Source of the DNA: an uncultured Saprospiraceae bacterium
Lineage (GTDB): Bacteria > Bacteroidota > Bacteroidia > Chitinophagales > Saprospiraceae
Direction of reading: 5' to 3'
NCBI GenBank assembly: GCA_964564545.1
Contig: CAZMBP010000028.1
Location: forward strand, 62,046-126,045
Length of the DNA: 64,000 bases
Below the pieces are notes generated by a model. The model was given only the letters and a program-made list of their open reading frames with translations. It was not told the DNA's origin and searched no databases. Positions 1-64,000 of the stretch are shown here, piece after piece. How positions within the stretch are numbered: position 1 is the stretch's first letter; each line of letters starts with the position of its first letter. A program made the translations under genes and the position numbers.

Positions 1-11
1 TTGATAATTAT

Positions 12-173
12 ATGATGTCAAAAAAATCTAAATCTTTTGGCAACTTAAATCAAGTATTAACGAAACAGGAAGTATTAAGTGATTTAGAAAAAGATAAAAT
101 TGTAGGTGGGAAAAGACAAAAAAGAACATCAACTATTTCGTTAGATTTCTATTTTCAATTACAAACTGCTTAA
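12..173 (+). CDS. Candidate double-glycine leader peptide precursor (53 aa), absent from the supplied ORF track
   Basis: My translation of an ATG ORF gives MMSKKSKSFGNLNQVLTKQEVLSDLEKDKIVGG|KRQKRTSTISLDFYFQLQTA*. The K-rich start and the L..E.L..L....IVGG leader resemble GG-type bacteriocin/RiPP leaders. A hairpin terminator follows. Upstream context is cut off by the window edge. Confidence 0.35.
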   Translation: MMSKKSKSFGNLNQVLTKQEVLSDLEKDKIVGGKRQKRTSTISLDFYFQLQTA

Positions 174-223
174 AATATCCAAAGTGGTTTTCACAACCAT
201 TTTGCTTTCTCATAGTATATGGA

Positions 224-263
224 ATGAAGTGCTTACACCCCCGTAGGCACTTCATATTTTTTT
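224..263 (+). terminator. Rho-independent terminator
   Basis: The stem is atgaagtgc / gcacttcat (9 bp) around a 14-nt loop, followed by atttttt. Confidence 0.6.
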
Positions 264-288
264 AGGATTTTGAGTATCGATATTCCCA

Positions 289-777
289 TCACTCTCTCTC
301 GTAAGTCTCAAAAAACTCCTTCCTTGCAATCCGATAAATCTCGTCACCTCCATCAACTGGGCAAACTAAAAAGTCTTTTTCCTTAGCGACCATTTTTGAT
401 CCCCATGGAGCCTCAAAATAAAACTCATTGTCAAGTTTAAATTTTTTCAAAAAACTCTTATTCACTTCCACGGCTAGAATTCGTCCTTTCGGTTCGTACT
501 CACAGTATCCCGATTTTGACCGTTTTTTATATTTATACCTATTTTTAAAATTACTTGGAGACATCACATATTCTTCGCCTGCTTCTGTTTCATTTTTGAC
601 AATATAATCTCCTGTTTTTGCTTTATTGGTAGTTTCTATACCATCTTTAGTTATAGTTGCAATGCGTTCTAACTTCTTCGCTTTTCGAGCAAGGACTTTT
701 TTAAACTTTCGGTAAGATTTCCCTTTTGATTTTAATAATGGTAATACCATTTGCTTTATCTCATTCTGTGTATACAT
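289..777 (-). CDS. Hypothetical protein (possibly PGDYG-like)
   Basis: 162-aa ORF with no competing ORF. The motif KTGDYIVKN..GEEYVMSPSNF is reminiscent of the PGDYG domain family. The assignment is tentative. Confidence 0.5.
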   Translation of the reverse strand: MYTQNEIKQMVLPLLKSKGKSYRKFKKVLARKAKKLERIATITKDGIETTNKAKTGDYIVKNETEAGEEYVMSPSNFKNRYKYKKRSKSGYCEYEPKGRILAVEVNKSFLKKFKLDNEFYFEAPWGSKMVAKEKDFLVCPVDGGDEIYRIARKEFFETYERE

Positions 778-830
778 CTGTTTTCTCTTTTTATAAAATT
801 ACAATTAGTAGGTCTGTTTTGCAACTCAAA

Positions 831-1625
831 TTATGAAACAGTTACTCTTTGATCCAAAATATCAGAATCCTCTAAAATACTTTTATCAACATCACCATTC
901 CATTTCCAATCTAATAATGTAACTGCTGCATTAAATAAATAGAATACATATTTCACCACATTTGCGATATTTAATTGAATCGCATTTTTGGCCAAATTAA
1001 TTATATTATAAACCACCCAGCTAAACCAAGTTTCCTCATACTTGAATGCATTACAAACATTTCCTCCGACTGACAATCCAAAAATTACAGAAACCAAAGT
1101 TAAAAATGTCGGATCAGTTATTCCTCCAAAAAGATAAGCTCCCAAATAAACCAAAGTAAATCCCAATAACATTCCTGCTGCAAGGATTAAATAATAATAA
1201 ATATCTCTCTTACGAATTCTTTCCCCACTTTTCCACTTTGAGTATGCGTAGGTGTGAATAAAAAAGGTCACGGGATAAGTGATAATCGCAGAGTGATTTC
1301 CAAAAAGATAATCAATTCCGCCTGAACTGACTGTGGTCAAAATCCCAATAAAATTTCCCCAATTATTTTGCTTACCCACTAGGCGAGTTGCGAGGACTGA
1401 AAATATTGCTCCGACCATAGATACGATTCCTAAAGGAAAAGCACCTTGTTGCATGTGACTCATTAGTTCCTTCATGGGAATTCCAAACTGAATTTCTCCA
1501 TTGAAAAAGATCGTTCCATGAAAATTTCTCCAAATGCAAACTCCGAAAATCAAAAGAGCAGCAAATACATCAAGGTGTTTTGATTGGACTAAATTTCTGA
1601 CTAGTTTTCGAGTACTTGTTTCCAA
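831..1625 (-). CDS. PnuC-like (nicotinamide riboside/vitamin transporter family) membrane protein
   Basis: 264-aa polytopic membrane protein. The segment LATRLVGKQNNWGNFIG...IDYLFGN...YAYSKWKSG is like PnuC-family signatures. Confidence 0.45.
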   Translation of the reverse strand: METSTRKLVRNLVQSKHLDVFAALLIFGVCIWRNFHGTIFFNGEIQFGIPMKELMSHMQQGAFPLGIVSMVGAIFSVLATRLVGKQNNWGNFIGILTTVSSGGIDYLFGNHSAIITYPVTFFIHTYAYSKWKSGERIRKRDIYYYLILAAGMLLGFTLVYLGAYLFGGITDPTFLTLVSVIFGLSVGGNVCNAFKYEETWFSWVVYNIINLAKNAIQLNIANVVKYVFYLFNAAVTLLDWKWNGDVDKSILEDSDILDQRVTVS

Positions 1626-1648
1626 AATGTACTTTTTTATAGCACGTA

Positions 1649-1775
1649 GTGGTCTGCTTTAGCTAACCTAAAAAATGAGCGAAGCGATTTTTTCAAAAAA
1701 CATAAAATCATTTTTTCCAAATAAAACAATTTTACTACACTCGTATTTTTACGGTCAGCTAAAGCAAACCACCAC
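1649..1775. repeat. 127-bp element bounded by imperfect 20-23 bp inverted repeats
   Basis: gtggtctgctttagctaacc (1649-1668) pairs with ggtcagctaaagcaaaccaccac (1753-1775). The element lies in the divergent intergenic region between the PnuC-like and methyltransferase genes. Confidence 0.5.
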
Positions 1776-1869
1776 ATATGATGACACAATATTTGTGTTT
1801 ATTCTTTCAAAACATTAAACGTACAAATTTACCAAAGGGAAACATTTTTATCTCTATTTTTGCACGCAA

Positions 1870-2964
1870 ATGACAGACAATAATACCAATAAAAATAAAT
1901 ACTCCATCATTCGTTATCCAAAAACGAGGAATCAATCTTTGCAAGCGTGGAGTGCAGCGGATGAATATCTTTTAAAAGAATTCGACTCCTTGGATTTGGA
2001 AAAAACTAAGATGGTGATTTTCAATGATCGATTCGGTTTTTTGACTTGCCACTTGCATCCATTTTCCCCTACGATTATTTTAAATTATAAAAGCCAAGAA
2101 AAATCCATTTTCCAAAATATCGAATCGAATGATTTGAAATTTAGCAAACTGAATTTTATTACTCCTTTAGAATCTTTGCCTGAGCAATTAAATGTTGCTA
2201 TCCTTAGAATACCAAAGTCATTGGATTTATTTAGAATGCAATTATTTCAATTATCTAAATCATTGCATGAAAATGGTATTGTATTGGCTTCATTTATGAC
2301 CAAATATTTTTCACCTCAAATGCTATCCATTGTTAATGAATTTTTTGAAGAAGTAGAACAAAGCAAAGCTTGGAAAAAAGCTCGTGTCTTAATTTTAAAA
2401 AATAAGAAACCTGCAAAAGACGTTTCAATTCTGCATTCAATCGAATTTCAAGATTTCATTTACCAACAATATTTTGGTGTTTTTTCTGCAAAAAATATTG
2501 ACTATGCGAGTCAGTTTTTCATTCAACATTTGAAGTTAAAAGAAGGTGATCAACGAGTTCTGGATTTAGCCTCAGGGAATGGTGTTTTATCCAAAGCAAT
2601 TCAAATTCAAAAATCGAGTTGTGAAATTCATTTGATGGACGATTCCTTTTTAGCAATCGAATCTTCAAAATTAAATTTGAATCCTGAAAATGTATTTTTC
2701 CATTTTAGTGATTCGATGGAAATTTTTGAAGATGATTTTTTTGATTTAGTTATTTCCAATCCTCCTTTTCATTTTGAACACGAAACAAATATTGAAGTAG
2801 CCATTCGATTATTTTCTGAAGTAAAAAGATGTTTAAAAAATGGAGGAAGGTTTGAATTAGTGGCGAGTAGGCATTTGAATTTTAAAACTCATTTGATCAA
2901 AATTTTCAAGGAAGTGAATATCGTTTCTGAAAATAACAAATTCATTATTTACGAATGTTTTTAA
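1870..2964 (+). CDS. Class I SAM-dependent methyltransferase, RsmC/RlmG-like rRNA (guanine-N2) methyltransferase
   Basis: It has the SAM motif LDLASGNGVLS and the N-methyltransferase motif VISNPPFH. It is a two-domain, 364-aa protein like RlmG/RsmC. Confidence 0.6.
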   Translation: MTDNNTNKNKYSIIRYPKTRNQSLQAWSAADEYLLKEFDSLDLEKTKMVIFNDRFGFLTCHLHPFSPTIILNYKSQEKSIFQNIESNDLKFSKLNFITPLESLPEQLNVAILRIPKSLDLFRMQLFQLSKSLHENGIVLASFMTKYFSPQMLSIVNEFFEEVEQSKAWKKARVLILKNKKPAKDVSILHSIEFQDFIYQQYFGVFSAKNIDYASQFFIQHLKLKEGDQRVLDLASGNGVLSKAIQIQKSSCEIHLMDDSFLAIESSKLNLNPENVFFHFSDSMEIFEDDFFDLVISNPPFHFEHETNIEVAIRLFSEVKRCLKNGGRFELVASRHLNFKTHLIKIFKEVNIVSENNKFIIYECF

Positions 2965-2966
2965 TC

Positions 2967-2990
2967 GTTGCCAAAGCAACTATTTTTATT
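2967..2990 (+). terminator. Short stem-loop terminator
   Basis: gttgc-caaa-gcaac followed by tatttttatt. Confidence 0.35.
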
Positions 2991-3065
2991 TAATTTCGCA
3001 CCTAATTATAAACGGCTCAGGAAAGTCGTTCTACTTAAACTAACCAAATCAACCATACAATTTTT

Positions 3066-4166
3066 ATGACTACAAAGATCTCCCTTTTCAAACCGTATCT
3101 TGATACAGACGCACCTGCCTACAAAGGTGGAAAATCAAAAGACGAAATTGATTTCGATGGACCGATTTATAAATTATCATCCAATGAAAATCCAATTGGT
3201 GCTTCGCCAAAAGCAATTGCAGCCATGCAGGCGAGAATGAATAATTTGCATGAATATCCAGACAATACAGATATTCGATTACGAACAGCTTTGAGCAACT
3301 TTTATAAAAATGAATTAACACCAGATCAATTTGTTACGGCCAATAGTGGCGTGGGAATTATTGAAATAATTGTTCATGCATTTTTGGGAGAAGGTTTGGA
3401 ATGTATCGTTTGCAATCCTGCTTTTTTGCCTTACATTTCTTTCCCTACAAAAGTAGGAGCAGTCATTAAAGATGTTCCTTTGGTGGGACATGATTATAAA
3501 TTAAATATCGATGAGGTTGTCAAAAACATCAATGATAACACTCGAGTTATTTGGCTTTGTAGTCCAAATAATCCAACGGGGACTTATATACCCAAACAAG
3601 ATATTGATAAATTACTCGAGCAAGTTCCTGATCATGTCGTAGTCATTTTGGATGAGGTTTATTTTCAATTTGCAACAGCGGAAGATTACACTACTTCTCT
3701 ACCTTATGTTTTGGAAGGGAAAAATGTGATTGGTGTAAATAGTTTTTCGAAGGCATATGGATTAGCAGGAATGCGAATTGGTTATGCTTATTCGACTCCA
3801 AAAATTGGAAGATACTTAAGTAAGTTACAACGTCCATTTTATATCAACACTTTGGCAACTGAAGCGGCAATGGCTGCACTAACTGATGATGAATTTCTTG
3901 AGTTAACAGTTAGAACTGTAAATGAAGGCAAAGCATACTTATACCCTGAACTAGATAAATTAGGAATCACTTATTGGAAAAGTCAAGCCAATTTTTTTAC
4001 GATAAAACCAGATATGGATCCAAAATTATTTGAAGAAAAAATGCAAGGATTTGGAGTAATGGTCAGACCAGTTGGGAATTTTGGAGCACCAGGTTGTGTA
4101 AGAATTACAATTGGAACACAGGAAGCAAACGAGGCAGTAATTCATGCTATGAAAAATATTTTATAG
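3066..4166 (+). CDS. hisC: Histidinol-phosphate aminotransferase-like PLP-dependent aminotransferase (class II)
   Basis: Motifs SSNENPIGASP, SPNNPTGT, LDEVYFQF, and SFSKAYGLAGMRIGY (PLP lysine). The length is 366 aa. Confidence 0.7.
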   Translation: MTTKISLFKPYLDTDAPAYKGGKSKDEIDFDGPIYKLSSNENPIGASPKAIAAMQARMNNLHEYPDNTDIRLRTALSNFYKNELTPDQFVTANSGVGIIEIIVHAFLGEGLECIVCNPAFLPYISFPTKVGAVIKDVPLVGHDYKLNIDEVVKNINDNTRVIWLCSPNNPTGTYIPKQDIDKLLEQVPDHVVVILDEVYFQFATAEDYTTSLPYVLEGKNVIGVNSFSKAYGLAGMRIGYAYSTPKIGRYLSKLQRPFYINTLATEAAMAALTDDEFLELTVRTVNEGKAYLYPELDKLGITYWKSQANFFTIKPDMDPKLFEEKMQGFGVMVRPVGNFGAPGCVRITIGTQEANEAVIHAMKNIL

Positions 4167-4251
4167 AAACTTAGGTTAAAAACCTTAACGTATTTGGACT
4201 TTGTTCAGAGCTATGAAAATCGTACTTTTATTTTTACAAAAATTTATTCTT

Positions 4252-5409
4252 ATGAAAAAAAATATACTCCTATTTATATTTGCAATAATGAGCAGTAGTT
4301 TGGTTGCCCAAATTACCGTTACAAATGCTACTTTTCCAGCACCAGGAGATACATTACGAACAGTCATTGATGCCAATCCTAATGTCAACTTGCAATCTCC
4401 AGGGGAAGATTTGACTTGGAATTTTTCTTCTTTAGATGGACCTGTTTTTGAACGTATCATTTTGGATGCGAGCCTAGGAGCTAATTTCGTAGAATTTCCA
4501 GATGCAACAATCATGACTGGACAAACACCACTTGCTGAAACATATTATCAAACTACAGCCACGGAATACACTTCCTTAGGATATAGTGGCCAAGACCCAA
4601 TCGGGTTTGGTTTGGATGTAGCATTTAAAAATACTCCACCATTGGTAGAGCGAGTTTCTCCACTTGATTATAATGATAATAATAATTCAACTTCAAATGT
4701 ATCGATTCCATTTGCATGGGATGATCTGCCTACTATACTTACTGATAGTTTACCTTTACCCGCTGGAATTAATCCTGATTCGATTAAAATCGAAGTTTCG
4801 ACAACTCGAACGGAAACGGTAGATGCTTGGGGAAAAGTGATATTGCCAGTAGGGACTTACGATGTGTTGAGAGCTCGAAGAATAGATGTAACCCAAACGG
4901 GTGTCCTTGCATTAGTTCCAACCTTTCCGGGGCTTCCTTCAGTTTGGGTTGATGTAACAGGTTTTTTAGGAGCTGTCAGCCCTCTTTTAGGAGGAGATAC
5001 AACTTTGACTTATCGATATTATAATGATGAATCAATAGAACCAATTGCAATCATTAGAGCTGACCCAACTGATGACACACCATTAAATGCAGAATATAAA
5101 TCAGTTGATCCGAATACGGTAAATGTGATCAAACTATATGATAAAAAACCAAACATTTATGCTTACCCAAATCCTGCAATTGATCAGGTAAGATTTGACC
5201 TAGTAAATATCCCAACTGGAATTTATGATTTGAATATTTATAATATTCTCGGTGTGAAAGTTTGGAGTAAAAAATATGACTTTACGAACTCTTCAGATAC
5301 CATTCAGTTGGATTTAAATAACTTTAAAAAAGGAACTTATTTATACTCCTTAGTGAATGATGAAGGAAAAACATTTGCGACCAGACGCTTAGTGATTTTG
5401 AGACCTTAA
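4252..5409 (+). CDS. Secreted hypothetical protein with type-A T9SS C-terminal sorting domain
   Basis: The signal peptide MKKNILLFIFAIMSSSLVAQ begins at ATG 4252. The track ORF begins at an upstream TTG at 4201. The C-terminus reads YPNPAIDQVRFDL...KGTYLYSL...RRLVILRP. Confidence 0.75.
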   Translation: MKKNILLFIFAIMSSSLVAQITVTNATFPAPGDTLRTVIDANPNVNLQSPGEDLTWNFSSLDGPVFERIILDASLGANFVEFPDATIMTGQTPLAETYYQTTATEYTSLGYSGQDPIGFGLDVAFKNTPPLVERVSPLDYNDNNNSTSNVSIPFAWDDLPTILTDSLPLPAGINPDSIKIEVSTTRTETVDAWGKVILPVGTYDVLRARRIDVTQTGVLALVPTFPGLPSVWVDVTGFLGAVSPLLGGDTTLTYRYYNDESIEPIAIIRADPTDDTPLNAEYKSVDPNTVNVIKLYDKKPNIYAYPNPAIDQVRFDLVNIPTGIYDLNIYNILGVKVWSKKYDFTNSSDTIQLDLNNFKKGTYLYSLVNDEGKTFATRRLVILRP

Positions 5410-5454
5410 GACGTAGTCACATTGAAAAATGTAACTCATTTTTCCAACTAAAAT

Positions 5455-5490
5455 CGGCAATACAAATAATATTTTGTATCGCCGTTTTTT
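5455..5490 (+). terminator. Rho-independent terminator
   Basis: cggcaatacaaa / tttgtatcgccg (12 bp, 1 mismatch) followed by tttttt. Confidence 0.6.
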
Positions 5491-6140
5491 ATTTAATCAG
5501 TTTTCATTACACCGATTTTCTATTTTTTCCAAATTATAAATTTCTTAGGATAAAAATAGGATGATGGCAAATAATGTAATCATCTCATTTTTTTTGCAAC
5601 CATCAGAAAGAGATTATGTCTTTTTTTACACAACAGAAGCCTATTAATTTAATAGGGAGAGCGCAGGGAAATCACCTTTTTGGTGGTTTCCCTATTTCTA
5701 TTCTAATAACATTCAGTCTTTTTTTTGATAATTGGACCACATTTTATTTTATAAGTCATTAAAAACCAGTAATTTAGTAACGATCCTATCGTATAAATTT
5801 ATTACTTAAAGTTATCCCCTAAATTTACTAAATAATTGAAAAAAGCGGTATTTTCGTATTGCAATAGTTCCCAAGACCTTTCCAAATTGATAATTTATAA
5901 AAGCATAAAGAAAAGTATTCTTCTTTTTGTCGAATAAAGATGCTGTATTTCTTTTTCCCAAATCTCTAGGCTGACTGATTAAAACTTATTTTCATTTGTA
6001 ACGATAGCCCCATCGTTATGGAATGAGCTATTTGTATTATTTCGAATATTTTTTACAGAAACATTTATATCGAATCTTAATTAACACCTGAAGTAAAGTA
6101 CATTGTACTACTTCATGACTAAAATCTAAAACATTTTATA

Positions 6141-9100
6141 ATGAAAAACTTTACAACCACTCTTACACTTTTGTTGGTTCTTATCAGCGGTAGTTTATTT
6201 GCACAAGTAAATTATACTGCCAAAGATCAAGTAACTACCTACAATGATGTATTCTTGTTTGGTTCCAATTTTGGATATAACCCACCTTGGCAAGATGAAG
6301 ATCTTGCAAATATTGCTGCTGGTAATCCTTCTTTGGGAATTGATGGAGTTGGAGTTAAATCCTCTCGCCCAACGCTTCCAGGATGGTTTATGGAAGAATA
6401 TGGTTATGACTTCCGATTGAATACTTATCAGCATTATGCAGACCTTGGATTAAGAGATAATGTATGTATCGTTGGCTTCCCTTCTGACGATCAAAAAGAA
6501 ACAGACCAACCTTGTCCTGGAATTCAGTCCGAAATGTTTGACAATTTATATACAGACATTTGGGATGGAGGCGCCAATGGAACTCCTTACAATGATGATA
6601 ATTACTATGCTGCTTATTTATACAAAACAGTATCGATGTATAAGCAACATGTAAAATTCTGGGAAATCTGGAATGAGCCGGGATTTGATTATAGTGGAAA
6701 TTGTGGCTGGAGAGAACCAGGTGATCCAGTTTGTAACTGGTGGGATAATGATCCAGATCCATGTATTAATAAATTACGTGCACCAATCCAACATTATGTT
6801 CGGACGCTTAGAATTTCTTGGGAAATTATTAAAACGCTTGATCCTGATGCTTATGTAATTGTTGCGGGCGTTGGGTTTCCTAGTTTTTTAGATGCAATTT
6901 TGAGAAATACTGACAATCCTGTAGATGGAAGTGTGACTGCTGATTATCCTCATGGTGGTGGTGCTTATTTTGATGTGATGGGTTTTCACTCATACACTCA
7001 TTTTGATGGAACAATGAAATATTGGGATAATAACTTAGGTCAATTTGTGTATGAAAGACATTCTGATAAAGGTGCAAGTGGTGTTTTAAGAAGACAAGAT
7101 CAATATCAAGATGTTTTAGATGTTTATGGTTTTGATGGAGTTACTTATCCTGAAAAAGAATGGATTATCACAGAGATCAATGGTCCAAGAAAACAATTCC
7201 AAGACTTCGTTGGATCAGAAGAATATCAAAGAAACTTCTTGTTAAAAGGTGCTGTGACTTGTATGAAAAATGACATCCGGGCAATGCACGTTTATAATTT
7301 AGCAGAAAGAAAAACTTACAATGAAGCAACTGGTGAATTTGACTTATTCGGCTTATATGAAAAAGTAAAAGACACTCAGCCTTACAATCAAGTGAAGACT
7401 GGAGAAGGCATTGCATACAAAACCATGTCAGATTTAATATTCGGTTCAACATATGATGCAACCCGAACAGCTCAATTAAATATGCCTCCCGAAGTTGATG
7501 GAGGTGCTTTTTTAGATACTGATGGAAATTACACTTACATCATGTGGGCAAAAACTACGGTTGATATGAGTGAGGTGGCCAATGCAACTTACTCTTTCCC
7601 TGCAAGTTTAAACATTAATTATTTAGAAGCTCGAAATTGGGAGTACTCCAGTACTTTCCAAAGTTCGCAAGTTGATCCAAGTAGTGTTGCCTTGACTGCT
7701 GAACCTACATTTTTTACAGAATCAATTTTCTCTACAGATATTTCTGCAGGCTGTGAACCTTTGACGGTAAATTTCCAAGAAAGATATGCAGGAACTGCAG
7801 CTAGTTACAACTGGACATTTGATGGAGGAATTCCTGCCACTTCTACTTCGGAAAATCCAACAATAGATTATGCCAATGCTGGAACATACGAATTCACTTT
7901 AGATGTTTTAGATGGCAATGGAGACACTTTAGCTACACAAACTTCATATGTTGTTGTAACAGCTCCACCTTCAGCTGACTTTTCATATACGCTTTCAGGA
8001 CCAATCATTGTTTTTGAAAATAACTCTTCAGCAAATACAGATACTTACAACTGGGTTTTTGGAGATGGAAACACAAGTACCGAGAGAGAACCTACTCATG
8101 TTTACAATACAAATGGAACTTATACCATTACAATGATTGCTTCGAATGGCTGTGGTGCAAGTACTCAAACTGCAACTATTACGATCAATACTTCTTCGAA
8201 TTTCCAAATTCCATATAATGCAAATACTGTTTTAGATCCTTATGATGGCCCTTTCCGCCCAGGTACCAACTTTGGATATAATCCACCATGGACTGACTTT
8301 AGTTTGGCAGATATTGCAGCAGGAAATCCGAGTTTGAATATCAAAGGTGTAGGTGTAAAAGCATCTCGACCTTCTCTTCCGGGTTGGTTTGTAAATGAAT
8401 ATGGTTATGAATTTAACTTACCAAATTACCAACACTATGATAATTTAGGTTTGGAAGAAAATGTATTAATTATTGGTTTCCCTGCTCCAGAAGAAAGAGA
8501 CCCAGCATACTATTGTGATGGAGTTCAATCTGAAATGTTTGCCAATATGTATTCTGATATTTGGGATGATGGAACTGATGGAACACCTTACAATGATGAG
8601 AATTATTTAGCTGCTTATTTATACAAAGTAGTTACGCTATATGGAGACAATGTTAGATTCTGGGAAATCTGGAACGAGCCAGGATTTGATTATACTGGAA
8701 ATTGTGGATGGAGAGAACCAGGTGATCCAGTTTGTAACTGGTGGGATCAAAATCCTGATCCTTGTGATTTCAAATTACGTGCTCCTATTATGCACTATGT
8801 TCGAATCTTGAGAATTAGTTATGAAATTATCAAAACGCTTCAACCTGACGATTACTTAGTAGTTGCTGGAGTTGGTTTCCCTAGTTACTTAGACGCAATT
8901 TTGAGAAATACCGATAACCCTGTGGACGGAAGTGTTACTGCTGATTATCCACTTGGCGGTGGTGCATATTTTGATGTGATGGGTTTCCATGCTTATCCTC
9001 ACTTCGATGGAACGATGCGATGGTGGGATAATTCCATTGGAGGTTTCCACTACGAAAGACACTCTGACCAAGCCATCACAGGTATTAAAAATCGTCAAAA

Positions 9101-12100
9101 CTTATATCAAGGCGTTTTGGAAAATTACGGCTACGATGGTGCAACTTATCCTAAAAAAGAATGGATCATTACCGAGAGTAATTTACCTAGAAGAGAGTTC
9201 CAAGATTTTATTGGAAATGAAGATGCTCAAATTAACTACATGGCAAAAGCTGTCGTGACTTGTTATAAAAATGCAATTCACCAGTTCCACGTTTACAATT
9301 TAGGCGAAGCCGAATTTATCAATAGTGCGACTCGTGAATTTGATGTAATGGGAATGTATCAAAAACTAATTGGACAACCTGAATATTCTCATGTTGTCAA
9401 CTTAGAAGGTATTTCTTATAAAACTGCTTCCGACATTTTGTTTGGAACTGAATATGATGAAGCCAAAACTAATGCAATGAATTTACCTCCTGAAATTGAT
9501 GGAGCTGCATTTGTTGACGCTGCTGGAAATTATTTATATGCGCTTTGGGCGATTACAACTGAAGATCAAAGTGAAGTGGCCAATGCAACTTACTCTTTCC
9601 CTGGCTCATTTAATATTTCAGATTTATATAAAAGAGAATGGGATTACTCAGAGACAGATTCGACTCAAACGATTAGTCCGAATAATGTAGCACTTACTGG
9701 TCGTCCAATTTATTTATTGGAAAATCAAACTACCATTGTAGTTCCAACAGCTACATTTTTCCCAGACAATAGTGTTGGCTGTGCACCACTTACAGTTACC
9801 TTCGACGATATGTCTCATGCCAATATTGATTCTTGGAGTTGGACTTTTACTGGTCCAAATGGATTTAATATGACTTCGACAGACCAAGAACCTTCGATTA
9901 CATTTAATGATCCAGGGACTTATACAGCTACACTTGAAGTAAGTAATGCAGCTGGTTCCAATACCACCTCCCAATTGATCCAAGTGGATGGTGCATTGAG
10001 TGCTGGATTTACTTATGTGATCAATGGGAACCAAGTTACCTTTACAAATACATCCGTCAATGCAACCCATTTTGCATGGGACTTTGGAGATTCTTCAGGT
10101 TTTACAGATCAAGAAAATCCAACTTATACATATGCTGGAGATGGATTGTACAATATTGGTTTATCAGCTTCCAATTCTTGTGATACAATAGTTGTTTCTC
10201 AAATTATTGAAATAGGAATAGGATCAGGAGTACCTCCTACTGCTAATTTTGCCACTAACTTATCTGCAGGATGTGGACCATTGACCATAAGCTATATTAA
10301 TCTTTCTTCAGATGCCACCAATTTCTTGTGGACTTTCCCTGGAGGAACACCTGCTAATTCTACTGAACAAAATCCAACAATAGTATATAATACTCCTGGA
10401 AATTATGATGTAACCCTAGAAGCATCAAATGCTTCAGGCACCACTACTTTTACTCAGACAGGCTTGATTAATGTGCTTGGACTTCCTTCGCCAAGTTATA
10501 CTTATGATTTAACCAACTCTCCAACTTTGAATTTCACCAATAACTCCCTGAACGGGATCAGTTATTATTGGGATTTTGGTGATGGAAATAATAGTCAGTT
10601 GCAAGATCCTGTTCATACGTATTCTGCAGGTGGAGCTTATACGGTTACCATGACTGCTGCCAACGGATGTGGTTCTGCATCATTTTCACAAATTGTGAAT
10701 ATCGATGCAAGTAACCTTCCTCCTACGGCTGGATTTACTTCTGATAATATTAATGGATGTGCTCCTATGGAAATTAATTTCATGGATAATTCAATCGGAG
10801 CAGAAAGTTGGAGCTGGACTTTCCCTGGAGGAACACCTGCTACTTCTACTGCACAAAATCCATCAGTTACTTATGATCTTGCTGGAACTTATGATGTTAC
10901 ATTAGAAGTCAGTAACACAAATGGAACCGATATTACGACAACGACATCATACATTACTATTCTAGAAGAACCTACATCTAACTATACATTTACTACACTA
11001 GATTCATTAGTTACTTTTACTAATTTAAGTAGTTCAAATTCATTTAACTATACTTGGAGTTTCGGGGATGGAACATATAGTAATGACGAAAATCCAACTC
11101 ACATTTATGGTGCTTCAGGAGTTTACGAAGTTACTCTTACAGCAACTAATGGCTGTGGTTCTCATTCTACAACTTTCTTTATTGATATTACAACAGGTTT
11201 AGGAAGTGCTCCTGCCGCTTCATTTACTTCAGATGTTAATTCAGGTTGTGGTCCATTAGAAGTTCAATTTACAGATCTTTCTGCAGGTGGGGCAACCTCT
11301 TGGAATTGGTCTTTCCCTGGAGCAATGCCTTCAACTTCTACTGACCAAAACCCAACTGTTACTTATCCAAATCAAGGTTCTTACACCGTGACTTTGGAAG
11401 TAAGTAATTCTTTTGGAAATGATATTGCTACTCAAGTCTCATACATCAATGTAGAAGGAAATCCAACTTCTGGTTTCTCTTCAACATTAAATGCATTGAT
11501 GGCAAACTTTAGTAATACTTCAACTGGAGCAACTTCTTACTCTTGGGATTTCGGTGATGGAAATACAAGTACCGAAGCTAACCCGATGCATACCTATGCA
11601 ACAGGAGGAGGATATACCGTAACACTTATCGCAACTAACGATTGTGGATCAACAACTTTTATAGATAATATTTCTTTTGCAAATCTTCCAGTAGCTGCTT
11701 TTGATTCAGATATCACTAGTGGTTGTGGTCCATTGGAAATCCAGTTTAATGATAACTCAACAAATGCAACAGATTGGAACTGGTCATTCCCAGGTGGAAC
11801 GCCAGCAACTTCTAATGTCGAAAATCCAATCGTAACGTACGATACTCCTGGAACTTACAATGTAACTTTAGTTGCCTCAAATTCTTCAGGCAGTAATACT
11901 AGTTCTCAAACTGCATACATCGAAGTCTTAAATAATGCAAACCCTTCATTTACCTCTACGACGAATGCATTGGTTGCAATGTTTACCAATACATCTACCT
12001 ATGCCACTTCATATCTTTGGGATTTTGGTGATGGAAATACATCGATGGGAACTGATCCAAATCATATTTATGCAGCCGATGGAACTTACACAGTTACCTT

Positions 12101-14834
12101 GACTGCAACTAATTCATGTGGTTCAGTAACTTCTACACAAGAGGTAACGGTCACAAGTTTACCTCTCGCTGGTTTCATTTCGAATGCAACAAATGGTTGT
12201 GCTCCTTTTGAAGTTCAATTCACAGATCAGTCTTCTGCCAATACAACAAGTTGGGCTTGGAGTTTCCCAGGAGGAACACCTGCTACCTCTACGGATCAAA
12301 ATCCAGTTATCACTTATAATGATGCTGGATCTTACGATGTCATTCTAGTAGCAACTAATGCAGCTGGAAATAGTACTCAAACTCAATTATCATACATCGC
12401 AGTTGCAACTACAGCAGATATTTCATTTGGAACTAATGTTACTAGTTTGACTGCAACATTTAATAATACTTCTACCAACGCAATTTCATACTTCTGGGAT
12501 TTCGGTGATGGAAATATAAGTACTGATGAAAATCCAATTCATGATTATGCTGCTAATGGAACTTACGTAGTTACCTTGACTGCAGCGAATGCATGTGGAT
12601 CAGTTTCAACAACTGAAACAATCGAAGTACAATACTCAGGTTCTGCGCCTTCGGCAAATTTCTCAGCAAATGTAACTTCTGGTTGTTCACCTATCACAGT
12701 TGAGTTTACTGATTTATCATCAGCTGATGCAACCATGTGGGAATGGAGTTTCCCTGGAGGAACACCTTCAACTTCTACGGATCAAAATCCAACCGTAACT
12801 TATGCGAATGCAGGAATGTACGATGTCGTTTTAGTAGTAAGTAACCCAGCTGGAAGTAATACTGCTTCCCAAACTTCATTGATTGTAGTTACTGCCGAAC
12901 CAGTTGCCAACTTTATCTCAGGTATAAATGGAAATACGATTTCCTTGACAAATACCTCTACCGGTGCAACTTCATACTCTTGGGACTTTGGTGATGGAAG
13001 TATGGTAAGTACTGATGAAAATCCAACTCATAACTATGCGATGGATGGAACATATACTGTTACTTTAACTGCAACTAATCCATGTGGAACGGTAACTACA
13101 ACTGAAACAATTACCATTACAACTGCTCCGAACGTTGCTTTCTCAGCAGACATCCTTTCAGGATGTACTCCTTTGGAAGTAAACTTTACGGATCAAAGTA
13201 CAGGTACTATTAGTAGTTGGTTATGGGAAATAACTGGAGCTACTCCTAGTAGTTCTACTGACCAAAATCCAACTTTCACATTCGATACTCCTGGAACTTA
13301 TGACGTGACGTTAACGGTAACTAATGCTTCAGGAAATTATCCAATTACTCAAACTTCATATATCGTAGTTGGAAGTACTCCAATTGCAGACTTTGATGTT
13401 AACTTCTCAGGAGGTGTTTATTCTTTTACCAACAACACAACAGGTGCGACTTCATACTCTTGGGATTTCGGTGATGGGAATATGAGTACAGATATGAACC
13501 CAACTCATACTTATACTACTGATGGAACTTTCGTGACAACATTAACTGCAACTAATGATTGTGGGTCAGTTACAACTACTCAAACAATTACAGTTACAAC
13601 TATACCTGTAGTTGCTTTCACAGCAGATGTAGTTTCTGGTTGTGCTCCATTAGTAGTTAACTTCATGGATGAAACAACAGGAACAGTTAATAGCTGGTCT
13701 TGGGAAATTCAAGGAGGTACACCAAATACTTCTACAGAACAAAACCCAACTGTTACCTTCGATACGCCTGGAACTTACGATGTGACTTTAACCGTAACTA
13801 ACCCTAACGGAAGTTACCCAATCACTCAAACTTCCATGATCGTTGTCGAAGCTACTCCATCCGCTGCCTTCGATGCGAACTTAAGTGGATCAGTTTATTC
13901 ATTTACAAATAACTCAACTGGAGCGACAAGTTACGTTTGGGACTTCGGAGATGGAAGTATGACCAGTACTGAAATGAATCCAACTCACTCTTACGCATTG
14001 AGTGGTTCATACACAGTTCAATTGATTTCAAATGGACCATGTGGTTCAGATACTACGGAATTATTGTTAGCAGTAGTAGCTGCCCCAATGGCGGCATTCA
14101 GTTCAGATACAACATTTGGATGTGCTCCTTTTACAGTTCAATTTACAGATGAGTCTGCTAATGCAACAGCTTGGAACTGGACATTCGATGGTGGTACTCC
14201 AAGTACCTCTACGGATCAAAATCCATTAATCACTTACGATACTCCTGGAACTTATGCAGTTACTTTAGATGCATCGAATAGTGTTGGCTCAGATAATATT
14301 TCCATCAATTCTTACATTGTGGTAGATGATGTACCAACTGCTTCCTTCTCAGCGAATGCAGATACTACTCATGTTGTATTTTTAAATACTTCAATGGGTG
14401 GAACTAACCCAACTTACTTATGGGACTTCGGTGATGGAAATACAAGTACGGAAGAAACTCCTACCCACGATTATGCAGGGGGAGGAACTTATACTGTAAC
14501 GCTAACTGTAACGAATGATTGTGGAACGGAAACTTTCGAAATGTCGATCGTCATCACAACTGCAACTAATGAAATTACTTTCTTAGAAGAATTTTTATTG
14601 TTCCCAAATCCAAATGATGGACAATTCACTATTGTCCTCAAAGGTGAGCCAAAAGATGATCTTCACATCAATTTGATAAATATTATCGGACAATACATTC
14701 ACAAAGAAGAAGTAGATTTCACTTCTGGTCAATTGACTAAAACGTTCAACTTTGATCGTTTACCGGTTGGAACTTACATTGTTGAGTTAAAGTCTAATCA
14801 ACAAGTTTCTTACAAAAAAGTAGTGATCGAATAA
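6141..14834 (+). CDS. Giant (2897 aa) T9SS-secreted protein: two clan GH-A-like TIM-barrel modules, 22 PKD domains and a T9SS CTD
   Basis: Signal peptide MKNFTTTLTLLLVLISGSLFAQ. FWEIWNEPG (acid/base-like NEP) and WIITE(I/S)N (nucleophile-like) each occur twice. There are 11 W.FPGGTP.TST.QNP.v.Y-type and 11 WDFGDGN.S....P.H.Y-type PKD units. The C-terminus reads FPNPNDGQFTIVL...VGTYIVELK...KKVVIE. Confidence 0.9.
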   Translation: MKNFTTTLTLLLVLISGSLFAQVNYTAKDQVTTYNDVFLFGSNFGYNPPWQDEDLANIAAGNPSLGIDGVGVKSSRPTLPGWFMEEYGYDFRLNTYQHYADLGLRDNVCIVGFPSDDQKETDQPCPGIQSEMFDNLYTDIWDGGANGTPYNDDNYYAAYLYKTVSMYKQHVKFWEIWNEPGFDYSGNCGWREPGDPVCNWWDNDPDPCINKLRAPIQHYVRTLRISWEIIKTLDPDAYVIVAGVGFPSFLDAILRNTDNPVDGSVTADYPHGGGAYFDVMGFHSYTHFDGTMKYWDNNLGQFVYERHSDKGASGVLRRQDQYQDVLDVYGFDGVTYPEKEWIITEINGPRKQFQDFVGSEEYQRNFLLKGAVTCMKNDIRAMHVYNLAERKTYNEATGEFDLFGLYEKVKDTQPYNQVKTGEGIAYKTMSDLIFGSTYDATRTAQLNMPPEVDGGAFLDTDGNYTYIMWAKTTVDMSEVANATYSFPASLNINYLEARNWEYSSTFQSSQVDPSSVALTAEPTFFTESIFSTDISAGCEPLTVNFQERYAGTAASYNWTFDGGIPATSTSENPTIDYANAGTYEFTLDVLDGNGDTLATQTSYVVVTAPPSADFSYTLSGPIIVFENNSSANTDTYNWVFGDGNTSTEREPTHVYNTNGTYTITMIASNGCGASTQTATITINTSSNFQIPYNANTVLDPYDGPFRPGTNFGYNPPWTDFSLADIAAGNPSLNIKGVGVKASRPSLPGWFVNEYGYEFNLPNYQHYDNLGLEENVLIIGFPAPEERDPAYYCDGVQSEMFANMYSDIWDDGTDGTPYNDENYLAAYLYKVVTLYGDNVRFWEIWNEPGFDYTGNCGWREPGDPVCNWWDQNPDPCDFKLRAPIMHYVRILRISYEIIKTLQPDDYLVVAGVGFPSYLDAILRNTDNPVDGSVTADYPLGGGAYFDVMGFHAYPHFDGTMRWWDNSIGGFHYERHSDQAITGIKNRQNLYQGVLENYGYDGATYPKKEWIITESNLPRREFQDFIGNEDAQINYMAKAVVTCYKNAIHQFHVYNLGEAEFINSATREFDVMGMYQKLIGQPEYSHVVNLEGISYKTASDILFGTEYDEAKTNAMNLPPEIDGAAFVDAAGNYLYALWAITTEDQSEVANATYSFPGSFNISDLYKREWDYSETDSTQTISPNNVALTGRPIYLLENQTTIVVPTATFFPDNSVGCAPLTVTFDDMSHANIDSWSWTFTGPNGFNMTSTDQEPSITFNDPGTYTATLEVSNAAGSNTTSQLIQVDGALSAGFTYVINGNQVTFTNTSVNATHFAWDFGDSSGFTDQENPTYTYAGDGLYNIGLSASNSCDTIVVSQIIEIGIGSGVPPTANFATNLSAGCGPLTISYINLSSDATNFLWTFPGGTPANSTEQNPTIVYNTPGNYDVTLEASNASGTTTFTQTGLINVLGLPSPSYTYDLTNSPTLNFTNNSLNGISYYWDFGDGNNSQLQDPVHTYSAGGAYTVTMTAANGCGSASFSQIVNIDASNLPPTAGFTSDNINGCAPMEINFMDNSIGAESWSWTFPGGTPATSTAQNPSVTYDLAGTYDVTLEVSNTNGTDITTTTSYITILEEPTSNYTFTTLDSLVTFTNLSSSNSFNYTWSFGDGTYSNDENPTHIYGASGVYEVTLTATNGCGSHSTTFFIDITTGLGSAPAASFTSDVNSGCGPLEVQFTDLSAGGATSWNWSFPGAMPSTSTDQNPTVTYPNQGSYTVTLEVSNSFGNDIATQVSYINVEGNPTSGFSSTLNALMANFSNTSTGATSYSWDFGDGNTSTEANPMHTYATGGGYTVTLIATNDCGSTTFIDNISFANLPVAAFDSDITSGCGPLEIQFNDNSTNATDWNWSFPGGTPATSNVENPIVTYDTPGTYNVTLVASNSSGSNTSSQTAYIEVLNNANPSFTSTTNALVAMFTNTSTYATSYLWDFGDGNTSMGTDPNHIYAADGTYTVTLTATNSCGSVTSTQEVTVTSLPLAGFISNATNGCAPFEVQFTDQSSANTTSWAWSFPGGTPATSTDQNPVITYNDAGSYDVILVATNAAGNSTQTQLSYIAVATTADISFGTNVTSLTATFNNTSTNAISYFWDFGDGNISTDENPIHDYAANGTYVVTLTAANACGSVSTTETIEVQYSGSAPSANFSANVTSGCSPITVEFTDLSSADATMWEWSFPGGTPSTSTDQNPTVTYANAGMYDVVLVVSNPAGSNTASQTSLIVVTAEPVANFISGINGNTISLTNTSTGATSYSWDFGDGSMVSTDENPTHNYAMDGTYTVTLTATNPCGTVTTTETITITTAPNVAFSADILSGCTPLEVNFTDQSTGTISSWLWEITGATPSSSTDQNPTFTFDTPGTYDVTLTVTNASGNYPITQTSYIVVGSTPIADFDVNFSGGVYSFTNNTTGATSYSWDFGDGNMSTDMNPTHTYTTDGTFVTTLTATNDCGSVTTTQTITVTTIPVVAFTADVVSGCAPLVVNFMDETTGTVNSWSWEIQGGTPNTSTEQNPTVTFDTPGTYDVTLTVTNPNGSYPITQTSMIVVEATPSAAFDANLSGSVYSFTNNSTGATSYVWDFGDGSMTSTEMNPTHSYALSGSYTVQLISNGPCGSDTTELLLAVVAAPMAAFSSDTTFGCAPFTVQFTDESANATAWNWTFDGGTPSTSTDQNPLITYDTPGTYAVTLDASNSVGSDNISINSYIVVDDVPTASFSANADTTHVVFLNTSMGGTNPTYLWDFGDGNTSTEETPTHDYAGGGTYTVTLTVTNDCGTETFEMSIVITTATNEITFLEEFLLFPNPNDGQFTIVLKGEPKDDLHINLINIIGQYIHKEEVDFTSGQLTKTFNFDRLPVGTYIVELKSNQQVSYKKVVIE
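6204..10235 (+). repeat. Tandem duplication of a ~2.0-kb module (GH-A-like domain + PKD-A + PKD-B) inside the giant CDS
   Basis: The FWEIWNEP codons at 6657 and 8658 are exactly 2001 nt (667 codons) apart. The two copies are collinear at protein level, with patches of near-identical DNA. Confidence 0.85.
9745..14570 (+). repeat. In-frame tandem array of alternating PKD-A/PKD-B pairs, period about 475-490 nt
   Basis: A-type unit starts (F..D...GC.P) lie near 9757, 10247, 10733, 11222, 11700, 12175, 12660, 13140, 13618 and 14097. Confidence 0.85.
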
Positions 14835-14860
14835 TCACTTTCTTTTGATAAAATATGAAA

Positions 14861-14897
14861 GCCCAAGTTTTTCCTTTAGAAAAACTTGGGCTTTTTT
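14861..14897 (+). terminator. Rho-independent terminator of the giant gene
   Basis: gcccaagttttt / aaaaacttgggc followed by tttttt. Confidence 0.75.
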
Positions 14898-14996
14898 ATT
14901 TGAAAACACCTTAACTCATTCTCTTAAAAAGCAACCATATTCTCTCTCCCATCGTTCTATAAATAACTATTTTTATAAATCATCTAACGCCAACAT

Positions 14997-15449
14997 ATGA
15001 AAATCTTAATGGTCTGTCTCGGTAACATTTGCCGTTCGCCCCTTGCAGAAGGCATTATGAAATATAAAATCCAAGAGCATTCACTCAACTGGGAAGTTGA
15101 TTCCGCAGGTACTGGTGCATGGCATGCTGGTGAACTCCCCGATCCTCGCTCCATCAAAGTTGCTCAAAAAAACAATATTGATATTACCGATCAACGAGGT
15201 CGACAATTCAAAGCTCACGACTTGGATAATTTCGATTTAGTTCTCACTATGGATGCCACAAATTTTCAAAATGTAAGGCATTTGGCGACTTCTTCTGAAC
15301 AAGAAGATAAGATTCACCTCATTATGAATTTTGTCAATCCTGGTTTTAACCAACAAGTTCCTGACCCCTATTATGGTACTGATGGCTTCGAAAGTGTATT
15401 TGAAATGCTAGATGAGGCTTGTGACAAGATCATCAACAAATACAAATAA
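14997..15449 (+). CDS. Low-molecular-weight protein-tyrosine phosphatase
   Basis: P-loop VCLGNICRSP (CX5R) at the N-terminus and a DPYY motif near the C-terminus. The length is 150 aa. Confidence 0.85.
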   Translation: MKILMVCLGNICRSPLAEGIMKYKIQEHSLNWEVDSAGTGAWHAGELPDPRSIKVAQKNNIDITDQRGRQFKAHDLDNFDLVLTMDATNFQNVRHLATSSEQEDKIHLIMNFVNPGFNQQVPDPYYGTDGFESVFEMLDEACDKIINKYK

Positions 15450-15583
15450 TATTACTTCATAAAAATCTAATAATCAATTAATTACACCTAATCACCCACT
15501 AAAACCAGACTTCCATATTTTATTAAAACTCCTCGTTTTTTCGTATTTTTAGTAGTTAATCGTTCACCAAAACAACTAAAAAT

Positions 15584-16678
15584 ATGTCAAAAAAAACTAC
15601 CTACTCAGAAGCTAACATCCAAACTCTAGATTGGAAAGATCATATTCGCCTACGGGCTGGAATGTACATTGGATCAGTAGATGCAAAAGGGTTTATGCTT
15701 ATGCTAAAAACTATTTTTTCAAACAGTTTTAGTATCTCAATGGCCGACTATTTCATAATTGAATTTCGAGGAAATCGTTCTGCTAGCTTTATTTTCAAAA
15801 ATATGAAACGAGCACATTTAGACTCTTGGGCAACTGATACATTTAACTCGCGTTATGCCAACCATCATCTATCACTTCCTGTACTAAACGCTTTAAGCTC
15901 AGAATTCAACATTAAGTTTTTAGATAAAAAAGGAAATCAAATAGTTGAGCAGAAATTTGAAAAAGGAGAAGTAAAAAAAGGGGAAGTTGAAAATAAAAAG
16001 TTGAATTGTCTTTCTGTTGAAATTGACTTTAAATTAGATGATGAAATTTGGGGAAATAATCTCGAATGGAATACAAATTATATTATTCATCAAATCAAAG
16101 ATTTTGCTTACCTCTACAAAAATGTAAAATTTGAAATCATATATAAATTAGATAAAGAACCTTGTCGAATCATTTATCACTTTAAACATGGATTGAAGGA
16201 TCGAATTGATATTGAAAGACTTAACGGACTCATTCGCAGTCAATTGCCTATTTACTTTGAAAAAGAATTTGATACTTTTTCAATAGAGTTAGCATTTGCC
16301 TTTAGCAGTTATTCCATAGATGCTCCCTTCTTAAAATCTTACGCCAATGACTTACTTACGCATCTAGGAGGTACACATGTCAAAAGTTTAATAACAGGAA
16401 TAAGAATGGCTCTTAAAAAATATGTCCATGAAAAAAAGTTGAAAAAGAAATATAATTTTTCAAAAAAGAAAATCACTCGCAATTTAATTGCAGCAATAAA
16501 TTTAAGAATGCAATCTGCTATTTATTCAGGCTGTACTCGAAATAAATTAGGTAACCAAGAAATTATAAAACCTCTTTCAAGTTATATCTCAGAAACTTTG
16601 TTTGACCAACTTAAGACTAATGAAGAAGAGGCTCAAAGATTACTTAGTGACTTTGAAGTCAGAGAGAGATATTATTAA
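15584..16678 (+). CDS. GyrB/ParE N-terminal (GHKL + transducer)-like protein, apparently catalytically degenerate, with no TOPRIM domain
   Basis: YSEANIQTLDWKDHIRLRAGMYIGS matches the GyrB N-terminus. GGTHVKSLITGIRMALKKY and NLIAAINLRMQSAIYSGCTRNKLGN match the transducer region. The ATP-site residues are substituted. Confidence 0.6.
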   Translation: MSKKTTYSEANIQTLDWKDHIRLRAGMYIGSVDAKGFMLMLKTIFSNSFSISMADYFIIEFRGNRSASFIFKNMKRAHLDSWATDTFNSRYANHHLSLPVLNALSSEFNIKFLDKKGNQIVEQKFEKGEVKKGEVENKKLNCLSVEIDFKLDDEIWGNNLEWNTNYIIHQIKDFAYLYKNVKFEIIYKLDKEPCRIIYHFKHGLKDRIDIERLNGLIRSQLPIYFEKEFDTFSIELAFAFSSYSIDAPFLKSYANDLLTHLGGTHVKSLITGIRMALKKYVHEKKLKKKYNFSKKKITRNLIAAINLRMQSAIYSGCTRNKLGNQEIIKPLSSYISETLFDQLKTNEEEAQRLLSDFEVRERYY

Positions 16679-16685
16679 AACTAAA

Positions 16686-16730
16686 AAGCCGTAATTATTT
16701 TATAACAAAACATTTACGGCTTCCTTTTTT
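16686..16730. terminator. Bidirectional terminator between convergent genes
   Basis: aagccgtaa / ttacggctt stem, flanked by an A-run upstream and a T-run downstream. Confidence 0.55.
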
Positions 16731-16745
16731 ATTAGATAAAATATA

Positions 16746-17747
16746 CTATCCTGGATCAGACTCTGCCCCACTCTCATGTCCAACCAATCCTCTAAATGCA
16801 TCTCTCACCGTACTTCCTTCATTAATCACTTTATACATTTCTTCAGTAATTGGCATTTCTACATTATATTGATGCGCTAATTCTCTAACAACTCCACAGG
16901 TTTTTACACCTTCTGCCACCATTGACATTTCATCAATTATTTCTTTAAGAGTTCTCCCTTGCCCTAAGTGATAGCCTACCGTTCGATTTCGACTTTGCGT
17001 ACTACTACAAGTTGCCACCAAGTCACCCATTCCTGCTAGACCTGCAAAAGTCAACGGATCACCACCCATCGCAACACCCAAACGAGTCAACTCTGCCAAA
17101 CCTCTTGTAATGATAGCAGCACGAGTATTATCTCCTGCACCTGTCCCATCACCCATTCCAGCAGCTATGGCAATTACATTTTTCAATGCGCCTCCTAGCT
17201 CACAGCCAACTACATCTACATTAGTATAAACTCGAAATAGACCAGTACTAAAAACCTTTTTCAATTCATTAGCCATCGAATCGTCGACCATCGCAATTAC
17301 ACTTGCCGCAGCTTGCCCAGCCATAATTTCCCTTGCCAAATTCGGCCCAGTCAAAACGCCCGCAGGATGTCCAGGCATAACCGTTTCGATGATTTCAGTC
17401 ATTCGCATTTTGGTCCCTTGCTCTAATCCTTTGGATAAACTTATTATTGGAATCCAAGGTCGAATATATGGTTTCGCATCTTCAAGTACCCTACGAAAAC
17501 TTTGAGAAGGAACTCCCATCACTAAAACGTCTGCATCATAAATAGCTTCCTCAATGGAGTTAGTTGCAACGAGTGAAGGAGTCAAATCTGCTCCTGGAAG
17601 ATATTTTTCATTACGATGATTATTATTAATATCATCGACTGTAGCTTGGTTCCGAGCCCACATTTTCACAGGTCTTTTTCTGGCGATCATAGAAGCTACT
17701 GTTGTTCCCCATGATCCTCCTCCTAGGAGTCCGATTTTTAAATCCAT
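16746..17747 (-). CDS. gpsA: NAD(P)H-dependent glycerol-3-phosphate dehydrogenase
   Basis: Motifs GGGSWGTT (Rossmann), SLSKGLE, GPNLAREI, GALKNVIAIAAG and STQSRNR. From memory, the overall sequence looks closest to actinobacterial GpsA. Confidence 0.9.
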   Translation of the reverse strand: MDLKIGLLGGGSWGTTVASMIARKRPVKMWARNQATVDDINNNHRNEKYLPGADLTPSLVATNSIEEAIYDADVLVMGVPSQSFRRVLEDAKPYIRPWIPIISLSKGLEQGTKMRMTEIIETVMPGHPAGVLTGPNLAREIMAGQAAASVIAMVDDSMANELKKVFSTGLFRVYTNVDVVGCELGGALKNVIAIAAGMGDGTGAGDNTRAAIITRGLAELTRLGVAMGGDPLTFAGLAGMGDLVATCSSTQSRNRTVGYHLGQGRTLKEIIDEMSMVAEGVKTCGVVRELAHQYNVEMPITEEMYKVINEGSTVRDAFRGLVGHESGAESDPG

Positions 17748-17778
17748 AGTTTTTGATTTGGTTATGATTGTTTCGTTT

Positions 17779-20700
17779 CTACTTTTCTTTCGGTTTTAAC
17801 GTAACTGCTTTTCCATTCGATTTTGCTTTAGGCAATTTCTTTTTCGGAATTTCTTGTCCCAATTCTATTAAGAATTCATTTCTTATTTTTTCAATATTTC
17901 TATCCATATTCCTTTTAGTCCATCGCTTTGTCGAAACTGGCGGAAGTACTTTTATCTCAATAGCTGCTGCGCGGAAAAGTGCTCCACCTTTTGGCATGGC
18001 ATCAGCTGCGTTTCTCAAAATAATTGGAATAATCGGAACTCCTGCTTGCATCGCTAAATGGAAAGCACCTTTTTTAAATGAGCCTAAAGTTTTGTCTTTA
18101 CTTCGGGTTCCTTCTGGGAAAATGATAATAGAGGTTCCACTTTGCAATGCATCCACCGCTGGCTTCATTGCTTCAATTGCTTTTTCTTTATCTTTTCGGT
18201 CTATAAAAATCACTCCTGATGCTGCCATTAATTGGCCAATGATTGGCATGGATTTCAATTCCTTTTTAGCAATTCCAACCGCATTTTTTCGAATCAATTT
18301 TGCAGCGACAAACATATCCACACTACTTTGGTGATTGAAAATAAAAACTGCTGGTCGTTGTTCCCAAAGATACTCTTGACCTTTGACTGCCAATTCTAAT
18401 CCTGCCATTCGAACTACCAAGTCACCCACCGTAGCCATCATTGAGTTGACTCCATCTGTCCAAGACATATGCATGGCACCTGAAGCAACTCCATTAATTA
18501 CTGCTGGAACTAAACTTCCCAAAGCCAAACCTGTCCGAACAAAATTTGAAAGTCCCGGACGTTTCTCATTATTGAGTCGATAAACGATCCAATCATTTTG
18601 GTAAGCCAAAGCAGAAAGCTTTGTGTCAGGATTCATTGGTCGTGGATTCCCAACTATTTCAAGTAATGGTAAATCCTCTGCACTATCTGTATAGAAAAAA
18701 CTTTTCTTCAAATCAAGATTATATTCTTTAGCTAACTCCTTAGCCGCATGTGCTTTTCCTTCTCCCCAACAAGCTGGCTCAATAATATTACCCGTAAATA
18801 CTCCATCTTTCACTTCCATGAAAGTACACATCACATGCTCAATATTTAAGTCGCGTGCAATTGGATTAACTTGATATGGAGTAGCAGCTGAGATTATTGC
18901 AACTGTATGTCCTTTAGCTAAATGAGCCGCAACCAATGCCCTTGCTTCTGGATAAATTTCATGAGCTAAATGTTCATGATAAACATCCTCTCCTACTTCG
19001 ATAAAAGTTTTTTCCTCCACGCCTTTTACACCTTGTGCTCCCATTGCAGCAAGTCCTGCAAAGTTTCCATTCCCCATCGCATAAACCATCACTCCTGCAA
19101 ATTGAGCAACTACTTCACGAGTAGTAATTCGTCCACTAAGCACTTTGGTTTGGAAAAATTCTTTGGCAGAAAAACCTTTAATTAAAGTTCTATCCAAATC
19201 GAAAAATGCTCCAATGTGAGAACCACCTTCTCCTTCCATAACTGGACGAGTAAATGCTTCTGTCTTCGAACCTGGAACAATGTCTCGCTCAATCGGAACT
19301 ATTTCATGAGGATCATTATGATGAGTTAAAGTAAACCCTTGTAAAGTTTTAATTCGATCTGCAACATCGTTGAGTTGATCTAAGAATTTTTTAAGTGCTT
19401 CTTTTTTATCATTGTCAGGTGTAGGTATTAATCCTAAATTTTTCACCAAACGGATACCATTGATTAAGAATGGTTTTGAAACAGATTCCACTCGTTGAAT
19501 CCGCCCTTGCCAATGCATCTCTTCACTAACAAACAAACAATCATTGATAAATTTTTCCTCATCAAAAACTCGTCGTGGTCGGGTACTTTGCAATGCATAA
19601 ACTACAACTCGATATGCTTCCACATAACTATGTAAAACTACTGGCGCAACAATCACTTTCTCTTTTTCCAAAAACGAAATAGCTCCAGATTTAGTTTGCC
19701 GGATTAATTTTTCCCATTTTGGATCTAACACTTCGAGGTTCAATTCTATTTCATCAGAGAATTGAGATTTTTTAGAATAGAAAAATTCGAATTTAAATAA
19801 CTGTCGCAATTCCATGATTTCTTTCCAAAAAGTTTCCTCTCTATCTGCAGGTTTCGCTTCTGATGATTCTAAAAGTGCCAACTCAATAAATGCCCGTTGG
19901 TACAAATGATGCACCGACATATTTGCATAGTAAGTTGCTTCCAAGTAATTTTCAGAAACGATGACATATTTAGCATGAAGCGCATCACCATGTTGCAAGA
20001 CGAGTTTCGAACGAATCAATAAATTTAAAGCAGTCTGTACACTTTCTCCAATTGGTATCCCTCTATCAACTAAAGCATCTGGGTTTCGTTTTTCGATTAA
20101 TTCCATCAATCGAATTACATCATTTTCGATAGCAATTTTAGTCAACGAAAATCTACTTAACAGCGCAATGCAAATCAAAGAAGAAGTCGTTACAGGAGTG
20201 ATCTGATTAATCTTATGAACAAGTTCTAAAGCAAATCTTGGCAACTCTCCAGAGTATCCTTCCACGCCGTTTCCTTCTGTAATAATTGCTACAGAATTAT
20301 CTTTTTGCACATCAACAGGTTCCCCAAAACGCAAAGAAATTTTTCCAAAGTTATTTCCCATCTTCTTGATGTAGTTCATAAACCACATCAAACTTTCAGG
20401 AGCTTTTTTACTTCGTCTCCATTGCATCGTCATGTCCTTTACATCTGGAATCAAATCGTAGACAATCGAAACTGGAATATATTTTACTTCTTTCGTTGAT
20501 TGCTCTTCCGCTTCTTTGATATATTTTAAAATCCCCACTTTTGGCCAAACTAACTTCCCCGTTCTCGATCGAGTTCCTTCGATTGCCCACATGAAATGAG
20601 CATTATCATTAACCAATGAAGCGATAAAATGTCGCAAAGTTGCCTTGTAAATTTCATTGTCTTTAAATGATCTTCGAATAAAGATCACTCCATTTTGTCT

Positions 20701-20985
20701 GCCCAATTGATTGAGCCCCATAAATGCCATATTGATTCCTGCAAAAGTGAACGGCAATGGAATACCATGCCGAGTAAGCACTACTGCCAGCACCATCATA
20801 TCAATGTAAGTCTTATGAGTCATCACGAAGGCAATCGGATGCTTACGAGCAATTTTGCTCAACTTTTTTATTTCGGTAGGATGTACATCAATTGATTTTT
20901 TGTAACCACGGGAAAGAATGTATTGCGAAAATTCCATTCCCATCACATTTGCAACAGGACTATGTTGCGTATACAACTCCTTCAT
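17779..20985 (-). CDS. Tri-domain fusion: PlsB-like glycerol-3-phosphate acyltransferase + HAD-IB (SerB-like) phosphatase domain + PlsC-like 1-acyl-G3P acyltransferase
   Basis: The N-terminal domain has H57KTYID62 (HX4D) and AIEGTRSRTG. The middle domain has FFDLDRTL (aa 594-601), IISAATP and FYTDSAEDLPLL. The C-terminal domain has NHQSSVD (aa 884-890) and FPEGTRS (aa 956-962). The gene ends 31 nt upstream of gpsA on the same strand. Confidence 0.8.
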   Translation of the reverse strand: MKELYTQHSPVANVMGMEFSQYILSRGYKKSIDVHPTEIKKLSKIARKHPIAFVMTHKTYIDMMVLAVVLTRHGIPLPFTFAGINMAFMGLNQLGRQNGVIFIRRSFKDNEIYKATLRHFIASLVNDNAHFMWAIEGTRSRTGKLVWPKVGILKYIKEAEEQSTKEVKYIPVSIVYDLIPDVKDMTMQWRRSKKAPESLMWFMNYIKKMGNNFGKISLRFGEPVDVQKDNSVAIITEGNGVEGYSGELPRFALELVHKINQITPVTTSSLICIALLSRFSLTKIAIENDVIRLMELIEKRNPDALVDRGIPIGESVQTALNLLIRSKLVLQHGDALHAKYVIVSENYLEATYYANMSVHHLYQRAFIELALLESSEAKPADREETFWKEIMELRQLFKFEFFYSKKSQFSDEIELNLEVLDPKWEKLIRQTKSGAISFLEKEKVIVAPVVLHSYVEAYRVVVYALQSTRPRRVFDEEKFINDCLFVSEEMHWQGRIQRVESVSKPFLINGIRLVKNLGLIPTPDNDKKEALKKFLDQLNDVADRIKTLQGFTLTHHNDPHEIVPIERDIVPGSKTEAFTRPVMEGEGGSHIGAFFDLDRTLIKGFSAKEFFQTKVLSGRITTREVVAQFAGVMVYAMGNGNFAGLAAMGAQGVKGVEEKTFIEVGEDVYHEHLAHEIYPEARALVAAHLAKGHTVAIISAATPYQVNPIARDLNIEHVMCTFMEVKDGVFTGNIIEPACWGEGKAHAAKELAKEYNLDLKKSFFYTDSAEDLPLLEIVGNPRPMNPDTKLSALAYQNDWIVYRLNNEKRPGLSNFVRTGLALGSLVPAVINGVASGAMHMSWTDGVNSMMATVGDLVVRMAGLELAVKGQEYLWEQRPAVFIFNHQSSVDMFVAAKLIRKNAVGIAKKELKSMPIIGQLMAASGVIFIDRKDKEKAIEAMKPAVDALQSGTSIIIFPEGTRSKDKTLGSFKKGAFHLAMQAGVPIIPIILRNAADAMPKGGALFRAAAIEIKVLPPVSTKRWTKRNMDRNIEKIRNEFLIELGQEIPKKKLPKAKSNGKAVTLKPKEK

Positions 20986-21374
20986 GTACTCAGTCGCTTT
21001 AGCATAAGCCTCCTCAAACGACTCGCCATTCCTCTCTGCGATTAGAACTAATTTTTTTTTGAAATTTTGAATCTCTTAGAATGTTTTCCATCAACATTAT
21101 GTGTAGGGTTTTATTTTTATATCGGTCTATTTTCTCACCAAAAATTTTAAGTTAAACAAGATAGTAAATCAAAATTACACCTCCATAAAATTCCGGTAAA
21201 CTTTGACTTTTAAACTAAAATCAACCTATGTTGTTACTTCAAATAGCGTTCTAAAGGCATTCTTAAAAACAATTATTGTTTTTTTATATCTGAAAAAAAA
21301 GTACCTTTAACACTCAAACTATATTCAAAAAATAAAATCAACTCGAAGTTTTTTTATCTAAAACGTCCATTTCA

Positions 21375-22196
21375 TTGGAGTATTGGGTAAAAAGTCTTCT
21401 TAATCTAGCTGTAATGCCAAATAATACTGAACTACGCAAAATAACGAAACCCTCGCTGTTTTGGCTGGCAACTGAGCCAGTACGTGCAGCATCCGAATTA
21501 GGGATTTCTCTACCTTATCGCAAGTTTTTTCATAAAAATTATAAAGGAGATGGTCATCCAGTACTCGTTTTGCCTGGTTTCATGGCAAGCGATACTTCCA
21601 CTAATCCACTTCGAAAATTTATCGAAAAACTAGGTTACAATGCCTACGCTTGGGAATTGGGTCGAAATACTGCAAAACTCGAAATGCTAGATGTTTTAAT
21701 GGATAAATTGGAAGATATTTATCATGAAACAGGGCAAGAAGTTACTATTATTGGATGGAGTTTAGGAGGAGTCTACGCTCGCCAAATGGCTAAGGAAAAA
21801 CCAGATATGGTTCGACAAGTCGTTACTTTGGGTTCTCCATTCGCAGGAATTACTGAACCCAATAATGCTACTTGGATGTACAACATTGTTTCCAATGGAA
21901 AACGTGTGGTTGATCTTGATCCTGAACTGTTAGCTGATTTACCAAAACCAGCACCAGTTCCAACTACTGCGATTTATACTAAAGAAGATGGAGTGGTCTC
22001 TTGGGAAGTTTGTATGGAATTAGAAGAAACTTCCATCCATCAAAATATTCAAGTATATGGAAGTCATTTAGGATTGGGAGTTAATGTTTCGGTTCTAAAT
22101 ATCATTGCAGATCGGTTGATGTATTATAAAGAAGAGTGGGTTCATTTTGAGCCGCAATCTGCTGCTAAAGATTTGATATTTTATCCTTCTATGTGA
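21375..22196 (+). CDS. Alpha/beta hydrolase (lipase/esterase-like)
   Basis: Nucleophile elbow GWSLGG and a preceding LPGFMASD segment. The start is TTG at 21375, with an alternative ATG at 21414. Confidence 0.65.
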   Translation: MEYWVKSLLNLAVMPNNTELRKITKPSLFWLATEPVRAASELGISLPYRKFFHKNYKGDGHPVLVLPGFMASDTSTNPLRKFIEKLGYNAYAWELGRNTAKLEMLDVLMDKLEDIYHETGQEVTIIGWSLGGVYARQMAKEKPDMVRQVVTLGSPFAGITEPNNATWMYNIVSNGKRVVDLDPELLADLPKPAPVPTTAIYTKEDGVVSWEVCMELEETSIHQNIQVYGSHLGLGVNVSVLNIIADRLMYYKEEWVHFEPQSAAKDLIFYPSM

Positions 22197-22221
22197 AGGA
22201 ATCAGAAAAATAAGAAATAGT

Positions 22222-22257
22222 AAAATCCCATCAACCTTTCGATTGATGGGATTTTTT
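22222..22257 (+). terminator. Rho-independent terminator
   Basis: aaaatcccatcaa / ttgatgggatttt (13 bp) followed by a T-run. Confidence 0.7.
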
Positions 22258-22314
22258 GTTTTGACGCAACCGTTAGGTATCGGGAGATCCGATAACTCTT
22301 TATAAAATTGAATT

Positions 22315-22986
22315 TTATTTTTCAAAAAACATCCGCTTCACCTGAAAGAAAGTTGTCAACAAAAACATCACTCCAATCACCAACAACATCTCCTGACTTT
22401 TTTCTTTTAAAAAATCAACCAACAACGTTCCTGCAAAAATATAAACTGAATGCATTATTACTGTCGCCAATCCAGTTCCAATTACAAATGCCCAAATTTT
22501 AAATTGAACTTTTCGAGTAACCAAAGCTGTATTCCATGCCAACCAAAACGGAATCATACTTGGATAAAAAAAACGAATTCCCATTCCTAAAATAAATGTA
22601 GGAACCATAATCGAGGGCATCGACAAAGTAGGCGTACTCGAATTGGAACTCATTGCTCCGTAAAAAACTGCTATCGTCAAAATTGAAAAAAGAATCAACA
22701 TCGTCCATTCTAAAATCAAATTACCATTTTTCCTTTTCGCTAACCAATGCGTGAATGCAACAATGTAACGAACAAAAATTGATTCGACTAAAGCACATCC
22801 ACATGAAAATAAAAGAGCTGATGGCCAACCTCTCTCTACACTAATTTGAATGGCAAATAAATGTAATGCTCCTATGACCATCGATCCTGATCCACTTATC
22901 ACAAAACCCAAAAAAAAGGATTTCCCTAAACCTAACTCAGTAGTTAAATTTTGATAAATCGAATCAAGAAAGGTTTTTTTAGCCAT
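22315..22986 (-). CDS. LysE/RhtB-like small-solute exporter family membrane protein (tentative)
   Basis: 223-aa protein with about 6 hydrophobic segments. The size and topology are typical of LysE-type translocators. I recognised no diagnostic motif. Confidence 0.4.
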   Translation of the reverse strand: MAKKTFLDSIYQNLTTELGLGKSFFLGFVISGSGSMVIGALHLFAIQISVERGWPSALLFSCGCALVESIFVRYIVAFTHWLAKRKNGNLILEWTMLILFSILTIAVFYGAMSSNSSTPTLSMPSIMVPTFILGMGIRFFYPSMIPFWLAWNTALVTRKVQFKIWAFVIGTGLATVIMHSVYIFAGTLLVDFLKEKSQEMLLVIGVMFLLTTFFQVKRMFFEK

Positions 22987-23350
22987 TTTTCTGTTTTAAA
23001 AACTATACTAGAGATGTGTACTAGCACACCTTTTCTCTGCATAAATCATGCAGTAATAGTACGAATATTCTAGCTTTTTTTGCTCTAATAATTCTTTGCT
23101 CGATCATCATTTTGGCTTATATCAGAATGGGAACTTCTGAGAGGAAGACACTTGAGCCAATTGGTTTTGAAACAACAAAAGGTTTTAACGTTCCATATTT
23201 AGATATCTTAGAAGTTTCAGTTGGGGATATTCAAGAAAAAATAAAGACTAGATTAAAAAAAGGTAAGTTTATATCCATAAAAGAGAAGGTTAAAGATAAA
23301 TTGATTCTTGATGTCAAAGTTTTTACCAATAAATTAGATAAAGCAAAATT

Positions 23351-23998
23351 TCAAATCGCTCCTGGACTATCAAAACTCTTCAGCGAAATATGCAGATGAT
23401 CTCCCGTTCCTCCATGCCGCAAAACATTAAATCCCATCAATTGAAAATAACTTTTCATTAAAAAATTACGCACTTCACTTCGTCCATTTGTTCGAATATC
23501 TAGCGCATGAACATAGCCATCACTTTGCTTATAATGTAACGATCTCCGTTTAGATTTCAATCCCATTTTTTTATAATCTTCTGGGATTCTGTTGGCATCA
23601 GTCATGATTAATTTTCCATCCAAAAATAAAATCGTACTTGTGCTTAATCTCAAAATTGGATGAAGACTAGTAAATTCTTTTTGTACATTTTTTGACTTAG
23701 CATTTGCATCTGAAAAATAAAATAATGCATGGGCACTATACCCTACAACTAAAAGCATGGCAAAAAACATTTTCCGCTTGGCAGAATCTAATGAACCTAA
23801 TTTGCCGGTCAAACTTCCTTGCAAAAAAAACATATAAATCATCAAAACTAAAGCGGTAACTCCTACTCCACCTAGCACGGCAAGCCAAGGCATCCATTCG
23901 TAATTGGAATGAAAAAATACAGAACCTCGAATCAATAAGATAAAGGGAAAGATCAAAAAAAAGACCAATCGGAGAATTGCGTAAAGAATTGAAGACAT
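23351..23998 (-). CDS. Membrane-anchored protein with possible LAS/M15-type zinc peptidase C-terminal domain
   Basis: There are three N-terminal TM segments. The C-terminal SLHYKQSDGYVHALDI ... GDHLHISL resembles the S.H...A.D / H.H metal ligands of LAS peptidases. Confidence 0.4.
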   Translation of the reverse strand: MSSILYAILRLVFFLIFPFILLIRGSVFFHSNYEWMPWLAVLGGVGVTALVLMIYMFFLQGSLTGKLGSLDSAKRKMFFAMLLVVGYSAHALFYFSDANAKSKNVQKEFTSLHPILRLSTSTILFLDGKLIMTDANRIPEDYKKMGLKSKRRSLHYKQSDGYVHALDIRTNGRSEVRNFLMKSYFQLMGFNVLRHGGTGDHLHISLKSFDSPGAI

Positions 23999-24151
23999 TT
24001 TGTTGTGTTTCTTTCTAAATTAAAAAAACGAATATTGGTCGTCCGTTTTTTTCTACTAAGATATTCTTTTGCTAGATAATTGTTAGTCGGTTTTATTTTA
24101 GACATGCTTTCTCAAAAAGTAAATCCATAAATAATTTGAAAGGAAAACCAT

Positions 24152-24249
24152 GAGAAATGGGGCGGGTAGGGCATGGCGAAAAAATAGCTAAGCGCAAGGC
24201 AAGCACCCGCACCCACATTTTTCGCCATGCCCTACCCGCCCCATTTCTC
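24152..24249. repeat. GC-rich perfect 32-bp inverted repeat (98-bp palindromic element)
   Basis: gagaaatggggcgggtagggcatggcgaaaaa (24152-24183) is the exact reverse complement of tttttcgccatgccctacccgccccatttctc (24218-24249). The loop is 34 nt. The element lies just 3' of the BtpA-like gene. Confidence 0.9.
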
Positions 24250-24288
24250 AAAGAACATTACTCATAGATCGTTTATCAGAGGATAAAA

Positions 24289-25092
24289 TTAATTCGAAAC
24301 TTTTTCCATCAATCTTGCCACTCTATCATACTCTACTTCTTTTTTCCAATCACCATCCATTTTAAAATACGATCCAATTATTAAGGCATCCGCTACTTTC
24401 AAATATTTTTTTACATTTTTCAAAGTAACTCCAGAACCAACCATAACCGGAATTTCGCAAGCCATTTTCACCGATTTAATTTCTTTCAAATCTGCAGCTA
24501 CTCCAGTAGAACTTCCCGTAATAATCAATCCATCACTTCGAAAGTATTCAGCAGCTTTTGCCGTCTCCACCAAATCAACATCAGCAGTCACCACATGCGA
24601 ACTATGCTTTTTTTTAATATCATTAAAAATTAAAACATCCTCCGCATCAATCATTTTGCGATAACGTAACAAAGTCCCTGCATCTGAATTCATCCAGCCT
24701 TCATCTGCTATATGTCCGAAAACAAATCCTTCCGCACGAACATAATCTAATCCAGCAGCCTTCGCCACCGCTAGAGCTGACTCATTTGCACCTGCCAAAA
24801 CTTGCACTCCACAAGGCAAAGGAATTTCTTTTTTAATTTCTTTGGCAATCACGCTCATCGCAGCAGTAATTTCAGGCCCAACTTCGCGATTAAGATATGG
24901 CACATCATGCATATTTTCAATCATCAAACCATCCACTCCTGCCAATTGATAAACCGCAGCATCTGTCAACGCCATTTCAATTATTTGATTCATTTCAAAT
25001 TTACTTGCAGGTGTTCCCGGCAATGCTTGCAAGTGAATCATTCCAATAATTGAGTGTTTTTTGGGAAAAATATCCTTAAACTGTCTTTTCAT
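24289..25092 (-). CDS. BtpA/SgcQ family TIM-barrel protein
   Basis: The N-terminal IIGMIHLQALPGTP signature and 267-aa length are typical of the BtpA family. Confidence 0.65.
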   Translation of the reverse strand: MKRQFKDIFPKKHSIIGMIHLQALPGTPASKFEMNQIIEMALTDAAVYQLAGVDGLMIENMHDVPYLNREVGPEITAAMSVIAKEIKKEIPLPCGVQVLAGANESALAVAKAAGLDYVRAEGFVFGHIADEGWMNSDAGTLLRYRKMIDAEDVLIFNDIKKKHSSHVVTADVDLVETAKAAEYFRSDGLIITGSSTGVAADLKEIKSVKMACEIPVMVGSGVTLKNVKKYLKVADALIIGSYFKMDGDWKKEVEYDRVARLMEKVSN

Positions 25093-25208
25093 TTTATAAC
25101 TTTACAAACCTCGTTCAGAAGTCATCTTGAACAAAGTGATTATTAAAACATAATTACAAAATTAAGAATATTCAACTAAATCAAATTTTCAAATATCCAA
25201 TCTCTCAA

Positions 25209-26144
25209 ATGCTTAACCATTACTTAAAAATATCTCCTGAAGTTAGCGAAGCTTTGGCTCAAGGAAAACCTATTGTTGCGTTAGAAAGTACCATCATCGC
25301 TCACGGAATGCCTTATCCTAAAAATGTGGAAACTGCGCTTGCCGTAGAAAATATAGTTAGAAAAAATGGAGCTACCCCTGCCACAATTGCCATCATCGAT
25401 GGAAAATTATGCGCAGGACTTTCTGAAAAAGAAATCCGCCATCTTGGAAAGTTAGGACAAAAAGTAGTGAAGGTGAGCCGTAGAGATATTCCATTTATTT
25501 TATCAAAAAAAATGACAGGAGCGACCACGGTTGCATCTACAATGATAATTGCTTCAATGGCCAAAATTCCAATTTTTGCGACAGGTGGAATTGGTGGAGT
25601 TCATCGAGGAGCAGAAAGTTCGATGGATGTTTCAGCCGATTTGCAAGAATTAGCCAATACAGATGTCGCAGTTGTGAGTGCTGGTGCAAAGGCTATTTTA
25701 GATTTAAAATTAACGTTGGAATATTTAGAAACATTTGGTGTTCCTGTGGTTGGATTTAAGACGGATGAGTTTCCTGCTTTCTATTCTCGTACAAGTGGAC
25801 TTGGAGTAGATTATCGAATTGATAAAGTTGAAGAATTAGCGCACACTCTTTTTACAAAATGGAACCTAGGAATGAAAGGTGGTATTTTGATTGCCAATCC
25901 AATCTTGAAAAAAGATCAGATGAAATTTGATTCAATCAATCAAGCCATTGAAGAAGCCATATCAATCGCAGAGAAAAAAGGAATTAAAGGAAAAAAGATT
26001 ACTCCATTTTTATTAGAAAAGATTGGTAAGTTAACCGAAGGAAAAAGCTTGGCAGCAAATATTCAATTAGTTTACAATAATGCAAAGTTAGCTGCAAAAC
26101 TAGCTGTTGCTTTTGCTAAAGAAAGAAAAAAATATAATTTTTGA
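25209..26144 (+). CDS. psuG: Pseudouridine-5'-phosphate glycosidase
   Basis: Motifs VALESTIIAHGMPYP, ATGGIGGVHRG and SADL.EL. The length is 311 aa (IndA-like family). Confidence 0.85.
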   Translation: MLNHYLKISPEVSEALAQGKPIVALESTIIAHGMPYPKNVETALAVENIVRKNGATPATIAIIDGKLCAGLSEKEIRHLGKLGQKVVKVSRRDIPFILSKKMTGATTVASTMIIASMAKIPIFATGGIGGVHRGAESSMDVSADLQELANTDVAVVSAGAKAILDLKLTLEYLETFGVPVVGFKTDEFPAFYSRTSGLGVDYRIDKVEELAHTLFTKWNLGMKGGILIANPILKKDQMKFDSINQAIEEAISIAEKKGIKGKKITPFLLEKIGKLTEGKSLAANIQLVYNNAKLAAKLAVAFAKERKKYNF

Positions 26145-26216
26145 TTTTGTCCTAACTAAGACTTTTCCCTTATCTCCTTAAATCTATCTAGAGAAAAGAT
26201 TGTTATTTTCTAGATC

Positions 26217-27518
26217 ATGAAGGATAGATTTCTATATCTTTCTACTCTACACAACTCAGACGGATTTGGAAATCCGTACTACAAACTAGAATTCATGAAA
26301 GTAAAAAAAGTACAATTTAAAAATGCGAGTGGTTACATCCTTTCAGCTCGATTAGAATTTCCTCCAGACAGTCATCCATATGCTTTTGCGATTTTTGCAC
26401 ATGTTTTTACAGGTAACAAAAGCTTATCGGCTACTCGGCATATTAGCCGGTCATTGACCCAGCATGGTATTGGAGTTTTACGATTTGATTTTACGGGACT
26501 GGGGGAAAGTGAAGGGGATTTTGCAGATACAAATTTCACCTCCAACGTAGATGATCTATTAGCTGCTTCTAAATTTTTGGAAGAAAATTATCAAGCTCCT
26601 CGAATTTTGATTGGACACTCTTTGGGTGGAGCAGCGGTGATTTTTGCAGCTTCACAATTGGATTCAATTCAGGCCGTGGCGACCGTTGGTGCACCTTCTG
26701 AGCCAGAACATGTCACCCATCTTTTGAAAGACAAAATTGAAGATATTGAAAAAACAGGCGTGGCGAATGTCTCCATTGGTGGTAGAAATTTCATGATAAA
26801 AAAACAATTCTTGGATGACCTCCGAAGCAAGGATATGTTTAAAATTTTAAGGGATTTAAAAAAGCCAATTTTGGTTTTACATTCTCCTCAAGACAATGTT
26901 GTTGAAATTGAGAATGCTGCAAAAATTTATCATGCAGCTTATCATCCAAAAAGTTTCGTTTCGCTTGATGGAGCAGATCATATGCTTTCCAAAAAAGGAG
27001 ATGCTGCCTATGTGGGCGAATTAGTTGGTTCGTGGATGACTCGTTATGTGATTGCTCCTCCGGTAGAAAGATTAAAAACTGATGCGCAAGTTGCGGTTAA
27101 GTTAGGCGATGTCGGTTTTACCGCTGAGATTCAAGCTGGCCAACATGGATTGATTGCTGATGAAGGTGAAGAAGTTGGCGGAGATGATTTTGGTCCTTCG
27201 CCCTATCAATATCTTTCAGCAGCTTTGGGAGCGTGTACGGTGATGACTTTGCAGATGTATGCACGACGAAAGAAATGGGATTTAAAAGAAGTAAGAGTGC
27301 ATATCGATCATGGAAAAAAATATTCAGATGATTGCAAAGAGTGTGTGGAATTTAGCAAAGAAATAAAAATCGACCATTTCGAAAAAGTAATTGAACTTGA
27401 AGGAGACTTAAGTGATGAACAAATTAATCGCTTGCTCGAAATTGCAGATCGTTGTCCTGTACATCGAACTTTGCACAAGGAAGTGAAAATTATTACTCGA
27501 CTCAAAGAAACTGTTTAA
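26217..27518 (+). CDS. Bifunctional alpha/beta hydrolase / OsmC-family protein
   Basis: The N-terminal half has GHSLGG. The C-terminal half has GPSPYQYLSAALGACTVMT ... ADRCPVHRTL (OsmC-type Cys pair). The likely true start is ATG 26295 (MKVKKVQF). Confidence 0.8.
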   Translation: MKDRFLYLSTLHNSDGFGNPYYKLEFMKVKKVQFKNASGYILSARLEFPPDSHPYAFAIFAHVFTGNKSLSATRHISRSLTQHGIGVLRFDFTGLGESEGDFADTNFTSNVDDLLAASKFLEENYQAPRILIGHSLGGAAVIFAASQLDSIQAVATVGAPSEPEHVTHLLKDKIEDIEKTGVANVSIGGRNFMIKKQFLDDLRSKDMFKILRDLKKPILVLHSPQDNVVEIENAAKIYHAAYHPKSFVSLDGADHMLSKKGDAAYVGELVGSWMTRYVIAPPVERLKTDAQVAVKLGDVGFTAEIQAGQHGLIADEGEEVGGDDFGPSPYQYLSAALGACTVMTLQMYARRKKWDLKEVRVHIDHGKKYSDDCKECVEFSKEIKIDHFEKVIELEGDLSDEQINRLLEIADRCPVHRTLHKEVKIITRLKETV

Positions 27519-27593
27519 AAAACGATTGACGTTGAACGTCTTACGTTTTACGATCCACTACGTAATTGCTATTTTGAATAAATTTTATTTTTT

Positions 27594-27845
27594 ATGGAAA
27601 AAAAATATGTTCCCATCAATTGTGATTTCTATGATGAAATAGAAATACGTGCAATGCGCAAAAGTAAAACCACAGTAGTTTATCTTTCTGAAAATGAAGA
27701 ACAAACAACTATTAAAGGAGTCATCAAAAACGTTTATGCGAAAAATAAAGAAGAATTTTTGGAAATGGAAAGTGGATTGATCTTTCGATTGGATAGATTG
27801 ATTTCCTTAGATGGAAAGGTTGTTCCAGGTAGTTGTGAAATATAA
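27594..27845 (+). CDS. rof: Rof (Rho-binding antiterminator, YaeO) family protein
   Basis: The N-terminus YVPINCDFYDEIEIRA parallels E. coli Rof YQPINCDDYDNLELAC. The length is 83 aa. Confidence 0.6.
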   Translation: MEKKYVPINCDFYDEIEIRAMRKSKTTVVYLSENEEQTTIKGVIKNVYAKNKEEFLEMESGLIFRLDRLISLDGKVVPGSCEI

Positions 27846-27883
27846 AAAGAGGACGAATTGTATTAAAATAATTCGTCCTCTTT
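27846..27883. terminator. Bidirectional terminator between convergent genes
   Basis: Perfect 14-bp stem aaagaggacgaatt / aattcgtcctcttt with A/T runs on both sides. Confidence 0.75.
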
Positions 27884-27898
27884 TCTTTATAAAGAAAT

Positions 27899-29005
27899 TT
27901 ATTGTATCAATAATTTTTCCACTTCGACTAAATTCTGATTTTCAAATATAGATACAAAGTAAATTCCTACAGGTAATTCGGGGAAATCAAACCTATAACT
28001 TCCGTCAGCATTTTGATTATTTAAATTTGCTTCAAAAGCTACGGCTCCCATTGAGTTAACAATGTGTACACGTTTTTCCAAATTATTGTTATTTGGATAT
28101 GTAATATTTAAAGTCTGATTATTCTTAATTGGATTTGGAAAAATACTTAGCGTTCCTTCTCTATCTACTTTCACAGACTTAACATTGGAAAATGTAATTC
28201 TTCCATCCAAATCAACTTGCTTCAATCGATAATAACTGAATTGATTTAAGATAGGTAATCTATCTTCGAATTCATAATCAATTACTTCTATAGAATTTCC
28301 AGCAGAAAAAACTCGTCCAATACTTTCAAACTCGCTCTCGTTTTGACTTCTTTCTATTTCAAAGTAATCACTATTTTCCTCTGATTGAGTTTGCCAATTT
28401 AATTTTACTATTTCATCTTCCATTGGCTTTACATCGAAGTAAGATAGTTCTACAGGGAGAGGAATACTAGCCGAAGATCCAGCGTAAGCATTATCACCTG
28501 AATTTGCTCCTGAAGCTCCGTCTGCAGCATTTCCTGTATAAAAAAACTGGATATTGGCAGGACCGCCAGAAGAAGGAGCTGTCCAATCAAATGACCATGT
28601 GACAGAATTAGAACCAGAAAAATTCTTAGGTGTACTTTGAATAAGGCGGTCAGTAGAACCGACTATTCTTGTCCCTGTTGGCTCAGAGAATGTTCCTACT
28701 TGGGAACCATTTGTACCATTAGTAGCAACAATTTGAAAGCCTCCTCTCGCATTTGGGTTTCCGCTCGCATTTTCATCTGTTAGGGTAAGTACTAATGGAT
28801 AAGTTGTCCCCTCTACATATGCTGTTGGAACTCCGGTAAGTGTAATACCACTACTACCTCCTGCACCTGATCCTGTATGACAATTACTACAGAGACCATC
28901 ACCAGGTGCACCCGCTCGATTACTTTCTATTCCTCCTGAACTTGATGAGAATAAAAAAGCGAAAAAAAGTAAAGCAAACAAGGTGTAAATAAATCTAAAC
29001 TTCAT
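27899..29005 (-). CDS. Secreted protein with a single CxxCH motif and a type-A T9SS CTD
   Basis: A signal peptide is followed by NRAGAPGDGLCSNCHTGSG. There is a mid-protein ELSYFD...YYRLKQVDLDG domain. The C-terminus reads FPNPIKNNQTLNI...VGIYFVSI. Confidence 0.75.
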   Translation of the reverse strand: MKFRFIYTLFALLFFAFLFSSSSGGIESNRAGAPGDGLCSNCHTGSGAGGSSGITLTGVPTAYVEGTTYPLVLTLTDENASGNPNARGGFQIVATNGTNGSQVGTFSEPTGTRIVGSTDRLIQSTPKNFSGSNSVTWSFDWTAPSSGGPANIQFFYTGNAADGASGANSGDNAYAGSSASIPLPVELSYFDVKPMEDEIVKLNWQTQSEENSDYFEIERSQNESEFESIGRVFSAGNSIEVIDYEFEDRLPILNQFSYYRLKQVDLDGRITFSNVKSVKVDREGTLSIFPNPIKNNQTLNITYPNNNNLEKRVHIVNSMGAVAFEANLNNQNADGSYRFDFPELPVGIYFVSIFENQNLVEVEKLLIQ

Positions 29006-29181
29006 AGTTATTTGTTTTTGAATAGTGAAAAAAGTTAGTAAAATTTAAATCGGAGTCTGAGGGAAGATATTCGGTTGGAACTAATAAATATATTAAATTT
29101 TCAAATAAATACCTATTGAAACCTTTACAATTTTTATTATTAAAAAAATATCGCTCTAATTTCTTTTTTATATATAAAAGA

Positions 29182-29212
29182 ACCCTTGTTTGCCATTTTA
29201 GCAAACAAGGGT
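29182..29212 (-). terminator. Stem-loop terminator downstream of the esterase gene
   Basis: acccttgtttgc / gcaaacaagggt (12 bp), with a T-run on the minus strand. Confidence 0.55.
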
Positions 29213-29247
29213 CATTCAAAAATGATATTTTTTAAAATCTCTCTTAC

Positions 29248-30495
29248 TTAATTAAAAACAATTTTCCGAGTCAAAGGAACAATCATCTCATCTTCAAACA
29301 ATACATTTACAAAAAACATCCCTCTCCCAATTTTACTTTTTTCCAAAGAAAGAATACTTTCATTCTTCATTTCAAAATGATTGACCATTCTGCCTAATTG
29401 ATCAAAAACTTGAACAGAATAATCACTCTCTATTTTTCCAAAATCAAAATACATTAAATCATTCGATGGATTAGGATAGATGTCCAACTCTTGTTGAACT
29501 CTTGCAACCTCAATAGTATTCGTAACTTGAAAATCAGGACACATTTGATTTTGTAAAAACATATGGCTGTTAGACTCAAAATCTGCCAATGCACTTGCAT
29601 AAAAAAGATCAGAATGAATATCTAAATGCCCTCCATCTTCTACTGACATTAAATAGTTTGGAAGTGCAGCTGCATCTGCTTGAACATGCAATAATCCGCT
29701 TCCATCTATCTCCGCAAGATTATTAGCTAAGCCATTCATAAAAGGAACTGTTGAATCGCTTTCTCCATGGTAACTAACCAATGGCGCCGTTTCATCTACA
29801 TCAAGCCATTCCTTTTCTCGCAATCCTCCTGAAAGATTATATACTGCGAATACGTCTGATGAATAACTCTGATTGTCAGCATCACCAGTATCTCCTTCGT
29901 AACCTCCATTTGCATTTATTATATCCAATGTATTTGAATTTACATCATCATTCTCATCAAGATATGCAACATGAGTTGCTGTAATTGCTCCTGCTGAATA
30001 TCCGCCTACCAAAATATAATCTGAATTAATTTTATACACATTATCAGTTGCGGCATCTTGTCGAAAAAAACGAACTGCAGCTTTCATATCTGCAACTGCA
30101 CGCATGACCGCTTTAGTTGCTCCAGTTTCATTAAATTCAAATACTGGAATTCCCAATCGATAATCAATCGTTGCGGCTACATAACCTTTTTTTACAAACT
30201 GCTCACAATATTCTGCCATATCCTCTCTAAATCCAAATAAAAAACTTCCTCCAAATGCAAAAATAATAACAGGTCGCTGCTCATGAACATCTCCTACCGG
30301 TTCATAAATATCCATCTTTAAATCCTGATTGAATCCCAAAATATTTGTATTAGAACCATAAGTAACTGTGCTAACTGTAAAATCAGAAAATACATCATCA
30401 ATGTATCTTTCTCCATCACAGGCTAGTTCACTTTGAGCAAAAGAAATTTGGGAAATACAAAATAAAAGAAAGATTAAAGAGTAGATCTTTTTCAT
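29248..30495 (-). CDS. Secreted alpha/beta hydrolase (carboxylesterase/lipase-like) with T9SS CTD
   Basis: It has a signal peptide, the GxSxG elbow GGYSAGA and an HGESDSTVP segment. The C-terminus reads IYPNPSNDLMYFDF...GMFFVNV. Confidence 0.75.
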   Translation of the reverse strand: MKKIYSLIFLLFCISQISFAQSELACDGERYIDDVFSDFTVSTVTYGSNTNILGFNQDLKMDIYEPVGDVHEQRPVIIFAFGGSFLFGFREDMAEYCEQFVKKGYVAATIDYRLGIPVFEFNETGATKAVMRAVADMKAAVRFFRQDAATDNVYKINSDYILVGGYSAGAITATHVAYLDENDDVNSNTLDIINANGGYEGDTGDADNQSYSSDVFAVYNLSGGLREKEWLDVDETAPLVSYHGESDSTVPFMNGLANNLAEIDGSGLLHVQADAAALPNYLMSVEDGGHLDIHSDLFYASALADFESNSHMFLQNQMCPDFQVTNTIEVARVQQELDIYPNPSNDLMYFDFGKIESDYSVQVFDQLGRMVNHFEMKNESILSLEKSKIGRGMFFVNVLFEDEMIVPLTRKIVFN

Positions 30496-30527
30496 GTAAA
30501 AGAAGGTTTTGTGATTTTTTAAATGAT

Positions 30528-30570
30528 AAAATATCTTAGTTCAATTCCGAAAATTGAACTAAGATATTTT
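30528..30570 (-). terminator. Perfect 19-bp hairpin terminator
   Basis: aaaatatcttagttcaatt / aattgaactaagatatttt with loop ccgaa. It lies 3' of the beta-barrel gene. Confidence 0.7.
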
Positions 30571-30619
30571 AGGTAATTATGAATAAGAACTTATAAGTGA
30601 GTGAGGTTTATTTTTTCAT

Positions 30620-31939
30620 CTAAAATAGCAAATTCAAACCTCCTCGGAAATTTACATTAGAACTTTTGTAAGGTTGAAAAACTCCAATAACATTATCTGC
30701 TGTAGCAAATAATTGAAAGGCTTTATAATTCATTGCAAAATTCAAACCGAGGTTAAGAAAACTATCCTTTCGAGCTGAATAAGTTGCGCCAACATTAAAG
30801 ATGTTTTTAAACTTAGTATTGGCACTCAAACCTAGCACAGGAAAATGTTCACCTCTATAATTTTCATAATAAAGTAATCCACCAACTCTCGTTTTTTCAT
30901 TCAACTGATAGGTTCCACTTAGGTAGATTTTGACAGGCATATTTGTTGAGTAACTTTCACTTTCTTCAGAAAAATTAAAAGTATTTTGGAGAGTATCTAA
31001 AATGTTGCCGAATGAAATAGAATCATTTCCAACAAACTGCGAAAAATCAAATCCATCGTAATTGGTTGCTCCTTGATTTACATATTTGTTTACATTTTCT
31101 TTCCAATTAATTTTTCCTAAATCCAAAACACTTGCGGATAAATTCAACTTATCATTTACTTCATAAGTTACTCCTAAGTCGATTGCAACGCCTATATTTT
31201 CAGTAATAAAGTCATTAAAACTAAATGTACTTAAACTTAAATTAAAGTTATCTAAATCCTCCACATTTACTAAGCCAGAAGCATCTAAAGAATAATCTCC
31301 ATCAAGTGTCAATTGGTACACATCATCGTCTGTAAAAAGAGAAAGCTTTCCTTTTTCAACTGATGCATTGGCAACTCCGGTTAATAATTTCACCCGAGCT
31401 CCTACATTTAATTTATTTAATTGCATAGCTCCGCTAAACCCAAATTCATTGTACGATATCAAATTCATATCGTGACTTAAGTCAATTTCTTGTCCCACAA
31501 ATTGACCATTCCCTTCGAGAAACAATTGAGCTAAAGTTTTAGGATATTTCAAGTACATATCTGTTTTTTGTACATGATTTAATCCTAGCTGAAATTTTCC
31601 AAATCGGTACCCAATATTAAATGTTTCCACTTCCATGATTCCACGCAAAACATTATCTACACTTGGCAAATCAGACAAAGCCTCTCCTGGTTTGATCCCG
31701 TCTTCTTCATTTAAATAATCTACAATAAATGAATTAAAATCACCCGCAGTATTATAATAATTAAAATGAACACCAGGAAGGCCTACAACTATTGTTGAAT
31801 CAGAAATGTAGGCAGGATTAGTTTTTGAGGATTGCCAGATATCCATAAAATGCAAACCTACTTGTTGTTGAGAAAATGTAATTGTATTGTTACAAAAAAC
31901 AAAAAGAGTAGCAAAAATTAAAAAACGGTATTTGAACAT
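30620..31939 (-). CDS. Outer-membrane beta-barrel protein, distantly PorP/SprF-like (tentative)
   Basis: The signal peptide starts at internal ATG 31939. The track ORF extends to 31981. FSQQQ...NPAY is near the N-terminus. The sequence shows an alternating beta-strand pattern and a C-terminal ...GGLNLLF. Confidence 0.55.
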   Translation of the reverse strand: MFKYRFLIFATLFVFCNNTITFSQQQVGLHFMDIWQSSKTNPAYISDSTIVVGLPGVHFNYYNTAGDFNSFIVDYLNEEDGIKPGEALSDLPSVDNVLRGIMEVETFNIGYRFGKFQLGLNHVQKTDMYLKYPKTLAQLFLEGNGQFVGQEIDLSHDMNLISYNEFGFSGAMQLNKLNVGARVKLLTGVANASVEKGKLSLFTDDDVYQLTLDGDYSLDASGLVNVEDLDNFNLSLSTFSFNDFITENIGVAIDLGVTYEVNDKLNLSASVLDLGKINWKENVNKYVNQGATNYDGFDFSQFVGNDSISFGNILDTLQNTFNFSEESESYSTNMPVKIYLSGTYQLNEKTRVGGLLYYENYRGEHFPVLGLSANTKFKNIFNVGATYSARKDSFLNLGLNFAMNYKAFQLFATADNVIGVFQPYKSSNVNFRGGLNLLF

Positions 31940-32023
31940 TTTTTCTTTTTTAAAATTTTTAAAACGTTGGACGTTAAACATTGGGCGGTCTCTCCAACAT
32001 GAATGGGTTGACCGTCAACCGCT

Positions 32024-33559
32024 TTACTTCGTTCCTACTTTCATTCCCATTCGAATATTGACATCTTGATCTGTTTTCAAATTGACAATTGGAGTAGGCG
32101 AATTATTTACATCTGTCGTAAAAAATGTTCCATCAATGATCATTTTTTTAGCTTTCCTAATATTCTCAAATTGAGTTGTATTGATTGTAGAGAATGTTTC
32201 TTTTATGGTTACTTCACCTGTAACGTCCCCATTGCTATCCACAGGTGCTGCTGTCAATATATTTTCATCCGTAGTATAAAGTGAATCAATTAAAATTTCA
32301 TTTCCCATTTCATCTTCTCCTACAAAATAAACTTGTATGTCAATTCCTAAAGGAATTTCATTTTCAGCAACCATTTTGAATTCTATATATTCAACTTGAT
32401 CATATTGCTCAAAATTCACATTAAAAGTATCTCTTCCCTTAAAGTTTCTCACGTGTCCTTTAAAGGGTAAATCAACTATGACTTGTACTTGGAAATAACT
32501 GGAGTCAGTCATAAAACCTATCACCTGAGTTTGGTCTGGATTTGAAATGGCATCCACATCGTAATCCACAGATACTGGTCCAGAACTCAATACATCCACC
32601 ACATTTGAATTTGTTTTATCAAAATCAAAAATGGTCGTTTTAATTTCTCCAACTTCATCCAAAGCAGGATAATCAAAGTCAATTCCATCTTGTATGTAGG
32701 AACTTTCCAAAGTAATATTGCTTCCATCGATCGTAAGTATCTCAAGCGTATTTACCACAGACTGAACTGGAAATCCAAATCCATTTTCTACCATAATTTG
32801 AATTACTGGATCTTCAAAATAAACATCTCCTTGTACCCAATTTTCAAAAAATTCAATTTCAATGGTATCTCTTGCCAAATCTAATATTTCTTGTCCCCAA
32901 TATCCTTCTGCATAGGAAAATTCTAGATTTGAAATACCAATTGCATGTGTATTTGGAAAAACAATTCTCTCGCCATCACTCTCTCTATAGGCTTCGTAAA
33001 TAATTGTTAGCTCATCATTATTAGTTGTCAAGTCGTAACCACTCAATGAAATAAAAGGAAATATTGGCCACGAACTACCTGATGTTCCAACCGAGTCAAT
33101 CAACCTGTTCAATTCTAGTACTTGACCATTCTTAGTTAATTCAGGAATACGCAAGGTGACATCTATTTTTTCGGCAAAGGGGTTATCTATCACGACTCCT
33201 AGATTACCTGCCTTGATTTTACTCAATGTAATATCTAAAGTACCTGGTAGATCAAATGGAAAAGTAGTAACAGAATCAACTAAATTAATCGGGAGGATTG
33301 GAATAAAGTCAAATAATTCATTCCCGGTCCGCTTCGCCACATTACCTTGGTACCTGAGGGTTACAGTTCCTTCTGCTCCCATTACAATCGAAGTCTCCTC
33401 ATTGATGCCATCTAAAAGATTAGTCAAATTTGTTGTGGAATAAAAAAGAGGAACCGCTATTTCTCTTTTAGAATCTATCGGATCATCAAATCCACCTTTA
33501 CAACCAATCATTAATGTTATACTCACTAAGAGAAATAGTTGAAGTAAAATATTTTTCAT
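32024..33559 (-). CDS. Hypothetical lipoprotein (511 aa)
   Basis: Lipobox LVSITLMIGC. I recognised no family. It is co-directional with, and 42 nt upstream of, the beta-barrel gene. Confidence 0.65.
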   Translation of the reverse strand: MKNILLQLFLLVSITLMIGCKGGFDDPIDSKREIAVPLFYSTTNLTNLLDGINEETSIVMGAEGTVTLRYQGNVAKRTGNELFDFIPILPINLVDSVTTFPFDLPGTLDITLSKIKAGNLGVVIDNPFAEKIDVTLRIPELTKNGQVLELNRLIDSVGTSGSSWPIFPFISLSGYDLTTNNDELTIIYEAYRESDGERIVFPNTHAIGISNLEFSYAEGYWGQEILDLARDTIEIEFFENWVQGDVYFEDPVIQIMVENGFGFPVQSVVNTLEILTIDGSNITLESSYIQDGIDFDYPALDEVGEIKTTIFDFDKTNSNVVDVLSSGPVSVDYDVDAISNPDQTQVIGFMTDSSYFQVQVIVDLPFKGHVRNFKGRDTFNVNFEQYDQVEYIEFKMVAENEIPLGIDIQVYFVGEDEMGNEILIDSLYTTDENILTAAPVDSNGDVTGEVTIKETFSTINTTQFENIRKAKKMIIDGTFFTTDVNNSPTPIVNLKTDQDVNIRMGMKVGTK

Positions 33560-33947
33560 GAATTATTTTTTTACAAAAATCGAAAAAAAAATGTGAATTG
33601 AATGTAAGCCATTAGGCTTATTCAATTTTTGGGAAAAGATCAAAGGATTTAAAAAAAGTAGGTTAAAGATAGGTATAGTTAGGAAAGACTTCTCTGATTA
33701 TGTATCGAAATTGAATCAAAAAAGCTGCTTGTCAAACGATAATTTGTCTTTCTCTATTATGTTTCTAGAGGTTTTATGTAAGAAGTTGTTTAAAACCAAA
33801 TAGAAGCAAATTACTTCCATGAAACTATCTTCTAGTTTCGGTCACGCAAATTTAATTAGAAAGGTTGGGTAAAAAAAGGATTAATTGGTTTATCAGATAA
33901 TCGGGAAATCAGGATTCTACTCCCTGATTCCCCAATTAAACAATTTA

Positions 33948-35372
33948 TTATATCAATTTGACTTCTTCTGTCAACTTTGGAATTTTAACTGATTTAAAAC
34001 CATTTTCAATTAATAAATTTTTAAATTTCTTTTGCCTGTCTGGCTCACCATGCACGAGAAACAGTTTTTTTAATTTCTTTTGATTTCCCAAAAATTCAAC
34101 CATCTCGCCCCGATCTGCATGAGCTGAAAATGAATCCATAATTTCAATCTCCATATTGACAATCTTCCATTCACCAAACATTTTTACTTTTTCAACTCCT
34201 TGTCTTAATATTCCACCCAAGGTATTTGGGGCGCAATATCCTACTATCAATAAAGTGTTTTTTTCTTTATCGATATTATTAAAAAGGTGATGTCGAATTC
34301 TTCCCGCAGTCATCATTCCAGATGCGCTAATGATTATACAAGGTTCATTAGAGTTATTTAATGATTTCGAAATGGCTACTTCTCGCACATAAGTTAAGCG
34401 ATTAAAACCAAAAGGATTATTATCAATCAATAAGTATTCATTCAAATTGTTATCATAACATTCTGGATGCGATCCAAATACTTGCGTCGCATTCACAGCC
34501 AATGGACTATCGACATAGACTGGAATTTTGGGTAAATGTCCTGCCGTTTCCATCTGATCTAGCATATATACAATCTCTTGTGTCCGTCCAACACTAAATG
34601 CGGGGATGATTAATTTTCCTTTTTTCTCAACACAAGTTTTTTTAATAATTTCTAACAGCCGATCTTCTTCCGCAGGTTTTGCCATATGATCTTTATCCCC
34701 GTAAGTTGATTCACAAATCATATAATCTACCTCTGGCATCTGAACGGGATCTCTCAATATTGGTCGATCAGGCCGTCCAATATCTCCTGTAAAGCCAATC
34801 ATAGTTTCTTTTCCATCAATGTTAACCCTTATCGTCACATTCGCACTTCCTAAAATATGACCTGCATCTCGAAATAACATTTCTACACTTTCATTCACTC
34901 GATGCCAACGATTGTATCCCAAACCAACAAATAAATCCATTGCAGGTGGAACATCCTCGCTGGTATACAATGGTGTTCTAAATTTTATGTTTTTAAGTGA
35001 TTTCTTTTTCTTTTTTTGCTTTCGAGTTAATCGTTTGTTGTAATATTCTGCATCACGTTCTTGAATCTTTGCACTATCTAACAACATAATTGCACAAAGA
35101 CTTCGAGTGGCATGGGTACATAAAATATCTCCTTGAAAACCATCACGAACTAATTTTGGAATTCGTCCACAATGATCAATATGCGAATGGGATAAAATCA
35201 TTAAATCGATTTCGCTTGGGTTAAAATACCAGTTGGCATTAAAGTCATCCATTTCTTTGTCATTGCCTTGGTACAATCCGCAATCCAATAATATTTTATA
35301 TCCATTATCTAGGGTGACGAGATGAGCGCTTCCTGTGACGTGTCCGGCAGCTCCACAAAATTTAATATCCAT
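33948..35372 (-). CDS. MBL-fold beta-CASP family RNA-metabolising hydrolase
   Basis: Motifs HSHIDHCG, DAGHILGS, ESTYG and FSAHAD. The length is 474 aa. Confidence 0.8.
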   Translation of the reverse strand: MDIKFCGAAGHVTGSAHLVTLDNGYKILLDCGLYQGNDKEMDDFNANWYFNPSEIDLMILSHSHIDHCGRIPKLVRDGFQGDILCTHATRSLCAIMLLDSAKIQERDAEYYNKRLTRKQKKKKKSLKNIKFRTPLYTSEDVPPAMDLFVGLGYNRWHRVNESVEMLFRDAGHILGSANVTIRVNIDGKETMIGFTGDIGRPDRPILRDPVQMPEVDYMICESTYGDKDHMAKPAEEDRLLEIIKKTCVEKKGKLIIPAFSVGRTQEIVYMLDQMETAGHLPKIPVYVDSPLAVNATQVFGSHPECYDNNLNEYLLIDNNPFGFNRLTYVREVAISKSLNNSNEPCIIISASGMMTAGRIRHHLFNNIDKEKNTLLIVGYCAPNTLGGILRQGVEKVKMFGEWKIVNMEIEIMDSFSAHADRGEMVEFLGNQKKLKKLFLVHGEPDRQKKFKNLLIENGFKSVKIPKLTEEVKLI

Positions 35373-35621
35373 GTATGTTTACGTTTATGTTGAAGGTGTT
35401 TTAAAATGTTTGGAAAGATAATAATTTTGAATTGAAATGTTGAATTTGGTTTTCAGGTTCCCCAAAATTAAAATTTACCCTTGAAAGGAAAATTTTGCAA
35501 TGACATTTTCAATCTAAGTCCTAACTAAGACACTTATATTAAATACCTTATTTTTAAATGAAATAAAACAACTTTAATGTGTTTAGCTTAAAACAGCTTT
35601 AATTTTTGAAAAAATCGAGAC

Positions 35622-36386
35622 ATGAAATATTTAACAATATATTTAAGTACTTTAACTTTTGCGGTATTTCTTTTAAATGCATGTGCTGTTAGTAAAGTGG
35701 AATCTACTTCAAAACCAATTACTCATGAGCTTTGGGATACTTTGGTTCAAACTCACGTTTCTCCTGAAGGCAAAGTGAATTATAAAGATTTCATCAAGGA
35801 TAGTCTTAAATTAAATGCTTACCTCGATCTTCTATCTGCAAATCATCCCAATGATAAAAATTGGTCAACAGATGAACGACTCGCTTATTGGATCAATGCT
35901 TATAATGCATTTACGGTGAAGTTAATCGTAGATAATTACCCTACCGAAAGTATCAAAGACATCAAAAATGGAATACCTTTTATTAACGATGTTTGGGAAC
36001 TTAATTTTTTCGAAATAGAAGGAAATAGCTATAATCTAAATGATATTGAACATGGAATTATTCGAAAAAGATTTGCTGAACCTCGAATTCATGCTGCGTG
36101 TAATTGCGCATCTTTCTCTTGCCCAAGGCTCAGAAATGAAGCTTTCACCGCTGCTCGATTAGACGAACAATTGGAAGATCAAATGCAAGGTTTTATCAAT
36201 AATAAAACTAAAAATGAACTGGATCCTGACAATCCAAAATTGTCAAAAATATTTAGATGGTATAGTGGTGATTTTAAAAAAACGGGGAAAAGTATTCGAG
36301 AATATATCAACCAATATGCGGAAGTGAAAATTAAGGAAGGAGCTGATATTGATTATAAAGATTACATTTGGACACTCAATGAGTAG
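35622..36386 (+). CDS. DUF547 domain-containing protein (secreted/lipoprotein)
   Basis: It has a signal peptide with Cys. ERLAYWINAYNAFTV and CASFSCP are typical of DUF547. Confidence 0.7.
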   Translation: MKYLTIYLSTLTFAVFLLNACAVSKVESTSKPITHELWDTLVQTHVSPEGKVNYKDFIKDSLKLNAYLDLLSANHPNDKNWSTDERLAYWINAYNAFTVKLIVDNYPTESIKDIKNGIPFINDVWELNFFEIEGNSYNLNDIEHGIIRKRFAEPRIHAACNCASFSCPRLRNEAFTAARLDEQLEDQMQGFINNKTKNELDPDNPKLSKIFRWYSGDFKKTGKSIREYINQYAEVKIKEGADIDYKDYIWTLNE

Positions 36387-36387
36387 C

Positions 36388-36460
36388 GATTAATTTTTAA
36401 CGGTGAACGGTTAAACACCTCGTGGGGAATTAATCGTTCACCGTTAAGCATTCACCGTTA
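36388..36460. terminator. Hairpin-rich region between convergent genes
   Basis: taacggtgaacg (about 36399-36411) pairs with cgttcaccgtta (about 36438-36450). There is a second direct copy of ttcaccgtta, and cgattaatt / aattaatcg also pair. Coordinates are approximate. Confidence 0.45.
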
Positions 36461-36934
36461 TCTGTATTGTTTTTTCACTCGATCTAGTTCTCGTTTGTTA
36501 TCTCTTTGTTTTATCGCATCACGTTTGTCGTAAGATTTTTTCCCTTGACCGAGAATGATTTCCATTTTTGCAAAACCTCTTTCTCCGATATACATTCGAT
36601 AAGGAACAATGGAAAAACCTTTTTCTTTTACTTTCTTTTGTAGCTTTCGCAATTCGGGTTTTCTCAAAAGTAATTTTCGATCACGACGTGTTTCATGATT
36701 ATTTTGATTTCCAAATTTATATTCTGCGATAAACATACTCTTGATAATCAACTCTCCTTCTTTTGTAAAAAGGCAATAAGCATCCTTTAGATTCACTTCT
36801 CCTGCTCGAACAGATTTAATTTCTGTTCCTGTCAAACTGATCCCTACTTCAAATTCCGCTAGGAAATGATATTCATATTTTGCCTTCCGATTAATTATCT
36901 CAACTGTACCTTTCGATTTTTTATCCTTTGCCAT
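36458..36934 (-). CDS. smpB: SsrA-binding protein
   Basis: Motifs GTEIKS, the IAEYKFGNQ region and a basic C-terminal tail. The length is 158 aa. Confidence 0.9.
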   Translation of the reverse strand: MAKDKKSKGTVEIINRKAKYEYHFLAEFEVGISLTGTEIKSVRAGEVNLKDAYCLFTKEGELIIKSMFIAEYKFGNQNNHETRRDRKLLLRKPELRKLQKKVKEKGFSIVPYRMYIGERGFAKMEIILGQGKKSYDKRDAIKQRDNKRELDRVKKQYR

Positions 36935-37039
36935 GCTGACTTAATTTTTAAAACATATTTTTTAGTGAAAGTAAATCTCACTTTGAGATACTATTTCTAA
37001 TTATCAATATTACAACTGACATCTCCAATTGCCATTGCC

Positions 37040-37174
37040 TTAATTATCTCTATCTTCAAAAGTCTCATTTTCTTTGTCTTCCATTCTTTTGCCAATCAAG
37101 TAAATCAAAGCCAAAACAATGAAAACCCAGAAAAGGAATTCCAAAGATAAGAGGAATGAAACTATAAATTCCAT
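37040..37174 (-). CDS. Possible 44-aa small membrane protein (absent from the ORF track)
   Basis: My translation is MEFIVSFLLSLEFLFWVFIVLALIYLIGKRMEDKENETFEDRDN*. It has one TM helix and a charged tail. No other support. Confidence 0.25.
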   Translation of the reverse strand: MEFIVSFLLSLEFLFWVFIVLALIYLIGKRMEDKENETFEDRDN

Positions 37175-37204
37175 AAATTGATATTTTTAAAAATTAGTTC
37201 CCTT

Positions 37205-37278
37205 AATATGATATTGAAACACTAGGAATAGAGTAATGAGTAATCCCATTTCTCTATTCCTAGTGTTTCAATATCATT
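37205..37278 (-). terminator. Long (27-29 bp) perfect hairpin immediately 3' of the ybjQ-like gene
   Basis: aatatgatattgaaacactaggaatagag (37205-37233) pairs with ctctattcctagtgtttcaatatcatt (37252-37278). Confidence 0.6.
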
Positions 37279-37280
37279 TA

Positions 37281-37598
37281 TTATTGTTTAAGTCTCACCG
37301 CAGTTCCATATGCTAAAATTTCAGCCGTTCCTTGACTAATCATCGAAGTCGTAAATCGAACATTAATCACCGCATCAGCATCAATACTTTTAGCATCAGC
37401 AATCATTCTTTCGATTGCATGCTCCCGTGAGTCTGCCATTAATTTAGTGTATTCTGAAATTTCTCCTCCAACGATATTTTTCAAACCTGCAAAAATATCA
37501 CGTCCAATATTTCTAGCTCGAACGGTACTTCCCCTAGCTATATCAACAACTTCTTCTATTTCTCTTCCTGGAATGTAATCTGTGGTGGTAATAATCAT
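37281..37598 (-). CDS. ybjQ: YbjQ/UPF0145 family protein
   Basis: MIITTTDYIPGREI...GGEI.EYT... over 105 aa. Confidence 0.8.
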   Translation of the reverse strand: MIITTTDYIPGREIEEVVDIARGSTVRARNIGRDIFAGLKNIVGGEISEYTKLMADSREHAIERMIADAKSIDADAVINVRFTTSMISQGTAEILAYGTAVRLKQ

Positions 37599-37750
37599 AA
37601 TCTAATTTTTTTATTTGTAAAATGAATGCATCTAAGTTAATTGAAATCTCAATTTAGCATTTATTATTTCGATAAAAATAAAAAAAAACACGAGCAACAC
37701 TTAGAGGAACATTCCAAGTTCCATAAAAGAGAAAAAAGGAAAAATGGGAC

Positions 37751-37782
37751 TTGGGAAAGTCCCGTTACGTTTTCTATCTTTG
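37751..37782 (+). promoter_or_regulatory. Candidate Bacteroidota-type promoter for gpmI
   Basis: TATCTTTG (37775-37782) fits the -7 consensus TAnnTTTG. A TTG lies at 37751-37753, 21 nt upstream. The motif is about 60 nt upstream of ATG 37842. Confidence 0.4.
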
Positions 37783-37841
37783 CGCCAACTCACCATTTTA
37801 AAACCAATAACCTATTTTTAAAAAAATCACATTCGTATCTT

Positions 37842-39392
37842 ATGAAATCAGAAAAAGTCATACTCATCATTTTAGATGGTTGGGGACATGGAAAAAATCC
37901 AAAAGTCAGCGCAGTCGCTCAAGCAAAAACGCCTTATGTTGATTCTTTATATAAAAAATATCCTAATTCAGAATTGGTCACTTTTGGAGAAGAAGTTGGT
38001 TTGCCTGAAGGTCAAATGGGAAACTCAGAAGTTGGCCATTTGAATATTGGAGCTGGAAGAATTGTCTATCAAGAACTCGCTCGAATCAATAAAGCCATCA
38101 AAGAAAAAACACTTCACAAAAATAAAAAACTTCTTGCGGCACTCAAGTATGCGAAAGACAACAACAAGTCTGTGCACTTGATGGGCTTAGTTTCGGATGG
38201 AGGAGTTCATTCCCATATCGAACATTTGAAAGCACTTTGCGATATCACTCAATCTAAGGATTTGAAAAAAGTTTACATCCACGCATTTATGGATGGACGA
38301 GATACTTCGCCAAATGGAGGAAAAGATTACCTCGAAGAGGTCTTAAATCATACCAAAAAACAATCAGTAAAATTAGCTTCTGTCATCGGTCGATATTATG
38401 CGATGGATCGAGATAAGCGATGGGAACGAGTCAAATTAGCGTACGATCTTTTGGTCAAAGGGGAAGGAGAAAAAACAAAAGATATTTTAGCAACGCTTGA
38501 AAAAAACTATAAGAAAAAAGTCACGGACGAATTTTTAAAACCAATCGTCTGCGTGAATCGAGCTGGGAATCCAATTACAAAAATTAAAAAAGACGATGTC
38601 GTCATCTTTTTTAATTTTAGAACAGATCGCCCAAGAGAAATATCTGAAGTTTTGACTCAGTCAGATATGCCTGATTTTGGAATGAAAAAATTGCCTTTAC
38701 ATTTTGTTACGATGACTCGTTATGATGAGAAATTTAAAAATGTAAATGTATTGTTTGAAAAAGACAACCTGGAAGACACGCTGGGAGAAATTTTAGCCAA
38801 AAGAAAAAAGACACAAGTTCGGATTGCAGAAACTGAAAAATACCCACACGTTACTTTTTTCTTTTCAGGTGGCCGAGAAGCTGAGTTTCCTAACGAAAGA
38901 AGACTCATGGTCGCGTCTCCAAAAGTTGCAACTTACGACCTCCAACCTGAAATGAGTGCTGTCGAAATTACTAATACCATTATCAAAGACATCAAAAAAA
39001 ATCAACCTAATTTTATTTGTTTAAATTATGCAAATACGGATATGGTTGGTCACACAGGTATTTTTGAAGCTGCAAAAAAAGCGGCGGTGACTGTTGATAA
39101 ATGTGTCAAAAAGTTGATGAATGTTGCTTTGAAAAATAACTACGCAGCAATCATTATTGCCGATCATGGTAACTCTGACATCATGATAAATGAAGATGGA
39201 ACACCACACACCGCACATACTAAAAACCTTGTGCCTTGTTTTCTTGTTGGAAATGATATAGATGAAAGAATCAAATTGAAAGATGGAAAATTAGCAGATG
39301 TTGCGCCAACAATACTTTCGATTTTAGGTTTGAGAAAACCGTCTATCATGACTGGGAAAAATTTAATTACAAAACAACGTTTAAAAAAATAA
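37842..39392 (+). CDS. gpmI: 2,3-bisphosphoglycerate-independent phosphoglycerate mutase
   Basis: Motifs ILDGWG, NSEVGHLN, SDGGVHS, MDGRDT and DHGN. I chose the ATG giving 516 aa. The track ORF extends upstream to 37641. Confidence 0.9.
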   Translation: MKSEKVILIILDGWGHGKNPKVSAVAQAKTPYVDSLYKKYPNSELVTFGEEVGLPEGQMGNSEVGHLNIGAGRIVYQELARINKAIKEKTLHKNKKLLAALKYAKDNNKSVHLMGLVSDGGVHSHIEHLKALCDITQSKDLKKVYIHAFMDGRDTSPNGGKDYLEEVLNHTKKQSVKLASVIGRYYAMDRDKRWERVKLAYDLLVKGEGEKTKDILATLEKNYKKKVTDEFLKPIVCVNRAGNPITKIKKDDVVIFFNFRTDRPREISEVLTQSDMPDFGMKKLPLHFVTMTRYDEKFKNVNVLFEKDNLEDTLGEILAKRKKTQVRIAETEKYPHVTFFFSGGREAEFPNERRLMVASPKVATYDLQPEMSAVEITNTIIKDIKKNQPNFICLNYANTDMVGHTGIFEAAKKAAVTVDKCVKKLMNVALKNNYAAIIIADHGNSDIMINEDGTPHTAHTKNLVPCFLVGNDIDERIKLKDGKLADVAPTILSILGLRKPSIMTGKNLITKQRLKK

Positions 39393-39398
39393 TTTCTT

Positions 39399-39950
39399 TT
39401 GAAAAAAACATTTTGGTTTATTCTCCTTTTATCCATTTCATTTTTTGCTTCTTGCGAAATAGAAAATGTCAAAAGCTCACATCAATCATTTTTTGATATC
39501 AATGATTTCTTGGAGCAAGAAATAGCTCAACTTTCTGAGTTAAAGTCTATCAAAAAGAAGGTTGAAATCAATGGAAAAATTGATGAACAAGTTTTGGAAA
39601 CATTTGACTTAGAAAAAGATCTAACCATTTTCCGAAATTCGAATATTAATAAAATTGCTTGGTTGGACAAATACGAAGTGGATAGCACCATGAATAAATC
39701 AGGACAATTAACTGAGTTAAAATATCATGCAACTGACTCGAAATTAAAAACTCGTGAATTAACTGTCTCCTACTCCAATGGAAAAGTAAATACAATTCTG
39801 ATCAAAAATGCCTCTGGTAATCAGGTGAGTGATCTTACCCAAACATTGCAATACTACTCTATGAAAGGATATTCTGTAGAAAGTAATCAGAAAGTATCAC
39901 TTAGCGATGCACAAAATTTAAAAATTGAAGTAGAATATTCAAATAATTAA
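39399..39950 (+). CDS. Hypothetical lipoprotein
   Basis: TTG start and lipobox SISFFASC. The length is 183 aa. Confidence 0.6.
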   Translation: MKKTFWFILLLSISFFASCEIENVKSSHQSFFDINDFLEQEIAQLSELKSIKKKVEINGKIDEQVLETFDLEKDLTIFRNSNINKIAWLDKYEVDSTMNKSGQLTELKYHATDSKLKTRELTVSYSNGKVNTILIKNASGNQVSDLTQTLQYYSMKGYSVESNQKVSLSDAQNLKIEVEYSNN

Positions 39951-40023
39951 ATTTTCCATTTTAGGACGAGCAGTTTAACAGTTAGCGAAGCGAAAACAGT
40001 TTAACAGGTTCTCCAAAAAAAGT

Positions 40024-40062
40024 ATCCCGAATTTCCAATTTGAAAATTCGGGATGCTTTTTT
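40024..40062 (+). terminator. Rho-independent terminator
   Basis: atcccgaattt / aaattcgggat followed by gcttttttt. Confidence 0.7.
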
Positions 40063-40805
40063 TATTCTGCTTTGTCAAAAGGTATCTGTCCATTATTCGG
40101 ATCATAAATAGCTAAAACTACTCTTCGATTAAACTTTCTTCCTTCTGGATCATCTTTTCCATTTGAATCCATATTTTTCTTTTCTGGAATAGATTCCCCA
40201 AAAACTTCTGCCTTTATTCTACTTGATTTAATTCCTTTATTAATCAAGTAATTTCTAGAATTCCTAGCTCGTCTCTTAGAAAGTGCAATATTATATTCAG
40301 CCGAACCTTTAGAATCGGTATGCCCAGAAACTAATATTTTGAGTCGTGGATTTTCTTTTAAAACGATCACCACTTTATCTAAAGCACGTTTGGATTTCAA
40401 ACTCAAAGTGGATTGATTAAAACCAAAAAATACATTCTGAAGATTTAGTATTTCGGTGGATTCATCTGAATATGTTGAAGATGGAGAAATATACGGACAA
40501 GGTTTTCCACACAATCGTCTTTGCTCCTCAATGTCAATTACATAAGCATTTTTGAAACCTTTATTCCTTGCCTCATTGACCAATAAGTCTGCTTCGGCTC
40601 TTTCCCGAAATTCACCAATATAATACCTGTAAATATTATTCTGATCGGTAAGCATATAAACTCCAAAAATATGAGCTTCTGAAAAATAGGAGAAAGGAAC
40701 TTTTTCTACGTACGCAGCAAGTTGCACTCGATATGGTTGAGCGAATATGGCAATAGAATAACATATAAAAAATATACTAAGAATTGTTTCTTTTTGGTGT
40801 TTCAT
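40062..40805 (-). CDS. OmpA-family protein (SPOR-like N-terminal region + OmpA/MotB C-terminal domain)
   Basis: Motifs FGFNQSTL, VSGHTDSKGSAEYNIALSKRRA and NRRV. Confidence 0.8.
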   Translation of the reverse strand: MKHQKETILSIFFICYSIAIFAQPYRVQLAAYVEKVPFSYFSEAHIFGVYMLTDQNNIYRYYIGEFRERAEADLLVNEARNKGFKNAYVIDIEEQRRLCGKPCPYISPSSTYSDESTEILNLQNVFFGFNQSTLSLKSKRALDKVVIVLKENPRLKILVSGHTDSKGSAEYNIALSKRRARNSRNYLINKGIKSSRIKAEVFGESIPEKKNMDSNGKDDPEGRKFNRRVVLAIYDPNNGQIPFDKAE

Positions 40806-41059
40806 AGGATTGCTAATGTTTCTAGCTGTAAAAAAATATTATTCGGTTTAGGGGGTATTTTTAAAGCTTTCTTTTTCTCCTAAAACATGTGATTCCTAAA
40901 AAAGTGTAATCGAGATGCTAAGTTACTACGTTTTACACATTATTTTTAATATAAATATGAAAAAAATGACTTTTAACTTTTAAAAGGGCAGGATAATAAA
41001 TGTGACAGGATGAAAATTATAATATTACTAGCATTTGTTGAACTCTTGAATAGTTGTGC

Positions 41060-41881
41060 TTAAACAGCTTTTATCCCTTTGATTTTTCTTAATAATTGCT
41101 GAGTCTCAGGCAAAGGCTCTATTCCAAATTCTTCTTCTAGAACTTTTTCACATTGCTGATAAGTTTTTATGGCCATTGGACGGTTGCCTTTTTGGAGATA
41201 GGCCTCCATTTGAACTCGATAAGCATCTTCCCAGGCATGATCGATGAGTAAGGCTTTTTGAGCAAAACGAATGCTTTCTAGGGGATTTTTTTCTACCAAT
41301 AATTCACTCAAAGTTATCATTGCTCCAAGCGCTAAAATTTGCAATCGTTCTCGTTCTTCACTCGACCAATCCTCGTACAATCGATTGGGTAGATAAATTC
41401 CTCCGTACAATTCGATGGCTTCTTGGTATGCCTTAATAGCAACTTCGGGAGCATCGCCTAAGGCTTGATTCCCAAGTGCAATAAATTTTTCAACAGCTTC
41501 TGTATCAATCCAAATTTTTTCTAAATTCAATTGATAAGTAATCCCTTGGCGTAAAATATACTTTGGTTCAGTTCGGCTAGGTCGGTTGGGCTCGAGTACT
41601 TTATTGATACCATGAAGGGCGACTTTAAAATTTTGATCAGCTGTTTTTCCATCTGCATCTTCCCAAAGTCGATCAACGATTTGTTCTTTGTGCAAACTAT
41701 GTCGGTGTCGAGCAGTTACTAAAAATTGAAATAATTGAATTGTCTTGTCTCTCCCCCACTCTTTGGCTGAGACCTTTTCACCGTCTCTCCATATTTGGAA
41801 ATTACCCAAAGTCTGCACATGAATATCTGCGTTTTTCTTTTGGGCAATTAGGTCAACAATTTGATTTTCAATTTTACTCAT
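41060..41881 (-). CDS. SARP/AfsR-DnrI-type regulator (OmpR-like winged helix + BTAD domain)
   Basis: The N-terminal segment TLGNFQIWRDGEKVSAKEWGRDKTIQLFQFLV....LHKEQIVDRLW is the wHTH. The C-terminal YLP..YEDW...ERERL......AYRVQMEAYLQKGNR..AIKTYQQCEKVLEEEFGIEP is the BTAD signature. Confidence 0.75.
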   Translation of the reverse strand: MSKIENQIVDLIAQKKNADIHVQTLGNFQIWRDGEKVSAKEWGRDKTIQLFQFLVTARHRHSLHKEQIVDRLWEDADGKTADQNFKVALHGINKVLEPNRPSRTEPKYILRQGITYQLNLEKIWIDTEAVEKFIALGNQALGDAPEVAIKAYQEAIELYGGIYLPNRLYEDWSSEERERLQILALGAMITLSELLVEKNPLESIRFAQKALLIDHAWEDAYRVQMEAYLQKGNRPMAIKTYQQCEKVLEEEFGIEPLPETQQLLRKIKGIKAV

Positions 41882-41946
41882 TAATCTGTTTGATTGCTTT
41901 TCTGGTGTTTAAGTGTATAGTCGAATATACATTAACACAATTTTTC

Positions 41947-42477
41947 TCATTTCTTGCTCAATTTATTCACCTTCTTATTTAAATCTGAAACTTCCTTTGA
42001 CATTTTCTCCATCAATTCCATCATCATTTTATGATCTGACTTAGAAACACCTCTCCATTCATCAACATCAACCTTTCGTTGTGCAATCGTCTCTTCTACT
42101 TTTTGAGAAATCGCATCACTCACTTCTTGAAATTCTTTTTGAATATTCTCGACTCCTTTTTTGGGATCTTTGATGGTTTCCATAACCATTTTCGGAGCAT
42201 TCAAAGTCATTTTTTTCCAAAGGTCAAAACTCTTGGATAGGATTCCTTTTTGTTCTTCAGGTGATTTATCTTCCATCTGCTGAATTGTCATTTCAGCCAA
42301 TTTCTCTTGGATAAAATTTACTGCATCATCAAACTCTGAAAATCGTTTTTCGTCACCACCTTGCACATGCCGAATATTTCCTCGCCATTGCACTTGAGGT
42401 TCGCCTTCGTTATTTTTAAAAATCTTTTGAGTGAATCGCAGCATGAATGAAGCGGTCTCATCTTTTTTTACAGACAT
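41947..42477 (-). CDS. K/E-rich predicted helical protein, unknown family
   Basis: 176-aa ORF. The N-terminal motif is FMLRF...QWRGNIRHVQGGDEKRFSEFDDAVNFIQEKL. The remainder is charged, amphipathic-looking helix. Confidence 0.6.
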   Translation of the reverse strand: MSVKKDETASFMLRFTQKIFKNNEGEPQVQWRGNIRHVQGGDEKRFSEFDDAVNFIQEKLAEMTIQQMEDKSPEEQKGILSKSFDLWKKMTLNAPKMVMETIKDPKKGVENIQKEFQEVSDAISQKVEETIAQRKVDVDEWRGVSKSDHKMMMELMEKMSKEVSDLNKKVNKLSKK

Positions 42478-42716
42478 AATTATTTATTTTGATTCTTACA
42501 ATCGTAAAAATACCAAATCTAAGTTACAGATGAGTAACTGGTTTAAGAAATAAATTTTAAGATTAAATCAGGGAAACATAATTTTATATTTAAAGGTTTA
42601 TTACTACTTTAGACGTTATGGAATAGCTCAATAATAAATTACCATTTCTGGCTGTTTATTTATGGTCTTTTCTTTATCTATTTTGTGAAAAATTATATTT
42701 AAAAATATACAATTCT

Positions 42717-44543
42717 ATGTTTGGAAAACTGCTAAAAAATCTTGACAACCCAAATCTGAAATCCATCTCAGGAATGGATGCCACTTTTTTATATATCGAT
42801 TCGCCAACAAGTCCAATGCACGTTGGAAGTGTTGCTGTAATTGAAGGTGACTTGAAATTTGAGACTTTCAGGAAAACAATCTTATCGCGATTACACATGA
42901 TTCCAAAGTTGCGAAAGAAATTAGTTTATGCACCAATGAGTATTGATTATCCATATTGGGTGGATGATCCAGAGTTTGATGTTGACTTGCATTTACATCA
43001 TATCGCATTACCTAAACCAGGTGGTTGGAAAGAATTGCGGAGAGTTGCTTCACAAGTTTTTAGTGAGCACTTAGATCAAAATCGACCATTGTGGTCTTTT
43101 ACATTTGTCGAAGGATTGGAAAATGTACCTCAAGTTCCAAAGGGCTCCGTTGCTGTAATTTCCAAAATTCATCACGTAGCGATTGATGGGATGGCTGGAG
43201 CTGGAATGATGAGTTTAATTTTTGATTTTACTCCGGAGAAAAAACCAATTCCTGATCCTAAACCATTTAGCCCTAAATCAATTCCAAATGAGCTTTCAGT
43301 CGTGATGAAAAGTGCGATAAGCTTTGCTGGCAATCCATTGAAATTACCCAAGATACTTTCGAAAGCGGTAAAAGGATCTCTTAAAGCTGGAATGCTAACT
43401 CGAGTTCAACGAATGGAATTACCAACTGCTCCTTTTTCAGCTCCTCCTTCTCCATTGAATGGAATTGTTTCAGGACGTCGAAAATGGAATACTGCCATCT
43501 TAGATTTAAAAAGAATCAAAGAATTAAAAAAGATCATGGGTACGACCATGAATGATGTCGTACTTGCCTTTTGTGCAGGTGCGCTGAGAAGATATTTGAA
43601 AGAGAAAAAGAGATTACCACACAAACCATTGGTAGCGATGGTTCCGATTTCTACTCGAACAGAGGCGGAAAAAGATAATACCGATAATCAAGTTTCTTCG
43701 ATGCTAGTTCAGTTGGCTACAAATATTGAAGATCCAATCGAACGATTAGAAGCTATTCATGAAAATACGGTGCGTGGAAAAACTTATCAAAAAGCAATTG
43801 GTGCCAAAACGTTAGCGAGCATGGCAGAAGCTGTTCCTTTTGGAATTGCGAATCAAGCAGCACGATTGTATACTCGATTTCATCTTTCGGAAATGCATAA
43901 TCCTGTTTTTAATGTAACGATTACTAATGTTCCTGGCCCACAATTTCCATTGTACCTGAATGGGCATCGCTTGTTGACCGTTGGAGGAATGGCTCCGATT
44001 TTGGATGGAATGGGATTGATTATTACCATTTTAAGTTACAATGGTTTTGTAACGATTAGCCCAACTTCGGATGCGAATACGATGCCTGACATTGATATTT
44101 TCACTCGTTACATTCGAGAGTCCGCTAATGAATTGGAAGAGCTTATTTTAAAACGAGGTAAGAAGAAATCAGCAGCGAATAAAAAACCAACCAAGGCAAA
44201 GTCTGACGCTTTGTTTGCTCATTTCAAAAAAGAGCTAAAAGCCGCGGCGAAATTTATCAAACCAAATAATGGTTTGTTCCAATTTCATGTGACAGGTGAT
44301 GTAGAGACTTTTTGGCAAGTGAATTTAAATAATTCTCCTGGAACAGTTTTAAAAAGAAAAGCGAAAGATCCTGATGCTACATTCATCATTAAAGATGAGC
44401 ACTTGATGAAAATCGGAATGGGAAAAATGAATTTGCAAACTGCATTCATTCAAGGACGATTAAAAATCGACGGTGATTCTGGGAAGGCGATGAAGTTGGG
44501 AGCAATTATTTCTAAGTTGCCAAAATTGGAGGTGAAGAAATAA
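42717..44543 (+). CDS. Wax ester synthase/diacylglycerol acyltransferase (WS/DGAT) fused to a C-terminal SCP2 sterol-carrier domain
   Basis: The active-site motif HHVAIDG is at aa 152-158 (nt 43170-43190). NDVVLA and PLY..G are WS/DGAT C-domain features. Roughly the last 100 aa, FQFHVTGD...LQTAFIQGRLKIDGDSGKAMKLG, look like SCP2. Confidence 0.85.
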   Translation: MFGKLLKNLDNPNLKSISGMDATFLYIDSPTSPMHVGSVAVIEGDLKFETFRKTILSRLHMIPKLRKKLVYAPMSIDYPYWVDDPEFDVDLHLHHIALPKPGGWKELRRVASQVFSEHLDQNRPLWSFTFVEGLENVPQVPKGSVAVISKIHHVAIDGMAGAGMMSLIFDFTPEKKPIPDPKPFSPKSIPNELSVVMKSAISFAGNPLKLPKILSKAVKGSLKAGMLTRVQRMELPTAPFSAPPSPLNGIVSGRRKWNTAILDLKRIKELKKIMGTTMNDVVLAFCAGALRRYLKEKKRLPHKPLVAMVPISTRTEAEKDNTDNQVSSMLVQLATNIEDPIERLEAIHENTVRGKTYQKAIGAKTLASMAEAVPFGIANQAARLYTRFHLSEMHNPVFNVTITNVPGPQFPLYLNGHRLLTVGGMAPILDGMGLIITILSYNGFVTISPTSDANTMPDIDIFTRYIRESANELEELILKRGKKKSAANKKPTKAKSDALFAHFKKELKAAAKFIKPNNGLFQFHVTGDVETFWQVNLNNSPGTVLKRKAKDPDATFIIKDEHLMKIGMGKMNLQTAFIQGRLKIDGDSGKAMKLGAIISKLPKLEVKK

Positions 44544-44563
44544 TAATTCAAAAATAATGACAA

Positions 44564-44595
44564 CTGTAGAGACAAGGTATGCCTTGTCTCTACAA
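44564..44595. terminator. Bidirectional terminator between convergent genes
   Basis: tgtagagacaagg-tatg-ccttgtctctaca (13-bp stem). Confidence 0.7.
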
Positions 44596-44613
44596 TCAAA
44601 AATCCTATTATTA

Positions 44614-47600
44614 TCAATAAAACTTAACCACTTCTTTTCCCTTTCTTTTCAAGCCATTCAAATCTATCAAAAAAGAAATTCTCTTCCACAAATTATCTCT
44701 TACTTCGTAACTAGTTCCTTCTGTCACATTGCTACTTTCATAAATTGGAACATATATTTCTAACGCATCTGGAATACCAACAATCGCAATTCCTAAGCTA
44801 TACGCAAATTCAGCACTATCAAAATCTTTGTAAATAACCGCATCAATATATGGTCGAACTGGCAATGGCCCAGGTACAGTTGTACTTGCTCCCAAACTTA
44901 CCATCCAATCTTGCGAAGAACCAAAATCACTCAAGGTTTTTAATCCAGCATCTCTTTGGAAAATTTGTTGAGAAAGAATTCCATCATCAGATCCTTCAAC
45001 ATTTCCTCTTCCTTCACTTCGTCCCAAAAGATTTTCATCAAACATATAATCTCGTTGCCCGAACCGACTTGGAATCCCATTAAATGTAAAACTTGCTCGA
45101 ATCGGTACATCACTTTCCAATTGTGGCAAGACTCCCGCAAATGCTTTTATGGTTGCTCCTTTATTTTTTTTGCCATAGGGGAAAAATTGTTTTGCATTCG
45201 CAAAGATTCTTAAAAATCCATCTCCTTGATGTGCGGTCAAAGTTGCTTTCATTGGGGCAGTTACATTGGTATTTTCAAAAGTATATTTCAACTCATTGAC
45301 ATAATAATTTTCTTTTTCTCTTGAATTCATTTCCGCATTGGAAACACCTTTATCTAAGGTAATATTCACATGTCGAAATGAAACAGCATGCTGAAGGCTA
45401 GAAGTCAATTTCTTTTTTCTAAAAATCAATTCCAGCTTCGGAGTGATTTTTAAATAATTATCATAAAATGATTCGTCCCAATCAAAATCATAAGTATATC
45501 TTTTTGAATTCAAACTCAACGTAATGCGTTGAAATAAATCAGAATTAGGAAAAGTATTCCATTTTACAATTCCTTCACCTACCAAATTCCCACTTGCAAA
45601 ACCATACATTGGCGCAACCGCAAACTCAAATTTCTTTTTGGAAAAATCAAAGTTATGCAATGCAACTCCCAACATAGTTTTATCATAATAATTCCAACCC
45701 AAAGCTGGCAACCAATACAAAGTTGTTCGAGTTGGATTCGCCACTCCTCCTAAAAACTTTAATTGAAATGGATCTGCCTTCTTGAATGCACCTGACGTGC
45801 GTATATTGTTATTTTTTCGATTAATATCGAGGATGTCACGATTTTTGTCAATGATAAATTCTTTGACTGCTCCATTCCCAGGTTTTTTAATATGAACTGT
45901 TTTTGTTCCTAAAAAACCTTCAATGTCTCTGCCTTCTTCGCCATTTTCTAGAATCATAGACAAATGAAAAGAAACAGGAACACTACCCTTGTTTTCTATT
46001 TCCAAATCATAACCATTTGATTCAGAGACACTTATCATCTTGTAATCAATTTTCTTTGTTGTATTCATCAAATCAAAGAATACTGTATCATTTGCTAAAT
46101 CGAAGTGATTGATAAAATCTTCAGGTTGCGGATGTTTGAATTTCCATTGTTGAAAAAAGCTTTTCATCTTCAAAGGAGTGATTCTATTTTTTAAAATAGC
46201 TGCCGTTCGATCATAGACACCTAAACCATAATTCATCTCTGTCATTTCTGAAATAGGAGTCGTAATTGGTTGATGCACATTTTCTCTTTGCATTGAAACA
46301 TTAATCAATTCTATAATGTCTAATTGCCCCTTCGACTCCAACTTTTTAGGTAAAAATCCTTGATCCATATTGGGGTAATAATTCTCTTTGTACAATTTTT
46401 CATAATAAGAATTAATCCCTTCATCCATCCAAGGAAAGTCTCTTTCATTGAAGGCTAAGATTCCATAAAACCAATTATGTCCAACTTCATGAGCAATCAC
46501 CACATCTAAATCTTCTGGCAAAACCATTCGATCAACCAATGTAATCATCGGATATTCCATTGCACCTGAATTGGCAAATGGATTACTTACCGCAGTTGCA
46601 TGAGGATATGGATACGCACCCACTTTTTGAGAATAAAATTTGACAGATTGATTCAAATATTGAGTCGCATTCAACCATAAATGAAATTCTTCTAAATTGA
46701 AAAATGCCCAAGTATCTACTTTCTTATTTTGTCCAACTTCCACTCTATTTTTTTGTACATAAAATCTCATATCTGCAAACCATGCAAAATCATGAACGTT
46801 CTCAGCAGAAAATTGAATCGTCTTCATTTCATCTGAAGACGCTGGAAAAGTATCTTTATCTAAAATCGGAATAGATCGATCAGCACCTCTTGGATATCTT
46901 TTCGCAATAAACCTATTGGTCTCCCGAACTCTTTTATTTAAAAATGCTTTTTCACTTTCTGTTTCCAACTCTCCGGTGGAAGCGACAATATAATTTTTTG
47001 GCAAAGTGATTCTTACATCAAATTTTCCAAACTCAGAATAAAACTCTCCCATATCCAGATAAGGCATTGGATGCCAACCTGTTCGATCATAAACTGCAGG
47101 TTTTGGATACCATTGTGATATATAATAAGCTTGATTTACATGTCCCAAGCGAGAGAAATATTTGGGGATTTTTATGACAAAAGGAACTTGTATTTCAATA
47201 CGTCCTCCAGGCGAGAGTTTTTCATTTAATTGAATTAATGCGATATCTGGATTTTCCTTATCAAATTCCCAGGTTACTTTTTTCCCATTCACCAAAAAAT
47301 CAACTTCTTCATATCCACCTAATTCATCTTTTTTAGCAAAAAAGAAATCTGTGCTTCCATTTTGGATTTGTTGCTTAGCATAAGCTGTCTGCTGACTTTG
47401 GTATGCATTCGCCCAAAGATGAAAATATATTTCACTCAACTCGTCGGGGGAATTATTGATGTATTCAATTTTTGCCTCTCCAGAAAGGGAATGACTTTCA
47501 TCAATTAAAGTCACCTTGATATCGTAATTGACTTCTTGTTGAAAATAGGGTTGTTGTTTTTTTTGGGAAAAAACTGATGTCGTTAAAATGGTCAATAAGA

Positions 47601-47622
47601 AAATAAAAATAGATCTATTCAT
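44614..47622 (-). CDS. M1-family zinc metallopeptidase (aminopeptidase N-like) with long C-terminal extension
   Basis: It has a signal peptide and HEVGHNWFYG-X-WMDEG (HEXXH-X18-E). The length is 1002 aa. Confidence 0.85.
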   Translation of the reverse strand: MNRSIFIFLLTILTTSVFSQKKQQPYFQQEVNYDIKVTLIDESHSLSGEAKIEYINNSPDELSEIYFHLWANAYQSQQTAYAKQQIQNGSTDFFFAKKDELGGYEEVDFLVNGKKVTWEFDKENPDIALIQLNEKLSPGGRIEIQVPFVIKIPKYFSRLGHVNQAYYISQWYPKPAVYDRTGWHPMPYLDMGEFYSEFGKFDVRITLPKNYIVASTGELETESEKAFLNKRVRETNRFIAKRYPRGADRSIPILDKDTFPASSDEMKTIQFSAENVHDFAWFADMRFYVQKNRVEVGQNKKVDTWAFFNLEEFHLWLNATQYLNQSVKFYSQKVGAYPYPHATAVSNPFANSGAMEYPMITLVDRMVLPEDLDVVIAHEVGHNWFYGILAFNERDFPWMDEGINSYYEKLYKENYYPNMDQGFLPKKLESKGQLDIIELINVSMQRENVHQPITTPISEMTEMNYGLGVYDRTAAILKNRITPLKMKSFFQQWKFKHPQPEDFINHFDLANDTVFFDLMNTTKKIDYKMISVSESNGYDLEIENKGSVPVSFHLSMILENGEEGRDIEGFLGTKTVHIKKPGNGAVKEFIIDKNRDILDINRKNNNIRTSGAFKKADPFQLKFLGGVANPTRTTLYWLPALGWNYYDKTMLGVALHNFDFSKKKFEFAVAPMYGFASGNLVGEGIVKWNTFPNSDLFQRITLSLNSKRYTYDFDWDESFYDNYLKITPKLELIFRKKKLTSSLQHAVSFRHVNITLDKGVSNAEMNSREKENYYVNELKYTFENTNVTAPMKATLTAHQGDGFLRIFANAKQFFPYGKKNKGATIKAFAGVLPQLESDVPIRASFTFNGIPSRFGQRDYMFDENLLGRSEGRGNVEGSDDGILSQQIFQRDAGLKTLSDFGSSQDWMVSLGASTTVPGPLPVRPYIDAVIYKDFDSAEFAYSLGIAIVGIPDALEIYVPIYESSNVTEGTSYEVRDNLWKRISFLIDLNGLKRKGKEVVKFY

Positions 47623-47774
47623 CTGATAATCAATTAGTTGTAAATTTACAAAATGCGTTTTGCTTTCGCTCCTTCAAGGTGAAAGCATCTTCTAAAAACT
47701 ATCCTCCTCATATCTCTAAAATAGTTATACGAAATTATCATTTCAAGTTGATTTTTTTTGAATTTATTTTAAAA

Positions 47775-47814
47775 ATCAAAAAAGTCCTGTTAAACCATAC
47801 GGACTAACAGGACT
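47775..47814 (-). terminator. Rho-independent terminator of galE
   Basis: agtcctgtta / taacaggact stem with a T-run on the minus strand. Confidence 0.65.
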
Positions 47815-47854
47815 AATCTTATCTGAACTTATTTTTCTTTTATAACTCTAGAAG

Positions 47855-48874
47855 TCATTTCTTCGATCGCACTTTCTCCCATTCCCAAGCTGTGCGCATG
47901 ATATCTTCGATATTTCTTTTCGGTTTCCACTTCAAACGTTTCTTTGCTTTTTTATAATTAGAATAAATCGCAATCACATCTCCTTCTCTTCGTGGCCCAA
48001 TTGTATAATTTAGTTTTTTACCCGAAACTTTCTCAAATGCATTAATCACTTCTAAAACCGTCGCTCCTTCTCCAATTCCTAAATTATAAGCTTCACAATT
48101 TGTTTTATTTTTCTTTGTCACCAAGTACTGCATTGCCTTTGTATGAGCATTTGCCAAATCCATAACGTGAATATAATCTCTCACACAACTTCCATCTCTC
48201 GTGTCATAATCATCTCCAAAAACAGTAATTGATTTTCTTTTTCCAATCGCTTGTTCTGTGATTACAGGAACCAAATTCATGGCAAGCGTTGGAGATTCTC
48301 CCATCAACTTACTTTCATGGGCGCCCCCTGGATTAAAATATCGCAGCAAAATAGAATTATGTTTTGGGTTGGCTTTAGAAAAAGATTCAATAATTTCTTC
48401 TCCCATTTGCTTTGTCAAACCATATGGACTCTCCGCTTTCATAAATGGAGTTTTCTCCGTCACAGGCAAATCTTTTGCATTTCCATAAACGGTGCATGAC
48501 GATGAAAAAATAAAATTCTTCACTTTATAATTCTTTGCTGCTTCCAACAAATTAAGTGTACTGTTCAAGTTGTTTTTGAAATATAAGAGAGGATGATCTA
48601 CCGAATCCCCAACACTTTTAAGTGCGGCAAAATGAATGATCCCAACGATATCTTTATTTTCTTTAAAGACCTTTTGTAATTTTTTTTCATTGCAAAGATC
48701 AATCTTATAATTTTTTACTTTTTTCCCAGTTATCTTTTCAATTCGCTTGAGTACCTTTGGATCGGAATTGATATGATTGTCTACTGACACTACATCAAAT
48801 CCATTATCAATTAAATCAACAATCGTGTGGCTTCCAATATATCCACAGCCACCTGATACGAGAACTTTTTTCAT
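47855..48874 (-). CDS. galE: UDP-glucose 4-epimerase
   Basis: Motifs GGCGYIGSH, SSSCTVYG, YGLTK and RYFNPGGAH. Confidence 0.9.
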   Translation of the reverse strand: MKKVLVSGGCGYIGSHTIVDLIDNGFDVVSVDNHINSDPKVLKRIEKITGKKVKNYKIDLCNEKKLQKVFKENKDIVGIIHFAALKSVGDSVDHPLLYFKNNLNSTLNLLEAAKNYKVKNFIFSSSCTVYGNAKDLPVTEKTPFMKAESPYGLTKQMGEEIIESFSKANPKHNSILLRYFNPGGAHESKLMGESPTLAMNLVPVITEQAIGKRKSITVFGDDYDTRDGSCVRDYIHVMDLANAHTKAMQYLVTKKNKTNCEAYNLGIGEGATVLEVINAFEKVSGKKLNYTIGPRREGDVIAIYSNYKKAKKRLKWKPKRNIEDIMRTAWEWEKVRSKK

Positions 48875-48940
48875 TTTAGTTATTTTTTACGTTTTATTAC
48901 AGAGAATAATTTTCTTCACATTAAAAAAAATCATCAATTA

Positions 48941-49723
48941 ATGATTGACATAAATCTTGCCAAAGAAGTAGCAAAAATAGCTAAAATAGCTGGAGAAGCG
49001 ATAATGAAAATTTATGATAATTCAGATGACTTTCAAGTACAACAAAAATCGGATGAATCTCCTCTAACCATTGCTGACCAAGCAGCAAATGATGTCATTT
49101 GTCATGGTTTAGAGAATTTGAATGTAAAATATCCTATCATTTCTGAGGAAAATAAATCTATTGATTTCCAGGTAAGAAAAAATTATCCGCATTATTGGTT
49201 AGTTGATCCTCTGGATGGAACGAAGGAATTTATCAAACGAAATGGAGAATTTACAGTCAATATTGCTTTGGTCGAAAATCAACGTCCTGTGCTCGGAGTG
49301 GTTTATGCTCCTGTTTTGGATGAGATGTATTTTGCATTAAAAAATGAAGGTGCGTTTTTGGAAAAAGAAAGTTCAACAACACAATTACACGCTGCTGTTT
49401 TTTCCAAAAAAGATAGAAACTTAGGAGTTGTTTGTTCCCGTTCTCATTTGAATGAATCAACTCAAAATTTTGTCAACGAACTTGACCAACCTGAATTAGT
49501 AGCAACAGGTAGTTCTCTAAAGTTTTTAATCTTGGCAAAAGGTGAAGCTCATCTTTATCCTCGATTGGCGCCAACCATGGAATGGGACACAGGTGCTGCA
49601 CAAATTATTTTAGAAGAAGCAGGTGGAAAAGTGTTGCACGCAGAAACGAATGAACCGCTTTTATATAACAAAGAAAATTTATTAAATCCATATTTTATCG
49701 CATCTGGAAATTTAGCCGATTAA
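48941..49723 (+). CDS. cysQ: 3'(2'),5'-bisphosphate nucleotidase
   Basis: Motifs ISEE, WLVDPLDGTKEF and WDTGAAQIILEEAGG. Confidence 0.85.
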   Translation: MIDINLAKEVAKIAKIAGEAIMKIYDNSDDFQVQQKSDESPLTIADQAANDVICHGLENLNVKYPIISEENKSIDFQVRKNYPHYWLVDPLDGTKEFIKRNGEFTVNIALVENQRPVLGVVYAPVLDEMYFALKNEGAFLEKESSTTQLHAAVFSKKDRNLGVVCSRSHLNESTQNFVNELDQPELVATGSSLKFLILAKGEAHLYPRLAPTMEWDTGAAQIILEEAGGKVLHAETNEPLLYNKENLLNPYFIASGNLAD

Positions 49724-49725
49724 TT

Positions 49726-50481
49726 ATGCAAAAAATCTCCGTCATCATTACCACTTTCAATGAAGCCGAACACATCCAAGGTGTTTTGGAGTCTGCGCAA
49801 TGGGCGGATGAATTGATTGTAGTAGACTCATTTTCTACAGATGAGACGGTAGAACTAGCAAAAAAATTTCCAACCATAATTTTACAAAGAAAATATATAG
49901 GTCCTGCTGATCAAAAAAATTGGGCAATACCACAGGCTACTCATGATTGGGTTTTGATTCTCGATGCTGACGAGCGGGTGACTCCTGAATTAAAGAACGA
50001 AATCAAAACTCTTCTCCAAAAACCATTTGAAAAAGACGCATTTTGGATTCCACGGCAGAGTTTTTTTATGGGAAAAAAAGTGAAATATAGCGGTTGGCAA
50101 GGAGATGCTGTAATTCGGTTAATCAATAAAAAATGTCGATACAACAATCTTCAAGTCCATGAAGAGATTATGACTGAAGGTATCAATGTAGGACGACTAA
50201 AAAATAAATTAGAACATTATACTTATAAAGATCTCGATCATTTTTTAGCAAAAATGCAAAGATATAGTGATTGGTCTGCACAAGATCATTTTGAAAAAAC
50301 ACCACGAGTTACTTTTTTTCATTTATACTTTAAACCCTTCTTTCGATTCATCAAACACTATTTTATCCAACTCGGATTCTTAGATGGAAAAGTTGGTTTT
50401 ATCATAAGTGCAATTATGGCTTGGGGAGTTTTTTTGAGATACGTAAAAATTCAAGAGAAGCGAACTATGAGTGATCAGTAG
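49726..50481 (+). CDS. Family 2 glycosyltransferase (WaaE/KdtX-like)
   Basis: Motifs ISVIITTFNE, VVDSFSTD and LDADE. It starts 2 nt after the cysQ stop. Confidence 0.7.
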   Translation: MQKISVIITTFNEAEHIQGVLESAQWADELIVVDSFSTDETVELAKKFPTIILQRKYIGPADQKNWAIPQATHDWVLILDADERVTPELKNEIKTLLQKPFEKDAFWIPRQSFFMGKKVKYSGWQGDAVIRLINKKCRYNNLQVHEEIMTEGINVGRLKNKLEHYTYKDLDHFLAKMQRYSDWSAQDHFEKTPRVTFFHLYFKPFFRFIKHYFIQLGFLDGKVGFIISAIMAWGVFLRYVKIQEKRTMSDQ

Positions 50482-50531
50482 ACAACAACTTTTATAGCGC
50501 AACTTTCGTTAATTTTAAAATCTAAATTCAC

Positions 50532-50999
50532 ATGAATATGAAACAGTTAATTTTTGCCTTCCTTTTATTAAGTCCTTTTTTATTTTCACAATGTGGAGGT
50601 TCTAAAAAAGCGACAGTATCCTCTTCTAGCACCAAACAAGGAGTTAATTTTGTGAAATCCGAAACACTTTCAGATGTTCTAGATATTGCTGCAGAAGAAG
50701 GGAAATTAGTTTTCATCGACTTTTATGCTACTTGGTGTGCCCCTTGCAAAATGATGGATAAAGATGTTTTTCCAGATAAAAATATTGCTGCATTTTTTAA
50801 TAAAAACTTTATTAGCTACAAAGTGGATGGAGAAAAAGGCAATGGTCAAAATCTTGCAGCATTGTACGATGTAAAGGCCTACCCTACGCTAGTTTGGGTC
50901 GATAAAAGAGGTCGAGTGATGGCTCGAACTGAAGGCGGAACTTATCATACCGAATTGATGGAATTGGCAAAAAGTGCATTAGCAAATGCTGGAATGTAA
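50532..50999 (+). CDS. Thioredoxin-fold protein (secreted/lipoprotein)
   Basis: It has a signal peptide with Cys. The active-site motif is FYATWCAPCK (CxxC). Confidence 0.8.
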   Translation: MNMKQLIFAFLLLSPFLFSQCGGSKKATVSSSSTKQGVNFVKSETLSDVLDIAAEEGKLVFIDFYATWCAPCKMMDKDVFPDKNIAAFFNKNFISYKVDGEKGNGQNLAALYDVKAYPTLVWVDKRGRVMARTEGGTYHTELMELAKSALANAGM

Positions 51000-51025
51000 T
51001 TTTATTCCTTTTTTATAAAAAGTAT

Positions 51026-51068
51026 AAACCTCATGTTTTGGTCAAGACTTAACATGAGGTTTTTGTTT
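51026..51068 (+). terminator. Rho-independent terminator
   Basis: aaacctcatgtt / aacatgaggttt followed by ttgttttt. Confidence 0.7.
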
Positions 51069-51107
51069 TTTATGTCAACATGTTCCAAAAATCTTCGTTT
51101 AGAAAAT

Positions 51108-52592
51108 ATGAAAAAACAATACTTCCTTTTTATCCTATTCTTATTGACTTCTATTTTTGCAAACGGGAAGCATTTTGAATTTACTCCGCTTGCGACTGAA
51201 GCTTACCAAAAAGCTATGAGTTTACGATTTGACGAAGCAAAAAAGGATATCGAAAAAATCAAAAGAGAAGATCCCGAAAATCAAATTGTTTATTTCATCG
51301 AAAATTACATTGACTTTTTTACAGTTTTTATCAATGAGAACAAATCAGAATTTAAGCGACTAGAAAAAAACAAATACCCTCGCCTCAAGCAGATTAGAAA
51401 AGGAGATAAAAACTCCCCTTACTATTTATATTGTCAAGCAGAAATTAAATTACAATGGGCTTTGGCTCGATTAAAATTTGAACAATATTTTAATGCCTTT
51501 AATGAAGTAAGTGATGCCTACCATTTGTTGAAACGTAATCAAAAGAAATTTCCAGATTTCGTAGCCAATAAAAAAAGTTTGGGTATGCTCCATGCCATCG
51601 TCGGAACAATTCCTAGCAAATATAAATGGGGTGTAAAATTACTTTCGGGGATGGCTGGAAATATCAAGCAGGGCAAAAGAGAAATGGAAGAAATTTTAAT
51701 TTATGCTCAGTCGAATCCATTTATGTTTGAAGAAGAAACTTTGGTCATGTATGCATTTTTAGTTTTGCATCTCAAAGATGATATGGACTCCGCTTGGAAT
51801 ATTATTCAAAATAAAAAATTAAATCCATCAACCAATCCTTTGGTTTGTTTTGCATTAGGAAACATTGCCATTCACACCGGAAGAAATGATAAGGCAATTG
51901 AGATTTTGGAAAATCGTCCGAAAGGAAGTCAGTATGCTAAATTCCATTTTTTAGATTATATGTTGGGGCTCGCAAAATTGTATCGCCTAGATCGAGGAGC
52001 TGATATCTATTTGAAAAAATATATTAAAAATTTTCATGGCCAAAATTATATCAAAGAAGCTTACCAAAAGTTAGCTTGGTATGAACTCGTTAAGGGAAAT
52101 GAAATTAACTATGTTCACTACATCAAATTTTGCAAAACCGAAGGAGCTAAAATTATCGGCGGAGACAAAAGTGCAGAGAAAGAAGCGAAGGCTAAAAAAA
52201 TTCCAAATATGGTTTTACTCAAAGCTCGATTACTCTTTGATGGAGGATATTATGATCGTGCATTTAAGTTATTAAAAAAACGAACATTGGCTGATTTTAG
52301 CACTCAAAAAGATCAATTAGAATATGCTTATCGATTAGGGCGTCTCACTCACAATACAGGAAAACATGATGATGCAATTATATATTATCAAACCACAATT
52401 GACCGGGGAAGATATGCGAGTTATTATTTTGCTTGCAATGCTGCACTTCAAATTGGGCGAATTTACGAGTACCAAAAAAATAAAGTAAAGGCTAAAGAGT
52501 TTTTTAAATTGTGCCTTTCCATCAAGCCTGATGAATACCGAAATAGTCTCCATCAAAAGGCAAAGGCCGGTTTAAATCGGATCAGCAATTAA
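51108..52592 (+). CDS. Secreted TPR-like repeat protein, hypothetical
   Basis: The signal peptide MKKQYFLFILFLLTSIFA begins at ATG 51108. The track ORF starts at 51033, inside the upstream terminator. The C-terminal half has helical-repeat character. Confidence 0.65.
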   Translation: MKKQYFLFILFLLTSIFANGKHFEFTPLATEAYQKAMSLRFDEAKKDIEKIKREDPENQIVYFIENYIDFFTVFINENKSEFKRLEKNKYPRLKQIRKGDKNSPYYLYCQAEIKLQWALARLKFEQYFNAFNEVSDAYHLLKRNQKKFPDFVANKKSLGMLHAIVGTIPSKYKWGVKLLSGMAGNIKQGKREMEEILIYAQSNPFMFEEETLVMYAFLVLHLKDDMDSAWNIIQNKKLNPSTNPLVCFALGNIAIHTGRNDKAIEILENRPKGSQYAKFHFLDYMLGLAKLYRLDRGADIYLKKYIKNFHGQNYIKEAYQKLAWYELVKGNEINYVHYIKFCKTEGAKIIGGDKSAEKEAKAKKIPNMVLLKARLLFDGGYYDRAFKLLKKRTLADFSTQKDQLEYAYRLGRLTHNTGKHDDAIIYYQTTIDRGRYASYYFACNAALQIGRIYEYQKNKVKAKEFFKLCLSIKPDEYRNSLHQKAKAGLNRISN

Positions 52593-52929
52593 CTACAAAA
52601 CCGACCTTTTTCTTTAAAAACCCTACCATTAGCAAATTAGGTTAATCAAAATATTAAATATTTTAAATTTGTAATTGCATTGTAAATCAATCTTTTGTAT
52701 ATTTATTTTATTATAATTTAAACATTTCCACATTCCGTTTAGATTATGAACCCAACAGGTCTTCAAAAACACAAAGCGGAACTCCCCTTATTCGCTTTTA
52801 TAATCTGAAAACTCAATATTAATTCTTATTAAAGTATTTTACATCAAATAATGAAATTGATTGTAAAAATAAGTCTGTCGTTTTTCAGGCCTAAATCAAC
52901 TTTTTCGAAACACTAGCAAAAATCAATTT

Positions 52930-53277
52930 ATGCATTCTCAGACAATTGTCGCAGCAACTAAAAAGTTGCACCCCACACTTGCCTCAACTATATTTTCCAT
53001 TTTGGATTCTAGAATTCAATTTTTAGAATATCAAATAAACGTGCAGTTCGCACCACAAAACCAATCGTCTCAAAACCACTTGAAAGCCTACGAAGAGTTT
53101 ATGGATTTTTATGCAAAAACTTCAAGGGCTCTTAAGTTACTCCAAATCTTAAAAGAGTGGGTTCGCGAAGATAATGCTTCTACGATTTTTCACTTGTTGC
53201 AAAATGATGAATATCTTAATTATTCCGAAAATCAACTCGAAAGAAAAATTAGGATTAGAGCATTTGAACATATATAA
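52930..53277 (+). CDS. Hypothetical protein (115 aa)
   Basis: ORF only. I recognised no motif. It lies upstream of the HK-like gene on the same strand. Confidence 0.4.
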   Translation: MHSQTIVAATKKLHPTLASTIFSILDSRIQFLEYQINVQFAPQNQSSQNHLKAYEEFMDFYAKTSRALKLLQILKEWVREDNASTIFHLLQNDEYLNYSENQLERKIRIRAFEHI

Positions 53278-53402
53278 ATAAAATTGGCTTAATCCTTGAT
53301 ATGTCAAATTATACAAAACAATAATACCAACGTTTCGTATTTCGCCATTTTAAAAACCGACTATGAATCGATTTTAACACACTTTAAACAAAAAAATCTC
53401 CC

Positions 53403-54176
53403 ATGACTATCATTACAAACTATCGCGAAGAGGTAAAAAGATTTGAACGTCTTTTTGAAAATAGACCTACTGCGTCTGTTGAAAAATTCTCTGAAGCGTT
53501 AACAGAAAAACCTCAAACAACCGACATGGTCAATGCAGCTGCCAACAGTTTGCGAAGTCCACTTTTAGCTTTAAAAATTTATTTGGACTTGTTAAAAGAT
53601 TTTCCTCAGGAAGAAAAAAAGACCGATGTTTTAAAAAGAATGAAAATAACGACTAACGAAATGGCAAAAAAAATTAATGCCTTATCTACTTTAGTCGATG
53701 TCCAAACTGAATTAAATCCAACCAAAGAAAAAGTCAATTTTGCCAATTTGCTAGAGGAAGTGAAAATTGAATTGAGTGCACAATTCGACTTAAACGATAT
53801 AACTTTTACTACTAATTTTATTGAGCCAACTATAAGAGCTAATGCTTCGGAACTGTCATTATTACTTTTCCAAATGTTGCATAATTCTATCACCTACCGT
53901 CAGGACAAACAACCTTTACACATCACAATAAAAACTAAAAAAGTAGGTGGATATTTACTACTTGGGATTAAAGACAATGCTAAAGGAATGGTCATCAAAA
54001 ATGATAACGAAGCTGAAAAGTTATTCCGTCCATTTTACAGACTAAATAATTCTAGCAATGGAATCGGAATAGGTCTGAGCATCGTTCGAAGTATTGTTGA
54101 CAAATACCATGGTGAAGTAAAAGTACGTAGTCGAATCAACGAAGGTTCGATGTTCAATATTTATTTGAAAGGATAA
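53403..54176 (+). CDS. Soluble histidine-kinase-like protein (DHp + HATPase_c) lacking the conserved phospho-acceptor His
   Basis: The H-box position reads AANSLRSPL instead of SH(D/E)LR(T/S)PL. The N-box LHNSITY, G1 IKDNAKGM and G2 GIGIGLSIV are present. Confidence 0.7.
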   Translation: MTIITNYREEVKRFERLFENRPTASVEKFSEALTEKPQTTDMVNAAANSLRSPLLALKIYLDLLKDFPQEEKKTDVLKRMKITTNEMAKKINALSTLVDVQTELNPTKEKVNFANLLEEVKIELSAQFDLNDITFTTNFIEPTIRANASELSLLLFQMLHNSITYRQDKQPLHITIKTKKVGGYLLLGIKDNAKGMVIKNDNEAEKLFRPFYRLNNSSNGIGIGLSIVRSIVDKYHGEVKVRSRINEGSMFNIYLKG

Positions 54177-54240
54177 AACGGTTATTGAGAAATAAAAAAA
54201 GACTTGGCTAAGAAAATTGGTCAGGTCTTTTTTTGTTTTT

Positions 54241-54325
54241 CGTAGGACGACTTTCCAAGTCGTCACTATACAAACGACTTGGAAAGTCGTCCTACGAGGA
54301 ACGATTTGGAAAATCGTTTTACGGG
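54241..54325. repeat. Three consecutive copies of a small hairpin unit (one inverted, two direct)
   Basis: cgtaggacgactttccaagtcgt (54241-54263) is the reverse complement of acgacttggaaagtcgtcctacg (54274-54296). A degenerate third copy, acgatttggaaaatcgttttacg, lies at about 54301-54323. Each unit is itself a 7-bp hairpin. Confidence 0.85.
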
Positions 54326-54352
54326 GGTTATTTTTACCAAAACAATAAGTAA

Positions 54353-57300
54353 TTGCAGGTGAAAAAAACATTCCTTTTTCTACTTTTTATTCTTTCCAAT
54401 TTATCATTTTCGCAAATACTCCGCGGGCAACAATTTAATTTTCAAAATTATTCTGTCAGCGAAGGTTTAGCCCAATCACAAGTTTATGCGATGATCGAAG
54501 ATCGCTATGGATACATTTGGTTAGGCACACAAGGTGGAGGAGTTTGTCGATTTGATGGAAAAAAATTCACCCAATATTCTACTCGCCATGGGTTAGTTAA
54601 TAATTATGTGGAATCATTATTTGAAGATAAAGATGGAAACATCTGGATCGGTACTCAAAAAGGATTTAGCAAATTTGATGGCCAAGCATTTCAAAATTTC
54701 CATTTACCTAAAAGTGATTTTATCACCGCCATTTCACAAGATCCATTAGGTAAAATTTGGATTGGAACTTCCAAGGGAACTTATCAATTCGATGGTAAAA
54801 ATTTTACGGATTATCACCTTAACTCCTCACGAGTCAATTGTTTTTTTTATGATAACAAAGACAACCTTTGGATAGGAACAGATGAAAGTGGTGCCTATCA
54901 AATTCGAGATGAAAAAGTATTAAAAAACTTCAAGTTAGCTGATGGACTTTCAGCCAACAACATCAAAAGTATTTATCAAGACGACGAAAACAATATTTAT
55001 TTCGGCATTTTCAATGGAGGAATAAATGTATTCAATGGAAGTTATTTTTCCTATTTCCGAACAGATGAAGGATTGGCTAGCAATCTAGTCACGAACATGT
55101 TTGCTGATGATGAAGGACAGATTTGGATTAGTTCACAAAACAAAGGAGTGACGATTTGGAATCCAAAAGAAAATACTTTTTCCTACCTCGATGAGTCAGA
55201 TGGATTGGCTAATGATCATGTTCGAAATATTCTAAAAGACCATTGGGGCAATTATTGGATAGGTACTTCAGGTGGTGGCGTAAGTAAATATTCAGGGCAG
55301 CAATTTATACATTATAATACTTCAAATGGTCTGCAAGGAAACCAAGTTTATGCACTAGCAAAAGATACTGCAGGTCATTTTTGGTTGGGAGCTTCAACCA
55401 AAGGTATTTCTTATTTCGATGGGAAAAAATTCACTCACTATGGCGCTGACGAGGGGTTTGCAGATGTCAAATGCAAATCTATTTTTGTAGATGATGCTTC
55501 GCGAGTTTGGATTGGAACGGAAGGAATGGGATTGGCACTTTTCACTCAAGGTACTTTTCAATTCTTCAAGCATGATGATGGCTTGAGTGGTAATTTCATC
55601 AGAGATATCATTCAAGATAAACAAGGAAGAATTTGGATAGCAACAGCAGGTGACGGTATTACTCAAATTGAAGTTTCGAGAGAAGAATTCACTCTATCTC
55701 CTCCTTTGAATGGAAGCGTCGATAGCAGTTTTCAAGAAGCACAAGTTCGCTATCGCGATAATCTGAAATTTAGAATTTACCGAAAAGGGAAACTAGGTTT
55801 AGGAAGTAGAAAAATTACAGATTTACACCTTGATAAAAAAGGTCGAGTTTGGTTTGCCACTAGAGATAATGGAATTGGTTTTTTTAAAGATGATGAATCG
55901 ATTTTCACCATTTCAACTAAAGATGGATTGCTTGATAATCACGTTCGATCTTTGACAGAAGATGCTGATGGCAACTTATGGATTGGAATGGCGAGCAAAG
56001 GAATTTGCAAACTAAAATTATATCGCAATTCCTTTATTATTGAAAATATAAATACTTTCTCTTACATCGAAGATCGAGAAAAAGGTAAGACCTTAACTTC
56101 AAATAATGTCTATCTTTTACAACTTGATAAAAATCAAAACTTATGGGTAGGATCAGAGGTTGGTTTAGATAAACTTTCTTTTGACAAAACTGGAAACATC
56201 AATAAAATCAAGCATTACGGCAAGTCAGAAGGTTTTGTAGGAATCGAAACTTGTCAAAATTCGTCTCTTCGAGATAGCATGGAAAACCTTTGGTTTGGCA
56301 CTATGAATGGATTGACAAAATACAATCCGAACAGCGCAACCAACAATCCAATTCCACCAATAGTCAATATCTCTGCAGTTAATTTGAATTATGAACCTTT
56401 GTCCCAAACTGAGTTTAAAAAATGGGCTAATCCACGTGGCGGAATTCTTCCTGGGTTGGAATTACCTTACGATCAAAATGATTTAGAATTTGAGTTTCAA
56501 GGTATTAATCTATCCAATCCTGAGAAAGTTTTATATCAATGGAAACTAGAAGGCGCAAGCGATGAGTGGACACCTTTGAGGTCTAAAAATACTGCTGATT
56601 TTAATAACCTTCCACCGAACGATTATACTTTCTTTTTGCGAGCATTTAATGAAGATGGTGTGGCGAATGAAACGCCTTATAAAATGAGTTTTACCATCCT
56701 TCCACCCTTTTGGCAGACGTGGTGGTTTAGACTTGTAAGTATATTGTTAGGAGTTTTTTTAATTGGCTATTTTATTAGAGTTCGCATCAATCAAATTCGT
56801 CGAAAAGCTGCTCGAGAAAAAGAAAGATTAGAGATGGAAAAAAACTTATTGAGTCTGGAACAAAAGGCATTGCAATTGCAAATGAATCCGCATTTTATTT
56901 TCAATACATTGAACTCCATTCAAAGTTTGATTTCTCAAAAAGATGAAAAAACAGCCCGCTACCAACTCGCTAAATTTTCTAAATTGATGCGTTCAATTTT
57001 GGAAAATTCTAGGTCGCAACTTATCACACTTGAAGATGAAATTCAGACTTTGCAAAACTACCTGGCTATCGAAAAATCAAGCCGTGGAAACACCTTCGAT
57101 TTTGAAGTAACTACCTTGCTCGAAATGGATACGGAAGAGTTAATGATTCCCCCGATGATGCTTCAACCTTTTGTGGAAAATGCGATTATTCATGGTATAG
57201 CACATTTGAAGGAAAAAGGGAAAATCGATATTCATTTTTTACAAAAAAATAAATTACTCGAATGTTCCATCAAAGATAATGGCATAGGAAGAGCAGCAGC

Positions 57301-57487
57301 CAAAAAGATCAAAAGTCAAATCGAACATCAACATAAATCAGCTGCATTGGAAGTGACGCAAGAGCGATTAGATATTTTAAACAAAGATTTAATAGGTTTA
57401 AAAAGTTTGGAAATTATTGATTTGATAAATGAAAGTGGTGATCCTTCAGGAACTAAAGTGGTGGTGCGATTACCTGTGGAAGAATAA
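54353..57487 (+). CDS. Sensor kinase: periplasmic two-component-regulator propeller repeats + Y_Y_Y-like domain + TM + LytS/YehU-type His_kinase + HATPase
   Basis: It has many repeats of the type G..WIGT..GL..FDG. The TM segment is WWFRLVSILLGVFLIGYFI. LQMNPHFIFNTLNSI is the LytS-type H-box. The start is TTG or GTG. Confidence 0.85.
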   Translation: MQVKKTFLFLLFILSNLSFSQILRGQQFNFQNYSVSEGLAQSQVYAMIEDRYGYIWLGTQGGGVCRFDGKKFTQYSTRHGLVNNYVESLFEDKDGNIWIGTQKGFSKFDGQAFQNFHLPKSDFITAISQDPLGKIWIGTSKGTYQFDGKNFTDYHLNSSRVNCFFYDNKDNLWIGTDESGAYQIRDEKVLKNFKLADGLSANNIKSIYQDDENNIYFGIFNGGINVFNGSYFSYFRTDEGLASNLVTNMFADDEGQIWISSQNKGVTIWNPKENTFSYLDESDGLANDHVRNILKDHWGNYWIGTSGGGVSKYSGQQFIHYNTSNGLQGNQVYALAKDTAGHFWLGASTKGISYFDGKKFTHYGADEGFADVKCKSIFVDDASRVWIGTEGMGLALFTQGTFQFFKHDDGLSGNFIRDIIQDKQGRIWIATAGDGITQIEVSREEFTLSPPLNGSVDSSFQEAQVRYRDNLKFRIYRKGKLGLGSRKITDLHLDKKGRVWFATRDNGIGFFKDDESIFTISTKDGLLDNHVRSLTEDADGNLWIGMASKGICKLKLYRNSFIIENINTFSYIEDREKGKTLTSNNVYLLQLDKNQNLWVGSEVGLDKLSFDKTGNINKIKHYGKSEGFVGIETCQNSSLRDSMENLWFGTMNGLTKYNPNSATNNPIPPIVNISAVNLNYEPLSQTEFKKWANPRGGILPGLELPYDQNDLEFEFQGINLSNPEKVLYQWKLEGASDEWTPLRSKNTADFNNLPPNDYTFFLRAFNEDGVANETPYKMSFTILPPFWQTWWFRLVSILLGVFLIGYFIRVRINQIRRKAAREKERLEMEKNLLSLEQKALQLQMNPHFIFNTLNSIQSLISQKDEKTARYQLAKFSKLMRSILENSRSQLITLEDEIQTLQNYLAIEKSSRGNTFDFEVTTLLEMDTEELMIPPMMLQPFVENAIIHGIAHLKEKGKIDIHFLQKNKLLECSIKDNGIGRAAAKKIKSQIEHQHKSAALEVTQERLDILNKDLIGLKSLEIIDLINESGDPSGTKVVVRLPVEE

Positions 57488-57515
57488 TTTTCAAAAAAAT
57501 TTAGGAAGCTATTTT

Positions 57516-58472
57516 ATGAAAAAACTAAACTACATTTTATTCTTTCTTTCCTTGTTTTTCATTTTGCCAAATACATCTTTTGGGCAAAGGATTAAAAAAT
57601 TAAAAAATCTCCCGTCTAGGAAAAAGCATGATATTTACCTTCAACTAAAAAATGTTGATTCGATAGAACAAACTTTAGTTTACATAATTAACCGATCCGG
57701 AAAAGATCAAATGTTTTATGGCACTAACGGAAGATTTCATATTTATCCCGAAGCAAAAAACCAGTCTGGTGAATGGACAAATATCGATCATAGGATTATA
57801 GATTGTAGGACTGGAATAGATTATACAATCCTTCCTAATGATCATTTTTCATGGCAAAGAAAAGATCTTCCAATAGGAGATTTTAAAACTCAAGTTCGAT
57901 ATACAGTCGTTCTAAATGATACAACTATATACTCCAAACCTTTCCAAGCGAATGTTCCAAGTTATAGTTTTGGGACTCAGAAAGAATATTTGATTGGGCA
58001 ATATGATGCAAAATTGAAAGATGGAGATTTATCAGAGTCAGATAGGATATTTTACATGCTTAGAAAAGCATCTACTTATTCAAGTGTTTTCAAAGATTTT
58101 GACAATGCAATAAATACAACTAATGAGTGTATTCAACTTTATCCTAATTCTGAAAAAGCGCATTTTTTTTTAGGCAAACTATATCTTAGAAAATTTTCTA
58201 AATGTAGAAAAGAAAGTTCTGAGGAAGAATTACAAGTGACGCTTAGTGCCTGTTTTGAACAATTAAATATCGCCAATAAAATTGCTGGTTTTAAAAATGA
58301 CGAAATACAAAAAGAAATACAACATCAGAGTAAGCATTTCAAAAAAATACTCCCTCTAAAATCAACATGGAATAGTAATAATAAACTCGATTGTATCGAA
58401 GTCGATGGAAAAATAAAATGCTTTGAAAAATGTCTAATCAATGATTATGTGGAAATAAAATTCAAAAACTAA
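57516..58472 (+). CDS. Secreted hypothetical protein
   Basis: The signal peptide MKKLNYILFFLSLFFILPNTSFG begins at ATG 57516. The track ORF begins at 57429, overlapping the kinase gene. Confidence 0.6.
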   Translation: MKKLNYILFFLSLFFILPNTSFGQRIKKLKNLPSRKKHDIYLQLKNVDSIEQTLVYIINRSGKDQMFYGTNGRFHIYPEAKNQSGEWTNIDHRIIDCRTGIDYTILPNDHFSWQRKDLPIGDFKTQVRYTVVLNDTTIYSKPFQANVPSYSFGTQKEYLIGQYDAKLKDGDLSESDRIFYMLRKASTYSSVFKDFDNAINTTNECIQLYPNSEKAHFFLGKLYLRKFSKCRKESSEEELQVTLSACFEQLNIANKIAGFKNDEIQKEIQHQSKHFKKILPLKSTWNSNNKLDCIEVDGKIKCFEKCLINDYVEIKFKN

Positions 58473-58732
58473 AAAAACCGCCACGCCAAAAACAATCCAA
58501 CATAAACCACTAAATAAAATCGATAGAAATTCCTCATCTTTAAATACTCCTCATTCTCAGGAAACACATTTCCTAATAATCCTTTCATTTCTTTAATAAA
58601 AATAGGTTTGATGTTGATTTTCCAATCATCCGTTTCATATACTATTTTTCGAAATTGACTTCGATAATATCCCATCGGAAAACTCCAAATGAAAAAAAGG
58701 AGGAACCATATATTTTCTTTAATCCAATTCAT
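58469..58732 (-). CDS. Small membrane protein, hypothetical (87 aa)
   Basis: It has two hydrophobic segments. Its 3' end overlaps the convergent gene by 4 nt. Confidence 0.4.
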   Translation of the reverse strand: MNWIKENIWFLLFFIWSFPMGYYRSQFRKIVYETDDWKINIKPIFIKEMKGLLGNVFPENEEYLKMRNFYRFYLVVYVGLFLAWRFF

Positions 58733-58860
58733 GGAGAAGTAACAAAGAAAATTTTACTATGTTTTAAAGTAATGGGTTTAGCGAAGATTAATTACTTTTA
58801 GCAAACGATAAATTATATACTTATATACTTTTTTGATATTTTGTAAATAAAAAAAAATCT

Positions 58861-59604
58861 ATGAAATTGACTGCTGCGATTGTAGATGATGTAGCCCAAG
58901 CAAGAGCCACGCTCAAAGAAGATTTAGCCGCTTATTGTCCTGATATCGAAATTATCGGCGAAGCTGATGGAGTTGTTTCTGGTTCTAAACTTTTAAATAA
59001 AATAAAACCCGATGTGGTTTTTTTAGATATACAATTACAGGACGGAACTGGTTTTGACATTTTGGAAATCCTTGGAGACATTTCCTTTCAAGTAATTTTC
59101 ACAACTGCTTCTGATGAGTTTGCTATTAAGGCATTTAAATTTTCCGCAGTTGATTATTTACTCAAACCTGTCGATCCTGATGAGTTAATTTTAGCTGTAC
59201 AAAAAGTTTCGAAAGTCAATAATTCAACTCAAGAGAATTATGATTTATTATTAAACACCGTCAAAGAACAAAGCGCTCCCAAACGAATGGCTTTGCATAC
59301 TTTAGAAAAAATCCATGTGACGGAAATTGCAGATATTGTACGATGTGAGTCGAATGGAAATTATACTACTTTTTACTTTAAAGATGGACACAAGTTATTG
59401 GTCACCAAAACTTTAAAAGAATATGACCAAATGTTGAGCGAATATCAATTCGCCAGAGTTCATCAATCACACCTAATCAATGCCCAACAAATCAAAGAAT
59501 TTGTCAAAGTCGATGGTGGATATTTAGTGATGCGAGATGGTTCTAAAATTCCTGTTTCGCTTCGCAAAAAATCTGTCGTGATGAAATTATTGGAAGACCT
59601 ATAG
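58861..59604 (+). CDS. LytR/AlgR (LytTR) family response regulator
   Basis: The receiver has VVFLDIQLQDG (phospho-Asp) and KP. The C-terminal LytTR region contains F.RVHQSHLIN. Confidence 0.9.
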   Translation: MKLTAAIVDDVAQARATLKEDLAAYCPDIEIIGEADGVVSGSKLLNKIKPDVVFLDIQLQDGTGFDILEILGDISFQVIFTTASDEFAIKAFKFSAVDYLLKPVDPDELILAVQKVSKVNNSTQENYDLLLNTVKEQSAPKRMALHTLEKIHVTEIADIVRCESNGNYTTFYFKDGHKLLVTKTLKEYDQMLSEYQFARVHQSHLINAQQIKEFVKVDGGYLVMRDGSKIPVSLRKKSVVMKLLEDL

Positions 59605-59623
59605 TTTTTTAATAATTGTGTTC

Positions 59624-59675
59624 TTAGGTATCAAATCTCTGGAAGGGATCCGATACCTGACGTAATTTTTTTTTC
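59624..59675 (+). terminator. Stem-loop followed by a T-run after the response regulator gene
   Basis: aggtatc ... gatacct stem, followed by gacgtaattttttttt. Confidence 0.5.
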
Positions 59676-59755
59676 CTTAAGTTGACGACATTAGACTCGA
59701 AGTCACCTTTTAAGTAGAGAACATTTTCCAAAAAAAAACTACAACTAGTTAATTT

Positions 59756-62101
59756 ATGAAGAGTTTTCTTTTACAATTTATTGCCTTTCTTTTTTTGCCA
59801 ACATTAATTGCTGGTCAAGTAGATTCTGTGGTTTTGGCAGCTGATAAATTATCCCTTCAAGACATTCGTCCTGCAGAAATAAAAGAAACTAATCAGCAAG
59901 TATATGCCGCCACTCGATCTATGAAAGAACTCAAGAAATTGCCATTTTCAATTCATGTTATTACTAAAGAAGAAATTCGAGACAATGGTTACCGGACTTT
60001 AGTTGATGCTTTAAAAATGGCGCCAGGCATCAAAGTTTCACAACCAGGAAACGCACTAGAAGGAGAAACTTTTTTGATGCGAGGGCTAATGGGAAATACC
60101 TATGCTAAAATTTTACTTAATGGAAATCCAATCAAACCAGTTGTTGTTCGAGGAATGCCAATTGGAGCACAAATTCCAATTCAGCAAGCTGAACGAATCG
60201 AAATAATTTATGGCGCAACAGGAACCTTATATGGTGTTGACGCTTCAGCAGGAGTGATAAATATCGTTTTGGAAGAAACGAAAAGGCCAGTTTACACTCA
60301 AGCTAATTTAAGTGCAGGAAACAATGAATACACTAATCTGGATGTGAGTTTTGGAGGACGACTAGGTAAGCAAGAAAAGACTTTGCGATATTCACTTTAT
60401 GGAAGTTACACTTTCAGAGGCGACCTCAAGACAAAATATCAGAACGATAGTTTATTCAATCCCCAACGTTATTTTAATGGTCGATTAGATTATACAGCAA
60501 TTCAAAACTACGTAACTATTAACGACGAACCCTTGCTCAATAATCTCCCACATCAAAGTCGATTAGTTGGAATTAATTTAGCTTATCGAGCTATGACTTT
60601 ATCTGCTGAAGCCATGTATCGAAGAGATCATAGTTCCATTGGGTTGAATCCTCTTGCAGTCTCTTATACCAATCCACTTAATTATATTGGCGAGCGAATC
60701 ATCAATACTAATTTCACCTTAAAGAAGGATTATAGTCGAATGGGATTTGACATTAGGGTGGGCTATTTACAATATCAAATGGACAGTCGGTCTTCAACTA
60801 ATTATGTTTATAATCATACAAGTGGATTACTGGATGAATTAACTTGGTTTGATTCTTTTGATCCTCAAACAAGTAACTTCGATTTGATGCGATATGATTC
60901 TTTGACAAACAGTCACTATGAAAGATATTTTACTGGAACTCGTTTTAGTTTTTCAGAGTCACATGATGCTCGAATTGACTTAATTTTTAATCTTTTTCCA
61001 AAAAGTAATATTGATTTTACCACAGGAATTTTATTTAAAGCGTATGCCAACGTTCCGCTCGTTAATTATTCAAGAGTTCCTTTGGAAAGCTCGTTTTTTT
61101 CATCAATAGAATTCCCTGACACTTCATCGTTAACTCCATTTTCTTCAGAAGAAGTCAATGGAATACAATTTAATGCTTTTGCTCAAGCCCTCTGGTCTAT
61201 TAAAAAATGGACTTTTGTAGGTGGCCTTAATTGGTTTCAAAATAGCGAAATTATAACTTATTCATTTTTAGGAAGTTTTTCAGATGAGGCAATTTCTTCA
61301 ACTGATTTCCGATTAGGGATTAATTATCAACCAAATCAAAATTGGAGTATTCGAGGAAATTATGGAACAGCCATTCAAGTGCATTCTCCCTATTATCGAG
61401 CTAACCATTTAGCAATTTCTTCTAAAAATAATAACCCCATTAGTTTAGCTGCTCTGTTTCTTAAACCAGAAAAAACTCAAAATGTAGAATTTGGTTTGCG
61501 ATGGACCCCTAGTAAAAAACTGTATTTTGACATTGGAGGTTTTTATTCCAAATATGAAAATCTTATTGGTCCATTCCAAAGTACTACAAGAGATTCATCA
61601 GGAGTTGCTCCCATTGAATACATTCAAGGATATACTAATTCGGATTCTTCTCAAATAAGTTTATACGGTATTCAATCCAGTTATTTATATAAATCTCAAT
61701 TAATAGATTTTATATTTAATCTCACTTTTTCATTTGGTGATGAAAACATCCTTAACTATTCTGACCAATCATCAATCAGTCAGTTACCTCGGATGATTAG
61801 AAAAACTCGAATTGTCATTCGACCTACTCGAAGAATCTCTTTTACATTTGATACTATCGTTAATAGTAAATCAAAAAATAAAGTTAAAAATGATGCTCGA
61901 GGAGATTTACCTAGATTTCGAACCATTGACGTTTTGGGAAATTATAATATCAATCGAAATTTTAGAGTTTTCTTCAAAATTAGAAATATCTTTAATAAAG
62001 AATATGCAGGTTTGAATGCTTACGATACGCTTGATGATTTGATTTATAATCCGCAAGAGTTGCGGAATTTTAGATTAGGGATGAGTTATCGGGTGGATTA
62101 A
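59756..62101 (+). CDS. TonB-dependent receptor
   Basis: It has a signal peptide. The plug region contains ITKEEIRDNGYRTLVDALKMAPGI and IEIIYGATGTLYG. The rest is a long beta-barrel-like C-terminal region. The length is 781 aa. Confidence 0.8.
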   Translation: MKSFLLQFIAFLFLPTLIAGQVDSVVLAADKLSLQDIRPAEIKETNQQVYAATRSMKELKKLPFSIHVITKEEIRDNGYRTLVDALKMAPGIKVSQPGNALEGETFLMRGLMGNTYAKILLNGNPIKPVVVRGMPIGAQIPIQQAERIEIIYGATGTLYGVDASAGVINIVLEETKRPVYTQANLSAGNNEYTNLDVSFGGRLGKQEKTLRYSLYGSYTFRGDLKTKYQNDSLFNPQRYFNGRLDYTAIQNYVTINDEPLLNNLPHQSRLVGINLAYRAMTLSAEAMYRRDHSSIGLNPLAVSYTNPLNYIGERIINTNFTLKKDYSRMGFDIRVGYLQYQMDSRSSTNYVYNHTSGLLDELTWFDSFDPQTSNFDLMRYDSLTNSHYERYFTGTRFSFSESHDARIDLIFNLFPKSNIDFTTGILFKAYANVPLVNYSRVPLESSFFSSIEFPDTSSLTPFSSEEVNGIQFNAFAQALWSIKKWTFVGGLNWFQNSEIITYSFLGSFSDEAISSTDFRLGINYQPNQNWSIRGNYGTAIQVHSPYYRANHLAISSKNNNPISLAALFLKPEKTQNVEFGLRWTPSKKLYFDIGGFYSKYENLIGPFQSTTRDSSGVAPIEYIQGYTNSDSSQISLYGIQSSYLYKSQLIDFIFNLTFSFGDENILNYSDQSSISQLPRMIRKTRIVIRPTRRISFTFDTIVNSKSKNKVKNDARGDLPRFRTIDVLGNYNINRNFRVFFKIRNIFNKEYAGLNAYDTLDDLIYNPQELRNFRLGMSYRVD

Positions 62102-62151
62102 TCGAGGGAATAATATTCTATTTTGTTTCTTAAAAAAACTGAAATTCATTT

Positions 62152-64000
62152 TTGAAAAAAATAATTTACATATTACCATTCCTTTTGTGTTGTTCTTTTT
62201 TTGGAAAAACACAAGACACTAATTCGATAGAAGTTATCGAAAGGTCTGATAGTAATATCGTAAAAACATATTTAGAAAATGCTAGTACTTCAACTGAGTC
62301 TCCAGTCATTTTGCAATCCCTGCTCAAGGCTCAAAATTATTTAGAAAAAGAAAATGACCCTTTAGCACTTTTTGATATTTATAATCAGATTGGAAAAATA
62401 TATCAATCCGAAGATTTGAACGACAGAGCCTTGCCATTTTTTCAGAAGGCGAATCGGCTTCCCTCCCCTCCTATTTCGAAATTGCAAAAAATAGAATTAA
62501 TGGATTTTATAGCAAAATCCTATTTTGCTGTGGGAAGAATTGATAGTGCTCTGATCGTTTATGATCAGCAATTAGCTTATTACGAAAATGAAAATAACTA
62601 CGAAGGCATTTTAAAAACACTTCAAGAAAAAGTCAACGTTTTTCTAAAAATCAAAAATTACAGAATGGCTTTGGATTTGAATCAGCAAATCAAAAGTCTT
62701 GTCCAAGATAAAGGAAATGATGAAGCGCACCTTGCGATTGTCAATAATAATATTGGATATAATTTTAATTTTTTAGATGAACATGATAAAGCAATTAAGT
62801 ATTTCTTACTTGCTTTAGATTCCTATGAGAATGGTGTAATGTCTTCTTCTAACAATACATCTACAAAACTAGATTTAGTAGTTCTATACACCAATATTGG
62901 CATCACTTACAATAATATAGATGATTCCCAAAATGCCATTAAGTTTTTGCAACAAGCCATAAAATCTAATAACCCAAAGTCTTCTAAGATTTCTAATGCT
63001 TATCTTCAACACTTGATTGCCAGTATTTATCTCAATCATGGCGATGTTTATAATGCATTGCAATTTAACGACTTGGCGATTCTTAATTCCAAGAAGAGAA
63101 AAGATTTACAAGTATTAAGCAATGCTTATAATACAGCTGCGGAAATTCAAAAACAGTTATACGATTATGAATTGGCTTTAGATTTTTACCAAAAACATTT
63201 TGCGATTCGCGACTCACTTGCGTTGGAAGATAGATTCCGAAAACAACAACTTTTACAAACACAATTGCTTTTAGAAAAATCCGAAAAAGAAATAAAACTA
63301 TTGTTGGTCAATGAGCAAATTAAAGATCAAGCAATTGCTAACTTAGAAGTAGAGAAAAAATATTTAGCATCAGAAGCAGAAAGAATTTCACTAGAAGCCG
63401 ACCAACAACAAAAAGAATTTTTGCTCCTTAAATCAGAGCAGGAAATCAAAGATGCTAATTTAAGAAACACCAGGCTTCAAGCTCAAAAAGCAGAGCAAGA
63501 ACTTGAAGTCTTTCAAATAAAGCTAATAGCAGAACAAAAAGATCGGGAAGCTACGGAAGCACAACAACAAAAAAGGTTTGCTGAAATGGAAGCTGCTAAT
63601 GCAGAAGTAGAAAAACAAAAAGCAAAACAAGAAGCCGAACTTTCAAAGAAAAATCAAAATATTGCTGAGCTTCAATTAGAGCAAGCTGAAACTTTCCGAC
63701 AGTTCATCTACGGACTAGGAACTTTATTAGCTTTAGTTTTTATCATGATCTTAAGTGCATGGTATTATGCTCGAATTGCGAATCGAAGACTTGAAGCAAA
63801 AAATAATGAAATAGAAGAAGAGCGTCGGAAATCCGAAAACTTATTGCTTAATATCTTACCCATCGAAACTGCCAATGAATTAAAATCGACAGGAATTGCA
63901 ACACCAAAAGAATATGCAAAAGTAACTGTTCTCTTTGCCGACTTTAGTAATTTCACAAAAATATCAGAACAACTTTCTGCCGAAGAATTGATTCGCGAAC
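62152..64000 (+). CDS. Partial CDS (runs off window): signal peptide + TPR repeats + coiled coil + TM helix + class III adenylate/guanylate cyclase domain start
   Basis: This ORF is absent from the supplied track because it has no stop in the window. I translated it by hand from TTG 62152 (MKKIIYILPFLLCCSFFG) to 64000 with no stop. The TM segment is TLLALVFIMILSAWYY. The sequence then reads ENLLLNILPIETANELK...AKVTVLFADFSNFTK, a cyclase signature. Confidence 0.75.
   Translation, partial: MKKIIYILPFLLCCSFFGKTQDTNSIEVIERSDSNIVKTYLENASTSTESPVILQSLLKAQNYLEKENDPLALFDIYNQIGKIYQSEDLNDRALPFFQKANRLPSPPISKLQKIELMDFIAKSYFAVGRIDSALIVYDQQLAYYENENNYEGILKTLQEKVNVFLKIKNYRMALDLNQQIKSLVQDKGNDEAHLAIVNNNIGYNFNFLDEHDKAIKYFLLALDSYENGVMSSSNNTSTKLDLVVLYTNIGITYNNIDDSQNAIKFLQQAIKSNNPKSSKISNAYLQHLIASIYLNHGDVYNALQFNDLAILNSKKRKDLQVLSNAYNTAAEIQKQLYDYELALDFYQKHFAIRDSLALEDRFRKQQLLQTQLLLEKSEKEIKLLLVNEQIKDQAIANLEVEKKYLASEAERISLEADQQQKEFLLLKSEQEIKDANLRNTRLQAQKAEQELEVFQIKLIAEQKDREATEAQQQKRFAEMEAANAEVEKQKAKQEAELSKKNQNIAELQLEQAETFRQFIYGLGTLLALVFIMILSAWYYARIANRRLEAKNNEIEEERRKSENLLLNILPIETANELKSTGIATPKEYAKVTVLFADFSNFTKISEQLSAEELIRE

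Follow-up and report, generated by a model that had tools for sequence, protein, structure and literature searches.

Within the window, by which we mean the whole 64-kb stretch of DNA analyzed, a minus-strand gene is predicted from its sequence to encode a single polypeptide that joins a short PlsB-type GPAT core, a HAD-IB phosphatase and a PlsC-type AGPAT. It is flanked by gpsA and by a divergently transcribed hydrolase gene, and further genes of the same set lie elsewhere in the window (Table 1).

Table 1 Features of the fusion locus and of the linked genes in the window
Feature	Position	Strand	Basis
Called ORF of the GPAT-HAD-AGPAT fusion, 1068 aa	17779-20985	-	ORF list; Pfam and NCBIfam; AF2 and Foldseek; homologues
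Displaced 5' end of the fusion gene, other frame, switch at an A9 run	20986-21097	-	Three-frame translations compared with homologues
Short PlsB-type GPAT region, aa 1-555, including helical GPAT_C	19321-20985	-	NF002886; PF19277; Foldseek
HAD-IB phosphatase domain, aa 590-800	18586-19218	-	TIGR01490; Foldseek 3fvv; residue conservation
Three predicted helices before the AGPAT core, aa 811-860, moderately hydrophobic	18406-18555	-	AF2 secondary structure; hydropathy
PlsC-type AGPAT core, aa 862-1044	17854-18402	-	TIGR00530; Foldseek 5kym
gpsA, 333 aa	16746-17747	-	NF009098, 503.9 against a cut-off of 436
Divergent lipase-fold alpha/beta hydrolase	21375-22196	+	Weak Pfam Palm_thioest and PGAP1; Foldseek; triad
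Strong bidirectional hairpin terminator closing the hydrolase gene	22222-22255		Terminator scan, 15-pair stem
BTAD-domain protein, SARP-like putative regulator of the set	41060-41881	-	PF03704 BTAD
Conserved K/E-rich protein, 176 aa, member of the gene set	41947-42477	-	Identity to neighbor proteins in relatives
WS/DGAT with C-terminal SCP2 domain, final acyltransferase of the set	42717-44543	+	TIGR02946; PF03007; PF06974; PF02036

Curated models cover all three domains of the fusion, and two of them score above their cut-offs. The original prediction placed an acyltransferase at the N terminus, and this region indeed matches the PlsB2-type model NF002886 (aa 1-549, E = 2.8e-133), aligning only from model position 221 and scoring below the model cut-off, as well as PF19277 GPAT_C (aa 193-520, 185.6 bits). 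The PlsB equivalog model TIGR03703 gives a score of 160, far below its cut-off of 618.5. Matches to TIGR01490 (HAD-IB; aa 593-790, 176.8 bits against a cut-off of 98.3) and TIGR00530 (AGPAT; aa 862-990, 145.7 bits against 102.95), together with a PF01553 match in two stretches of the protein, bear out the proposed arrangement of two acyltransferase signatures with a HAD-IB domain between them on one chain. No lipin or PAP2 family appeared in the Pfam and NCBIfam scans of the fusion protein.

The GPAT region carries the motifs VMTHKTYID (HX4D), GVIFIRR, EGTRSRTG and YIPVSIVYD, the AGPAT carries NHQSSVD, GVIFIDR, FPEGTRS and VPIIPI, and in the HAD domain motifs II-IV line up with the catalytic SerB residues. 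Several residues are invariant among fused proteins that are 38-89% identical: D62, G137, R139, S140 and R141 in the GPAT; D596, D598, S699, K744, D767 and D771, the catalytic residues of the HAD domain; and H885, D890 and P957-S962 in the AGPAT. The motifs quoted in the original prediction are kept in 119/119 full-length homologues, and DSxxD in 118/119. In the AF2 model (pLDDT 81.8, pTM 0.78), the GPAT region resembles human GPAT1 (8e4y; E = 2e-18, TMt 0.68), the HAD domain resembles the HAD-IB protein 3fvv (TMt 0.87), and the AGPAT resembles T. maritima PlsC (5kym; TMt 0.76), the last match covering ~243 columns. Hydropathy maxima fall at aa 820-838 and 849-867, with every averaging window at or below 1.6; by analogy with the N-terminal helices of PlsC, the helices at aa 811-860 may form an interfacial membrane or lipid-droplet anchor.

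Compared with the homologues P0002 and P0005, the called ORF lacks ~37 N-terminal residues, which are encoded upstream in another frame. Translated from ATG 21097 (or 21091), this displaced 5' end reads MLMENILRDSKFQKK. Homologues of the fusion are ~1080-1105 aa long versus the 1068 aa called here. In a DNA alignment the frame switch coincides with a run of nine A (21052-21060) that is A8 in the closest relative (L004). The N-terminal truncation results from a one-base indel in this run, and because of the frameshift the fusion copy in this genome could be impaired.

The gap between the fusion and gpsA (17748-17778) is only 31 nt, and no terminator was found in it by the terminator scan. GpsA belongs to a distinct subfamily, scoring above the cut-off of NF009098, and GpsA proteins of this type are also encoded beside HAD-AGPAT genes in other phyla. 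At 24/24 Flavobacteriaceae-type and 15/35 Saprospiraceae-type loci, gpsA lies directly 3' of the fusion. Given the short gap, the lack of a terminator hit and the invariable order at the Flavobacteriaceae-type loci, co-transcription of the two genes is plausible. On the other side, the original prediction of a lipase-like hydrolase transcribed divergently from 21375 is right as to direction and fold, but the gene most likely starts at ATG 21414, giving 260 aa. The protein has a GWSLG nucleophile elbow and an invariant Ser-Asp-His triad (S116, D192 and H218), and in Foldseek it is most similar to B. subtilis LipA and a rumen lipase. Its orthologues adjoin the fusion at 16/19 Saprospiraceae-type and 18/18 Flavobacteriaceae-type loci.

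A conserved set of neutral-lipid (Kennedy pathway) genes comprises the fusion, gpsA and genes for a WS/DGAT-SCP2 protein, one or two hydrolases, a small protein without a family match and a SARP-like regulator. In this window it is divided: the WS/DGAT part lies at 41-44.5 kb, with the WS/DGAT gene ~22 kb from the fusion. The WS/DGAT scores 445.8 with TIGR02946 (cut-off 309.95) and contains HHVAIDG at aa 152. Its orthologues lie no more than 6-10 kb from the fusion at 14/19 Saprospiraceae-type loci and at 18/18 Flavobacteriaceae-type loci, the latter count being limited to the 18 loci with 4.5-kb flanks; each of the 18 has WS/DGAT, gpsA and two hydrolases alongside the fusion. In Polaribacter filamentus, seven genes of the set form one tight array on the same strand. 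The 176-aa protein, for which the Pfam and NCBIfam search returned no family, is 44% identical to the protein that follows gpsA in a Polaribacter locus (L070) and 62% identical to the WS/DGAT neighbor in L001. The BTAD protein has a weak match to the N terminus of AfsR (E = 1e-5) and 61% identity to the last gene product of the Polaribacter array. At some loci (e.g., L003, L050 and L054), the fusion has no WS/DGAT, gpsA or hydrolase nearby. No PlsX, PlsY or PlsC gene was found within the 64-kb window. An 'AGPAT/hydrolase' beside WS/DGAT-SCP2 in Bacteroidota was noted earlier (PMC10351704). Only ~3% of Bacteroidota genomes contain WS/DGAT (PMC10351704), which marks the set as accessory and not housekeeping.

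Single-ORF orthologues of the fusion occur in Saprospiraceae, Chitinophagales, Microscillaceae and many Flavobacteriaceae, including the cultured genera Polaribacter, Tenacibaculum and Bizionia. The homologues comprise >120 full-length clusters, and the fusion is found in dozens of Bacteroidota species from several families, with identity roughly tracking taxonomy. The putative storage-fat gene set is common to many marine Bacteroidota, and its fusion protein is poorly annotated. The fused proteins form a monophyletic clade and therefore derive from one old fusion event. Neighboring plsB-like and HAD-plsC genes of Actinobacteria are collinear with the fusion, and in Nocardioides and a Propionibacteriales MAG they share a reading frame, with nothing but TGA and 3 nt between them, so the idea that the protein is a Rosetta-stone fusion of such a split pair holds.

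The fusion and gpsA could be read on their own as a two-gene pathway that makes phosphatidate from DHAP for membrane phospholipids, recently acquired from Actinobacteria and with a side role for the HAD domain. The position of gpsA, the mycobacterial-type PlsB2 model as the best GPAT model, the collinear actinobacterial pairs and the slightly higher GC of the block than of its flanks are consistent with this reading. The original prediction was correct that gpsA follows on the same strand and that the 16.7-21.0 kb block is somewhat GC-rich (0.377 for the fusion and 0.426 for gpsA against a gene mean of 0.350), but the excess does not support a recent transfer: it comes from the first and second codon positions, GC3 is unremarkable (z = +0.5 and +0.3), and codon usage does not stand out from the rest of the window, its RSCU distance (0.56) being one of the lowest there. 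Among split relatives, those nearest to the GPAT part are from Gammaproteobacteria and those nearest to the HAD-AGPAT part from Myxococcota/Deltaproteobacteria, whereas the actinobacterial versions, 29-43% identical, are more distant than any other split relative examined. With the fusion also widespread in Bacteroidota as one clade, a recent import from Actinobacteria is not supported. The predicted two-gene route to membrane phosphatidate fares no better, given the consistent linkage to WS/DGAT and lipase-fold hydrolases and the accessory character of the set, and we regard this reading as very unlikely.

Instead, the fusion and its gene set probably lead from glycerol-3-phosphate through lysophosphatidate (LPA) and phosphatidate to diacylglycerol destined for storage as triacylglycerol, and the phosphatidate phosphatase is probably the HAD domain. 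Starting from the observed domain identities, intact catalytic residues, fusion monophyly and gene linkage, we infer the enzymatic activities, the HAD substrate and the final product as follows. GpsA would supply glycerol-3-phosphate, which the N-terminal domain of the fusion would acylate to LPA; the C-terminal domain would acylate LPA to phosphatidate, and the central HAD domain would dephosphorylate this to diacylglycerol. The WS/DGAT would then form triacylglycerol for storage, and the lipase-fold hydrolases would mobilize the stored lipid. The role of the HAD domain, which the original prediction had also suggested and which fits the gene-set context, is assigned because the other Kennedy steps are all represented and no other phosphatidate phosphatase (e.g., PAP2) was matched among the neighboring ORFs scanned in the window and in the Polaribacter array. 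We found no report in the literature of triacylglycerol accumulation in genera that carry the cluster.

Two other outcomes are conceivable. The HAD domain might act on LPA, giving monoacylglycerol as in plant sn-2 GPAT4/6, on another phosphoester or on an unrelated small molecule. The phosphatase domain of plant GPAT4/6 reportedly dephosphorylates LPA, some WS/DGAT enzymes also acylate monoacylglycerol, and, among HAD relatives whose substrates are known, the nearest are phosphoserine and histidinol-phosphate phosphatases rather than lipid phosphatases and use small soluble molecules. Nevertheless, because the second acyltransferase is a covalently attached AGPAT with intact motifs, phosphatidate is the expected intermediate; no other phosphatase for it was matched among the cluster ORFs scanned, and the pTM of the model suggests a fixed three-domain assembly, which together make a different HAD substrate rather unlikely. 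The end product might also be something other than storage triacylglycerol, namely wax or other esters made by WS/DGAT-SCP2, or diacylglycerol destined for phosphorus-free membrane lipids. Although WS/DGAT enzymes accept varied substrates, the SCP2 domain hints at unusual lipids as ligands (PMC10351704) and the fusion occurs without WS/DGAT at some loci, the arrays examined show no linked gene for a fatty acyl-CoA reductase or a glycosyltransferase, the supply of glycerol backbone through gpsA is tightly linked, and the co-encoded lipase-fold hydrolases are typical of storage-lipid turnover. We therefore consider such products quite improbable.

The proposed triacylglycerol route has a counterpart in the Kennedy operon of Actinobacteria such as Rhodococcus jostii RHA1 and Mycobacterium, which comprises WS/DGAT (atf9, Rv2484c), plsC (HAD-AGPAT, Rv2483c) and plsB2 (Rv2482c). 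The two systems share a PlsB-type GPAT with GPAT_C, a HAD domain N-terminal to an AGPAT, and WS/DGAT. They differ in that the actinobacterial GPAT and HAD-AGPAT are separate genes, their order in M. tuberculosis being, as we take it from the Rv numbering, opposite to that in the fusion; that PlsB2 has ~220 additional N-terminal residues; and that neither an SCP2 domain on WS/DGAT nor gpsA is reported there. For the atf9-plsB-plsC(HAD) operon of rhodococci and mycobacteria, the HAD domain has already been proposed to be an alternative phosphatidate phosphatase (PMC4850399). Acylation of glycerol-3-phosphate and 2-acyl-LPA by PlsB2 has been shown biochemically, and the activity of Rv2483c is described as 'not confirmed' (PMC10593935).

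The closest relatives of the separate parts are unfused genes in Woeseiaceae-type gammaproteobacterial and myxobacterial/deltaproteobacterial clusters, where a short PlsB (579-601 aa) is 35-38% identical and the HAD-AGPAT 50-54% identical to the corresponding regions. The HAD-AGPAT gene is often followed by a gpsA 60% identical to the one here, and WS/DGAT and Hydrolase_4 genes are neighbors (also PMC10351704). One gammaproteobacterial-type MAG has HAD-AGPAT, short PlsB, WS/DGAT and Hydrolase_4 together; separate HAD-AGPAT and PlsB genes follow each other in that order in L085, and the short PlsB is solitary in Lentisalinibacter (L084). E. coli PlsB, T. maritima PlsC and human GPAT1 have the four acyltransferase motifs and folds in common with the fusion, which, unlike E. 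coli PlsB, lacks the PlsB N-terminal region and is covalently linked to a phosphatase and another acyltransferase. Plant sn-2 GPAT4/6 reportedly also place a HAD-type phosphatase N-terminal to a PlsC-type acyltransferase in one chain, a likeness of architecture; they have one acyltransferase and no PlsB-type domain and make monoacylglycerol for cutin. The phosphatase domain of the fusion is of the HAD-IB type (TIGR01490), unlike the lipin/Pah1 and PAP2 families, but a HAD fold acting on phosphatidate has precedent, since lipin/Pah1 enzymes are Mg2+-dependent phosphatidate phosphatases of the HAD superfamily with a DxDxT motif (reviewed in PMC7600782).

All three ORFs of the original prediction, gpsA, a 1068-aa ORF with GPAT, HAD and AGPAT parts (the fusion) and a divergent hydrolase ORF, are present at the positions it gave. 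The two PF01553 stretches expected in the fusion were both found with Pfam, and its N-terminal region, for which an acyltransferase had been proposed, is matched by PF01553, PF19277 and NF002886 as well as by the GPAT1 fold. PF19277 (GPAT_C) scores 185.6 bits (cut-off 25) over residues 193–520. The NCBIfam PlsB2-type model NF002886 aligns to residues 1–549 (E 2.8e-133, model positions 221–771 only), and the scores lie below the equivalog cut-offs for PlsB2 and PlsB (NF002886, 446 vs 721; TIGR03703, 160 vs 618.5). Judged by its sequence, the fusion is a member of the broad PlsB family and not an orthologue of PlsB or PlsB2. The HAD-IB model TIGR01490 matches residues 593–790 over model positions 2–202 of 202 (176.8 vs a cut-off of 98.3), and the AGPAT model TIGR00530 matches residues 862–990 (145.7 vs 102.95).

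In 119/119 full-length homologues, each of the three centres has its catalytic motifs, including GPAT acyltransferase motifs I–IV (VMTHKTYID, with HX4D; GVIFIRR; EGTRSRTG; YIPVSIVYD), and DSxxD is found in 118/119. In an alignment spanning 38–89% identity, the catalytic motifs of GPAT, HAD and AGPAT are all invariant, among them HAD residues D596, D598, S699, K744, D767 and D771 and the AGPAT motifs NHQSSVD and FPEGTRS. The predicted placement of the catalytic aspartates is correct: D596 and D598 follow strand 1 of the HAD core, and motifs II–IV (S699, K744, D767, D771) are aligned with the SerB catalytic residues. AlphaFold2, run on the full-length protein with 91 homologues, gave a model with a mean pLDDT of 81.8 and a pTM of 0.78; in it, the HAD motifs are located at strand ends and five helices (residues 607–690) separate motifs I and II, as in a Rossmannoid core with a helical C1 cap. 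With Foldseek, the model matches human GPAT1 (8e4y; E 2e-18, 596 columns, TM 0.68 on the target), the HAD-IB protein 3fvv (TMt 0.87) and T. maritima PlsC (5kym; TMt 0.76). Transmembrane anchoring is unsupported, all 19-residue hydropathy windows being ≤1.6. Three moderately hydrophobic helices (residues 811–860) precede the AGPAT core, where PlsC carries its interfacial anchor. From the position of these helices and the lack of a clear transmembrane helix, we infer that the fusion is probably a peripheral protein on the membrane or a lipid droplet.

Homologues of the fusion are ~1080–1105 aa long and have the N-terminus MENILRDSKFQKKLVLIAE. In the window copy, the matching N-terminus is divided between two frames at a minus-strand run of nine A residues, which places the true 5' end of the gene slightly beyond this run. 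L004, at 89% identity the closest relative, has A8 at this position; with A9, the ~37 codons at the start of the fusion gene are out of frame in the window. The A9 run may reflect an assembly error, an actual truncation of the product or transcriptional slippage at this site. The public annotation of the window genome carries the 1068-aa product. For the hydrolase, nearly all homologues are ~260 aa long and start at the equivalent of an internal ATG, so that the TTG-initiated ORF probably includes 13 surplus codons and the protein is probably 260 aa. Scans for sigma-70 promoters and for the Bacteroidota-type pattern (TTTG...TAnnTTTG) yielded no more matches than expected by chance.

The fusion sits in a gene set that is conserved across relatives. 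In Polaribacter filamentus, seven genes form one tight same-strand array, in the order WS/DGAT with a C-terminal SCP2 domain, a Hydrolase_4-type alpha/beta hydrolase, the orthologue of the window hydrolase, the fusion, gpsA, a 170-aa protein with no family match and a BTAD-domain protein. Our neighbourhood census comprised 83 loci, with presence counts taken from loci with 4.5-kb flanks. WS/DGAT, both hydrolases and gpsA occur in 18/18 Flavobacteriaceae-type loci with such flanks, and gpsA is directly downstream of the fusion in 24/24. Saprospiraceae-type loci have WS/DGAT in 14/19 and the hydrolase in 16/19, with gpsA directly downstream in 15/35. Across these two main groups, WS/DGAT, GPAT and HAD-AGPAT are encoded adjacently in 32/37 Bacteroidota loci with 4.5-kb flanks. 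The proposed operon of gpsA with the fusion holds up as plausible, both from the 31-nt gap that separates gpsA from the upstream fusion in the ORF list and from its invariable position in the Flavobacteriaceae-type loci. In the window, the two halves of the gene set are 22 kb apart.

Coordinates of features in the window and in related loci (L-numbers)
Feature	Sequence	Position	Strand	Size	Remarks
Large repeat ORF	window	6141–14834	+	2897 aa	From translation only: ~650-aa N-terminal module x2, ~20 PKD-like repeats, C-terminal sorting-type tail
GyrB/ParE-like ORF	window	15584–16678	+	364 aa	Sole match: central DNA_gyraseB domain (aa 220–356)
gpsA	window	16746–17747	-		NF009098, 503.9 vs equivalog cut-off 436; PF01210 and PF07479
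Fusion	window	17779–20985	-	1068 aa	GPAT, HAD-IB and AGPAT
N-terminus in two frames	window	20986–21097	-		
A9 run	window	21052–21060	-		
True 5' end of fusion gene	window	near 21091–21097	-		
Hydrolase ORF	window	21375–22196	+		TTG-initiated; excess probably 21375–21413, start probably ATG 21414
BTAD protein	window	41060–41881	-	~270 aa	Weak SARP/AfsR-like match
Small K/E-rich protein	window	41947–42477	-	~170 aa	No family match
Small protein and BTAD pair	window	41060–42477	-		
Small protein and BTAD pair	L070 (Polaribacter)	10149–11472			
Small protein and BTAD pair	L001	17055–18391			
WS/DGAT-SCP2	window	42717–44543			TIGR02946, 445.8 vs cut-off 309.95; HHVAIDG (HHxxxDG active site) at aa 152
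DDE transposase	L070 (Polaribacter)	11850–12893			
In-frame junction	L067 (actinobacterial)	7597–7608			
In-frame junction	L072 (actinobacterial)	3171–3182			
In-frame junction	L081 (actinobacterial)	7714–7758			

The GpsAs encoded in the clusters of Polaribacter (499.7) and of a non-Bacteroidota MAG (509.4) are, like that of the window, above the NF009098 cut-off; one particular GpsA subfamily thus accompanies these genes. The Ser-Asp-His triad of the window hydrolase is invariant, and the hydrolase fold most resembles that of minimal lipases, for example B. subtilis LipA. In Saprospiraceae as well as Flavobacteriaceae, the genes for the small K/E-rich protein and the BTAD protein are found with either WS/DGAT or gpsA. 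The small protein may be a partner of the regulator or be associated with lipid droplets. Directly 3' of the Polaribacter array is a DDE transposase gene, which hints that the neutral-lipid cluster is mobilisable. Elsewhere in the window is a large ORF with PKD-like repeats. Because the DNA_gyraseB domain is the only match in the 364-aa ORF, with no recognisable ATPase or Toprim domain, this ORF is a putative truncated or divergent GyrB/ParE-like paralogue.

The fused gene is widespread. More than 120 protein clusters in a large protein database match over the full length at 63–96% identity, and the names on them, where given, are Saprospiraceae, Phaeodactylibacter, Chitinophagales and Microscillaceae. 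Searched exhaustively, the 50%-identity representatives include fused proteins down to 39% identity, below which the matches split into HAD-AGPAT (~475–510 aa) and PlsB-like (~580–800 aa) proteins. At least 589 loci matched in a scan of species-representative genomes, and the gene is fused in 74 of the best 80. Among these best 80 loci, identity to the window protein is 56–89% in Saprospiraceae and relatives, 59–63% in Microscillaceae and 46–51% in many Flavobacteriaceae genera. Cultured Flavobacteriaceae carriers include Polaribacter filamentus, Tenacibaculum aquimarinum, Bizionia arctica, Patiriisocius marinus and Psychroserpens.

The fused gene is also carried by three Chloroflexota-binned contigs with a GC content of 46–50% (L035, L038 and L076, one of them Promineifilaceae), so that either the contigs are mis-binned or the fusion has spread from one phylum to another. 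Two of the three are placed close to the base of the fused clade together with P0122, a fused protein of 1014 aa in which Pro replaces the HX4D histidine (VLTPKSYLD) and YLRS replaces FIRR in the GPAT domain, with the HAD and AGPAT motifs retained. In this lineage, the GPAT half is possibly degenerate. Three other deep-branching fused representatives (P0124, P0125 and P0128; 39–43% identity) are rich in N, K and I and have low-complexity N-terminal extensions, e.g., repeated KKSDENE.

A block richer in GC than its surroundings with an actinobacterial-looking GpsA, as originally described, could point to a recently acquired island. We rejected recent transfer on per-gene GC, GC1–3 and synonymous codons, the extra GC being confined to codon positions 1 and 2. 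Relative to the window genes, the fusion has a GC of 0.377 (z +1.0) and a GC3 of 0.285 (z +0.5), and its synonymous-codon distance of 0.56 is among the lowest in the window; gpsA has a GC of 0.426, with the excess from codon positions 1 and 2, and a GC3 of 0.276 (z +0.3). The genes flanking the block are ordinary Bacteroidota chromosomal genes, e.g., those for a T9SS cargo protein, SmpB, iPGM and a TonB receptor. We also rejected Actinobacteria as the nearest source, as they are far from the fused clade in domain-wise tblastn searches and neighbour-joining (NJ) trees. Actinobacterial versions are 29–30% identical in the GPAT part and 34–43% in the HAD and AGPAT parts. The nearest HAD-AGPAT proteins (50–54% identical) come from Myxococcales and Deltaproteobacteria MAGs, and the nearest short PlsB proteins (~35–38% identical) are gammaproteobacterial (Lentisalinibacter, Woeseiaceae, Lysobacterales), that of Lentisalinibacter being a stand-alone gene. 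Ordinary codon usage and GC3, together with the distance of Actinobacteria from the fused clade, thus contradict a recent actinobacterial island.

The trees, simple NJ on Kimura distances and not maximum-likelihood, were built separately for the GPAT and HAD-AGPAT regions. Initially, monophyly of the fused proteins had bootstrap values of 1/100 and 0/100, owing to two 'split' sequences that we left out of the final trees as probable fragments: P0133, a truncated fused gene on a 2.2-kb contig, and P0136, of uncertain completeness. After their removal, the fused clade is monophyletic with bootstrap values of 95/100 (GPAT) and 81/100 (HAD-AT), and 100/100 replicates recover the named Flavobacteriaceae genera as a single clade. 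This grouping of the fused proteins indicates a single old fusion, which would have been followed by largely lineage-consistent descent. Two loci labelled Saprospiraceae (L036 and L061) have a Flavobacteriaceae-like same-strand array in which, however, the hydrolase follows gpsA; in the trees, L036 clusters with Flavobacteriaceae. Either mislabelling or within-phylum transfer would explain them. The notion of a Rosetta-stone fusion was borne out, in that the plsB-like and HAD-plsC genes of Nocardioides and a Propionibacteriales MAG are arranged collinearly with the fusion and share one reading frame, the spacer between them being only TGA plus 3 nt. In Nocardia niwae, the spacer is 39 nt and likewise in frame. 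A single point mutation at such junctions would be predicted to recreate a fusion. Junction sites in three actinobacterial genomes are listed in the table.

The original prediction had the fusion and gpsA as a two-gene unit leading to phosphatidate; in light of the WS/DGAT-linked context, the probable role is better described as the synthesis of storage lipid than as that of membrane phosphatidate. No plsX, plsY or plsC was found within the 64-kb window. GpsA, GPAT, AGPAT and WS/DGAT give the Kennedy-pathway steps an obvious enzyme in the gene set, with the exception of phosphatidate dephosphorylation; neither PAP2 nor any other phosphatidate phosphatase was matched near the fusion, among the window neighbours or in the Polaribacter array. 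A HAD phosphatase domain with intact catalytic residues is joined covalently between two acyltransferases expected to make phosphatidate. The suggestion that this domain is a candidate phosphatidate phosphatase therefore gains from context, namely the WS/DGAT linkage and a cluster that holds no alternative.

On these grounds we infer the enzymatic activities, the HAD substrate and the product of the gene set. The most economical reading is that one polypeptide would carry glycerol 3-phosphate to diacylglycerol: the N-terminal GPAT would form lysophosphatidate (LPA), the AGPAT domain would convert LPA to phosphatidate (PA), and the central HAD domain would dephosphorylate PA to diacylglycerol (DAG), from which WS/DGAT would then form triacylglycerol (TAG), with the hydrolases serving lipid turnover. 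More tentatively, the fusion might be a self-contained 'diacylglycerol synthase' of GPAT, AGPAT and HAD PA phosphatase, in which intermediates pass between fixed active sites along an insulated storage route. If so, abundant marine Bacteroidota (Polaribacter, Tenacibaculum, Muricauda, Saprospiraceae) would gain a storage-lipid route insulated from PlsX/PlsY/PlsC membrane synthesis, and, by Rosetta-stone logic, the HAD domain of actinobacterial PlsC-like proteins, e.g., Rv2483c, would be the long-sought PA phosphatase for TAG.

By placing the candidate phosphatase between the two acyltransferases that would make its presumed substrate, the fusion provides strong guilt-by-fusion evidence on which enzyme dephosphorylates PA in bacterial TAG synthesis; a single recombinant protein offers an assay of all three activities. 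The gene set further implies that many marine Bacteroidota could store neutral lipid, among them bloom-responsive Flavobacteriaceae that are in culture and tractable, a capacity barely documented for Bacteroidota and one that bears on ocean carbon cycling. This widespread and mis-annotated family thus offers a handle on both bacterial phosphatidate phosphatase and neutral-lipid storage in marine Bacteroidota.

HAD-type phosphatidate phosphatase candidates for bacterial TAG synthesis date from 2016 (PMC4850399), when Amara et al. described an operon whose PlsC is an AGPAT-HAD fusion, its HAD domain being proposed as an alternative phosphatidate phosphatase. Mycobacteria have a conserved version of this operon (Rv2483c) (PMC4850399). 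Angala et al. characterised PlsB2 (Rv2482c) and listed the activity of Rv2483c as unconfirmed (PMC10593935). The only paper found to mention the fusion says of AGPAT-HAD proteins of this type that their role 'remains to be elucidated', and in the relevant passages the fusion is termed AGPAT/hydrolase with no mention of an N-terminal GPAT half (PMC10351704). Public records name it 'HAD-IB family hydrolase' or 'phosphoserine phosphatase/AGPAT'. Because these records and passages name only the phosphatase or hydrolase and AGPAT, the GPAT half has been overlooked. We found no description in the literature of a three-domain (trifunctional) GPAT-HAD-AGPAT enzyme, and no report of TAG accumulation in the carrier genera. 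With the AGPAT-HAD operon already published, the fusion family is therefore a more fused form of a known, still hypothetical system and not a new kind of system. A gammaproteobacterial-type MAG carries the same toolkit unfused, as Hydrolase_4, HAD-AGPAT, short PlsB, WS/DGAT and a second Hydrolase_4.
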